From Takakia lepidozioides (lineage: Eukaryota > Plantae > Bryophyta), in assembly GCA_030704615.1 (NCBI GenBank), contig CM060734.1:47988001-48052000 (forward strand): DNA of 64,000 bases, in the 5' to 3' direction. The translations under genes and the position numbers were made by a program. Positions 1-64,000 of the stretch are shown in pieces (the first letter of the stretch is position 1; every line of letters begins with the position of its first letter). Under the pieces are notes generated by a model, which did no database searches, was not told the origin of the DNA, and saw only the letters and a list, made by a program, of their open reading frames with translations.

Positions 1-727
1 AAGGTCCCACAAAGCGAGTGTCCGTTTTTTTTGTTTTTTTTTCGCACTCTGCATGTTCGCGGCCTTCCGTGGCTCTAACCGCCACGTATTCCCACGCTTC
101 CCGGCCACGGCCTGCCATAGGAACGAACCGGCCCCAAACGCCTTCCGTGATACCCTCGTGGTATCATGACCACGACCCCTCAACAACCACTACCACAGCC
201 TGGGTTCGTGGCATCCCATGGCACCACGACCACGACACGGCCATTGTTCACCTGCATTCCCAGGAACTCGCCACGAGTTCCTATATATTCCCAAGGCGTT
301 CCCGGGCGTTCCCACATGTTCTCGAGCTCTCCCCGAGCTGGGGTTTGCTCCTGCACCTGCTGCCGACGAGCTATGGCTTCTGCAAAGCCACCAGACCTGC
401 TGCCATGCTTTCTTGGGCTCTCGCGGCCCACCAGAGACACCCCCAACTCACCAAACAAGCTCTTGGCTCTCCAACAAACTCTCTTGCTCCATGAAACTCA
501 TAAAATGAAGCTGAAAAATACACACATTTGCCACGTTGGTGCACTTGCATCTCTCACGCATATTCCAGGCTGGCTCTAGGGCGCCTCGTTGCTGCCCTTC
601 CAGCCCCATTTTTGCCACTTCAAGAGCCCTAGTGCTAGAGTTTCAGTTTGGAACTTCCAACTCAAGCACATGCTTCACAAGTGCACTGATTTGCATAAAA
701 TAAGAACCAGCCCTCTCGCTTGGTCTT

Positions 728-1886
728 CTACTCTTCCACACCATGATCATACCTGCAGTTCGTGGGCCCTAAAGCAAATGCTTTCGGGTCAGCAACCAAT
801 GACAAGCTATCCACCATGCCTTGGTCATGACCTTGACCTTGATCTTGTGATCCTTGGTTTTGGTTACGACCTCCACCACGACCTCTGCCTCCTCTACCTC
901 TCTCGACTACATTGCCTCGTCCTCGGCCACCGTTGTTCCCTTGGAACTGGCCTGGACGTAGCTCAGGATGCAAGTCATAACAATGAGCCTCTTCATGCCC
1001 ATACTTGCCACAATGCCCACACTGTAGTTGTGTAGGTTGTGCTTGTGCCGACTCTTTGCCTCTCTCCGGGCAATCTCTCTTAAGATGGGGTCCTCCACAA
1101 TCCCAACATGTCACACCCGACTGTTGTTGGCCTGAGAATAAAGGAAGTGACCTCTGCATCTGAGATCCTTTCTGTCCTTTCCTGGGCTTCGCATGAGCGC
1201 CCTTATTGCCTTGAGCACGTTGGGGTAGTGGTTGTTGTTGCTTGCAAACTTCGCAGCTTCTCTGTCCGTATGCCTTGATAGTTCTTCCGCAACTCCTGGA
1301 AGAACTCCACCACCGGGTTGAATCTAGGCACATGTGTTGTAGTCGTGGCAGCAAGAGTGGTAGCACCTTTAGAACTGGTACAACCTGCAGAAATACCGGC
1401 ACTACTTGTTCTACTACTAGTGCTGGCAGTGAGAGATATTGGTGCTGATGCAACTACTGGTCGCGTCGTGCCTCGAGTAATGGAGACGTAGTCAGGTAAC
1501 CAATACATCCTCCACTCCTCAATCTCTACTTCATGTCCTCGCCTGAACTCGTGGTAATCGTCCATAGGCGGGCCTTCCAAATGCTGGAACAGTCCCTTCC
1601 ATGCCATGAATGGGGTGAACAGTTGTGGATTGCGCATCTGCTGCAAATCACACCAGCTATCGAACTCCTGGATAAAGTCATTCAGCTCGATTGTGCCCAC
1701 AGCTCCAGAGTACCTACGAGGCCCCTTGGTAGCTCCATACATCTCCTCCATGTCGTCCCACAACAATGACGAAGGAAACTGCACACCTGTTGATGAAGCC
1801 TCCGAGTCTGTGTCAGACTCTGCACTAATTGGGTGGAGGTGAAGGTGGTCTGAAACGAACACCTCGTCTGGTGAACCCACTCTCAC
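728..1886 (-). pseudogene. Degenerate Ty3/Gypsy gag (frameshifted, internally deleted), same family as the element at 56.5-64 kb
   Basis: ORFs 1203-1886 and 728-1453 carry CCHC knuckles (CWDCGGPHLKRDC, CGHCGKYGHEEAHC) and an RGG-rich tail. These nearly match 62856-63719 (CWTCGGPHVKKDC, CGHCGKYGH, HPELRxGQFQGNNGGRG). Confidence 0.85.
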
Positions 1887-2354
1887 GTACTCCCCTCAAA
1901 ACCCTTGGGTAACTCCGTGATGACACTCACAACCCGCACCTCCCCCACATGACACTATAAGGCTCTAGTACTAATTCTAATAGTGACACGGGTGAGCACC
2001 TGTTGCGGATTAAGGGTCATATCCCAGTGGCTAAGGGCACTTGCACCTGCATCCACCGCAAGAACTCCTATGGTTGGCTGGTCATCAACCCAGCCTCACC
2101 ATAGAAGAAACACTGGTGGTCTTGCTGGTCATCACTCCAGCCTCACCACCGACAACATACTCTAGGATTGACCGGTGATCAAATCCAGCCTAATCCCTAT
2201 GAAAGTAAGCGCCCACACAAAACCAACATGACGCACAGTCAAGCATGCAGGTGTGGGGGGATCCAAACACAAGAAACCAAAACATCAACACCCCCACACC
2301 AAAAACCCTCCGCAGTGCTGCTCTTGCAGAATATTGCAGCCCAAAAACCCCGGA

Positions 2355-3318
2355 CTAACTGGCCTCCACCAAGAGAGGCCCACTTCGTTGTGTCTCCTTA
2401 CCAACCCCACCATGACCACTCACTCCTCTACCATATTGAGCTCTATCCGCTTTGCCAGCAAAAAACATGTTTGCTAAGGTGGGTTGGGCCACTTGTAGGA
2501 GAATTGCATCCCGCACTCTTCTCCTCAACTCTTTGTCCGATATCCCATACCAGAATTGGACTGCTTGAGCTTCCGTAACCCTTTGGGTTACATTTATCAA
2601 TCGCCTCATGCGCGTGTAAGCCTCCATCAAATTCTCAGTAGGCTTGCGCTGGAACTCTTGCAAGCTCCGCAATTTCTCAAATCTTATCCCCTACTAGTTT
2701 TTCCTTAACTCCTCGAAGAACTCCACAACAGGGTTAAAGGCAGGAACAAGTGTTGATGCTACAGAAGGAGCTTGAGTGGATTTCCCAGCTCTTGTACCAC
2801 TTATCCCACTACTAGAGCTTGTAGTTGGAGATGTTGGTGTAGCTGCTGGTGTCGTCGCTGCCCTTGTGCCTCTAGTGTGTGACCAATATACACCCGCCAT
2901 TCCTCAATCTTCACCTCATTTCCTCGCCTAAACTCATGGTAGTCATCCATAGGCGGCCCCTTAAAGTACTGAAACAGCCATTCCATGCTATAGAAGGTAT
3001 AAACAGTTGTGGATTGCGCATCTGCTGCAAATCACACCAACTATTAAACTTCTGTATGAAATCATCAAGCTCGATGGTGCCCACAGCTCCAGAGTACCGA
3101 CGTGGCCCCTTGGTAGCTCCATATATTTCCTCCATCGTATCCCACAACAATGGCACGGAAATGGCTTGCACCCTCGGCGAGAATCCTCCTAACTCTGAGT
3201 CTGAACCTTTATCAGAAGACACTAAAGGTGAAGGTGGCATAAACCGCACACCTCGTCTTGTATACCCACTAGTATCGCATGTGCTCGTACCGACACTCTC
3301 CTTAGCAACTGGTGGCAC
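2355..3318 (-). pseudogene. Second degenerate gag copy of the same Gypsy family
   Basis: Shares GATKGPRRYSGAVGTIEL..FIQ.F.SWCDLQQMRNPQLF and FNPVVEFF.ELRKN with 1203-1886, and EAYTRMRRLI.VTQ.VTEAQA.QF with 63703-63939. Frameshifted. Confidence 0.85.
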
Positions 3319-3544
3319 TTCCGTGATGAAAACTCACACTCAAACTGGCTATCAAACCTCTCTAATCCCCCTTTTCGCAAGGAAACCAGGTAGAGAACCT
3401 GTTGCGGCTTATGGTTTGGAATATTAGGTTCATAACATTAACCTGCACCTACACCTGCATCCACCGCAAACACTCCTATGGTCGAGGCTCAAAATGTCCG
3501 CAAACTTGGATTCCAAACAGCCAAAATGCCCTAAGCGTCCGCCA

Positions 3545-3870
3545 AATAATGGCCTCCAAGGTTTCCAACCAGCCTCCAATCAGCCCTCACAATGGCCCCA
3601 CAGGCCTGCCCAATATGGCTTCTAAGGACCTCCAATAGTCCTCCAAACAGCCCTTAAGAAGCTCCACAAATCTGCCAAGTATTGGCCTCCAAGGACCTCC
3701 AACAGACCTTCAACAAACCCTTAAGAAGCTCCATAAATCTACCAAGTATTAGCCTCCAAGGGCCTCCAATAATCCCCCAAAGAGTCTTAAAAGCTCCACA
3801 AGTTTGCCCAATATGGGCCTCCAAGGACCTTCAATTGTCCTCCAAACAGTCCTCACAAGGCTCCAAAAAT
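3545..3870. repeat. Tandem repeat, about 66-67 bp unit, about 5 copies
   Basis: A ggcctccaagg-like anchor recurs at 3551, 3617, 3684, 3751 and 3817. Confidence 0.8.
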
Positions 3871-3879
3871 ATCCACTGG

Positions 3880-4320
3880 CAGTCGATTTTTCATCCGTCA
3901 CTGACCAAATTTCATCCAAAACCGCTATTGTTCATCCGTATATCCGATATTTCATCCGCCACGAAAGTTCATCCGTCAGTGCGATAGTTTCATCCGTCAC
4001 CGTGATTTTTCATCCGATGGCGCGATTTTTCATCTTGTGCCACGATTTCATCCGCTGACGCAGTTTCATCCGTCGCCGTGATTTGTCATCCAATGGCACA
4101 ATATTTCATCCACTTCCGTGATATTTCATCCAATAGCGCAATAGTTCATCCACTGGCACAGTTTTATCCGCCGCCGCGATATTTCATCTAATAGCGCAAT
4201 ATTTCATCCGATACTAAGATTTCATCCACTGGTGCAGATTTCATTCATTACGCCCGATTATCATCCAGGAGCACCAATTTTCATCCATTGGCTCAATAGT
4301 TCATCCAATAGCTCAATGGT
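3880..4320. repeat. Degenerate short tandem repeat array with a tttcatcc core (about 18-20 bp spacing)
   Basis: More than 15 occurrences of (t)ttcatcc at near-regular spacing. Confidence 0.8.
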
Positions 4321-4349
4321 GGTGCTCCAAACCCGGGGGCAATGTTCCC

Positions 4350-4860
4350 ATGCGTTCCCAAGAGTTCCCAAGTGTTCCCAAGCTAAGGTTTGCGCCGCTT
4401 TGCTTCTGTGATTGCTGCCAACGAGCTATGGCTTTTATAGAGTAACCAGAGGTACTTGTTCTTGACTTCTTGAGCATCGATGGATCACCAAGAGTGCCCC
4501 CAATTCCTTGAGCAAGCTATTTGCCACACAATAAACTCTCTTTCTCCATCGAACTCATTGAGGCAAGCATAGAACAAGCTATTGAGCTTTCTATGGCAGA
4601 TCCTCTTCTAACCATTGTATGCACTCATAGTGCTCCCTTCCATGGCCATAGTGCACCCCTTAGAACTCATATTCCAGCTCTGCACTTGCCATTTCCATAG
4701 ACATGCTCTTCCCAAGCCTGAGATTGAAACCCCAACTCAAAGCATGCTCTACAAATATATTATCTTATACCAAAGAGAAATCAGATCCTTCTCTTCATTC
4801 CTAGCTCTCCTAAGTTTGAAGTTGACGGCCCTCACAAACTGAAACCATGCTCCACACATT
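4350..4860. repeat. Diverged copy of the 300-700 segment (retroelement internal sequence)
   Basis: gctgccRacgagctatggctt...aaactctctt.ctccat.gaactcat is present at both ~360-500 and ~4413-4560. Confidence 0.65.
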
Positions 4861-7800
4861 CACCGCTTGCTTCATGAACACCCAAGCTCTTCTTGAACTC
4901 CTCAAACCCTACAACACTTGGAGAACAAGAGCTTTATTCACAAGCTCTCTAACTTTGCAATGGGGCTCTCCTTGAAGACCTCCACTTGCACATAAACACC
5001 ACAATGTTTTCCTTTTGCAAACCCTAAAACACCTTGTAACATAAGAGCTATCTACCAAGCTCTCCTCTACACAAGTGCTAGGTGAACCCAGTCTATCACA
5101 TTATATAAGTCAAGCCAATGGCACCTTTGCTAAAGGACTTCACCATACAGACCTCACACATTCTCCATCTCAAGTACTAGAACTATGACGGCGAGAGAGG
5201 TCTCGGAAGGCTTGACTAGAAGAAGACGAGCCTGCCTACGTCCCACGTGGAGATAACCTCTCCACGTCCCAAGTGAGGTTCGTCACCTCATTTGGCACAT
5301 AGAACCAAATGAAGTCCCAATGCCCACAAAATATAAATATAAATGTATAAACTCCTAATTAGCTAGAAATAACTATTTCTAACTAATCACAAACAAAACC
5401 ATGACATATTGGCTCTCTTGGAGAGAGAAACTTTGCATCATGTTCAAGTTAATGGAGAAAATGTGGTCAAAGGACCGTACACCCGGGTCAAGGCTTCAAT
5501 TGGGGTGTTGTGCTGAGTCATGCCCCTTACTCTCACCTTCCTCTTATGTTTTGCCAAAGCAAGAGAGCCCATCGCCGTTTTAGGCTTGTTTCATAACTTC
5601 TGTTTCCGGTTTTACAAAACCTTAGAATCAAAAAACCCCTAGGGGTGATTCAAGTAGAGGGCACTTGGGGCTGCCCATAGAACCTAACGCTTATTAGAAG
5701 AGAAATGCAAGAGTAATTCTCAAGACGGCTCAAGGTTGGAGATTAGTTTTAGAGTAGAGCAGGAATAGGGTATTATAGTTGCACATCATGGTCGCCACAT
5801 CATCGTTGTCATTATTAAGCTGCCCAAGAAAATGATTTTTGAAAATCGTCATCATTACCATTACTTCACCACGTCATCGTCATTTTTTAGGTGTTAGGCA
5901 AGGATGTATGCATGATTTGTGCAGAGGCATGGGTAGCTGAAGGAACAAGGAGCTTAATACCTCAATAGAGACGAACGGTGAGCAAATGAGCGGGTGAGCA
6001 GACCGAATTTTTGGAGAGCATAAAATCATTTGAATGTTTATTATATTATAAGATACCAAATTCCATTCACATAACTACTGAAGTCTCTACTAGATTAGTA
6101 CATTATGGGACAAACACATTCCATGATTAGCAAAATAAAAAACTGTCGAGTGACAAATTAACCATAATGACGACCATTAGTAAATTGTCTACTGGCCATC
6201 TTAACTTGAAGGCCTAATCACACGAGCATAAAATATCAAATCAAATGGCACCAACATCCTATTATGGGCTTTATGGTGGGTGTATCTATAGATATTGAAA
6301 GGGCACAACCTATGTTTTTTTGCACCTTTTAGCAATCATGGGAATGACAAACAAATATTTGGTATGTTTGAAGTTGACCATTGTTTTGTACATGATAAGC
6401 TTCAAATCAACCTTTGCTAAATTATAAAGATATGCTTGCGAAATTTCCAATCTCATTTGGGGCAATAGATGAACAGCGTACTTCGGGGGAAGTCACTTTT
6501 ATTTTTTTTCCAAACGATGTGCAAAAACTATAGGGTAACTTACATATATTCTTTGAAAGTAAAATTTAAAATTTTTAGAAATAAAATTGGGTGTCCTTAT
6601 TTTGTGGATACAACATTTAAATAAAAACACGATTATGAATATATGCTTCAATTATATGTTAATTCTAAGAACTACACATAGGGGTGCTACAATGCGAGGG
6701 ACATGTATAGTTCATTCTATGGTATATTTGTATTGGGACTTCATAAACGACTGGTTGGACATGGATGACGGGACTTCGACTCAGCTTGGGTGAGGGGACT
6801 TGGTTTACGGAGGATACGTTTTGGTTTAGGGTTACCGATAGTAAATGGATAGACATAGAGTCGATTATCAATTCAATAACTATGACATATGACAGAGTTC
6901 AGAATGTTTACACCATTCTCCTCTTTAGAATAAAGAGGAGCCAATAAAACATTATATAATATATTTTTAAACCTACGAGCATAACAAAACAACATGGGTT
7001 GGAACTTTATGTAGATGTTTTCGAAGCAAGGGAACCCAACTCCGCATGTAAGAGGGATTGAGGGGGGATTATCCTTCTATGAACAACATGAAAGCAAAAA
7101 GGGGATGTTCTTATTGGGAGACTGCCGCATGTTTTGTATATTACAACCAAACATTACATTACTCAATACTTTCCTTTGTCGCTCCATCTTGTATAACGGG
7201 GTAGCCATCAATGTCAAAAATCGCTAAGCCCCTGTTCTCCCTTTCTTGGTCTCACCTCCTCTCTTTTGCTGAAAACTACATCCATGATGTGCCTTCTCTA
7301 GGTAAGACCTCTCTTGTGTAACATCTTTGTTATTGAACAACTTATGAAACGAACGAGTTTTCAAGTTTAAAATGAATGAAAGTATATTCCACCATTCAGA
7401 AAGAGGAGCGCGACTACCCGCTTGTTTAGGTGCCCATTAAATGACCCATGATTTGATGTATTTATGATTAGTGTGTATTGACTTGGAAACATTACAACAT
7501 GGATGTCTTTACTTCTGATATTTGGAGTAGCAGTAATGGCTTATTACTCAATTTAGCTCTCACATGTAGATGACATCACTGATTGAGCACAATATAAGTT
7601 TGATGCCGAAATTTCTTCCAACAAATCAAGAGTGGGATCAAGGGCAGTTCTCCATAATACGGTTAAGAGCTATCCCGATTCACCTAAATGTATAGTAAGG
7701 AAATTCCAATAACAAATTGAATTCAGAACTAGATTATGGGAGGTATTAGTGGGGTTGAACATGGCCAGTCCTTTTTTTGTCCTTAATTTTCATCTTTTGT

Positions 7801-8934
7801 TTTGTACACATTTAATCATATAATTGAAACTATGTCAGCTAAATCATGAAAGGTGATTGAATTGGAGGTAAGCTAGAAAAGACTTCATTATGCATATATT
7901 ATTATGTTTTGTTATACTAATGTAAGCCGAATCATACAGAAAATCACCGTGTTTGTCAATAATTTTGAAGTGGATTGACGCTTCAAAAAACCATTCATTG
8001 GAACGATACATTTGTTCTATTGTCAATTTATTTTATTTTTTATTTTTTTCTTAAATAAAGAGGGGCATATAACATGTAGTTTTTATGATCATTATCGTTC
8101 TAGAGTAGTTTGTCTGTTTTATGCCAATTTCTAGACCATATGTTGATTTGAAGGGATATTTGACAATCATTATTTAAACATTAAATTTGTTGAATTTTTG
8201 TGAATTTGCCAGTGGCCGATAGCTAATAAAGGAGAGACAATAGGAATAATGTAAGAACTTAATGGACGCGTGCGATCTGACAGTATTGCGATGTTGCAGA
8301 AGGCGAGGTTATGGGTTTTTGAGGCTCTTGTAGTATAACCCGTGTAACCCTATGTAACCCATGTCTCTCATGTAACCCTAGTTAGTCCATTTTATACTTA
8401 GCCAAATTTGGACTTAGTCAAATTTCGAGACCAAGTGTGAGCTACACCAAGTGGAGTTACACTCCATTCTGTGTAACCCCGAGCGGAGTTACACACCTCG
8501 TCGTGTGGGGTTACACACCTCATCGTGTAACCCAGTGTAACCCCGAGTGGAGTTTACACTCCTTCAATTCCATGTCACTCTCAAGAGAGGGTGGGGAAGA
8601 TTTGACATGCCGGAAATCGGCGTACCATCCTGTCAGAGGTTGCACGTGTGAACTATGTTCTTACATTATTCCTATTATCTTCTGCAAATAATTATATTCC
8701 CAACTAATGATGTTGTACAAATGGTCATCCGAATATCTTTAAAAACAAAAACAAAAAAAAACTTTGTCATGTAACACCCATGACACTTGATGTTAATACA
8801 TACTCATGTTCAATGTCATGTGTACTGCAAGAAATGTTAGGGCTTTGGTCCTTGTCGTGGACCTTGAAAACAGAACAAAAAGCTGTGCAATGGTCTTTCC
8901 AATGCTTGTGAAGACCTCTCAATTTAAAGAAGAG

Positions 8935-9192
8935 ACCACCAGTCCGTAGCTCAGTTGGATAGAGCACTTGGATAGAGCACTGAGTGCCACCTAGGTGATT
9001 TTGGGTTCATATCCTGCTACCTTGTTGGGTATGGTATAATGTTCTCCCCCTTCACTTGGGCGGTGTCCCTATAGCCTTGTGCTTGGCGCCTCATGGTGAA
9101 AGAGGTTATTTTCTCCTCTCACTATAATTAAGGGGCCTGATTGTGAGCGGGTACTCACTCCCGGGTATTTCCCTTATTAAAAAAAAAACACA
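8935..9192 (+). mobile_element. tRNA-derived SINE (family 1), full length
   Basis: A box tagctcagttgg (8947), B box ggttcatatcc (9004), poly(A) tail at 9179-9188, 9-bp TSD aaagaagag at 8926-8934 and 9193-9201. Confidence 0.85.
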
Positions 9193-9973
9193 AAAGAAGA
9201 GGCTGAATCTGTGAATGATTCTGTTTACATGGATTAGGATTCGTCTCAGAGTAGAAGGATGAGGTTTCTTACTGCACTCATGCTATATCCTCTACATGGA
9301 AACAAATTAACGAATGAATGAAACTTGACAATAAAGTTATTCGTAAAGTGCCAAAAACTGGGGACGAGTACCCCAGTTTGGCCAAAAGTGGGGACGAGTT
9401 AAGAAACTGGGGACCAAACTCATAGAAAGGAAAAAAACACGGGATGAAACTAGTTTGAGCACCAAAACTGGTGGTCAAACTAGTTTCATACCAGTGTTGT
9501 GCGGGTTGTGCTTTTTTAAGGAACCCCCCGGGTCCGGGGGTACGGGTATTTTTTTGGAGCCTAGTCCGGGTCTGGATCTGGGTTTTTGAAATTTGGAAAA
9601 TCCGGGTCCGGGTTCGGGTCCGGGTTTCTCAACATGGACTCGGGTCAGGGTCCGGGTAGTTGTTGGAAAATATTAGGTGGTTCACGGGTTCGGATCCGGG
9701 TCCTAGTTAATTTATTAAATAAATTAGAAAAATAAAATTAATTAGGGATAAATATTTTTTGGGCTGAAATAAAATTGAATCTTAACAATGAATTTTATTT
9801 CAGGACACATTCCTTCAAAAAATACCATGAATATGTATTGCTCATTTAACATAAGAATTAAAATAGAAATTGAGTTCCATTCTTCAATATCAATTCCGAC
9901 ACATGTTAAAAATAGTAATATGTTACCTCTGTAAAGATATAATATAGATTGCTGCTGCTTCACTCTCAAATGG

Positions 9974-10636
9974 GTGAAAAAGTGGCAACACATCCCAAAT
10001 GCGGGAATCCAGTGGAAGCTTATCTGGAAGGATATTTGGAGGAAAGACAGAGCCTCCAAGATCTCATCTTTTTTGTGGAAAATTGCTAACAGGATCCTGC
10101 CTGTGGCAACACAATCATTTGATGGTAACCCAGTCTGTCTACTATGCCCTGCTAATGTTGAGGAATCCATTGAGCATTGTCTTACAGCTTGCCCGCTGGC
10201 AGCAAACGTGTGGAGACTGGTGGTTGCTTTCTACTCTAATTGGAGATCTGTTTCTTTTCAGTCCCCTTTGCTGTTGCTTTTGAACTAGGCCCAAGGTAAT
10301 CTTTGAGAATCATGCCCGGTCTGGTCTTGCTTGCGGGTTCATACATTGTGGGCTCTATGGAAGTCCAGATGCTCTTTTTTGTTTGAGGGGCGCTACCCCA
10401 ACATCAGATTGTTGCGTCATAAGATATTTGCGGATCTGATGACTGAGGGATACAAGGCGTGGGGGTCTTTGCTTGCAGCATGTAACAGATGGAGCGAGAG
10501 GAGGTGGCAAGAGCTCTTCGCTTCCTTTGATCTCTCCTGGGGGAAGGATCATATCCTCTGCACCAGGGTTTCAGAATCATCCATTACCTGGAACTACGTC
10601 CTCCCCGATCAATGGCAAATTCCCGTTGGGCTCTGA
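9974..10636 (+). mobile_element. 3' fragment of an L1-type LINE ORF2 (zf-RVT region) inside the hAT element
   Basis: WKDIW...KISSFLWK...ILP...CLLC...ESIEHCL..CP.A..VW, then LWALWKSR..FLF after a stop codon. Confidence 0.8.
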
Positions 10637-11675
10637 AGATGCGAAAATCAACTGGAGGCACTGCAAGCTCAGGATTCCAAGAGCTAAGACGTCTTTGGAC
10701 TTCATTGCGGATGCCTGCTAAAAGCTCCCATCCTTGCCAGATGTTCCAGTGTTCTCATAAATGCGCCTATAATTTTGTGTTTGGGGTTTTGTTTACTGGT
10801 GGGACAGGCCCCTTATCTCAGGTTTCTTACAGCTCCTCTACTTTGGTGCCCTCATTTCTGGGACTCCAGTAGTGGTCTCACCAGTCGTGGTTCTTTCATT
10901 GGTGGTGTTTGAAGATCCTTGGGCTGGATTGCCAGTTTTTGCTAAAGCAAGGCTCTCTGTGCAAGCTTCCGCATTCTGCCAGTTCCCTTTTTGGTCTTAT
11001 CCAGCACTCAGTACCCTGTCTGGGCTCTGTTTGATTCCTTTGTCCTTCTAGAGCTTTAGCTTCGGCGCTGCGTCGCCTGTCTTACGCGAAAGTGGAATGG
11101 CTTATTGTCGTTGCCGACCACGACTATTTCAATGGCATGTATATTGTGAAATAGGAGTGGGGACAGTTTTTCTTCCGTAGTCGGCACCGACTTCATCCAG
11201 TTTAAATAAATTCCGATGACGGATAGTTGTTGGCGACTATTACAGTAAATGTTGAAATTGGCCAACACATCGGCCAATGTCGCTGCGGATGTTCATTTCA
11301 CGTAGTTCATTTTCGTTAATTGGCTTGCAAACGGGAAAGTCATTGGCGACAATTGGTTATATCGTCAACCTCTTTCCAAATTTGCACTGTAGTCGCTGCC
11401 GACTTCTTTACGTACGCACAATTTTTCCTTAACACTTTCTTTTTTGCATTTAATGTGCTTGTAGTTGGCACCGACCTTCAATTTTCCCTCTATATGTTAG
11501 TCTCTGGGATGTTCCCCTTGTCTCATGCCTTCACGCCCATCAGTTTATTTTTTCCTCTTGTATCTTCTTTTCCTATTAATATATCTCTAGGGAGATACCC
11601 CTGTTCTTTTTATATATGTATATATATATATATGCCTCAAAGATCATTATAGTATGGATATGTGGGAGCCAACCT

Positions 11676-11820
11676 CATAATAATAATACATGACGCCTCC
11701 TTCGGGAAATTATGATGTCACTGGACCCCACAAGGCACAACTTTGTGACACCAATCCGTGGATTGAACCCACAACCACTTTATGTGGCTACAACTTGGTG
11801 GGGTGGCAGGCTGCTGCAGT
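11676..11820 (-). mobile_element. tRNA-derived SINE (family 2), diverged copy
   Basis: Similar to 52812-52989 (gattgaacccacaacca, B box on the minus strand). (taa)n tail at ~11677-11690. Confidence 0.55.
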
Positions 11821-12982
11821 GGCCTATTGCTCGACACATTGCAGAACCTACCACATATAAGGTGGACCTTGTATGCCCCTCCTGAAATTAAGACCCGGGC
11901 CCTGACCCGCTACCCTTGCCGGCGGGTAGCAGGTTCTGGACCGAGCAGCCGGGTCTGGGTTCAGTACTGAGTTCATTTTAGAAATGAAACAAGGTCAGGG
12001 TCCGGGTTTTTGGGGATAGCACAAGGTCCGGGTGCGGGTGCGGGTAACCCGGATCCTAACCCCCCGGGTACTCAGGGTCAAAACCCGGACCCGCACAACA
12101 ATGTTGCATACCGAGTTTGGGTTTTGCCGAGTTGTACGCGAGCGACCTGCGAGCAGGATGCTGCGAGATCATGTCAAGGAGTACCTAGTTTGGCAAACTG
12201 GTGCCCGATTTTGCTGACTTTACGTTTGCACTCAAAGTGGGGATGAAACACGAGTTAGAGGTCCAAACTGGGCCCCAAACTGGGCATGACTTTAAGGATA
12301 ACTTTAATGTACACATGGGCCCACAGAGTGAGAGAGAGCCAGAATTGAAAACAGTTGATAACTCCACCAGGCTATCGCAATGTGTCCAACATTCCCACAA
12401 GTCTTGAATGCAAGTATTTCACTTTCAAGCAGTCTTTCAAGTCAACAGTTCCCAGTCATGTCTAGGAAAGTGTGAAAAATACTAGAGCACTACTGCTCGG
12501 GATGATAGTAACTTGTCACAACATGCTTCGGGCATTCGTTATCCAGATTGACACTAGCTCATTGCCTCGAATGTGAGTTGAAGTTGAACTGTGAGGGCTA
12601 ACAATGGAGGACAGTACAAAGATGTGAAAGCAAGATGAAATTCTAACACTGGCTTTATTGCTGATAAACAGTAGAGAACAAGAAGGGAAGAGATGGAATG
12701 TGAAAGCAGCAAGTTGGGCTTTCATGTGTGTTTTTTCGTAGTACTAGACGTCTTATGGGTTGTGTTGAGCATCCTATGCGTAAGCATCCATGGATTAGAG
12801 ATCCATCTGTGTCCTTAAGGATGGTCACAGCCCCTAAGGGATGCGCCTCGCGGATTTCCGGCTTCCCAAGCAGACCACAATTCTTGTCTGTTGATCTTGT
12901 GTAGAGTTACTGTTGCAACAACTAGATGCAGATTCGGAGAAGAGATCCACAGCTGGGATCGGCGGTGAGTTCGTACCTCGGA

Positions 12983-13396
12983 ATGGCGTCCTTCGAGGGA
13001 CTGAGGGCGACATCTGCCGGGGTGCAAGTCGGAAGTTTGCAGGCATTCTTCCCTTCTTTGCCAAGGTGGTGCCTTGGCCTAAGGGCTGCAACAGCGAATT
13101 TCACAGCTCTGAAGCCCTTGGGTGATCGTGTCCTTGTCATCATCCAGACAGTTGGAGAGAAGACTATCGGCGGCAATCTTCGCACTGCTCAGACTAAGCC
13201 GCGAGGTTTGTTTGTGTGTGCGATCGATTTTCCTGCTGTAGAATTCTGTATTGGAGTTTGTGGATGTGCGAAATAGCAGCCTACATTGGTGAAATGAAGG
13301 TTCCTTTAAAGCATCGGCGGCGTTTGAGATGTTCCGAAGTGGTGGCTGTGGGTGAGGGCAAGACCATTGGCGAGAAAAACCTCGAGCTTTCCAAAA
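12983..13396 (+). pseudogene. CPN20: N-terminal fragment of chloroplast co-chaperonin CPN20 (transit peptide plus start of the first GroES domain), fused to the PPR gene
   Basis: ASFEGLR...FTALKPLGDRVLV...EKTIGG...AQTKP, an intron-like gap, then EVVAVGEGKTIGEKNLE in frame with the first PPR repeat. Confidence 0.8.
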
Positions 13397-16300
13397 CCTA
13401 TGTCTGTCTCTTGAAGGATTGCATCAAGAGGAAACGCCTAGCAGAGGGAAACCAGGTGCATGCCCACATCATCCAAAGTGGATTCAAGCCAGACATCTTT
13501 CTACACAACACCCTCATCAACATGCATGCCAAGTGCGGAAGCATTGTGGATGCACGCCTAGTGTTCGACAAAATCCCTGAACGAGGTTTGACTACGTGGA
13601 ATATAATGATAGCAGCATATGCCAAGCGCAGACACTTTAGGGAGGCTCTGGAGACCTTTGAGCAAATGATTCAGGAAGGGGTGACACCCAACCAGGTCAC
13701 GTTCATTTGGGTTCTCAAGGCATGTACCAGCCTGACAGACCTGAGAAAGGGCAGAGAGGTCCACGCTCACATCATGAAAGCTGGAATGGTACCAGATGTC
13801 ATCCTGGACACAACCCTCATCAACATGTTGCCAAATGCGGGAGCATCAATGATGCAAAGGAAGTTTTTAGTAATATGGGTAAACGAGATCTGTTTTCATG
13901 GAGTGCAATGATCGGAGGATATGCCCAGCACGGGTGTGGGATGGAGGCTTTGAACATCTATGAGCAAATGATGTTGGACGGGGTGAAGCCTGACCAGGTC
14001 ACGTTCGTTTGCGTTTTGAATGCCTGTGCCAGCCTATCAGCTCTGGACAAGGGCAAGGAGGTCCATGCTGACATCAGGAAAGCTGGAATTGTTTCAACTA
14101 TCTTGGACACTACCCTGGTCAACATGTATGCCAAATGCGGGAGCATCAAGGATGCCAAGGTAGTGTTCGAAAAGATGGCAGAACGAAGTGTCATGGAATG
14201 CGATGATCACAGGATATGCCCAGCATGGGTGTGGGATGGAAGCTTTAGAGACCTACGAGCAAATGAAGCGGGAAGGGGTGAAAGCCAACCAGGTTACGTT
14301 TGTTTGCGTTTGCAATGCCTGTTCCAGCCTGGCAGCTCTGGAAAAGGGCAAAAAGGTGCATGCTGACATCATGAAAGCTGGAATTGTACCAAATATCATT
14401 CTGGACAATACCCTTGTGGACATTTAAATGCGGGAGCATTGAGGATGCAAAGGGAGTGTTGGACAATATGCCTGAACGAGATGTGGTGTCATGGAATGTG
14501 ATGATCAGAGGGTATGCCCAGCATGGGTGTGGCAAGGAGGCTTTTGAGACCTATGAGCAAATGATGCGGGAAAAGGTGAAGCCCAACCAGGTCACGTTTG
14601 TTTGCATTTGCAATGCCTGTGCCAGCCTGGGGGCCCTGGGAAAAGCCAAACAGGTGCATGCTGACATTATCAAATCTGGAATTGTGGCAAATATCATCTT
14701 AAACACTACCCTTGTGGATATGTATGCCAAATGTGGGAGCATCAATTTTGCAAAGGAAGTGTTTGACAGTATGGCTGAACGAAATGTGGTGTCGTGGAAT
14801 GCGATGATTGCAAGATATGCTGAGCATAGATGTGGATTGGAGGCTCTGGATAGCTATCGGCAAATGATGCAGGAAGGGGTGAATCCCGATCAGGTCACGT
14901 TCGTTTGTGTTTGCAATGCATGTGCCAGCCTGACAGTTCTGGAAAAGGGCAAAAGAGGTTCATGCTGACATCCTTAAAGCTGGGATTATACCAGACATTC
15001 CTTGTTGACATGTATGCCAAATGTGGGAGCATGGAGGATGCAAAGGGAGTTTTTGACAATATGGCGAAACGAAATGTGGTTTCGTGGAGTGCAATGATCA
15101 CAGGATATACCCAGCATGGGTGTGGGATGGAGGCTTTGGAGACCTATGTGCAAATGATGCGGGAAAGGGTGAAGCCGAATAAGGTCACTTTTGTTTGCAT
15201 TTGCAATGCATGTGCCAGCTTGGCAGCCCTGGACAAAGCCAAAGAGGTGCATGCTGACATCTTGAAGACTGGAATTGTGCCAGATATTATCCTGAGCACT
15301 ACCCTCGTGCACATGTATGCCAGGTGTGGGAGCATGGAGGACGCAAAGGTGGTATTTTACAATATGGCTGAACGAAATGTGGTGTCATGGAGTGCAATGA
15401 TTGCAGGATATGCCCAGCATGGTTGTGGGATGCAGGCTCTGGAGACGTATGAGCAATTGAAGTGGGAAGGTGTGAAGCCCGACCAGGTCACGTTCGTTTG
15501 CGTTTGCAATGCGTGTGCCAGCCTTGCATCTCTTGAAATGGGCAGGCAGGTCCATGCTGACATCATGAGGGCTGGAATTGTACCAAATATCAATCTGAAC
15601 AACACCCTCATGGACATGTATGCCAAATGTGGGAGCATCAAGGATGCAAAGGGAGTGTTTGACTGTATGGCTAAACGGGATGTGGTCTCATGGAATGCAA
15701 TGATCGCTGGATATTCCCAGCATGGTTGTCGTAGGGAGGCCCTGGAACTATTTGAAGCTATGCTGAAGGAAGGCTTGAAGCCGAACAGTGTCACCTTTAT
15801 ATGTGTTCTCTCTGCATGTAGCCATGGGGGCCTAGTGGATGAAGGCAGACACTACTTTGTTTCCCTGAGTCAAGATCATGGCCTTACTCCTACAGTGGAG
15901 CACTTTGGCTGCATGGTGGACCTTCTTGGTCGTGCAGGCTGCTTGAATGAGGCAGAGGACTTCATTGAAAAATGCCAATCAAACCTTGTGCTGTGGTGTG
16001 GAAAGCTTTGCTTGGTGCGTGCAGAATTCATGGCAATGTAGAAGTGGCAGAGCGCATGGCAAAATCTATTTTCAAGTGGGATCAACAGGACACAGCAACT
16101 TACGTGCTACTTTCAAACATCTATGCTGCAGCTTGCCGATACCGCAAAAGTGAGAAAGATGATGAAGGTCAGAGGTGTCAGAAAGGAGCCAGGTGGTTGC
16201 TGCATTGAGGCCCACAACGGGGTGCACGCATTTGTGGTAGATGACAAATTGCATCCACAAATTGAGGAAATCCATGCTTAGCTGAGAAGATTGTCTGGGC

Positions 16301-16596
16301 AGATGGAGGAGGCAGGGTATGTGCCTGACACACGCTTTGTATTACATGAGTGGGAGGAGGAGCAAAAGAAATTTTCTCTTTGCCACCACAGTGAGAAGCT
16401 GGCTATTGCTTTTGGGCTGATTAGCACAGCCCCTGGGACGCCTCTTCATATCATCAAGAATCTTCTGGTGTGTGGTGACTGCCACACAGCCACCATGTGC
16501 ATCTCAAAGATTGTTGGGAGAGCAATTGTTGTACGCGATGCGAACCGCTTTCACCACTTCCAAGATGGGGTTTGTTCTTGCGGGGAGTACTGGTGA
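13397..16596 (+). pseudogene. PLS-class PPR-E-DYW (PG-type) RNA editing factor, disrupted
   Basis: Many P/L/S repeats (LVDMYAKCGS..DA..VF, VVSWNAMI.GYAQHG), E domain, PG box KEPG, HSEKLA, CxxCH, terminus [15 protein letters not shown]. Several frameshifts and an in-frame TAG at 16279-16281. Confidence 0.9.
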
Positions 16597-18569
16597 AACG
16601 AAGTTTGTCTTCTCAGGTGTAAGTGTCTTGCTGCATTCATTAAAACCATGCAGCTGGCTCGTGCATTCACCATTCCCTACTTAGCGACAAGGTGGAAACT
16701 CTGTACAGAACAGTGATATGTCCCACTTAACAAACTGCAATGTGGTTAGAAGTATCAACTGTTGATGTACAAGGTGGTCTAGATCATGGTAACTGTGGAT
16801 GCCTGCGCTGCTGCTTTAGCTCCCGACAGACTTGGCACGTTGCCGTCATTGGACTGCGCATTCGTGTATAGAGAAAGAGAGATACATGCTTTGCCCAGTC
16901 ATGGCATAACCTCCCAAGCTGCTCCCACTGCGTGCCTACTTCAAACGGCAAGATGAGGGAGGTTTGCCAAAGGAGGTTTCTGCAAACAGTGGATGTGTGG
17001 CCCACTAATTGCGTTAAGCTCCAAGGAGAGTTTCTCTTGCCCTTGTTGTGTTTTCTGGCTATGTTTCTGGCTGAACGCTGTGGGTGGCCAAGAGCATTTG
17101 CATGAGCCCGCCATTGCACGTGGCGAACCCTCCCACAATTTCACGGCCACAAGCCTGTGGGATGCACGTGTTTGCAGTAAGATCAGAAGAAGTTGTTACA
17201 TCTCCTGCACAAACAGTGTGCCAAGTGAGTGTTGTGTGCAGGGGCACAAGCTGGGACGGACAGGTTTGTGTGGATTGTTAACAGTTCCCTGATTTCTTTC
17301 CGATCCCAATTATGATTTCCTTTGTCTTATTCACTAACCATCCGATTTGGTGGGACCATATAGATGTCCTTTTAACTGAGCTCTTTCTTTTTCTCATACT
17401 GCCTATCCCCCGTTCTGCCTGATTCTTCTCCTAAATATTTTTATCTTGTCACTCTCCATGGCACACAAAAGATGTCTTTGCGTATTTATGTAGATTAACA
17501 GTGTTGTATTTTGAGTTGATGAGGCCTGTTGCTATACTGCAGATGAATCGTGGAAAGAGTTTGTATAGATTAAGTACTAATCTGATCATCATGTGACTAC
17601 CAATAGGATGCCCCTGATAATGCATCTCCTTCATATATGCCTTTTTGGTGCATGTGCCACTCCAGAGAGGTTCGTCTCCATACTAATCTTTAATCTTCTG
17701 ACAATAAATCTCGTTTGGAACAGATCCAACAGAGGGTAGAGTGTGAAAGAAGGTACATGTTTGAAAGAATGATGAGTACATTTGAGAGAAAAATCTCCTG
17801 GGTTTCCTTCTGTAGCAAGCTTCATTGATTTGTGTAGAGCTTCATCTTCCAGATGGGATGGAAATGAATCTAATCCCACTTCAAATTATTCTTTGAGCTA
17901 CTAATTGAAGGGAAGGGAAGAAAGCTTGGCAGGTTTTGATGGCCAGATGTGCTCGGGCAGGAAGAACAGAGCTTCTCGTGAAGTTTCAATGACATTGGTC
18001 TGGAGAGGGATCCTCTGCAGCTGCATTGCCAAGAGCTACGCACAGCACCTTCCTGTTCTCAGAGGGTTAAGTCCTTGCCCCTGGAGCATGATGAGCTCGA
18101 CATCTATTGGTGCCACAAAAGAATCATTACACCCTATTTTCAGGCACTTCGACGCAAAAGCGACCCCAGTGTGATTTAGGCTCTGACATTTGCTTTTGCT
18201 CCTCTATGTGGACATGGTCTAAAGCTAGCCGATCGTTTCATTTCTTGTTGTCTGTTTTCCACTTGTCTTTGGAGGCTCGGTATGGGTTGCTGCCCTACTG
18301 CCATATTAGAAGGTTATTTTGTCTGACTCGCAAAAAAGGCCAGCGAAAAAGAAAGGTCCCCTTATTTATGTGGTCAAGGATGATTTGGTGTGGGCCATGA
18401 TGGAGTTCAGTCAGGTCTTCAAAAAAGAGTCAAACAAGCAGCTCTAGTTGTCTAGTGAGTTCTTGCCAAGTGCAGATTGGTGGTCATCGTATTGGCACCA
18501 GGTCGAAGTTGCCATGAGTAGTGCAAAGGAGGCGGTGGACACACTGGTGAAGAGCTTTCTATATGATCG

Positions 18570-20290
18570 ATTAGCATGCATGTGTGGTGTTTGACAAGAT
18601 GCATGAACGAGACTTGATCACATGGAATATATTGATAGCAGCATATTCCAAGCAGGGATATTGTAGCGAGGCCTTGGACACCTATAAGCAAATGATGTTG
18701 GAAAGAGTGACACCCAACAACGTCACATTCAAAGCGTGTGCCAACCTGGCAGACCTGGAAAAAGGCAAAGAGGTCCATGTTCACCTCTTACAAGCTGGAA
18801 TTGTACCAGATATTGTTCTGGACTCCTCAACATGTATGCCAAATGTGGGAGCATCAAAGATTCACAGGGAGTGTTCAATAATATGGGTAAACAAGTTTTG
18901 ATCTCGTGGAGTACTATGATCAATCACAGGATATTCCCAGCATGGGTGTGGGATGGAGGCTTTGGAGACCTGTGAGCAAATGATGCGGGAAGGGATGATG
19001 CCTGACAATGTCTCACTTAATTGAATTTGCAATGCTTGTATAAGTCTGGCATCCCTGGAAAAAGCTAAAGAGGTCCATGCTGCTATCATGAAATCTGGAA
19101 TTGTGCCAAATATTATCTTGGACCGTGGTCAAACGTGTATGCCAAATGTGGGAGCATCCAGGATGCAAAGGGATTGTTTGACGATATGGCTAAACGAAAT
19201 GTGTTGTCATGGATTACAATGTTTGCAAGATATGCCGAGCATGGGTGTGGGATGGAGGCTTTGGAGACTTCTGAACGAATGATCAGGGAGGGGGTGAAGC
19301 CTGACAAAGTCAAGTTTGTTTGTGTCTGCAATGTGTGTGAGAGCCTGGCAGCTCTGGAGGAAGCTAAAGAGGTCCATGCTGACATGAGGAAAGCTGGAAT
19401 TGTACCCAATAACATTCTGGGCAATACACTTGTGGACATGTATGCCAAATGCGGGAGAATTGAGGATGCAAAGGGGGTGTTCAACAATATGGCTGAACAA
19501 AATGTGGTGTCATGGAGTGCGATGATCATAGGATATGCCCAACATGGGTGTGGGATGGAGGCTTTGGAGACCTATGAGCAAAGGATGCAGGAAGGGGTGA
19601 AGCCCAACCAGGTCACATTCATTTGTGTGTGCAATGCCTGTGCTGGCCTGGCAGCCCTGGGAAAGGGTAAAGAGGTCCATGCTGACATTTGTTTCTGTTT
19701 GCAGTGCATGTGCCAGCCTTGCAGCTCTGGAAAAGGGCAAAGAGGTGCATGCTGACATCATGAGAGCTGGACTTGCACCAGATATCATCTTGTGCACTAC
19801 CCTTGTGGACATGTATGCCAAATGTGGGAGCATGGAGGATGCAAAGCGAGTGTTTGACAACATGGCTGCACGAAATGTGGCATCATGCAATGCATCATGG
19901 AGACATGCTTTATCCTATATGTATAGTCGCATGAGTCTCCCGGGAGATGAGAAGGAGCTCACAAGACACAAGTCTCTATAATGTTTACTTGCTCCGGTCA
20001 CCAAATTACCAAACAACATAACTGGAATATCTTGGCTGCCAGGAACCAGGTCATGATTTGTCTGCATTTGCAATGCCTGTGCCAGCTTTGCAGCCCTGGG
20101 AAAGGGCAAAGAGGTCCATGCCCAAATCCTTAATGCTGGAATTGAAACCAAATATCATAGTGGACAACACCATCGTGGACATGTATGCCAAATGTTGGAG
20201 CATGGTGGATGCAAATGGAGTGTTCAAGAGTATGACTGAATGAGATGTAGTATCATGGAATGCAACGATCGCAGGATATGCCCAGCATGA
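18570..20290 (+). pseudogene. Second PLS-PPR paralog, fragmented, no E/DYW domain visible
   Basis: Repeats nearly identical in style to 13.4-15.8 kb, spread over several frames with deletions. Confidence 0.85.
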
Positions 20291-21423
20291 ATAAAGGGGG
20301 GGTTGAAATATTTGGTGTCATTGCTAGTGAGTTGTGGTGGCACCCTCGGTGGTTTCTGGATGGTTTGGGTTTTGGCCAAAAGACACGGGATTCAGGCACT
20401 TCCATACTGCTTGTACGTGGGCCTCGGAGGATTTACAAATGGGGATTTATAGAGGTAGGGAGCATTTGTATGTGGTGATGGGGGATAGGTATCTGCTTGT
20501 GGGACCGGTCTGCATTGGGGGTCAGCTCTGTCATGGGGCAGCAAAGGCAGCTGCATTTCAACGAGAGTCTCAGAAGGTCATGTTCAGTATGGGCGCTTAT
20601 CCACCGAGCCAGGTTTATTATTGGTCTCCGGAGTTGACTGATTTATTCTTGAAATCCTTACGTTTTTGTATTTTCCACTGCATAAGACCTGAGAATGTTC
20701 CCCCGAGTTGCCATTGTCTAAAATTTCATTTATTATTCACTTGACAAATTTCATATGCTCTGAAGATAGCTGTACTAGATTGAAAGTTACTAATGTCATT
20801 ACACTGAATTTTCACACCAGTGTAGGTTGAGACTTGAGACTTGACACACCCATTTATTTTGCTCTAGGTCATGAGGATTTGCAGTTTGCAGGACCCTACA
20901 ATAGTTTGGTGCTAAGAGAGAGAGAAAACTCTGGCCAAAGCCAGTGGAACTACCTTTCAATTACTGCCCCTTTTCTTGGTAAGCAAATGTGTCATGGGAA
21001 AGATTTGGATTCATGATGAAGCCAATGATGTGCTTCTCCTAGGTTACAAATCTCAAGCCCCAGCTGACAAGTGGTTACAGTCATGCATATAGAATCAAGT
21101 TTTGTCCCTGTCCACACATTCAGTTTGAGTATAGTTTCCAATTATAGCCTCATAAAAACTTATGACGAAAGAAATTCGTCAGCTGCAACCACATTATCAC
21201 TTCGATGTTTGGACTCTTAACTCTTCATCAGTTTCAGCACACCCACTCTTTAGCTTGGTGTCCTGCTGGTGGTTCACTGTTCCCACTTGTTGTGTACCGC
21301 GTGCCACTGGTTGCGTCTCACCCCCATCACTAAGGGATCTCAATCATTTCGTTTCTTCCTCTTCCTGACAGCAAGTTGGGGTTAGCCTTTGGCTGTAGTA
21401 CATCACATCCCATTTTTCGCTCC

Positions 21424-24240
21424 TTATCGACCAAATGATAATGAGAGGGAGCATGTTGACGTCAGCACATGTGAGACATCCAGCAAAGGTCCATCATGGT
21501 CACAGCTCTGGAGACCATTGGGTCCCTTTGAGCGCTGAGCCCAACTCTTCTTCATGGAGGTAGCTGCAAACCGCAGTTGCTCCAGATACTTGGGATCTGA
21601 CATCTTGATGTACTCTCTTGGCTCACACAGCTCCTGCAGAATACCAGACCACAAAAGGACCAAGTTGTGTTCAGATTGCCCCTCTCCATTTGTCATTAAA
21701 GCAGGAGAATGTCAAGCGAATGGCATATGCTTGGCTTCCCTGCTAATCATGCTCCCTTTAGGCTTGTGCAGTAGTCTCCAGGCTGTAACCAATGCCTGGC
21801 AAAAGCAACCAAAAGCTGTGAAGAACCAGCCAAAGCACTCATTGAATTGGCAGTGAGCTTCCTGATGGATTACCTCGTGGCTACTTTGGACAGACCTACT
21901 GCTGGCCACCCAATAGAAACCTTGTAATGATTAGATAACATGTTTCTGAACGATGATCCACAAATAAACAATTCCTGTAATCAGGTCGATCTTGTAACCT
22001 TGAAGCAAACAGACAAGCAAAATCTTACTTCTGTTTAGTCTTTGCAGCAAGGAAGTCTTTAAGGGGTCGCTCACCGGATGCTGCTCAAAAAAAGCTTTGT
22101 AGCCACCCTGCAGAACGAACATGTTCGGAAAAGCCAACTCTGGGTATGTTGCCATGTGTTTAACCCTGTCTATGTTGCGCATGTGGCTGAACCTGCAATC
22201 CGAAAAAATAGAGAGCTAAACTGGCCATTCACACAAAGCATCAGGCAAGTTGCCATACAACTGTACTATGGAGAAAAGGAAATCAATGGAAATATACGCT
22301 TGATCTCAGTTGCCTATGCAAGCACTGATGCCATGGCTTCCAGTCAAACTGAAAGGTCAATTTTCAAATATGCTGCGGCCTTCATAACAAACAAGCAGAA
22401 CCTCGTCAACGGAGTGACAACACAGCAGGTGGTCCTGCAAGGTGCTGAACACACTGAAATCGTCCAGGAATACCTGCATGAAATCGCTTAGGAACTACTC
22501 GAGCTAGAAACTTCAACCATAGCTTTCCACCAATTATGTGAGACCGTTGACAGTCTCACTGTTGTTTGGTGTGACTATGTGTTCTCCACACTCCTACGTT
22601 CTCTTTGAAACTGCATTGAAGCTATGTGGAAAATATACCTGAAAAATACTACTGCAAGATCACCAAAAAAGGGATGTCTGTTACTAAAACAACACAAACG
22701 GCAGGAACCTTTGCAAGAAAGACCCTTGGTGTATCTGTGATGCCAGACTGTTATGCCAACTTGGGTAAGCCTTTCCCAAGCTGTTCCCAACCCTGGTGTC
22801 AAGCCCTCCTACTCATCTTAAACTACTATATTAGCATACCTGGTGAAAAAAGGTGTCAGAGTGGGCAAGCCACTTACAGCTTAGGTGCTCTTGCAGAAGA
22901 GAACTCACAATGGAAGATGATAGCAAGATGCTTTCCCTTGTCTATATGTGCTGAGTAGAAGTCCTCAATGGAGCTAGGGTCACTCAGATTTATAGCACCC
23001 TGCATATGCAATCAATCTTTCGATGGATTCTGTCCTCTTCATGGCCATTTAGGTACCTCTACGAGCTCACTTATTTTAGAATAGACTTCCCTGGCACTGT
23101 AATCTCCTGAATACATTCATTCTTCAATCCCAAACATTGATACCTTTCCATGTTTAATACAAGATTCAAACTAGCAGTCATAGGGATTCATAGCTCTCGA
23201 TTATAGATATCCTCACTTGAGCCAAGGTCTAGGACAATGTAGGCTCAAAACTAGAGGTCAGCCTGAAAACAAAGATTGAAGAATCCATAGAAACCTCTGC
23301 TTAGCTGCGTAACTTTCATTATTCAACAGAAAGAATGTGTGTAACTCAGAAAGTGCCAGTGCAACAGAACATGATTGGGAATCAGTCAGGAACAGGGTAA
23401 AACCTTTGTTCAATTCTGGTAGCAAGAAAGCCTCAAAGTTATGCAAGGTTTTGTCAATCTAATAGTAATCCAGAGCAGCCAGCACAAATTAAAACAACCT
23501 GGTCAGGCGAGTTTTGTTGTGTTTTGTGAAGTCACACCTACTGCTGCAGCTTAAGCAAGGTGGACAACCTTGTAGAATGTTGTCACTAACCTTGATGTGG
23601 CCGCCTGCATACTCGTAGTTGTGGCGGGAGTCTATTATCACAACTGATTCAGCACTGCAACCCTGCTCTCCTGTTATGATCTTCTTGAGCTGCACGCGAT
23701 TTGAGCGAACGGCGTTAACTTTTGCCCCTTAACTGGGAGCCTATTGCTTTTAGACTCATGACGCTGTAGCGGACGTTTTTGGTAGTGCGGCTTACACTAC
23801 CGCAGCTCTCTTTGGCGCTCCTAAATACAATCCTCTACACGTATCCAAAAGTGACGTTAAATTCCGACTCTGAACCTGCAGACATGATGGTCGAGCAATG
23901 ACATATCTTCAGATTACAAAAATACGAGAGAATCGAAAACTCTTGACTCTCGTACCTCAACACACCCTCACCCTTTGTTTTCCCAAGCGTGACGGAGTGT
24001 TTCACACTAACGGTGTTTGAGAAGCCAAAGAGGAGACTTACAACATCTGCTGAGATGGTTGGAAGTCCACAATCATCGACGAGAGGAAAGAGCGGTGGTA
24101 GCTCACTTCCAAGTTCTCGAAGGGGAGAGATGCTGACAGCAGAAACCGAGCAAGCGCAATGCTCCATTGTCCTCCACTTTTGCAGTGCTCCAAATGCACA
24201 GCGATTACTGGGAGAGACACGAATGATTTCTTTCCTGCCA
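21424..24240 (-). CDS. CDC25: Cdc25-family (M-phase inducer) dual-specificity phosphatase, multi-exon; 5' end uncertain
   Basis: GT-AG exons <=24240-24042, 23689-23591, 22999-22878, 22192-22075 and 21633-21424 splice in frame to LPTISADV-LKKII...IIDSRHNYEYAGGHIK-GAINL...IIFHCEFSSARAPKL-FSHMRNIDR....YPELAFPNMFVLQGGYKAFF..HP-ELCEPREYIKM. Confidence 0.85.
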
Positions 24241-24304
24241 GATTCTGCACGGGCATTTCATGCCTTTCCTTTCACCTGTGCCAGTATGACGGGTATCAAC
24301 AGCA

Positions 24305-24390
24305 GAAATGAAATGAAATGGTGCTTTATAACGTCCGCGGAAAGCTCATAGAGCTTATGGGACAAAATGAAAAAAACATGAGAAAGAGTG
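24305..24390 (-). mobile_element. Extreme 3' end of a LINE family with a (CATTT)n tail
   Basis: Reverse complement matches 49395-49470 and 28200-28280. Confidence 0.7.
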
Positions 24391-24502
24391 AAGAGCAAAT
24401 AATGCCTCCTTATGCAAACCTGGAAAATTCGGGAGGTGCTCGATGCTTATTTCTTTGTCGAAAGAACATCAAAATGCGGACAATGCTAGAAGTTGTAGTG
24501 CT

Positions 24503-24590
24503 CATAATAATAATATATGACGCTCCCGAAGGAAGCGTAAATTATGGTGTCTCTTGACCCCGAAGGCCTTCCAGCAGGAAGGTGAACAGA
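24503..24590 (-). mobile_element. 5'-truncated SINE family 2 copy
   Basis: cccgaaggaagcgtaaattatggtgtctctt matches 52824-52856; (taa)n tail. Confidence 0.65.
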
Positions 24591-27500
24591 TATTTCTTAA
24601 GGCGTTTTCTATGATCCCAACTCTTGGCCGAGAGGAATTTAGGTTTTTCCATTGTTTTGCCTAGCGGTTACAGTTCAGCCACTCCAGCAACCAGCAACCT
24701 CTTCACGACGCGCTGAAGAGACTGAAGAGCCAGAGTTCGAAAGAAGTTAGGAAAGCAAGATGGAAGCGGCGGGTGTCTCTCTCGCAGCAGTTGGTTACTA
24801 TCAACCTTACTTGTGAAGGAGTTGGAGGGAAGAACAGGATGGAGTCGATGCGATGTGAGAAGGTGTTATGGTCTACTTCTATCGCAATCGCATGTTGAGT
24901 GCACATATAAAGGTGCAATTGTGAACAGGCAGGATATTGTTTCACTGTACACTACATTCGCCAGACCCCGACAACTTTCACAGGATAATTTGCAAACTTT
25001 TCCTTCCAACTAATCTCTTGTCAGCTTCTGTGCCGCCTGATCGACTGAGCTTCAGCATGTTACTCGTGCCCTTGCAAACCTCGAGGACGAAAAGTCTCTC
25101 ATTGACAAAAAACCGCTTTATACAGAAAGACAAAATTTTCACACTGTAGTATGCAGCCACAGATTGGAGCTATGATGTCTAATATCCATTACACGCGAAT
25201 TCAGCAAGGAAACAGACGAATACACAGCGACGCTCCTTGAAGATACTGGCATCGATCTCTATTCTTTGAAAAGAGAAGCCTTAGAATTGCGTGTGGGGGC
25301 CGCATTATTCATAACAACGTAACATCCAGAGAATGACGGACCACTGTCGCAGGCAAGCTAATGGCATTGTTAGAACGCACGATCTTCACAACAATAACAA
25401 AAACAGATAAGCAGATCTCCCACAAGGACATCGAGCATCAAAGCTGGAAGGGAAAGATACACAGTATTTCCCCCTGAAGAAGGTGGCGCTTGTCATCTGG
25501 GGGTGGCACTCCAGTAGTCGCCAACACGTATAAACTACCAAAGGTGGCCAAACCTACGACAAAGGGACGAAGTGAAAGGAATACGTCTTCCAGGACGACG
25601 GCACAGACGAAACTCAAGTTTGTAGTTCGATTATGGCGCCAAACCAATGGCTGGGTCCCACGAGGCATCAATCTCCTTCCTGCTCTCGACACGGTCTTGG
25701 AGAGGTTCGAGCAAGTCCTCCCCTAAATTGTTGTGAAGATTGTGTTATGAATAGTGCAACGTCGTCACTGTGATTGCACGGATGCGATGTCAAACATTGC
25801 AATATGTAGGGCCTCCTGCTATACCTGCCTTAACCAACTATCCAATACATCAAAAGCCACAAGAGAGGGATGAGGGTTTTGGGGACAAAATAAAAATCAA
25901 TGGTTAGTGCAAAGAACACACCATCCGCATCTGCAAGTGTATCGACCGACTCACCACCGATATTCCCATCTATTAGACCATCTACCATGAAGCAAAGATC
26001 AACAGTGACCCCAAGTAGAACTTCATCGTCCTCCAGAGGCCCGACGAAGGTGAGAGTGTCGACGACGCCAGGCAGAGCATTTTTTAAGGGCAGACGGTCC
26101 GTGAAGACGAGGGAATCAGTGAAACGAGGCTCGTCCAAATTTCCAATGGCGCAAGAAAAGCTCAAGATAAGGACTGTAAGCCAGGCCGAAAATTTCTTCA
26201 AGACCCGCACATTAAGCAAGGCTGATGCCTACATTCGAGACCGCACGGCCAGCGAGGGCCATGCATTTCTTAAAGGGCTTGCACCTGATGCTTCTTTTCT
26301 CCAGGTTTTTTGCCCTCCCTGTTGTAAACTATCTTTTCCAACTTGTTTGGAGTTTATACCGTCGCTTGGTTCATGCAGAAAAATTCAACCTGGTTGGCGG
26401 AAAGCAAATAGGGTTTATTTTATGATTTTTGTGCTGACCAGTTTTGATGTCTTCTAAAAGCTACAATATCGATTCAGCAACTCAGGCTCTTTACTGTTTT
26501 AATTTAGAGAGGAACATGCTCAATACATCAGAGTGACTTGTGATTTTGAATTTCTAAAACCACTTCTTGGTGTCCAGTTCAAATCACTGGAATTCAAACA
26601 TGGCCCTGACATGCCAGGTCAATTACTGTGATGAGGTATCTCTTTCCATCCCCAGTGGACTTCAAATGTTTTACTACCAGCGGTCTTTCTTCTGTCACTC
26701 CCCAGATGTGTGTTAATGACTTTAAGGCAATGTTTGATGGGGTGGTTCGTAGGTTTTTACAAGGGAGCCCTCTATTGTACCAGAAAAAGAATCCTCATCG
26801 GAGTGTTCAATTGAGGTGAGAGCCTGCCTGTTTGTTTTTGAAGTTTGAAGAGCTCAATATTGCACGAGGAAATTGATTGGTCAACAATAAGTTGATACTT
26901 CACTTTAAGCTCACAGATGCTACTGGTTATCAAAAAGGGGAAATGACCACCTGCAAATGCAGAAGCATCACAGTTCTCCCGGCTTTTTTAACAAAATGAT
27001 GTCCCAGTGGGTGAAGCTAGATGTAGAAAGAATTGGTCTCAATTTTCAAAAATGCTTCAAAGGCAAGTTTCCCTTGATAGATCACCATAGAAACAACCTT
27101 AAGAAGGTTTCCATGGCATGGTGATGGGGATTTTCATACTCCCAGCATGGCATAGAATTCAAGGTACCGTTCACCTAATGTATGTAATATCTTGTGGCAT
27201 GGTGTGTAGGAGTGTGCTTGAAGAAGTGGCCGGTATAGAGAAAGAGGCTGCAGAGATGACAGAGGCAGGTGTAGACTTAAAGCGTCCGCCAAAACCGGAA
27301 GAATTGGATGATGTCTGTCGGTTAGTGCTTTCACCCAAGCTCTTCTCTTGCTGTGTATGGACCTTATGTATGCATGTGCATTCCACTAATTTCCCTACAT
27401 TGTCATCTTCTCTGTGGAACTTTCAAGAGGACAGGAAATTGGACCTTATGTATGCACGTGAAATTGGAAGCGTGAGGTGGGAGGTTTTCTGGTGTTACAG

Positions 27501-28097
27501 ACTTGGCTTGTGTTGTATTTGAGCAGTGAGTGGTCAAAAAAACCGTTTGTGATGCCCTCTGACGAGACAGTTTTCACCATTCGATCCCTTCAAAAGAAGA
27601 AAGACCAAGAGGACTTTGAGAAGAATCTCCTACTATCAGTTGTGGACAAGACGACATTTGCTTCCCGCTCTGTGGCCATAGTGGGATCAGAGAGGCTAAA
27701 AAAGTGAGCCCAGCATACTGTAATTTACTTCTAACAAGTGTCTAGTTAGAGTTCGACACTAATCTAGCTTAAGGCTATACTTCCAATCATCCTTCCAAGT
27801 AAGGCACTTGCCTTACTCGAAAAGTTACATTATAGTAGCTCCTTTGGTAGCTTTATTTGAAATAAATCTTTGCACCGCCACTGAACTCTTAGTCTCTTTT
27901 GATTTTCCTTTGGTTCTAAGGCTTACTGTTGCTTGCATTAACTTTGTTACCGTTCTCGGTCTCTTGGGTCCTTTGACCTCCCATGGATATAATAAACTGC
28001 TTCTTTCTCTCTCTCTCTTGGCACGTTGTTTGGATCTTTCTCTAGGCTCCATTGGCCCTTTCTCAAGTGGTTGTAGTGGATTCTTCTTTTTCTTCTA

Positions 28098-28280
28098 TGA
28101 GGATCCGAAATGCTTGGCAGCTTACCTGCACAAGGCTTTCACCCTTAGACAATCCCTCGAGCAATAGTTAATTTATTTTTGGCTCTGGTTTTGTTTCCTC
28201 TCTCATGTATTTTTCCATTTTGTCCCATAAGATCTATGAGCTTTCCCCGGACGTTATATAGTACCATTTCATTTCATTTC
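28098..28280 (+). mobile_element. 5'-truncated LINE 3' end with a (CATTT)n tail
   Basis: EDPKCLAAYLHKAFTLRQSLEQ* plus 3' UTR, near-identical to 49298-49470. Confidence 0.8.
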
Positions 28281-30049
28281 TTCTTGCTGGTATGAAACCC
28301 TTTGGATCCCTTCTAAAACCTCTGACCTGCTTTCAGTCTTCATGGGAGCATCTAGCTTCAAATAAGATGACTCCAAAAGCATCGAGTTGAGAAAAAAATT
28401 TAGGGCGAATTCTGACACATCGGGTGTTATGTGGGACAATACATAGCAATTGAAAGAGCTGGAAAAAACGATGAAGGTCCTGCTTTTGGAGTTAAAACTG
28501 GCTCCCCCAATGCTTCAAACCTGTTTTTACTCACCGTGAAAAGGTGAGGTAATGTCCTGCTATATCTCACCTTGTTCTTACCCCTGTTCTAGTAGATAGC
28601 TTTGTGCAGGTTGGTGTGCTGTGGCCGTACTCTAGGTAGGTGGCCACGTGCTCAATTTCAAAAGAGAGTTGACACTTCATGGTCCTTGTTGCGGCGGGTG
28701 GAGGCATGGCCTAATAAACTTAGATGCCTAGCAGTTTCCACTCACCATGAGAAAAACTGTGAAATAGAATTGCTTGGTCAATCTATAAGTGAAAAATAAA
28801 GGTGCTCCCCACAGGGGCACATAGGGTTAGGAATCACTGTAACTGCTGTGAGCTTCAGCAGGCATCATCATCTTCTTCTTTCTCCTTCTAGAGCAGGCAA
28901 GGCCCCTGTAGGACCAATATTCAGTGCATTAGAACTAGTCATGCATTGTCAGCTACTTACAGATGGATTGTCCAAATGTGCGAGCAAATGATCCTTCTTA
29001 AAAGTTGATTATGTGCGCAGGAGAACTTACAAGAATTTGTGGCAAAGAAGAGGGAGATCTTTTTTGTTCAGATGAGCTTGGATACTAAGCGGGCTGAAAT
29101 TCGTAAGCTAGAGGAACGTATCTATCAACGTGAAGAGGTTCAACCCCCTTTTAACCCCTCCCCACTATCTCTTTTTCTTTTTGGTGATATGAGAAAGAAT
29201 CCCTATATTAGGCATTGTTACGCAAGAACTCACTTGATACATGAGAGGAACGAGTTTTACTTTGATTTTAATTTCCAATCTACTTTTGAAGTTTTGTTCT
29301 TAAAGCCCTTCCTGGTTTCTTGGAATGAATCATCTGCTTTACTGATCTTTTCAAACCGAGAGTACAGTTTATACAAAACTGCTCATTTAAGGAGAATATT
29401 GAAGAGAGTTTGTTTGGATGTGAAGTTGTTGTCGGTGTTTGTTATCCTGTGTGCAAGGGAACAGGCTCTACGGAAGAGTGAGGATATGCTGGTTTCTCCC
29501 TCGTGTATTCAGCGTTCTTCACTTAAGAATGAGTCTTACAAGGCATCCTCCAATGGTTTTTATACTGGCCATACATCTTCCCATGCTTAAGGCATCACAA
29601 TTTTCATATTTTAGTTTCAAGAGGTAAGTGCTTTTCCAGGAGGTGGACTGTGGAGTAATGACAAAAGCATGCTCGGTAGGCCCTTGTTTTGCACACAGTG
29701 AGTGCAAGATAGGCGATGTTTTATCAGGCTTGTCATATAGACTTTGATTTGTTAATGATTTTATTTTCAAATTGGGCTTCTTGTGCAGATTGGTCAATAT
29801 GAAACTCTAAGGAACCTTCAAAGTGTTGCTAAATACTTCTTGAATGTGAGAATATAACTCCAGTAGGTCTTGATGTCAAACAGATGCAAGAGAGCAGAAA
29901 AGAATACCAAACTCAAGCAAGACAAGGTCACCCCTCACCCCCTCATACAGGGATCTGATTGAGTTAATGTGGTATGATCATAGGAATATGTGAACCACAG
30001 AGTATCATGTGTAGATGCAATGGTTAGACTTCAAGGTCAGGTGGTAGGG

Positions 30050-33000
30050 TCAGCTGCAACGTATAACTAATACCAGATATCCTAAGCTTATTGACTCTAT
30101 ATCTTGAAGCAGGAGCGCCCTGTCAAACAGGCTACGTCCTGACAGAGGAGGGTAGAAGAGTTTTTCAAGCAAATATTGACCACAAAGAAGCTGATATCAT
30201 CTCATTAAAGACCTTGTAAAAGACCTGCTAGAAATTACCCTATACTAGTCGGGAGCTTAAGGGAGGAATGCCAAACTCACCCCAAACAGCCACATTAGCT
30301 GTTTTGGAGCATCCTGACATGCACTCCTTGAGCACCCCCACTTGAATGGATTCTAGAGACTTAGCCTGGTTGGAATATCAACCCACACAGCAGATGCGTA
30401 CTCCACGGTAGACCTGATAACGCGGCAAAGCATGGTATTTTCTCACTTCAGAGTTTATCCTTCTGCAGTGGAAAAATTTAGTGAGACTCAACGCTTGCCA
30501 GATGGAATCACTTTCTGTATATGCGCTTCCCAATGACAGTTGGAGGAAAACTCAACGCCAAGGTATGTGTAGGAAGGGAGGACATGAATCTCTTGGCTTC
30601 CCCACTGCCACTTGAGTCCTCCCTCCCCACAGTCGTTGAATGCCACCACTGCGCATTTACTGACATTAGCCTCCAAAGGTCAAAGTATCTCTTCGCGCAA
30701 TCAATCAACTCCTGAAGATTGGATGGAGTCTCCCCTATGCCTGCGAAGTCATCCGCAAACATAAGGGCTGATATGGTTGCATCACTAGCCTTAACCCAAA
30801 TCCTTCACTTTCCACATCCTCGAGGAGTTGATTGATGGAAACATTGAAGAGCAGAGGGGAGAGGGTACATCCTTGAGCGTCAAAGAAGTTAGACTTCTGT
30901 CCATTAACAGTGACACAGCTTGTTGGTGTGAGCATACAAGTTATGGACCACTCTCTACATCTTTCCCGTGATCCCAGATGACCAGAGTCGGAGCCATAGA
31001 CCTTCTCCCCACATTGTGTCATAAGCCTTTTTGACAACCTGCAAGAAAAAGACAAAAGTGGGTATCCCTTCTTTTTTCCTCCCTGGATAATCTGGCTTAG
31101 AGTGAAGATATGATCCACACCGCCCCTGTTTCCCGAAAGCCAGCTTGGCCTTCATGGAAACAACCTCTAGACGCCAGATCAACCTTGAGACGAGTACTTA
31201 TAACTCTGCAAAATCTCTTGCCAACTGCATTGAGAAGCGTGATGCCTCGATAGTTCCCCGGCTCTTCTCTGTCACCTTTCTTGTATAGATTGACAATGAC
31301 CCCCTGTCGCCAGCGAAAGGGGATCATTTCAGTCCTCCAGATAAGGTTAAATAGAAGTACAAGGCCCTCTATCATGGGGTCGCCACCATGCTTGATAAGC
31401 TCGTTGACTATGCCATCAGATCCACCAGCTTTATATCCGTGTAAATGCTCAATTGGTTCCACAATCTCTGAAGAACTAATGGGAGCCTTGTAACCTATTG
31501 AGATACTACAGTTCATCAGGGCTGTCTTGAATAATAGGAACAGTTTTTTCAACTGTGTCCTTCCATTCTTCAGAAAGACCCCTCACTGTTAGACCTAGAA
31601 TTTCTGCCAAGGATACTGTAATGAGTCTCAAAGGTTTGGACAATGTCAACCGTTGAAGTCACCACTGCACCTTTAGTAGTCCTCAGCGCTTGCACTTGCT
31701 GACAATTTTTCAGCTTGTACAGACTACAGACGTTGAAGGGCCAACCAGAATCTCTTGTCATTGCCACCATGGTAGTTTGAGTTTATTTCACTGTATAACT
31801 TGTCCCAATGTAATTTCTTCGGAGACCTTACAAGCTGATTGATCTGGTAGTACCTAGCCCACAATTCTTTGTTGACTTTCAAATTGCAACACTCTTTATA
31901 GAGGACTCGTCTCTCCGCTATCTTGAGTTTGATCTCATTGGTCTACCAATTAACAGCTCTGCCACAGACAATTAGTTTCCTCCCAATGATCTTGTTAGCC
32001 ACAGAGAAGACAAAACTCTCCCAAGAATCCACCGCTCTTTTGACTTCATTTCTTGCATTGCCAAAGTGAGACTGAAGATCTTGGAGCGAATAGACTAAGT
32101 GAGGTAGAGCCTCTTGCAAGGCCTGGACATACACACCTTGACCTCTTCATTTTGGAAGTTTTCTATGTTGCGCCACTTCCGAGTCTATTTCATGGATCTC
32201 TTGGTGTTGGTGAAACACCTTTTGATCTCAGTCCAAACCCGGAAGTGGTCAGAGGTACCAATATCAGTTCTGTCGATCAACACATTGGCACTCCAGGGAA
32301 ACAAATACTAGTTCACTATGATATAATCCACAATGGATCGTTCGTCAGTTTGGGCTTTCTCACGAGTCCACTGCACTAGGTCTCTTTTTGACATATTATT
32401 CAAGGTCAAAAGCTGATGTTCTTCCAGACAGTTTATTAACGGTCTTCCATTAGAATTCAGCATCCTCATCAAAAGACCCAATGGTATCATCCTGATGAAG
32501 ACCTTTACCCACTCGGGCATTGAAGTCACCCACCTGACCTTTGGTTAGGAACTTAGCACAGTCCAGCTTTACGTCTTCGAAGGCTGTCAGCAGTAAGGGT
32601 CCCCTCTGGGGGCATGTAAACACAACCCACAAATAGGTCCTTCCTACTCACGCTGCCCTTCAATTTTAGTTTCAGCCAGATACTGTGCTCATACTGCAAA
32701 CCCTTGTTGATAATTTCACAATTATCACACAAAGAAGGCATGGAAAATGAAGCCAAAACCTTTTTGACCATGCTTGGCAGAGGCTGCCGTAAGTGCACAC
32801 ATCTTACCATACCATTTGCTTGAAGAACTTGTCCCACTTCAGATTGTTTCCTTTGGTTAGTCAGCCCCGAGAAGTTAAAAGTGCCCAGCCGCAAGCCAGC
32901 CCTTCGCATATGGATTGGTTGCCGTCTAGGTAACCTATGATTGCTCCTGGATGGCCAACCGATCTACAAGGTGGGGTCAATTCCCTTGTGTGGAGATTTT

Positions 33001-33500
33001 GCTCGTCTTGTGTAAAAAGGATTTGCAACCATTCAGAGTACCATATCCTTCAGTCACACGACGCTCAGACTCAGCACATGTAGGGCCAGCTAGTCTGTCC
33101 GCCTGCTTCGTATCAACGTCATCCAGGGCATCAAACCGGTTAGAAAGTTTCAAGTTAATGTCCCCACCCGTGGTTGTCTTCCTAGAGCGCCTCATTGACC
33201 CACCAATATCTAAGACCGCTCTCCAGCCAGTCAAGGGAGGAACTTCTTTGAAATTGATTTGATGTGAGACTCTATTTGTAGCATTTTAGACATTGAAACC
33301 TTCAAAGTACCTTTGTTATCAAGTCTCGAGATGGAGCCATTAGCCACATAATCCAAGCCTAAGCTGGAGCCGGTAGTCTTAAAGGACACGTCGTTTATCC
33401 TGGGATTCACCCCAAAATCTACACAAGAAGCCCTAGATTTGGCATATGTAACCATTTCCCATGAATCACCCTCGGGAGTGTTGTTATCGTCATGGCAAAT
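30050..33500 (-). mobile_element. Degenerate non-LTR retrotransposon (APE endonuclease + RT) in a CFAP100 intron
   Basis: EN motifs GTFNFSGL, GDFNARVG, IVDYII, SDH. RT motifs KAGGSDGI, PGNYRGITLL, QAGFR, QGCTLSPLLFN, FADD, YTYLGV. Many frameshifts. Confidence 0.9.
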
Positions 33501-33983
33501 TAAATTGATAAAATTTGCAGGCTATAAGTTTAAGCACAAGGACCAACCCTAGTGCCAAGCATGCTAGACAGAGCATACAACTGCCCATTTTGGGCGGAGG
33601 GGCAAGCGGTAGGGGTCCGTGTGGTACGACTCAGAGATCACACTCTAAAGGAGTGGCAGAGAATGGAGGGAGAGGCCCCGCCCTCTCCAACTAAGTCCAA
33701 TGTACTACCTTACCCGGAGCATAGTGCTTCAGGTCAAAACAAAGAAAGACATGAGGTCACAAGGCCGGCATTTAGTCAGAGACATTTACCTACTTCCATA
33801 TCAAGTCCACCTAATCGCAATAGGCCTCCTGGAAGTAGGGAGATTAGAGAGGGGGGAGGGGAAGACATGCCACTTGGGTTCCCTATATGGTAGAAGTATC
33901 AGGACGACTTGGATACAGCCAAAAATAATAGTTTTTTGCACAACTTATTGACTGTCAAATTTTGTAGGTTTTGGAGATAAAGA

Positions 33984-34073
33984 GAGAGAGAAAAGACTCC
34001 GGCCGAAGCCGGCGTAACTAAGAGCCACTTCACCTTTCGGCTACTGCCCCCTTTCGGGGGTGGGCCCTATAAA
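33984..34073 (-). mobile_element. 90-bp highly structured retroposed insert in a CFAP100 exon
   Basis: Flanked by a perfect 13-bp TSD ttggagataaaga (33971-33983, 34074-34086). (TC)n tail on the minus strand and three stable tetraloop hairpins. Confidence 0.8.
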
Positions 34074-37015
34074 TTGGAGATAAAGAAGCTCAATGCAGAG
34101 ACCGTGATTGTCAAAGCTGAATTATCCAAGGTTTTCTTCTCTTCTCATGTCCACCCTTGTTGAGGAGTCTCAGAAGAAGTGGCAGAAGCTAAAGGGAAGT
34201 GGAAAACTTTGGAGACCATATATATTTTGTCGGATTAGACTCAATCACGGTTCTGTATGTGTTTCTCTCTGGCCCTTACATGGTGAACTGCTAGATCTAC
34301 CAAGATAACCTTCTCTTCATATCCTTGTAAGTTAGAGTCAACAAATTTCATCGACTTATTGTGCAATGAGGGTACACTGAAAATGTTCTAAGCATTACTT
34401 GCTGTATATTTTCCTTACCTACAAGCTGCAAAGCGTGGATGATAGTAACCAACCTAAATCTCAGTCGTGGGGAGTCTTGGGACTCACCACGGTCCATTGG
34501 GGCTATGGTGGGTGGGCCAAGACTTACCGCGACTCATCACAGGGACAGTCGAGGGTCTAAGTGGTGGTGCACCAGATTTGGACTTGTCTACTTGTGGAAT
34601 CCATGAGACCAATTCAATGGAACTGCGATTGCAGACCTTCCCTCAACCACTCCGCTGTCTCTTTGTTTATGGGATTACGCAAGTGCAACCCATCAATCCA
34701 ACCCTTGCTAAAGACTTCTTTCCAGCTCGAAGCTCTCGTGGTTGCTGTCAATCTCTGGACCAATGTCCCACGAAACAGAATGTATGCCACAGCATTCAAA
34801 TCAGAAAATGATCTCTCCATGTTCCGAACGTAGTTTTCCTCGATTAACTTCTCCAAATCCCATCTCCCTCCGATCTCATCCAACATCTTTCAGACCTACC
34901 TAGAAGCTCGCCTCTGGACAACTTCCATCTTCTGCAAGAAACAAAATGAAGATGCAAGCGGGAATTAACTGGTCTACCAATGGTGCCCAAATACTTCTTC
35001 CAAAGCTTTCCAACCAGGCCGTCTCTCAGCTCTACACTTATCCTTCAAACCCCCAGAGTTTTACCACTGGTACCGCAGCGGTGCCATCTCTTTCTGAGGC
35101 ATCACTTCGTCAGGTGTTCTCTATAGAGATAGTTCCTCCATTGAATGAGCACATTGCTCAGTACTTGAATACATTGGAAATTCCTCTAGGATTGAATCGA
35201 CATGCGCGACGAAGGCTTCGATAGCGCAACATGAAGTTTGCTCTTATGGGAGGGCAACTTTATAGAAGAGAGGGACAGTAGGCTTGATGGCTCAAGTTTT
35301 TCTTCAGCGCTCACACATCCTCTCCAATACCGAAGTGTGCATTCAGTCATTGAACACGATCTTGCAAGAAGATGGTGCCAGCCTGATGAGACCAAGTTAT
35401 CTCCTGACATCTAATTATCAGGATATTATGAAGGAAGATATTGAGAGCCCACAGCCTCCGATGAGGTCTGCAGCACCAGTAGTTATACTGGCCGTGAACC
35501 TCATTCTTTTCTTTCTGCAACAATATCTACTTTACACTAGAAAAAATCGTTGCAGGCTCAACCTTAGACTGGAGATTTGCGACTTTGTATCCAGTAGTGA
35601 GTGGGATATGGGTGAGAGAACTCTAGGGCGAACTAAGGAGATGCTAGATACAGAAGAAGAGGAAGAGGAGGTTACATTCTTTGAACATCCTCATCAGGTC
35701 TTTAGCTGAAAATCACAATCACTTATTTTTCTTTTTTCATGCACCCTACTCTTTATTGTGTTGAAGGTCATGCCTCAAGATAAAGCTCTTATTCACAAAA
35801 GTGTCATGGTGACTAGGTAAAACCTCTCTCCATACTAGGTTTGTTCATCACCCTCTGATTTGGTAGTTAGACAGAGGAAACCAATTGACAAATCTACCGC
35901 TCCCCTGAACATCATTTGTCTGATGAAGTTCTTAGTTCATGAGGAAAGCATAACATAGAAAGAGAGAGGAGATCAAGATTCTTTTGGGTTGTCCACAGGA
36001 ATCTGTGGAATAGGGCAGAACTACAAGAGAATACTACAAGATGTGTCAAGAAAACCATGTCTGAGGCTTGAAGATGGGGTGCCTCAAGTAGGCAACCTGC
36101 TAAAACACTTCAGGTCCTCATAACTGATAGCTTATTTTCTCTTTTGAAGAAAATGATTCATAACATATTTGTCGTACTCTTCTTTTCAGGAGGGAGAGAC
36201 TGACAGTGTGTGAGAAAACATGTATTGTTGTTCTTTGAACGGCTAACGGAAGGAAAGAATTGTCGGGAGGGCTGGGGGTGAATGTCAATAGTTGCAAGCT
36301 GGAGATATACAGTGATATAGAGGTGGCAAACCTGGCGCTGATGCAACAAAGCCAGGATGTAGAGGGCTTCCTTGAGAATCTAAAGACTAAACTGCGAGAC
36401 ACTCGTGAGACCAATGATGCCAAAATTGCACGCTTACGCTCCCAGCTTGCGGCAAGAACCCCAGTCTATTCTGACCCTCATCGCTTATTTCTTCTGAATG
36501 AGCCAATACCATTTCACCTTTATTCCTAGCAAACAACTAAGTGAAGAAGTGTGGCATGAGGTTTTTCCTCATCAGCAAACTTCAGCTTTGCATGGCTTCT
36601 TTTATTTGTTTGCAAGAAAATTTCCCTGGTAGAACTAAACCTCCAGCAGTCATTGTTGTTCAAAATTTACCAGTGATTTCAACCACCATTAAGGTCCATT
36701 TCTGCAGTGACAGATCTAGTCTATTATTGATTTTGTTCTGGTCAAAATACGTCAGTATGTACACCTGATTGTACTTAGCCCTGGGAGATAGGGAGGGAAA
36801 GCTGGATAACTTGGGACGTATTTGCAAATAAACTCTATATTAATGTTGGCCAGTTGCCTATCAGGTGCTCAAACTACAAGTGAAGACTGAAGAAGAGAAA
36901 CAGGTCATGCTCCGAACTAAAACCAATATGAATGTGGCAGAGAAAAAACATGAGATTTCATTTGAGGAATTGGCTGAAAAAGTGTTGGCCACATATTTGA
37001 AGTGTTGTAGTGTGA

Positions 37016-39214
37016 AAAGAAGGGGCGTGAATCCCCTTCTGTATAATTCCAATTGTGCTCCCCTCCATTTGATTGTTTGCGGAGTAAGAGGAAAGAAGCG
37101 TTCTTTCTAATCTGTCCAACTGTCGTCCCTTGGCTGTGGGTTTCCCTCAGCTCCTCCGTGATCAGAGTTCAATGCGATCCTCATCCACGCCGCAGCGGAA
37201 GGGAAGACATAGATGAGGATGTCAGTTTGTTGTTCTCTCTTGGTTCTACCTTTCACCCAACATCCCCTATCAGCAGGTACAGCACCAGCTAGGCTGGTGC
37301 GATGTATTCAGTGATGCAAATCAGCCCAATTGGCAGCGGTAAACACGATCCTTTATGTGAAGCCCACTTGAGCAGTGACAGGTCGGAAATCCCCTTTTTG
37401 TAGTGGTGACACAGATCTAGGAGGAGGCAGCTCAGATCTTCATGGTCTGCAGGGGCACTGGTTTCTTTCAGGTTTTCTTCATCTCATCTCCCCAAATTGG
37501 CCAAACCCCCCCCCCCAACAGCCCCTTAGAATCTGCAGCTCTCTCCTTGCCCAAATCCCATTTTCACTCTCCTCTCTCTCTCTCTTTCTTTTCCCTTTTT
37601 GTCTGTTTCGCTATCTGGTTTATGTCCCCAGGTTCCCCACTATTTCACAGCAGCAGATCTGTCATGTAATGTGAATGCACACGCTGCTAGGCATCCAGTG
37701 CAGCCAGCCTTGAGGTCATCCTTGGTCTCTCAAGACACAACCATCCCATCCATTTGTCTCTCTCTCTTTTTCTCTCTCTTGTCCCCCCTTTCAATGACCC
37801 ATCGCTCAAACAGCTCTCATCCTTTTTCTTTGTCAGACTTCAACCCAAATACCCCAACACCCCTCTTTTCCCTTCAACTGTGGAACGCAGTTGTTCAGAT
37901 CCTGATCCCATAGTGAAATCACCTTATCCTTTCCATGTTTTTCTTTTTCCAACTCCAGCTAACTATCATTGATCTCTCTCAAACAAACAAGCAAGATCTA
38001 CATTGGTTCCAGGTTATCACTACACCCGGCAGCATGGTGTCCAGGTTTATGATACTGAATCAAATGCAAGAATGAAGACAACAGTGACCATTCTGAATTC
38101 AGTGACGAGCAGGCTCTCTCTTTCTCTCTCTCTTCAGTTATTTCTCTCACTGTCATCACAGCATCAGGTGCATCCATCCTTTCCACGTTCTGGTCTGAAG
38201 TCCAGAGTCTCCATTCCCATTTCAAAAACTTTTTCTTGTCACATCTCTACCTTCTTTCTTCTGCCAAGATGGCAGTCCTAAATCTACCAAAGCAAGTTCT
38301 AAGTCCTACCAAAAAGAAGCCACTGTTCATCGACTTATCTGTTTTTATCCACTAGTGAAGCGGCGGGTCTGCCTGTCAAGGTGGCACCTTGCCATCGCCC
38401 GTCAACAGCCACTTCAACCCATTCTCTTTGTCTTGATTCCAGACCTTATGACGCCATGATGGCTCCCCTTCTTCACTTGGACCATCCTGTGGCCTGTCAA
38501 CCAGATTACACTATGCAATTCTTCCTCTCGAATTGGCCCGGTCCTATAACAAGGAGACACAAAGCAGCTAGAAGCTTAATGACAGAGAACCTGAGATACC
38601 ATGTAGCCAGAACTCCACATGCTTTACCTCCCCCCCATTGATTGTGCCCAGACCCTCTTTCCTGTGCTTTCAGCAGCTGGCCTTTTCCTTGCTTGCTCAC
38701 ATGCCCATAACTATCATCTTCAAGGCACTGGCGGCAGTGGTGGTGCGCCGCTTTCCTTAGATGCTTCTATCTCTTGGAATTGATCATTACTACGAGAGAG
38801 GCGGCACCGCTTCTTTCTACACAGAATACCAAGCAGAGGCCTCTTAATGCCGCTTCCTAAGCCAAGCAAGATCCCACCGCGCAGGTATACCTCCTAACAC
38901 AGGCTGCCCTGCCGACACCACTGCTTGCTACAGCCGCTACGAGTCATCCGTCATCTTCCTCTTCGTTTCTCTCAACCCGTGATCTTTTAGGTCAAGAACC
39001 AGTGATGAAAAACGTTCATCGCATGGATGAAAATGTGTACTGTCATGACTTAGCCATTTTCTCCTGGCAAAGCATAAGTTGAGTGTGCTCATGAAATTAC
39101 CTATATGAAGGGATACATCCTTTCTGCATTTTGGGATGACGGGCACTTCGTCATAGTGATGTAGGTCGTAATGGTATACATATGTAATGTTCTGTTCCCT
39201 GCATTCACACTACA
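37016..39214 (-). repeat. 3' LTR core (segment B) of Gypsy element 1
   Basis: Direct repeat of 45804-48001; the differences I could see are a few changes in homopolymer runs. Confidence 0.95.
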
Positions 39215-39225
39215 TATGTAGTGTG

Positions 39226-39236
39226 TCTCCCTTTTT
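39226..39236 (-). promoter_or_regulatory. Polypurine tract aaaaagggaga
   Basis: Purine run overlapping the pol stop codon, just upstream of the 3' repeat. Confidence 0.85.
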
Positions 39237-42200
39237 AAGTGTCAGGGTCCTCACTGACCACCTTCACTGGCTGATCACACACTGGTGGTAAGAAGGGTTT
39301 CAAGTCCCTCCTACTTCTTGTCCATTCCTTGTTTGCCCCATCTCTTAGCCTGCATCTGCGTGCAGCTTCCCCTATCCTTGTGGTGTTTCCTGCATCTTTG
39401 TACCCCAAAAAGTCATAAGGTCCCTCCCATGGAGATGTCATGGAAGATCTCTTTCCAGGCCTCAACATCATAACCTTGCTGTTTTCCATCAACTTGCAGT
39501 AGGTATGCCCAGTTTGATGCCTCCTTTCATAATCCCTTGCCTGCTGCCGCTGCCCTTTCTTCACCCTTTTTCGCAGCTTTGCCTTCATCTGTGTGAGAAG
39601 CTGGATTTTCTGCTGCATCATAAGTGTGACCTCTGCTACAGATCCATCAGAATTTACTGGTGTTGTAAGAAAATGCAACCTGTTGTCAATTCCCAGCCTT
39701 GGAATTCTACCAGTAAGTACCTGAAAAGGTGAGAATCCAGTGGAAGCATGGACACCCATTCTGTAACCAAACAGGGCCTTATAGAGATTCTGATCCCATT
39801 CAGTGTCGTTTCCAACTCCTAGGGTGGTGATGCTCTGTTTGAGAGACTTAATGACCCTTTCCACCATACCGTTACACTGAGGCCAGTAGGGGGCGCTATG
39901 CTCCCTCTTTATACCGTATTCGTGGCATGTAATTTCAAACTCACCTCCCCACTCTGTGCCATTGTCAGTGAGCAATGTATGTGGACAGCTATACCTGTCA
40001 ATTACTTCTTCCTCAAGAAAGCGGGCAGCAAGGGCTGCTGTATGATCTGCCACTGGTGCAGCTTCTATCCATTTTGAGAAGTGATCGATTGCCACAAAAA
40101 AATACTGATTGCCCCTGCTGGTTATAGGTAATGGTCCTGCCGTGTCAATTGCAACTCTGAAAAACAGATCTACTACTGGAATGCTGTGAAGTTTTGAGCT
40201 ACCTGAGCGCAACACTCCGTTCTGTTTGGCCATCTGACATTTACCACAGCCCTTGAGAACTTTCCTGATGAGTTTTGTTCTATCATGCCAGAAATAACGT
40301 CGGCATATCTCCTCTTGAGTTCTTCTGACTCCAAAGTGGCCAGTGGCTTCATGTACTTCAGTGATTATAGCCCCTCTGTCAGTTCTTGGTGGAACTACCC
40401 TTCCATCAAAGTAGACCTCTCCTTTGAGATAGGAGTACTGCCTTGCCCGCCTCTTGGCTCTCGTGCTCTCCTCTTTTGTCAGGTAGTCATTGACTTCTCC
40501 AAAACATAAGAGGTGCATGACTTCCACATCATCAAGCACATCAGGTTGCCTTTCCTCCTTAACAGCTGCTGTATGCCTGTCAGAGCTGATGAGAGAGCTT
40601 TTCCCCCATCTTTCAGCCTCACGTAATAATGACATCTGAGTAGCTTTGGTGGGTGCGGTCCATGGTACCCAGTCCCCTTCATCAATCTTGTTGCAAGAAG
40701 AAGTGTCTGGTTCTGAACCACTTGTTCCATTACTGTCTGAAGAACAAAACGTTTTAGTGGAACACTCACCCCCCAGGTTTTCCTTGGCTGGGCATTCTGA
40801 TGAGGAAGTCACCCGCGTTCTTCTTGTAGTTGGAGTGCTTGGCAAGTCTTGAAGGAATGGTGGCTCCCGCAAGCTTCCCTTTTCATTGTTCGACCTCTCT
40901 TCCACAAGTTCACAGGCTGGATGTACCTCGCTCAGCTCCTTGTCACGAGCACGAGATCCTCGAGTAATTACATGGATGGTGGGACAAGAGGGCATCAGAT
41001 GCTCCCCTTCCTCGTTGCTGATTGCAGTAGCCTCTTTCCTTCCTGCACCCTTATCCTTCCAAATACCCTCCCTTACCAGATTGACAGAGCGTGATTGATC
41101 AATACCCTTTCCTTGTTTTTTTGCAGCAAAAGTCTGTGCAGCAAAAGTCACCCTCTTTCCTTCTCCATCTGGCATTATGCCTGGTTTCAGTTCTCCCTTC
41201 AATATGCCATGATCCTTGGTCAACATTCTACCTGTGGAAGGTCTTACTATGCCCGGAACGAACTCAAATGAAAAGTCACCAAGTAAGTCTATGCCTATGT
41301 GGTGCTCTGAGTACAGCCACCAATATGGATCTAGATCTGTTTCCAAAGAAAAATGACTTCCCAACAGTATTTTCTTGAAGTGCCAAAGGCCCCATACACA
41401 TGCATAGTACTCTTCTCTTTTGCAAATCATCTCCCCTTTTTCACTGCTATACCCTACTTGCCTATGAGCTTCTTCTCTCAACTCCTCCTTACCCTCCTTA
41501 AATTGAAATAACGAAGCATTGATGGCACCCCTATCCCAAGCTAGCTTAAGAAGATAGGCTCCATCCCTCTTTCTCCCTTCTCTTTTCTGACTGTATAGAG
41601 AAGTAGAGTATACCTCGATTTCCTCGGTTTCCTCAGCTGGTCCCACTGGATACCTGCTTAGTGCATCTACGTTAGCATGCCTAGCACCTGCTCTGTGAAC
41701 AATTTTAAACTCAAAATCTTGTAACATCATGATCCATCTACCCCTGCGTCCATATGCGTCACTTACTGTTGCCAACCACTCCAGAGGTTTGTGATCAGTC
41801 CTGATTACAAAAGGGGTTCCATACAGGTACTGCCGAAAGTGTAATACTCCCCACACCAGGGCATAGCATTCACCTTCCATAGGGTGATATTTGCGCTGAG
41901 CATCAGATAGTACCTTACTAGCGTATGCAATGACCCTCTCCTTTTTATACTCCTTTTGTGACAAGACTGCTCCTACTCCTTTGATGGACCAGTCAACATC
42001 TAAGACGAACGGTCTTGAGAAATCTGGTCTTGCCAGGATGGGAGCAGTTACCAACTTCACCTGTAAGGCAGAAAAGGCGTTCTGTGCCTCTGCACTCCAG
42101 ATAAACTTCACATCCTTCTTGGTTAGAGTGAACAAGGGTACTGCCACTCCAGCATATCCCTTGACATAGGGCCTATAGTACCCTGTCATGCCTAAGTAGC

Positions 42201-45153
42201 TTTTGAGAGCAGTGTGGTTTTTGGGCAAGGGAAACCTTTCAATAGCTGCTATCTTATCTGGATCAGGCCACGTTCCCTCTTCAGAGATCACATGCCCAAG
42301 GAATACCAACTGTAAGTTGGCAAAGTAACACTTGTCTGGATTGAGCCTAAGATTGGCCTTTCTAACCTTGCTCAATACTCTCTTTATATGTCCCACGTGA
42401 TCTCCCCAGTCCTTGCTATGGATATTGACGTCATCTACAAACACCTTAGCGCAATCTTTGATTTCTTCCTTGAGCACTCTATTCATTGTTCTCTGAAAGG
42501 TAGCAGTGGCATTTTTTAGCCCGAATGGCATGACCAGCCATTCATACAATCCCTTCTTTGTGATCACCGCTGTTTTGCCTATGTCTCGGTCGTCCATTTT
42601 GATCTGCCAAAAACCAGATTGTAAATCCAGCGCAGAAAACCACTTGGCTTTCCCCAACTGGTTTAAAACATCCTGAATTAATGGCATAGGGTAAGAGTCC
42701 CTTCTGGTTAAACGGTTTACTGGCCTAAAATCACCACAAAACCGCTTGGATCCATCCTTTTTTGGTGGAAGGGTAACTGGACACGACCATTCTGAGCTAC
42801 TCTCTCTCATCTTGCCTTGTGAGATCAAAGTCTCAATTTGTCCTTGGACCTCGTCTTCCTCCCATTCTGATAGGCGGCTGGGACGACTTCTGCAAGGGGG
42901 AAAACCTTGTGTGTCAATTGTGTGTTCTACCTCACTGCAGTATCCCAAGTCAGCCTTGCTAAGAGCAAAGCATTCCTGGTTTGCTTTCAGCTCTTGCTCA
43001 AGCTCTATCCTATGTTCTGGGTCCAGTTCTGGGTTGATGTGCAGTCTGGATTTCAGACTTCTCCAACGACTCTCCATTTCTTCCTCTTGACTGGGTTCCC
43101 AATTCCTTCCCTCCACCTGGCTTACAGAGTTAGCCATTCTCTGACGTTCCTCTTCTGTGACAACCTGATTCCAATCATGGAAGTCATCCTCTATTTCTAG
43201 GTTGTTGTTCCCTAGTTCACCATTCCAAGCTTTCTGATAAGCTTCCTGTATTATGGCAGCAGCCATGCTCTTATGGGTCTCTTCCTGAAGGAGTTCAGAC
43301 ATCCCTTGGTCCTCGAACAAGTCCTCCCCTAGGTTGACATCGTCTATCATTTCCTCAACATCCCTCAGTGCTGTTTCTACCTCCTTACTCTCCTCAGAGC
43401 CTCCCATCTCCTCATCTTTATCAGATTTAGAGGTGTCAGAGCCTGAGGATGCTTCCTCCGTGTCCTCATATTCTTCCTCTGGTTTTCTTTTCTTCTCCCA
43501 CAAGCCTAGGTACTGTTCATCTGACGTCAGGGTTAGGACATTACCTGCTGACGTACTGCTTGCATATCTCATTCTACTCTCGACCCCTCTATGGTAGGCT
43601 GTTTTGGTAACTGCAGGCTCATTATAATTGATGGTGTGCAAAGGGAAGTGAGCAAAATCCTTTCCTGGCCCATAGCGTACGCGAATTGTTTCAGCTTCGG
43701 TGTCCACTACAGCGCCAAACTTTTTGAGAAAGTCCAATCCTAGCAGCATGTGATATGTATCCGTGTTTACCACCATAAAGGACAAACGATTGGTTAGTTC
43801 TCCTACTTTGACCTTGATGTCCTCAAGTCTGCCCATTGCAGTCTCAAGAGCACCTGAGGCTACTCTGTAATTCACATCCTTACTAGTAATGACAGATCCC
43901 ATCAAACCCAGATCCCTGACTGTACTAGCTGATATTACAGAAAGCATGGCACCAGTGTCAATCTGGCCTAATACTTGGTAATCTCCCATTGTAATCATTA
44001 CATGAAGCGCTTTAACCTTACCAGTATAAGCATACGAGATCGTGGGCTCAGCGTGTGCTGAGTACAAAGGCCTTGGTACATCCTTCACAACTTCTACACT
44101 GTGAGTTGTCTCCCTTTGTTGTACCATTGCTCTTTCCACCACTTTGACCAGCCCTTTCAATTTGTCTAGCTCTCCGGGCACAGTCATGATTAGGTCCATG
44201 GGCGACAACGATATTCTCCCTTTGTAGAAGTGGTTCAAGATTCTGGATTTCGTACCTCCTTCTATAGCATTCTTGAAATTGTTCTTTGGGTAGATTTCAC
44301 TCTTGGTCTTGCTTGGCTGTTCACTGCTCTCACTATTCCTTTCTGGTGACCCTGTAGGTTCAACAATCGGACTCTGGACAGGTATGCGTGTCCTTGGAAG
44401 TCTGACTTCATTGATACTATTTCGTGACATCAGATCTGTCATCTCTGCGAGTACATCATCCTCATCATCATAGAACACGTCTACAAAGTTAGTTCCCGGA
44501 GTTCCCATCATAGTTTGGTCGAGTTTTCTACTGCACTCACTCTCCGTATGCCCGAGTAGCTTGCAAAAGTTGCATCTCACACCACACATTTCCGTGGAAT
44601 GCCCGAACCGGTGACATTTGTCACACTTAGCTGGGGTTCTTCCTTCAGGACAATATGCAGCTATGTGACCTTCTTTGTGACAAACATTACAAAGGCGAAC
44701 ACGAGGTGGTGTTCTAGATCCCGAGCTTTCTCCTATGACTGGTCCCCTATCAAAGTACTTCTGTAGGGTAGTGTTCAGCTGATCAAGTCTTCTGTCCACA
44801 GGGTTGACAAACACAACTGACTCATCTGTATCATCTCCTTCCAATGGTTCTAGAGGTATTTCCCCTAACCTTCCCAGGCCCCTTTCAATCTCAATGGCTG
44901 TGTCAAGTGCTTCCTCTACATCAAGGAAGCGCCTGCCCAGCATTACTCTTGCTATTTCTGGTCTCAAACCTGCTGCAAATCTACGTCTCTGTTCCAAATC
45001 AGACGCCCCACTTCTTATAAATAACCGGTTCAACCTATCGAAGTATGTTTGAACCCTTTGTCTACTCTCCTGTTTAATGGTATCCATTCTTAGCCTAATT
45101 TCTGCCAAGTCAACGATACCAAACTTGGCTGAAATTGCTGCCCTGAAGTCCAC
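39235..45153 (-). CDS. Gag-Pol polyprotein (gag, 3 CCHC knuckles, protease, RT, RNase H, integrase); gag N-terminus extends to ~45350 across a frameshift at ~45240
   Basis: 1972-aa ORF: IDTGA protease, LDLQSGFWQ/VMPFGL/FVDD RT, DVDWS...TDHKPL RNase H, H..GHFG...C..C zinc domain and IDT..TDNG..GMVER integrase core. No chromodomain seen. Confidence 0.95.
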   Translation of the reverse strand: MDFRAAISAKFGIVDLAEIRLRMDTIKQESRQRVQTYFDRLNRLFIRSGASDLEQRRRFAAGLRPEIARVMLGRRFLDVEEALDTAIEIERGLGRLGEIPLEPLEGDDTDESVVFVNPVDRRLDQLNTTLQKYFDRGPVIGESSGSRTPPRVRLCNVCHKEGHIAAYCPEGRTPAKCDKCHRFGHSTEMCGVRCNFCKLLGHTESECSRKLDQTMMGTPGTNFVDVFYDDEDDVLAEMTDLMSRNSINEVRLPRTRIPVQSPIVEPTGSPERNSESSEQPSKTKSEIYPKNNFKNAIEGGTKSRILNHFYKGRISLSPMDLIMTVPGELDKLKGLVKVVERAMVQQRETTHSVEVVKDVPRPLYSAHAEPTISYAYTGKVKALHVMITMGDYQVLGQIDTGAMLSVISASTVRDLGLMGSVITSKDVNYRVASGALETAMGRLEDIKVKVGELTNRLSFMVVNTDTYHMLLGLDFLKKFGAVVDTEAETIRVRYGPGKDFAHFPLHTINYNEPAVTKTAYHRGVESRMRYASSTSAGNVLTLTSDEQYLGLWEKKRKPEEEYEDTEEASSGSDTSKSDKDEEMGGSEESKEVETALRDVEEMIDDVNLGEDLFEDQGMSELLQEETHKSMAAAIIQEAYQKAWNGELGNNNLEIEDDFHDWNQVVTEEERQRMANSVSQVEGRNWEPSQEEEMESRWRSLKSRLHINPELDPEHRIELEQELKANQECFALSKADLGYCSEVEHTIDTQGFPPCRSRPSRLSEWEEDEVQGQIETLISQGKMRESSSEWSCPVTLPPKKDGSKRFCGDFRPVNRLTRRDSYPMPLIQDVLNQLGKAKWFSALDLQSGFWQIKMDDRDIGKTAVITKKGLYEWLVMPFGLKNATATFQRTMNRVLKEEIKDCAKVFVDDVNIHSKDWGDHVGHIKRVLSKVRKANLRLNPDKCYFANLQLVFLGHVISEEGTWPDPDKIAAIERFPLPKNHTALKSYLGMTGYYRPYVKGYAGVAVPLFTLTKKDVKFIWSAEAQNAFSALQVKLVTAPILARPDFSRPFVLDVDWSIKGVGAVLSQKEYKKERVIAYASKVLSDAQRKYHPMEGECYALVWGVLHFRQYLYGTPFVIRTDHKPLEWLATVSDAYGRRGRWIMMLQDFEFKIVHRAGARHANVDALSRYPVGPAEETEEIEVYSTSLYSQKREGRKRDGAYLLKLAWDRGAINASLFQFKEGKEELREEAHRQVGYSSEKGEMICKREEYYACVWGLWHFKKILLGSHFSLETDLDPYWWLYSEHHIGIDLLGDFSFEFVPGIVRPSTGRMLTKDHGILKGELKPGIMPDGEGKRVTFAAQTFAAKKQGKGIDQSRSVNLVREGIWKDKGAGRKEATAISNEEGEHLMPSCPTIHVITRGSRARDKELSEVHPACELVEERSNNEKGSLREPPFLQDLPSTPTTRRTRVTSSSECPAKENLGGECSTKTFCSSDSNGTSGSEPDTSSCNKIDEGDWVPWTAPTKATQMSLLREAERWGKSSLISSDRHTAAVKEERQPDVLDDVEVMHLLCFGEVNDYLTKEESTRAKRRARQYSYLKGEVYFDGRVVPPRTDRGAIITEVHEATGHFGVRRTQEEICRRYFWHDRTKLIRKVLKGCGKCQMAKQNGVLRSGSSKLHSIPVVDLFFRVAIDTAGPLPITSRGNQYFFVAIDHFSKWIEAAPVADHTAALAARFLEEEVIDRYSCPHTLLTDNGTEWGGEFEITCHEYGIKREHSAPYWPQCNGMVERVIKSLKQSITTLGVGNDTEWDQNLYKALFGYRMGVHASTGFSPFQVLTGRIPRLGIDNRLHFLTTPVNSDGSVAEVTLMMQQKIQLLTQMKAKLRKRVKKGQRQQARDYERRHQTGHTYCKLMENSKVMMLRPGKRSSMTSPWEGPYDFLGYKDAGNTTRIGEAARRCRLRDGANKEWTRSRRDLKPFLPPVCDQPVKVVSEDPDT

Positions 45154-45791
45154 CCAGTTGTTTGGTCTAGGGTTTTGTTTACGGTACCATTCATCAGCCT
45201 TGGCTCTCAGGTTGAGCCTTGCTACCTTGAAAGTTTGTCCTCATTCAAATCCCTGACATCTGCCTCCATCTGAATTCTCTCCAGCCAGTCATTTACATCC
45301 TCACTATTCCTACCATGATAAGGCGCATCTATGCTGGTTGGACTGGTCATCCTTCTATTCTCTAATCAAAGTTCAAACTGTTTCAACACCTAATTCTGAC
45401 TCTAATTTTTCCGCAACTCCCTTAATGTTGACCTCTATACCACTCCCACTGTCCATTTCGCAACATCTCTACTCTACCTCCCCATGTCACCTCTCGTGCC
45501 ATGGTATTTATCTTCACCCACCTTCCTAACTCTCTTATCCAAAGTGCTATGGTTGTTCTTCCACCAGTATGAATCACTCTAAGACATAAATCACCATTAG
45601 CTATTCTCCAAGCAGGGTTGAAGAAGTACAAACAAGGGTCTGCGTGTGCATTTGGTGTGCGTCTGCTGAAGCAAATCAGCACATCTCCAATGCTTGGTTC
45701 ATCAGGAATCAGTGTGTGGTCTCTTCCTGCCATCAAACCATCCAATACCAGTCAAGATCCCTAGCTAGTAGAAATCAAGATTTAACAACGT

Positions 45792-45803
45792 GCTCTGATA
45801 CCA
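45792..45803 (-). promoter_or_regulatory. Primer binding site for tRNA-iMet
   Basis: tggtatcagagc on the minus strand, directly abutting the 5' repeat. Confidence 0.92.
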
Positions 45804-48001
45804 AAAGAAGGGGCGTGAATCCCCTTCTGTATAATTCCAATTGTGCTCCCCTCCATTTGATTGTTTGCGGAGTAAGAGGAAAGAAGCGTTCTTTCTAATC
45901 TGTCCAACTGTCGTCCCTTGGCTGTGGGTTTCCCTCAGCTCCTCCGTGATCAGAGTTCAATGCGATCCTCATCCACGCCGCAGCGGAAGGGAAGACATAG
46001 ATGAGGATGTCAGTTTGTTGTTCTCTCTTGGTTCTACCTTTCACCCAACATCCCCTATCAGCAGGTACAGCACCAGCTAGGCTGGTGCGATGTATTCAGT
46101 GATGCAAATCAGCCCAATTGGCAGCGGTAAACACGATCCTTTATGTGAAGCCCACTTGAGCAGTGACAGGTCGGAAATCCCCTTTTTGTAGTGGTGACAC
46201 AGATCTAGGAGGAGGCAGCTCAGATCTTCATGGTCTGCAGGGGCACTGGTTTCTTTCAGGTTTTCTTCATCTCATCTCCCCAAATTGGCCAAACCCCCCC
46301 CACCCAACAGCCCCTTAGAATCTGCAGCTCTCTCCTTGCCCAAATCCCATTTTCACTCTCCTCTCTCTCTCTCTTTCTTTTCCCTTTTTGTCTGTTTCGC
46401 TATCTGGTTTATGTCCCCAGGTTCCCCACTATTTCACAGCAGCAGATCTGTCATGTAATGTGAATGCACACGCTGCTAGGCATCCAGTGCAGCCAGCCTT
46501 GAGGTCATCCTTGGTCTCTCAAGACACAACCATCCCATCCATTTGTCTCTCTCTCTTTTTCTCTCTCTTGTCCCCCCTTTCAATGACCCATCGCTCAAAC
46601 AGCTCTCATCCTTTTTTTTGTCAGACTTCAACCCAAATACCCAACACCCCTCTTTTCCCTTCAACTGTGGAACGCAGTTGTTCAGATCCTGATCCCATAG
46701 TGAAATCACCTTATCCTTTCCATGTTTTTCTTTTTCCAACTCCAGCTAACTATCATTGATCTCTCTCAAACAAACAAGCAAGATCTACATTGGTTCCAGG
46801 TTATCACTACACCCGGCAGCATGGTGTCCAGGTTTATGATACTGAATCAAATGCAAGAATGAAGACAACAGTGACCATTCTGAATTCAGTGACGAGCAGG
46901 CTCTCTCTTTCTCTCTCTCTTCAGTTATTTCTCTCACTGTCATCACAGCATCAGGTGCATCCATCCTTTCCACGTTCTGGTCTGAAGTCCAGAGTCTCCA
47001 TTCCCATTTCAAAAACTTTTTCTTGTCACATCTCTACCTTCTTTCTTCTGCCAAGATGGCAGTCCTAAATCTACCAAAGCAAGTTCTAAGTCCTACCAAA
47101 AAGAAGCCACTGTTCATCGACTTATCTGTTTTTATCCACTAGTGAAGCGGCGGGTCTGCCTGTCAAGGTGGCACCTTGCCATCGCCCGTCAACAGCCACT
47201 TCAACCCATTCTCTTTGTCTTGATTCCAGACCTTATGACGCCATGATGGCTCCCCTTCTTCACTTGGACCATCCTGTGGCCTGTCAACCAGATTACACTA
47301 TGCAATTCTTCCTCTCGAATTGGCCCGGTCCTATAACAAGGAGACACAAAGCAGCTAGAAGCTTAATGACAGAGAACCTGAGATACCATGTAGCCAGAAC
47401 TCCACATGCTTTACCTCCCCCCCATTGATTGTGCCCAGACCCTCTTTCCTGTGCTTTCAGCAGCTGGCCTTTTCCTTGCTTGCTCACATGCCCATAACTA
47501 TCATCTTCAAGGCACTGGCGGCAGTGGTGGTGCGCCGCTTTCCTTAGATGCTTCTATCTCTTGGAATTGATCATTACTACGAGAGAGGCGGCACCGCTTC
47601 TTTCTACACAGAATACCAAGCAGAGGCCTCTTAATGCCGCTTCCTAAGCCAAGCAAGATCCCACCGCGCAGGTATACCTCCTAACACAGGCTGCCCTGCC
47701 GACACCACTGCTTGCTACAGCCGCTACGAGTCATCCGTCATCTTCCTCTTCGTTTCTCTCAACCCGTGATCTTTTAGGTCAAGAACCAGTGATGAAAAAC
47801 GTTCATCGCATGGATGAAAATGTGTACTGTCATGACTTAGCCATTTTCTCCTGGCAAAGCATAAGTTGAGTGTGCTCATGAAATTACCTATATGAAGGGA
47901 TACATCCTTTCTGCATTTTGGGATGACGGGCACTTCGTCATAGTGATGTAGGTCGTAATGGTATACATATGTAATGTTCTGTTCCCTGCATTCACACTAC
48001 A
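45804..48001 (-). repeat. 5' LTR (segment B only) of Gypsy element 1
   Basis: Starts TGTAGTGTG on the minus strand but ends ...ccccttcttt at the PBS, with no terminal CA. Confidence 0.95.
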
Positions 48002-48679
48002 GTGTAGGATGGACCTGGACCTTTTTCTTGGCACACTGCAAATGCTCACCATGATTGAGGTTTTTCCAACTCTCATCTTCAGTACTTTGAACTTCTACAC
48101 AAAATGTCCTTCAGCCCCTAAAGGGCATGAGATCGTGTCACCCGGTCTTCCAGATTGCCCAGATGCTACATTGTGCGGTCTTGGGTTTTACCACAGCTCC
48201 GAGGAAGAGAGAGAGATGAAGGGACTTGCTAAACACAGAACTCTTGTATCTTTGGGTATCAACATGTACAAAGACACAAGACATTGTTGATATTGGTCCA
48301 CAGGCCAAAATGGAGGATGGCTTGATGGCACTGAAATCTATTCCGAGTGATTATTCTAAGCAAATGGAGAAGGCCCGTGAGAAGGAGAGGCGTCTGGGAA
48401 TACGGGCTGAGAATATTGAGGCACTTCACCAAGAGCAAGAGAATCGTCGCATCAAGAGCCTTGAGCGTGCCAAAGTGAGCTCCCATCGATCTCTACCCTT
48501 ATGCCTGCAGATTTCATTCATATCATCCACCTGTCCGTCTATTGTGGCCCATGGGTTCCAAGCATAGATAATAAGTCTACTTCTTTCTACTTCTCTAGAA
48601 GCTCTTCAACTTCTTTCGCCTTTGGAAAGTTTATTTTCTTTGTTAAATTCATTTTTTTCTCTCTTTTTTTCTCTCTTCA

Positions 48680-49475
48680 AACTGAGGCCCTCTTCCGGCT
48701 TACAATTTTCCTGGTTACAAGCCCTTCCCCCCAAGGGGCTGGTGGCCAGGGCCCTCACAATATCTATGAGACTAAAAAATGCAGGCTTCAAACAATCTTG
48801 GTATGCTCGTGTGGATACCTTTTTTGAACGCCATGGACTTTCTATTGCTTCACTTTGCCAGTGAACCCAGAAGGGGTGATCATCACATCCAAGCATGACC
48901 GCAACCAATTCATCATAAAGGAGCTCATGGAGCTACATGTCAGGAGAACTTGGAAGTTACCCAACCTCACGACAAAGCTCCATTTCTATCGAGAAACATT
49001 CCTGGTTCTCCGGGATGATAGAATCTTGCGGCCCAGTTACCTTTCGGCCTCTTTGTCTCCTTCTCTCCTGAGGGCTTTAGGGCGGTTCAGGGTGGGCTCC
49101 CACAACCTACGGATAGAGATTGGCAGATGGGAAAACCTGCAGCGGGAGGACCGCCTCTGTCCAGCTTGCACAGGGCACAACCAGGAAATTGGAACTGAAG
49201 AAAACTTCTTCTTCTATTGCCCTCTATACCATGAGATCCGTGGGAGATTCCATTGTCTATTCCGTGGAACCCAATCTCTCACTGAGGTCTTTCATCATGA
49301 AGATCAGAAATGCTTGGCAGCCTACTTGCACGAGGCATTCACCCTTAGACAATCACTAGAACAATAGTTCTCATCTCTCTGTTTTCCTGTTTTCCCTCAT
49401 GTTTTTCTTTCCATTTTGTCCCATAAGCTCTATGAGCTTTCCGCGGACGTTATAAAGCACCATTTCATTTCTTTT
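48680..49475 (+). mobile_element. 5'-truncated LINE (ORF2 C-terminal Cys/His region plus 3' UTR, (CATTT)n tail)
   Basis: LGRFRVGSHNLRIEIGRW...RLCPAC...TEENFFFYCPLY..IR. Two shorter copies occur in the window. Confidence 0.85.
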
Positions 49476-50329
49476 TTTGTGAGGAAAATACAGAATACCT
49501 CCAACAAACCTTGTGAACCCAAACTTTGACCACAGCGTAGACAAAGAAATACCAACCCAAACTCTCTCTTCAGTCAGTGTACAAAAAGAATCTGTCTCCT
49601 TTCCAGCCACATTTTGAGAGTAGCCCAAGGTTGGCGTTGTGTTCTGTTTCATTCAAGCCTTTATATGTGACCATTCAATGTAATTGTGATGGCTGGTAGG
49701 CCCCAATATTCAAAAGGAAAGGAAAGCCACCCATGACTCGATGAAAGAGAAAGAAGGCAAATAAGCTGACAGCATCTGGGGTCGATGAAGATGCAGAGCT
49801 TGCTGAATTCTTGGCATTTGACTACTAATTTTAGATGAGAGAAGCCATACACAGGACACTACCATGACATGTCTTAAAACGCTACTACCCCATTTGTAGA
49901 AGATTCATTAGCTGAACTGCAATTGATTGGTGTATCTTTTGTCTTTTGAAGCTTTTGTACAAGCATTCTCTTGTTAATCTTGTTGGAGTGAGATGTTAAT
50001 TTCTCACATTTCATGCACAAATGGAATTAATGCTAGTTTTCTCAGCTACTAGTGCTATAGTTGTGACCCTGATGTGAGCTTTAGTGACAGAAAACATGTA
50101 TCAAGTTATGTATTTTGGTGTTTTGAACATGGATGAACCAAAACAAACCTCTGCAATGGTCATTTGGTCTTTGTAAATGGTGTCTGTTGACAAGGGTGGA
50201 CATCATGTCTTCAGCACAAAGCAATGTGTTCACCTACTAAGAGGGGCCAATATAATATACCTTCCCCCCGCCCTTCATGATGTTGGGCATCAGGAAGGGT
50301 GGCTTGGATGGTGTTGGAAGTGTAAATCA

Positions 50330-50480
50330 TGGGTGTCTCTTGACCTGAAGGGCTACTGCCTTCCAGTAGGAAAAATGGACACCTTTTATGACACCAATTG
50401 GTGGATTGAACCGACAACCACTTCGGAGGTGGTCTGTATGATTGGTTGTTGGATTTATACAAGAGTGATACAACACCTTG
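50330..50480 (-). mobile_element. SINE family 2, diverged copy
   Basis: gggctactgccttccag...ggacacctt...ggattgaacc is shared with 52870-52940. Confidence 0.6.
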
Positions 50481-50496
50481 TAACCCATGGAGATCA

Positions 50497-50715
50497 TTTA
50501 TTTTTATTTTTATTTTTATTTGAAATGGAAAACAACGGGGAGTGACCACTCAAAAATCAGGCCCCTTAACAATAGTGAGAGGAGAAAATAACGTAACCTT
50601 GCCATGAGGCAGCAAGCAAGGGAAGGGGGAGAACACTATACCGCACCCGTCAAGTTAGCAGGATTTGAACCTAGAACCAATATGCTACATGTTGGATGAT
50701 TACTCAAAAACTACA
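50497..50715 (-). mobile_element. SINE family 1, second copy
   Basis: Reverse complement aligns to 9003-9165 (ggttcaaatcctgcta...ttattttctcctctcacta...taaggggcctgatt); (aaata)n tail. Confidence 0.8.
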
Positions 50716-50750
50716 CATTTCTCCCCATACAAAACTGTCCAGAAAACCTC

Positions 50751-52300
50751 TCAAAGTCCATAAGGCCATAGAATTGCATGAGTGGGAGAGTCCAATGGAT
50801 GTTCTATTAGCATCCACGATTCTTCTACAATGTCAAATGCCAGTATTTCTGATTTGGGGTCCATGAAGACTACGTATAGATCACCCCAAAATTTTGCATA
50901 CCAACCTTTAGAAGTTGCAAAGAAGTCGTGCAATAGTTTATCCGGAATTTTGGGTATTGCTTCCATTCTCCAATGGAGACATTCAATTCCCATAAAACAT
51001 GGTTCCCATAAACATGGTGAACTCGGCCCCCAAACGCCGCCCCCAATACTCCTAGCTACCAACTTGCGGCCCCGGCTTTCCATGAACAAGCACACATATT
51101 TTTGCTTGAAGTCATCCGGCATATGTGTCTTAAACTCCGTCCAAACTTCGGTGCCAATATCATAAGCAAATTGGTGGCGGGCCGTATTGGTTCAATGGAA
51201 CGTGTATATCTTCGTCGTATCTTGGTAGCGTCCCTTCAATATTTTGGGCCAATGAAACTGGGTTTTCTTTCCAATGGTTGTTCATGCTAGGTTTTTTTGG
51301 TTTGATTCATACTTGGGCAAGTTTTCATGGATTGGCAGGAGGGAAGTCTCGCATATTCTACAGTAGGGCTTGGACAAACTGGTGGAATCACAAGGACGTG
51401 ACATGGCAGAATTAAAATTACAGATGCAGAGTATGATTGAGTACCAGAAAGCCATTTGTGACCAGATTGGGGATTAATCTACCAGGCGCAGGACTAGTGA
51501 CATCTACGATGGATACGTCTGCTGTGACAGTATCAAAATGTTTGGTCCAACTCCATCGTAAGTCACATCATTGGTCATGACATACATAACGTTGCCACAT
51601 TTAGCAGTGCCTGCTATATAGGATGGCTCAGTTAGCGGCATGTTTCCTGCCTCATTCCACGAGTTGGAGATGGAGTTGTAGACCAAAGTTCTATGCATGC
51701 GAACCTCTACCTCTTCAGTATCATACCTTGTTACAATTGTAACCCTAATAAGGATGTACCCTCCAGTTCTGCTATCCATCACCAGTTTACTAAGAAATCT
51801 CTCCTCGTCGTAAAGTGGAGGCACTTCAAGCAAGCGTCTGCAACACTTTTGAGATTGGATTGAACACGATGATGTGCGAATCCTCTAAGCGACATGAACT
51901 CAGTGCCATGGAAAACAACCCTCCGTCTATAGATAAATAATAGTAAGCCGGTGAAGGATAGGAACCTGCTGTTGACATATTTGTTGAGATGCAACTAGGC
52001 AAGTGAGATCTAAGGAATGCGGGGTCCATCTATTGCAACTTGGACATCCCCCTTGCAGATGATGATGGATACAATAACTTTAAAAATCCCATGTTCTGCG
52101 GGGAAATGTACCCATTGTCCGAGGGAAAGACAAAGAATGGCTCTATTTGATCGACACCGACTTGGTGGCGGAGATGCATAAAACCTTGAGTTGTTGGTAG
52201 AGATCGCTGGCGCTTGCACACCATCTATAAGCGGCAAAAGTTTGTGCAAGATAAGCGTGCCAATACTCTGTCCAGTAAGTCGCACGATAGCCTACTCCAC
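50751..52300 (-). pseudogene. F-box protein pseudogene (F-box plus beta-propeller-like C-terminus)
   Basis: WSRLSCDLLDRVLARLSCTNFCRL*MVCKRQRSL at ~52300-52200, downstream IIVFNPISK and TLVYNSISNSW. In-frame stop and frameshifts. Confidence 0.75.
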
Positions 52301-52811
52301 ACCTCAGTGTCCATACCCGTTGGTGGATCAGAAGAGAGAGCCAAGTAGCCACAATCCTTGGGTAGAGGTACCTTCTCGGCCTGCTGTCATGAAGCTCTGT
52401 TCTACTCCAGACTTTGCTTTGTCCGGTGGCCACAACTGTCATGTGCCACCACGAACTCGCAATGTGTGAAGGAAGGAAGTGGGAGTCTGGAGACCTGCGT
52501 GCTTGTATGTACATATGCAAGGATACAACAAGACCCAAGTTTGGGTTTTGCATAAACAACACTTGGTCGTTTACTAAATTCGCTACAGCCTTTAACTTTA
52601 GGAACTTGCGTGACGCTCACGAGGCTGCTCGACAGGTAACTTACTGTCAATCAAACTCTGAACGGCGTCGTGGCGATGCATCGACTGCAACCCTAGTACT
52701 CATCAAATTGCATCTAGGAAATGCAGACATCGATGGAGGATGGCTGCAGCAGCAACTTCTTGTAGATCTACTGGACCTGATTCAGGACGAGCAGCGGGCC
52801 TTGCGTAGTAA

Positions 52812-52989
52812 AAATATGATGCATCCCGAAGGGAGCTTAAATTATGGTGTCTCTTCACCACAAGGGCTACTAGGGCTACTGCCTTCCAGCTAAAAGGTGG
52901 ACACCTTCATGACACACCAGACCATGGTTTGAACCCACAACCATATCCAACGTGGTATGTGCCCATTACCACTGGGCTACATGCTGGTT
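52812..52989 (-). mobile_element. tRNA-derived SINE family 2, best-preserved copy
   Basis: Minus strand A box tagcccagtgg and B box ggttcaaacc; four related copies in the window. Confidence 0.75.
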
Positions 52990-53199
52990 ATCGAGTGCAG
53001 ATATCAATAGCACTAGGACTTGAAATAATTCGTATTCACTTCCATCTTCAAGCTTTGGAGAAGAATTAGGACAGCACTCTGATTTCCATCCACTGTCACC
53101 AGACACTAGCATCTTTCCAAGAAAACATCCTATCACCACAAGAACAAATCCCCTCTTCAAAGTGGTGGAAAGCAGGATCTGAGATTGTAGTGCACCCTG

Positions 53200-53663
53200 C
53201 ATTAGAGTATCCATATTTATTTTCTGAAGCACTAAGTATATCATGAGGAGCCTCCGGTGGTCCAGTGGTCTCTCTTTTATTTCTCCTTCCCAAGTTTGGT
53301 CTGTCTGGTTTCTCTACGCACTTCATAGTTGCCAGTATCACAGTCCAGTGCTGGAATCACCATTACATTGTCCATACAGACTCTACATTGCAGACTGCAT
53401 TCTTGCAATACATTCTCAGATCAGTTGCACTCCATCAGTTTGATAATGTTGTCGTGATCGTTCATCTCTTGCAAAAACATCACCTCCCGAAATGTTCTTT
53501 GCGCATCAGTGGAATTTTGAAAGGCATCAAAGATTTTTTTGAGAGCCACGACGTCATTAGATCGCCTCTCAACCACCTTCCACACAATTCCATACGCCCC
53601 TTTGCCGAGTTTCTGACCCACATGATACTTGCGCAGAACATGTTTGTCTATATCCTCACTCAT
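53200..53663 (-). pseudogene. MAPK15: N-terminal fragment of MAPK15/ERK7-8-type kinase
   Basis: MSEDIDKHVLRKY....KLGKGAYGIVWK.......VALKKIFDAFQNSTDAQRTFREVMFLQE..HDNIIKL, then a stop. A DIYLV remnant lies at ~53245. The rest of the kinase is absent. Confidence 0.85.
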
Positions 53664-54289
53664 GATGCCCCCTTTCCAACAAGGGAAAAAGATGCAGCCG
53701 TCCAAGGCTTTTCACTGCAGAATATAATACACAGCAGGCGCCAATGACAGAATTTGTGTAGCAATAAATTATGTACCTAGAAGTAATGGTTGTTGCTATG
53801 ATTGAGGCAGAACAAGTAACTGCCACCTTTATCGCTTCATTAATCTCTGGATTCCCCGCTGATAGAGTAGAATAATTACCTCACATTTCTGTATCAGACT
53901 CTTGTGGCACCAGCTCTCTCTACAACTGAGCTAACCAAAAGCAAAGAAAACAATATTCTCAGCTAGAGGCTTTGTTATTGAAAATTCCCACCAGTGAATG
54001 GGATCCAGATGAATTTTCCAGTCCCGCTAAAAGTGTTAACCATCAATCACCCTCTTTCATGCATTACCATTGCTGCCGTATCATGTTCACAGCAGCACTG
54101 TTGGCGCAGTTGTTAGATTACCTAAGATAGTGACAGGTACTTTTTCCTTGTTTTAAGATGCATGGGGACGCACCAAATTGCTTGCCTGTGGAATACCGCA
54201 GCGGAGCAGCATCATGGACAGGGGATGGTGTCATAGAGAGGGGTCGAATTGTGTTCTGGACAGCCGAATTTTTCCGTGTCAGGCAGCCC

Positions 54290-54545
54290 TAGGCAGGCTT
54301 GGCAAGGAGCCAGCGGAGGATTGGGCTCACATCCTCAGTAAACTTTATCATGAGGAAGAAGATAAGTCTGTAGCCAACGACCATGCCAAAGACAACTGCC
54401 AAATCTTCCCACTTGCTTCGATTGGTATCGATCTGATAGAGCATACATATGGAAGCCTATGTAAGACATACGGTAGCGCCAGACGGCCTTAGGCAGATAT
54501 TTGGGAAGTCGGGAAAATCCCGCCACCAGCATATATATACCCTGA
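54290..54545 (-). pseudogene. C-terminal fragment of an ABCG (WBC11-like) half transporter
   Basis: QGIYMLVAGFSRLPKYLPKAVWRYRMSYIGFHMYAL, then in another frame YQIDTNRSKWEDLAVVFGMVVGYRLIFFLMIKFTEDVSP. Confidence 0.75.
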
Positions 54546-54629
54546 GCCACAAACAGGGTAACATTATGCAATGACGAATCTCTCTCAAACACTCCCTCTA
54601 CTTTATGCTGTCTACAACATGAATAACTG

Positions 54630-56044
54630 TGCCCAGGGCTGCCAGGCTCGCACACACATTGCAAATGCACAAGAACGTGATGTGATTTGGCTTCACCCCT
54701 TTCCTGCATCATTTGCTCATAGGTCTCCATAACCTCCATCCCACACCCATGCTACCGTCATGGCACTCCAAGACACCACATTTCGTTTAGCCATATTGTC
54801 GAACACTCCCTTCGCGTCTTCAATGCACCCACATTTGGCATACATATCCACCAGGGCACTGTTCGGAATGACATCTGGTACAATTCCAGCTTTGACAATG
54901 TTACTATGAACCTCTCTGCCCTTCTCCAGGGCTACGAGGCTTGCACACACGTTGCAAACACCAACACACGTGATGTGGTCAGGGGCATGTGCTCTGTCCT
55001 CTCTCTCACAACAGAGGAGGTACCTTCTCAACTTGCTGCCTACTAAGGTCAACCAGGAGCTGCTCCATAGCCTTGCAATTTGCCATGAAGCTCTCGTCCT
55101 TGATATCAACACTGTCTTTCAGTACATTTAAACCCTGATCCAAACTCATAAACTTCTCCGGCCACCTGAAATTAAGGAATCAATTGAAGGAAGTGACAGT
55201 CTAAGAATGTACTCACCAAACAGCATTGCACTGCTGATGAAGCTGCGTAAGGCCTCCTTGTCTGCAGCCAAAGTGCTTTACTGTCGGAGTGATACCATGA
55301 TCTTGACTCAGGGAATCAAAGTAGCGTCTTCCTTCATTCAGTAGGCCAGTGTGGCTGCATGCAGACATAACACATATAAAGACTGTCCAGCTTCAAGCCA
55401 TTCTTTTGCATTCCTTCAAATAGTTGCAGGACCTCCCTATGACAACATGCTGGGCATATCCTGTGATCATCGCATTCCACATCTGGCATACATGTCCATG
55501 AGGATATTGTTCAGAACCACATCTAGTACAATTCCAGCTTTGGCGATGCAACCATGCCCTTTTCCAGGGCTGTCAGGCTTGCATACGCACTGCAAACGCA
55601 CACAAACGTGATGTGGTCGGGCTTCACCCCTTTGCACATCATTTGCTCATAGGTCTCCAAGGCCTCCATCATGCGCCCCTGTCGTGCATACCCTGCAAGC
55701 ATGGCGTTCCACGACACCACATCTCGTTCAGCCATACTGTGGAAAACTCCCTCCACATCCTCAATGCTCCCACATTTGGCATACATGTCCACCAGGATAT
55801 GTGTGAATCCACTTTGGATAATGTGAGTGTTCACCTCCTTTCCAGCTTCAAAACCTTCCATCTTGATGCACTTAAGCAAGAGACAGACATACGTATCTGA
55901 ATCTGCCGAAATGCCTCCTTGGTTTAGAGTCTGTAGAGCCTCTGTCAGTCTGCCTGCCGCACAAAGTATCTTCACATGCCTAGAAGTGCCAGAAGAAGCA
56001 TTGTGGACTCCCTCTCTTGATCCTCTTTCAGAAGTTGTGGTCAT
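54630..56044 (-). pseudogene. Third PLS-PPR gene, fragmented and interrupted by foreign sequence
   Basis: ORFs 55523-56044 and 54717-54985 carry PPR motifs. A DYW tail remnant FHHFEEGICSCGD lies further downstream at ~53130-53172. Confidence 0.8.
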
Positions 56045-57267
56045 AGTTTAGGTGCCTGATTCTATGAACTGTGCCGCTGCAGCTACTGCCTTTAGTTGGC
56101 CATCTACCCATGCAGGTTTATTGTAGCTATTGATCCACATGGAATCATAGGTCATCTGGAGCTTGAAGTCCGTCCTTCTTGGATGAAACTGTCCACCCAC
56201 ACACTATCCCTGCTCCTTCAGCTATCCATGCCTCTACACAAATCATACATACATCCTTGCATTGCTGCTATCAGCTGACAATGACAGCCTAGATCTGCTG
56301 CCTTTAGTTGACCATCTACCCATGCAGGTTTCTTGTACCTATCCTTCCACAGGGAATCATAGGTAATCTGCCGTCATATACCCATCACAGGTCCAATCCA
56401 AACAGCAGCCCTAACAACCACTTTTGGCAAGACCAGACATTTCAAAGACTGCGCTACATAATAAACTTACACATATACCACTGTCGTGCGCATACGTATC
56501 GCTACACAACTACATCGCTGTCCAAACTACACCACACATATATGCACAATAAATTAGTCTGCCACAATAGTGATTGAAAGAACTAACCTCACATGTCTGA
56601 TAACAAAGAAACACAAAACACAACACAATCACTCGTTAAACTAAGAGTCGAGCCAGGGGCACCCCAAGCTATGGGGACTCCACCCCACAACGTCATATTC
56701 TCCCTTCATAAACACACTCAGATTCTAAGCAGTGAAGGAGCTCGGTCGTGCAGGCTCAACTCGAGAGAAATGAGCCGCACGACTGACGCTCTCGTGAAGA
56801 TAAGATGGTTCATGTGTCAAGCTAAACTTGATACCTGACTTAATACTTGAACTAAATCCAAGTGTTAAATACAAATAACTAGATTTATTCTAGTTAGTTT
56901 CACACTGTGTTTATTTAACTTGACAGCTGTCGTGCGCATACGTATCGCTACACAACTACATCGCTGTCCAAACTACACCACACATATATGCACAATAAAG
57001 TAGTCTTCCACAATCGCCCCCCTAGCTGGTGGATAGGTCCTTCTAACTCCAGATAGCTACAAGATAGCCACAGCCGTACTAAGTCTTCTATCACTGTCCC
57101 TATTGTACTCAAACTCTATAGACCAAGAGGCCGGGTACAAGAGTAGCCCCATCGTTAGTCGCCGTCTTGCAATCTGTGAACTTGAGCCAGGATCTCGTGT
57201 GTTCAAGGTCTCCTAGTAGCTTGGCCTTGCATTTCTTGTTAGCCTCCCATGGTTGTATCCACTCCCA

Positions 57268-57415
57268 CTATCCAATGCAATGCGGACATAACCAATCCCC
57301 ATCAGGAACCATCTCAAGAGGTGGAGTCAAGCATCCCATATGCCAACCTCTAGAGCATCGATCACACACCAGCATGGTGGCTGCCCCTCTAGCAAACCCA
57401 CACAACATACACCTC
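57268..57415 (-). CDS. PHD finger at the integrase C-terminus
   Basis: CMLCG.......MLVCDRCSRGWHMGCLTPPLEMVPDGDWLCPHC (C4HC3). Confidence 0.92.
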
Positions 57416-60400
57416 AAACTTGCAGGTACCACTGCCAGGTTTGGGTCAATCCTGCCATCGACATTCGGAAGGTGACATGGCGTGCAATTACGCACATGGT
57501 CCTTCCAAGTTATGCCATCCCGACCCTCCAAGATCAAGACGCCTGAGGGCAATACCTCTCGAACCCTCAAAATAACACGTCCTGTAGTCACATCCAAGGT
57601 CGTAGGAGCAGTCTGCTGCAGATAAACATAGTCACCAGGGTTAAATCTCCGAATCCCAGGACGATAGCCCCCACCACGTATGGTAGCATACCTCAACGTA
57701 TCACGATGTTGTGCAATGGCAAGGTTCTCGAAAGCCATGGGCATGACTTTCTTGAACAATCTGCACGCTGATCATATGCACGTGCCCACACGTCCGGATC
57801 GTCAAGGTTAAGAACTGTAGCAGCTTTTCTACGAATGGATGTAGGCAAATCCGGCTCTCGGCCAAAGAGAAGAAAGTATGGTGAGAAAGAGGCAAGTGAT
57901 GCTTGCTTGCTGAACCTGTAGCCCATGGCTAACCAGGGTAACTGAAGGTCCAATCTCCTAGGTGTCCCTTCTGCAAGCCATACTTGCGCAAACCCCTCTT
58001 TACTGTCTGAACAACCCTCTCTGCCAAGCCATCGGCCTCAGGATGATCCCGAGAAGTGGTGCGGTGGTCTACCAAGGCCTGGTCACACAAAGCCTGAAAC
58101 TCCCCCAAGAACTCTCTCCCTTGGTCCGTGAGTACCTTAGCTGGAGCACCGAATCGGCTAACTACACAATCCAAGAATGCATACGCAGCTTCCTCACTAG
58201 CCTTATCAGGCAATGGAACCAACTCCATCCACTTGGAGAAGTGCTCCACCATCACCAACACGTACTTGTTGTGGCGCATGGTCAGTGGCAACGGCCCTGC
58301 GAAGTCAAGACTCCACCTGTAGCCCAATCCCATGATCGGAAGAGGGTGCAATTGTGGAGTAGGGGCGTTGAATGAAGCACGCACCCTGTCACACTCCATG
58401 CACCTAGCCACAAATTGTTGCACCTCTGTGTGCATACCACGCCACCAATACTGCCCCTGCAGTAGACTATGAGTGCGTCGCACCCCAAAATGCCCCAACT
58501 CCTCATGGGCATGCCGCACTAACCATGCCCGCTGTGTTGGGTGAGGCACAATCCTCACTCGACCATCCTCCCACACTCGGAGCAGGTGTGTCCTCTCCCA
58601 CTTGAACCTCTTGGCTCGTTGTAGGATCCGATCCCTCTCCTTAGCAGTCACAGTGGTTGCCGTGTCTCCAGTGCGGAGGTAGTCCAACACAGCTGAATCC
58701 TCACGTATATCTTTGGCGCCACCTTGCTCATTGCTGGCCTCAGGGTCCTCAGATACTTGATCTACAGTCATCCCTGTTGCAGGTCCAACCTGGCCTTCCG
58801 CTGCCAAGATACACAGAAATGCAGATGCATGCCATCCGGGCACCATCTCCTCGTCCGTCTCACCATGCCACCGAGTTCCAGTGTCATCCTGCTAGCTCGT
58901 GCATGGATTGCGACTCAACCCATCTGCATCCCGATTGACCAAACCCGGTCGATGCACAACCTGAAAGTCATACTCTTGAAGGATAAGTGCCCACCGTGCA
59001 AGCTTCCCCGTAAGCTTGTCTGACTCCATCAACCACTTGAGTGGTTGGTGATCCGTGACAAGGGTGAAGAGATTGCCATATAGATAGCACCTGAAATGTG
59101 CCACGGCCCACACTGCAGCTAAGCATTCTCCCTCATATGAGCTATACTTAGACTCTGCAGCATTGTTCGAGCAGCTAGCATAAGCCACTACGAACTCTCT
59201 TCCCTCATCATCTACCTGTGTGAGCACCGCTCCAAGCCCCAGCATGCTCCAATCTGTATGCAGCTGAAAATGACGCCCCCTGATAGGTCGTCTCAAGATG
59301 GGCGCCGAGGTCAACCTCGCCTTGAGATCTTGAAAAGCTTGTTTTTGCTCATCTTCCCACTGCCACTCCTGGTCCACCTTGGTCAGTTTGGTTAGAGCCT
59401 TTGCAATGGCACTAAATCCCTTAACAAACCATCTATAATAGTTTGCTAATCCCATGAAAGCTCGAACTCGGCTCACATCCGTGGGGCGTGGAATCTGTGC
59501 AATGGACTCTATTTTAGTCTGTTGTACCCCCAATCCTCGAGGATATATCATGTGACCCAGATACTCAATTTGGTTGTGGAAAAACTTGCACTTCCCCGGA
59601 TGCAACTTCAATCCGTACGCCCTCGAGCGCTCAAATACCACCTGAAGATGTCTCTCATGCTCCTCCACCGTAGCACTAAAGATGATGATGTCATCTATGT
59701 AGCACCGAGCAAACTCCACCCCTGCTAGAATCCTGTCCATGACTCTCTGAAACTCTGCAGGAGCGTTCTTAAGCCCAAATGGTAAGAACCGCCACTGGTA
59801 TAGGCAATCCTTCCCGTGCTCATTGATCCCCCAGAATGTCGTCTTCTGCTTATCCGCCTCCTTGATCGGCAACTGGTGATATCCGGATCGTAAATCCAAA
59901 GTGCTAAAGACCTTGGCATGCCCAATGGCATCAAAGATCTCCTCTGGTGTCGGCATGGCATACCTATCGGACTTGGTCTGACGATTTACAGGCCGGTAAT
60001 CACCACTTATACGTCTCTCCGTCCAATTGCCATAGACATCCTTCTTGGCTGGCATCACTGTGGCTGAAGCATACTCTCCCCCAGATAGCTCCACCAAACT
60101 AGCCTCCCAAAGATCCTGAGTTCTCATCTGAATCAAGGACCTCTCCATGTCACTGTATCTATAGGGTCTCCGAAAGATTGGCGTGTCAGTAGCCAATTCA
60201 ATGCGAATCTCTTGACCCTTCAGTGCTCCTAAGTCCTTCAAACTGAAGGCAAAGCAGTTCATGTAAGCCCTCAAGAACCGCCGTATACGTCGTCTTTCCC
60301 CTCCGGTGACTATAGGTCCAACATCAGGCTCTCAGTTGTCCTCCGTGACTGCAACTTTGAGTCCAGCAGGCTTAGAGATAGAAGACGCGTCCCGTGGTTG

Positions 60401-61690
60401 CTATGCTGCAATCTCTTGAGCAGTGACCACTGCCTCCTCTGTCAGTGACAATGTCTCATTCTGCCCCATCATCCCATCCTTGAGGACCTCCTCAACCCGA
60501 GAAAAATCCCCAACCTCATCCATCACCGCCGCCTTGGCTGCCAACTCTTTCTGAACCTTGAGCACCTCCCACGTGTGCCATGGATGCGGCCTGCACCTCG
60601 TGGTCCTCACCTGTTCGCCCCCACTCGCTACATGTACCGTCTCGGTAGGCAGGAAGACCATCAAGGGAAGTGTACTCCGTACTCTGCGCTGCTCAGCCAT
60701 AGCCAAGCTGAGAATCCAGGTCAAGCAATTGAGATCCATTGCTTGCCCCAACACCTGACGACGTGATGCCTCAGAAAGAGATGGCACCGCCGTGGTACCA
60801 GTGATAAAACCCATTGCCCACTCGCGCTCGTCAGTATTGGGCTCTACTAATTGCTGCAACTGGCTATCCCACAAGAGGCAAGGTCCACCATCCCGAAAAG
60901 CATGGGATCCTGGAAAGCTGAGCAGTGTAGGCAATGCGGCTCGTGGGTGATCCACCTTATTGACCACTACCAAAGGTGACCAGTCATCGTGTCTCACACG
61001 CTGAGACTGTCTCCCACGCTGAGATTGTCTCCATATGTCCAAAATGCTATCCACCGTCAAGTGTGGTGGCCGCTGCACCCCATCAAATGCACGCTTGAGC
61101 AGTGCAGGTGGCATCAAGTTCGTCCACCATAGTCGTGGGCGATGAGCCCGTGACCCCACTGCAGCTACGTCCAGCAACACTCCTAATTCAAGCCAAGACC
61201 GCACTTGATACACACTGGCCATCACCTTGGCCCTAGAATCACCCATCAATTGCACATTCTCCAAGATATATGTCGGAGGGTCTGTCTACTGAAGCTGTAA
61301 ATAACGTAGGACCCTCAACATCTCCCAAAACAGGCGTGACCTTGAGTTTTGTAACCCATTGCCATGCCCGGCTGATGAATGCCCTTGGCAGGGCCAACCT
61401 GCCACTACCAAGTGAATAGGGTCAACCCGCTCCAAATCATGCGCCCCCAGCGGGGGGGGGGGGATGTCTGCTGGCAATGCTTGTTGGTATCCACGAACTG
61501 CAGACACTGGCAACAAATCAGGGTATTGCTGCACCAACTGAGCAACATGGCGCAGTGAGACGCGTTGTGCAGTCTCATCCCTCTCCACATACAAGTAACG
61601 TCGAACTCATACACCTGCCTGCAGCACTACAGCCAATCCAGTGTTGATCCCGCCAAACAAGTCCAGAAGGCATATGCCTTCATGTGGGCA
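60401..61690 (-). pseudogene. Cytosine-C5 DNA methyltransferase domain within pol (DNMT3/DRM-like flavour, unpermuted motif order)
   Basis: Motif I LDLFGGI, II YVERD, IV VVAGWPCQGHS.AG, V SRLFWE, VI YILENV, VIII AHRPRLWWTN, IX-X EREWAMGF...RRQVLGQAM. In-frame TGA/TAG stops. Confidence 0.9.
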
Positions 61691-64000
61691 CTGTCACGCA
61701 AGAGGTGTGGTATCCAATGACGACAACTGAGGTGGTCCTAGTGCAATCACTGCATTCTCCTTCTCTCTTGATGGTACGAAGGCCTCTACCCAGGCTTGTT
61801 GCACCCGTCTATCAGCAGCCTGCTGCAAATCCTTTCTCGTACCCCACAATGGAGTGTGAGCAACCATGGCAGACAACTCCGCCGTACCATGCATGTCATC
61901 TTGCTCTGCTAGAGGTGGCTCATCCTCTGCATGGGCATTGCCTTCCAGCGACTCTCCAGGCCAACTAACTGCAGCTGTGAAGGCGACTAGTGTTGGCATC
62001 TTGCCCCGCTGGGCAGCAGCAGCACCCCCAATGAATGTCACAGGGAGCTGTACACGACGACCATCCCCTGACTGCCATCCAGGCCTGTAGGATGCTGACT
62101 CCTCCCAAAAATCGAGGGTGAAGCCCATAGGATATAACACTGCCCCACCAATGAGGACATCGTAAAAGATCGCATCTGTCACGATGGCCTTGGCTCGCAT
62201 GCCTGAGCCATCTATAGGATGATCCAGTTGTAGTCTAATGGCCAACTCACGCCGTGTCATGCCCCGAGCCTGCTCTGATCCTCCCAGAGATGTCTGTATC
62301 TGGAAAGGACAAGGCTCCATATCCGCCTCCATGAGGCCCAAACCTGCAATAGCAGCTCTGCCCAACATCAGTGGCTGAGCTCCCGAGTCCAACAAGACCC
62401 GCAGTGGCCGTTACCTCTTGCCTGCCGGTCCATTCAAAGAGAAAATGTCATCCTGGTTGTCTAACAAGACAACTCCAGGTGTCACCATGGCGCGCTCAAA
62501 GGCTGGCCTAGCTGGCAGCTCTGTCAACCTGGCAGCTGCAGCTTGCCATGGCGCAGCCGTGGCAGTCTTGACCCTCAAATCTGAGGATTCCTCTGCCACT
62601 ACACCTTCCACCAACTCTGCAGAAGATGAAGTGACCTCCCCACTCTAGCAGAGTGTTGCTGCTAGTCTGAACACTGCAGCTGGTCTTACCCCCGGCGTCG
62701 CGATCATGGTTGCCGAGAACAGTGGGGCTTGACACACAGAGGTGGCTGCCCCCAACATCACATTGGCTGCACTAGCCTTGGCAGCAGGTGTTAGTGCTGC
62801 ACATGTAGCTCTCCCCAATGGCACAATAACGACCTCTGTATTTGTCGGGCGAGAACTAGGTGCTATGGACTGTCTCCCCCAAGATGAATGATTGAGGCAA
62901 CCTAGCCTGACGGCTTGCCTCCCCACGCTGTGGATCTAACTCCACCTCTGCACCTCGTGGCTCAGGAACTCGTGTTGCTCCTCGAGTGACAGCTGCAGCA
63001 GACTCCACCTGCACTAGTGGTAGTGCAGCCCCACATATAAATCCCATGCCTCCCATGTCTCCTCCGTCAGGATGACGCTGCTGAGGAGGAACATGAGGTG
63101 GACCCTCAAGTCTTGGAGCTGGTACCACCTGAGCTATGGCCATGGCATCAAGCCTTTGCTCTAGTTGCTGAAGCCGGTTGGCCATGCCTTGATCAACGCC
63201 CTGACCTCCACGTCCTTGGCCATACTGTGCTTGCCCTCTTCCTACACCTTGTGCCTGACCACCTCGTCCTCTTTGAGGTGCTCTACCTTGCCCTCGGCCA
63301 CCATTGTTCCCTTGGAACTGGCCTTGCCGCAACTCAGGGTGCAAGTCATAACACTAGGCATCTCCATGCCCATACTTGCCACAATGCCCACACTGCAACT
63401 GTGTAGGTTGTGCTTGTGTCGGCCTTTTGCCACTCTTTGGGCAATCTTTCTTGACATGGGGTCCTCCACATGTCCAACATATCACCCCTGGTTGTTGTTG
63501 GCTTGCAAAAGATGCTACTGACCTCTGTACTTGAGGTCCCCTGTAAGCTCCATGGAATTTGGGTTGGGAAACCTTGCCCCCCTGACCACGCTGTTGGGCA
63601 GTCCCTTGTGCCTGTGGGCTGGCAGCTGCGCCTCGTGCAGGCATGTCCTTGCCAAATCCAGTGGTAACAACTCGCTCCTCCACCATGTTGAGCTCAATCC
63701 GCTCAGCCAGCAGAAACACATCTGCTAATGTGGGTTGGGCTGCTTATAACAGGGTTGCATCCCGCACCCTTTCTCCTGAGCTCCTTGTCCAAAATTCTAT
63801 AGCAGAACTGGATTGCCTGAGCTTCAGTAACCCCTTGGGTCACACTTATCAAGCGCCTCATACGAGTGTAGGCCTCTCGCAGGCTCTCACTGGATTTGCG
63901 CTGGAAGTCTTCACTAGAAGCATTCGTGTCATTTACCACTAGGGTAACGACTCATTTTGAGTCGTAAAAGTCAAAAAAATGGGATCGACTGGAAGTTACA

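Follow-up and report, generated by a model that had tools for sequence, protein, structure and literature searches.

A young Gypsy copy in the 64-kb stretch of Takakia lepidozioides DNA analysed here (the window) appears to store its right integrase end, a short piece termed A, beside the PPT, and we rate the prospect that its cDNA inserts by a join-then-cut route at about even. Joining of the cDNA ends and re-cutting of the joint are favored because standard reverse transcription cannot put A at the right end. The copy, element 1, was compared with a second, PHD-bearing Gypsy element of the same window (element 2), with two relatives recovered from viral_contigs (L072 and L073; RT identity 57-60%), and with public contigs from four runs (X1, X2, X4 and X7) of four studies.

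Layout of element 1

Element 1 spans 11.0 kb and reads, on the minus strand to which all coordinates refer unless noted, 4-bp TSD, B, PBS, gag-pol, PPT, A (9 bp), TA, B, T, A, TSD. The layout B-PBS...PPT-A-TA-B-T-A, first proposed in a sequence-only reading of this DNA, is exact coordinate by coordinate. The last 4 bp of the left flank form the left TSD copy, ACAC (48002..48005), and border the 5' repeat B (45804..48001; 2198 bp), which starts with TGTAG at 48001, ends in ...CCCCTTCTTT at 45804, and has a TG start and no terminal CA; its joint with the PBS recurs in all four runs. The PBS, TGGTATCAGAGC (45792..45803), follows directly, with no CA before it, and is of what we take to be the initiator tRNA-Met type. 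One ORF of 2001 aa (39235..45240) encodes gag, protease, RT, RNase H and integrase, and the 5' part of gag lies in another frame (45231..45377), where tblastx matches two frames to consecutive parts of the L072 and L073 gag; the frameshift, near 45240, may be an assembly indel.

The PPT, AAAAAGGGAGA (39226..39236; ...GAAGGGG at the same place in relatives), is followed directly by the 9-bp internal A (39217..39225), then by TA (39215..39216) and by the 3' repeat B (37016..39214; 2199 bp), so that A-TA (11 bp) keeps PPT and B apart. Internal A, TA and the first 9 bp of B make up a 20-bp palindrome (39206..39225, no strand assigned), a putative integrase cut-site template that contigs in two runs cover gap-free (record 6 of X1, record 24 of X4). 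At the B/A joint stands one extra T (37015), identical to the first PBS base, and beyond it lie the terminal A (CACACTACA; 37006..37014), i.e., the right att end, and the right TSD copy, ACAC (37002..37005). The TSD copies match at 4 bp, and no match is found at 3, 5, 6 or 7. The extra T had been read as a retained tRNA 3' A, which fits, but other readings fit as well, the T lying within a run of four T and also adding to the terminal inverted repeat, which with it reaches 11 bp. Between the two 2.2-kb copies of B there are three single-base indels and no substitutions; the copy is very young.

The anatomy of the element 1 ends is far beyond chance. The 20-bp palindrome is the longest perfect one within the window (the runner-up has 16 bp), and when the 11-kb element was simulated 300 times with a Markov model, a palindrome at least as long arose anywhere in it twice. 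The 9-mer A is seen four times, against 0.07 expected per element on both strands. A search of metagenome_contigs returned the 20-bp palindrome at four loci, none with a retroelement ORF, and these were set aside as chance or tandem repeats; the combined PPT and palindrome pattern had no match in viral_contigs.

The split layout in public contigs

Contigs in all four runs pass from B into the PBS with no A between them. No conventional B-A-PBS joint is listed in any of the four runs, and the complete listing of eight joint rows holds no 9-10-nt insert between B and PBS. By a 31-letter rule the B/PBS joint is fully bridged by X1 record 1 and X4 record 18 only, the longest records crossing it in X2 and X7 having 15-27 letters on the B side. 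At the other end, two contigs of a single run (X7) carry B-T-A, and with it the terminal A, into other flanks. The start of X1 record 6 at the first base of A (39225) was considered as a junction sign and rejected; a variant ~30 bases inside B explains it.

The split layout is a family trait and not an error. The sequence-only reading had named, as the case that would speak against it, other copies with conventional identical LTRs; no B-A-PBS form is listed in the four runs, and the relatives share the layout. The family looks abundant. The summed contig depth of B in X1 is ~100 times that of the flank, a ratio that is not a copy number.

Relatives and a second element

A 5' repeat without CA and a CA-NN-TG site next to the PPT are found in both relatives, as is the 5' joint CTTT|PBS. 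Their PPT-side sites read PPT-TGACA-TA-TGTAA and PPT-TTACA-GA-TGTGA, and across element 1 and these relatives A measures 5-9 bp. Behind the CTTT end, the PBS motif of element 1 is present in L073 and degenerate in L072. Both are collapsed circular contigs, in which the outer ends and TSDs are not visible. Element 2 has the same layout as element 1 with an A equivalent of ~86 bp: its 3' end (56482..57030) reads PPT, X (~86 bp), GC, Y and X again, with the palindrome GACAGCTGTC at 56922-56931.

Wider scans gave more distant matches. The B-end/PBS pattern occurs at 11 loci, with a retroelement encoded at L073 only; RT relatives at 54-66% identity are many and are known as proteins only. In viral_contigs, scanned with a single protein, 53 loci came up at 27-31% identity; they look caulimovirus-like judging by size and identity, and three of them served as the tree outgroup. 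The genome_contigs scan gave 14 loci at 34-53% identity, none close, and the scan with the element 2 RT found no relative. FastTree pairs element 2 and the element 1 clade as sisters (0.916), a pairing lost in IQ-TREE to a polytomy within a 92/89 group; the trees contain no named plant Gypsy lineage.

Proteins and classification

Within the element 1 ORF, the domains are protease (aa 407-513), RT (826-985), RNase H (1048-1176), H2C2 (1617-1673) and rve (1699-1786), and gag is recognized by its similarity to the L072 and L073 gag. Between RNase H and integrase lies a degenerate second RNase H-like piece (41248..41556; tblastn 32-35% to the L072 and L073 RNase H), which matches PF17917 at E 1e-4, under the cut-off. 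The integrase is a DDE enzyme with HHCC, in which the second D and the E are 34 residues apart, not 35. This DD(34)E spacing is found in all four elements with the split layout (elements 1 and 2, L072 and L073) and the 34-residue distance in all but one of 120 close integrase relatives, whereas DD(35)E is the form in 93 of the 99 distant Gypsy proteins compared. The lineage is thus marked by a one-residue deletion in its integrase. The best solved-structure match of the integrase is the foamy virus integrase (E 3e-18), as is usual for Gypsy integrases.

We file element 1 as Gypsy by its proteins and as a variant by its ends. It has the Ty3/Gypsy (Metaviridae) order of gag followed by PR-RT-RNase H-integrase, the DDE and HHCC motifs, PBS, PPT and a TSD of the 4-6 bp class; equal TG...CA LTRs spanning PPT to PBS are lacking, the 5' repeat being without A. 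The defining traits of chromoviruses and of Tat (OTA) are not those of element 1. No chromodomain is detected in its ORF at E up to 0.001, and the archaeal-type extra RNase H (aRH), a Tat/OTA trait, is absent, only the weak second piece of native RNase H type being present. By REXdb description (PMC6317226, in its available parts), Phygy has a 4-bp NCGN TSD and a PBS that is mostly tRNA-Trp, and Selgy a tRNA-Ala PBS and a size of 4.4-6.7 kb; compared with these descriptions, element 1 differs from Phygy in its TSD, 4 bp but ACAC, and its Met-type PBS, and from Selgy in the same PBS and its 11.0 kb.

Origin of the right end

Provided that PBS and PPT work as they do in retroviruses, the earlier argument that A has to be transferred from one cDNA end, the left, to the other is valid. 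A standard retroviral course of reverse transcription would give a linear cDNA of the form A-TA-B...A-TA-B-T, its right end without CA and its last T a copy of the retained tRNA 3' A; HIV-1 RNase H is described as sparing the final ribonucleotide of its tRNA primer (PMC5618025, available text). Head-to-tail ligation of the ends would then yield a 2-LTR circle, whose joint would be a 24-bp perfect palindrome as against 20 bp at the PPT-side site. The integrase would nick both strands after CA, producing in one step two processed ends with 2-nt 5' overhangs, and strand transfer would give the provirus as observed.

Integration from a 2-LTR circle, as the earlier reading had it, draws support from the shared layout and from a precedent in vitro, the cleavage of both strands of the LTR-LTR palindrome after CA by the integrase of foamy virus (PMC1180852, as far as its available text goes), but a jump of the RT or a nicked joint fits too. 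In the same source, 2-LTR circles are generally held to be dead ends and early precursor claims unsubstantiated. Host end-joining is often imprecise, with HIV-1 junction deletions of ~9% per end in control cells (PMC5618025, likewise in part). The joints of element 1 are exact, a counter-point to host ligation, although only working joints would insert. A closed circle would carry two near-equal palindromes, and so B-T-A-TA-B joints, i.e., the alternative circle opening, are expected in the genome. None is among the listed joints, which is a weak test, X1 consisting of 1148 short pieces shortened by nearby variants.

It is possible, if less than probable, that the RT itself makes the joint: having finished the plus strand at the right end, it would switch to the left end, continue there on the minus-strand 3' end and copy A-TA, leaving in the particle a nicked, base-paired joint for the integrase to cut, with no need for host ligase or a covalent circle. 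The provirus would be identical, the single T included; the exact joint and the cutting of the new joint only (the alternative opening not being listed) would both be accounted for, and the scheme is workable for A from 5 to ~86 bp. RTs of non-LTR elements and of group II introns are reported to jump from template to template end to end, but none of the papers listed in a search on the subject shows such a jump as a fixed step of an LTR-element RT, and reading of the joint revealed no end complementarity. The covalent 2-LTR circle of element 1 is putative, and an RT template jump fits too.

We consider it improbable that element 1 replicates in the manner of PAT or Ngaro, by a transcript through the terminal A that is copied from its 3' end and a circle opened by the DDE integrase, with PBS and PPT minor or vestigial. 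The order B...A-B-A is indeed that of split direct repeats (A-coding-B-A-B; PMC5890265, available text), but element 1 and both relatives have an intact PBS directly against B and an intact PPT directly against A, the extra T is identical to the base with which the PBS begins, and the element has a TSD but no tyrosine recombinase: none is found in the long ORF, and element 1 has no other ORF >146 aa. Very improbable is a route in which the integrase cuts the left-end palindrome of the linear cDNA and the freed A is then joined to the right end. The end product would be the same and one palindrome at a DNA end would suffice, but the piece would in the element 1 clade be a 5-9 bp duplex that is unlikely to persist, and no precedent was found in the literature searched; joining before cutting is favored because a free duplex as short as this A would probably not last. 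A one-off rearrangement or assembly error of a conventional TG...CA element is barely credible, since the residual single-base indels (three between the B copies, and the gag frameshift) stand against the agreement of four runs from four studies, of both relatives and of another family within the window.

For the lineage as a whole, joining before cutting seems to us probable: the entire DD(34)E Gypsy clade would use end-joined cDNA as an obligatory substrate, both att half sites being templated beside the PPT and the integrase acting as a site-specific endonuclease on the joint, with the element 1 subclade as the minimal form (A of 5-9 bp).

Comparison with known systems

The earlier statement that this architecture is unknown among DDE LTR elements was slightly too strong. 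KnitGypsy-Dnmt3 of the alga Klebsormidium nitens has DIRS-type repeats, A-coding-B-A-B, and is likened to element 1 by layout alone, as a Gypsy domain set with DIRS-like repeats; its description (de Mendoza et al. 2018, PMC5890265), in the parts available, gives no mechanism and does not analyse an att site, PBS/PPT or TSDs. The sequence searches brought up nothing from K. nitens. KnitGypsy-Dnmt3 also carries a Dnmt3 domain, whereas none is detected in element 1, and the element 2 candidate ORF for such a domain has no Pfam, NCBIfam or PDB match. The split piece of element 1, only 9 bp, resembles a primer spacer more than a repeat.

Split-direct-repeat retrotransposons (PAT, Ngaro, VIPER) rely on a tyrosine recombinase and are not known to generate TSDs. 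Element 1 is like them in the order of its repeats, one copy of the junction lying within the 3' end (layout as in the available text of PMC5890265), but has a DDE integrase, PBS, PPT and TSD. With canonical Ty3/Gypsy elements (REXdb plant lineages, PMC6317226, in part) it shares gag-PR-RT-RH-IN, a tRNA-Met-type PBS, PPT, DDE integrase, 4-bp TSD and TG...CA provirus ends; their repeats are the PPT-to-PBS unit and their spacing is 35, whereas element 1 has a 5' repeat without A, an extra A-TA after the PPT and a spacing of 34.

Foamy and avian retroviruses resemble the proposed route in that integrase cuts each strand of a palindromic LTR-LTR junction directly behind CA (Delelis et al. 2005, PMC1180852, in part). 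In these viruses each LTR end has a half site of its own, and the circles are either optional or a matter of dispute, whereas in element 1 the join appears obligatory because the left end templates both half sites. Circle-junction work on avian retroviruses reportedly goes back to Panganiban and Temin (1984) and Duyk et al. (1985). A join-then-cut mechanism for an LTR retrotransposon was not found in the literature searched, with subscription journals and Repbase Reports mostly outside it, and DD34E was found there for Tc1/mariner.

Implications

Whether end-joined (2-LTR) DNA is an integration precursor has been debated since 1984 and mostly answered as a dead end (PMC1180852, available text). 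The element 1 lineage appears to need a joining of its cDNA ends in order to make a right att end at all, and so offers a natural test system, and with a young copy and an apparently abundant family, circles and cDNA ends should be catchable. LTR finders demanding matching TG...CA repeats and a TSD would mis-bound or miss such elements, and ordinary LTR annotation would take an A of 5-9 bp for a spacer and overlook the split layout. An integrase that cuts the internal palindrome of a circle and inserts the circle would, if true, be of interest as a tool.

Architecture and surroundings of element 1

The split-end layout of element 1, a Gypsy element on the minus strand of the window (37006..48001), is real, heritable and lineage-wide. 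Re-reading of the window sequence bore out, to the base, the ends described in the sequence-only reading. Read on the minus strand, the target-site duplication (TSD) ACAC adjoins 48001 and is followed by the 5' long repeat B (48001-45804), the PBS (starting at 45803), gag-pol, the PPT (last base 39226), the 9-bp piece A, the dinucleotide TA, the 3' copy of B (39214-37016), a single T and a terminal A (37014-37006), and then ACAC. The TSD matches at 4 bp and at no other length. Between the B copies there are three single-base indels and no substitution, which marks the insertion as very young. No other palindrome in the window is as long as the 20-bp one at 39206-39225, and of 300 simulated elements 2 contained one of that length at any position; the inverted repeat at the element's termini, at 11 bp, exceeds A by 2 bp. 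The left flank (48002-48010) ends in CTACAC, resembling A.

A 2001-aa frame encodes protease, RT, RNase H, an HHCC finger and an integrase core, and neither a chromodomain nor a tyrosine recombinase was found in it. A frameshift near 45240 separates this frame from the one that encodes the 5' part of gag, and no further frame exceeds 146 aa. Judged by its proteins, element 1 is a non-chromovirus Gypsy, and it departs from Phygy, Selgy and Tat in the PBS, TSD or size features given for them. The long RNase H-integrase linker holds a degenerate copy of the C-terminal part of the element's own RNase H (41248-41556, minus). PPR genes are numerous around the element, an abundance suggestive of a land plant, with pieces of PLS-type genes, carrying many frameshifts, clustered on both sides (13200-20300 and 54630-56050); short LINE-like RT and C-terminal fragments were recognized by eye at 31097-31582 and 48828-49367.

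The layout in other family copies

Contigs of four public sequencing runs from four studies (X1, X2, X4 and X7, among 10 runs listed) were compared with element 1; X1 may stem from the window's source, and X2, X4 and X7 show fixed differences from the window. Contigs cross from B into the PBS in all four runs, and the complete 8-row insertion table for these runs contains no insert of 9-10 bases, and no rearranged joint is listed there. With B running into the PBS in each of these four runs and no A between them, the one-off rearrangement or assembly error that the earlier reading had allowed for is very improbable. When 31 letters are required on each side, the joint is fully bridged by X1 record 1 and X4 record 18; in X2 and X7, the longest records across it extend 15-27 letters into B. 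As for the 3' end, X7 record 25 contains B-T followed by six bases of A. Two contigs of the same run depart from the reference at 37006 into different sequence, which means that B-T-A also terminates further copies. No B-T-A contig is listed in X2 or X4; poor coverage of single-copy flanks would lead one to expect this, yet it is a miss. The internal palindrome is read through by X1 record 6 (no differences) and X4 record 24 (no gaps), each with one short side. Among family copies no change is listed in the 12-nt PBS; the bases directly downstream (45780-45791) vary in length and sequence.

Relatives, element 2 and the integrase marker

Protein searches returned many relatives, at 54-66% in RT-RNase H and 41-53% in integrase, of which two, L072 and L073 from viral_contigs, are readable as DNA, the identical two loci coming from both scans. 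Their 5' repeat ends in CTTT directly before the PBS, without CA, and their PPT is followed by a 5-bp piece ending in CA, two bases and then TG; both are collapsed circular contigs, so that the comparison covers the inner joints, the outer ends being hidden.

The second Gypsy of the window, element 2 (56482-64000, minus), is decayed, with a PHD finger after the integrase, an RT 39% identical to that of element 1 and the same split-end layout. It is seen by its 3' end (56482..57030), its 5' end lying outside the window, and there the order is PPT, X, GC, Y, X, with X of ~86 bp, a 10-bp palindrome at the X/Y joint and 2 differences between the X copies over 88 aligned bases. Its ORF at 60401-61285, whose motifs, judged by eye, resemble a piece of a cytosine methyltransferase, has no match in Pfam, NCBIfam or PDB. 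A gag-region remnant ~80% similar to element 2, with internal duplications, lies at 728-3430 (minus). The target sites look alike: ACAC at element 1 (37002-37005), GTGG after element 2 (56478-56481) and GTGG adjoining A in the X7 consensus, which is built from two contigs. These are three cases only and may hint at a target preference.

In the integrases of all four elements (1, 2, L072 and L073) the second D and the E are 34 residues apart, a gap evident in the alignment against foamy virus integrase. Among the 223 of 244 rows aligned over this region, the spacing is 34 in 119 of 120 close relatives (both catalytic residues intact in 98), and 99 distant Gypsy proteins have 35 in 93 cases and 34 in five, one being broken. 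In an RT-RNase H tree built before their spacing was known, with 39 rows picked from 130 and no named plant lineage among them, four of these five fall with elements 1 and 2 in a 13-row group (support 92/89, below the starred threshold) and the fifth, P0015, lies outside; element 1, L072, L073 and five relatives group at 100/100. These sequence comparisons suggest that the layout and the integrase deletion share one origin. The distant DD(34)E proteins include P0040, P0073, P0056, with a PHD finger, and P0078, with a Dam-type adenine methyltransferase and a PHD finger.

Proposed route of integration

In retroviral reverse transcription, as outlined in passages of PMC5618025, the right end of the product is fixed by the tRNA primer and its left end by the PPT. 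For element 1 this predicts a cDNA reading A-TA-B...A-TA-B, to which a single T would be added should the primer's final base be retained, as happens in HIV-1. The parental terminal A, outside the repeat copied from the PBS, would not be inheritable, so A would have to change ends, from left to right, in every cycle. Joining of the ends would place at the joint a perfect palindrome, computed at 24 bp (the PPT-side site has 20 bp); if each of its strands were then cut after CA, exactly the observed provirus would result. In vitro, circle junctions are cut in this way by foamy virus integrase (passages of PMC1180852), and end-joining forms retroviral 2-LTR circles (passages of PMC9144474). Joining followed by cutting is the probable route, and that much of the 2-LTR circle proposed earlier is retained. 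Its covalent step is less secure: a route through ligation of the cDNA ends has about an even chance of being correct. It counts against free covalent circles, which would carry two nearly equivalent sites, that the other opening is absent from the one contig table of the 3'-end comparison, a low-power test. A jump of the RT, leaving a nicked joint for integrase to cut, is a possible but rather doubtful way of joining the ends. A PAT/Ngaro-like route is improbable, as the PBS and PPT are intact and abut the repeats.

The sequence-only reading knew the architecture from no described DDE LTR element; a split-end Gypsy layout has been mentioned once, in passing, in the literature, for KnitGypsy-Dnmt3, the nearest published case, which combines Gypsy domains with a DIRS-like repeat layout according to a figure legend (PMC5890265). 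The sections and supplements of that account covered here offer no mechanism, and no other paper naming KnitGypsy-Dnmt3 was found in the literature searched. The same literature, whose coverage stops short of most subscription journals and Repbase Reports, yielded no description of obligatory integration by joining and cutting, a mechanism that we infer for element 1. The lineage of element 1 makes an old question, whether circles serve as integration precursors, directly testable.
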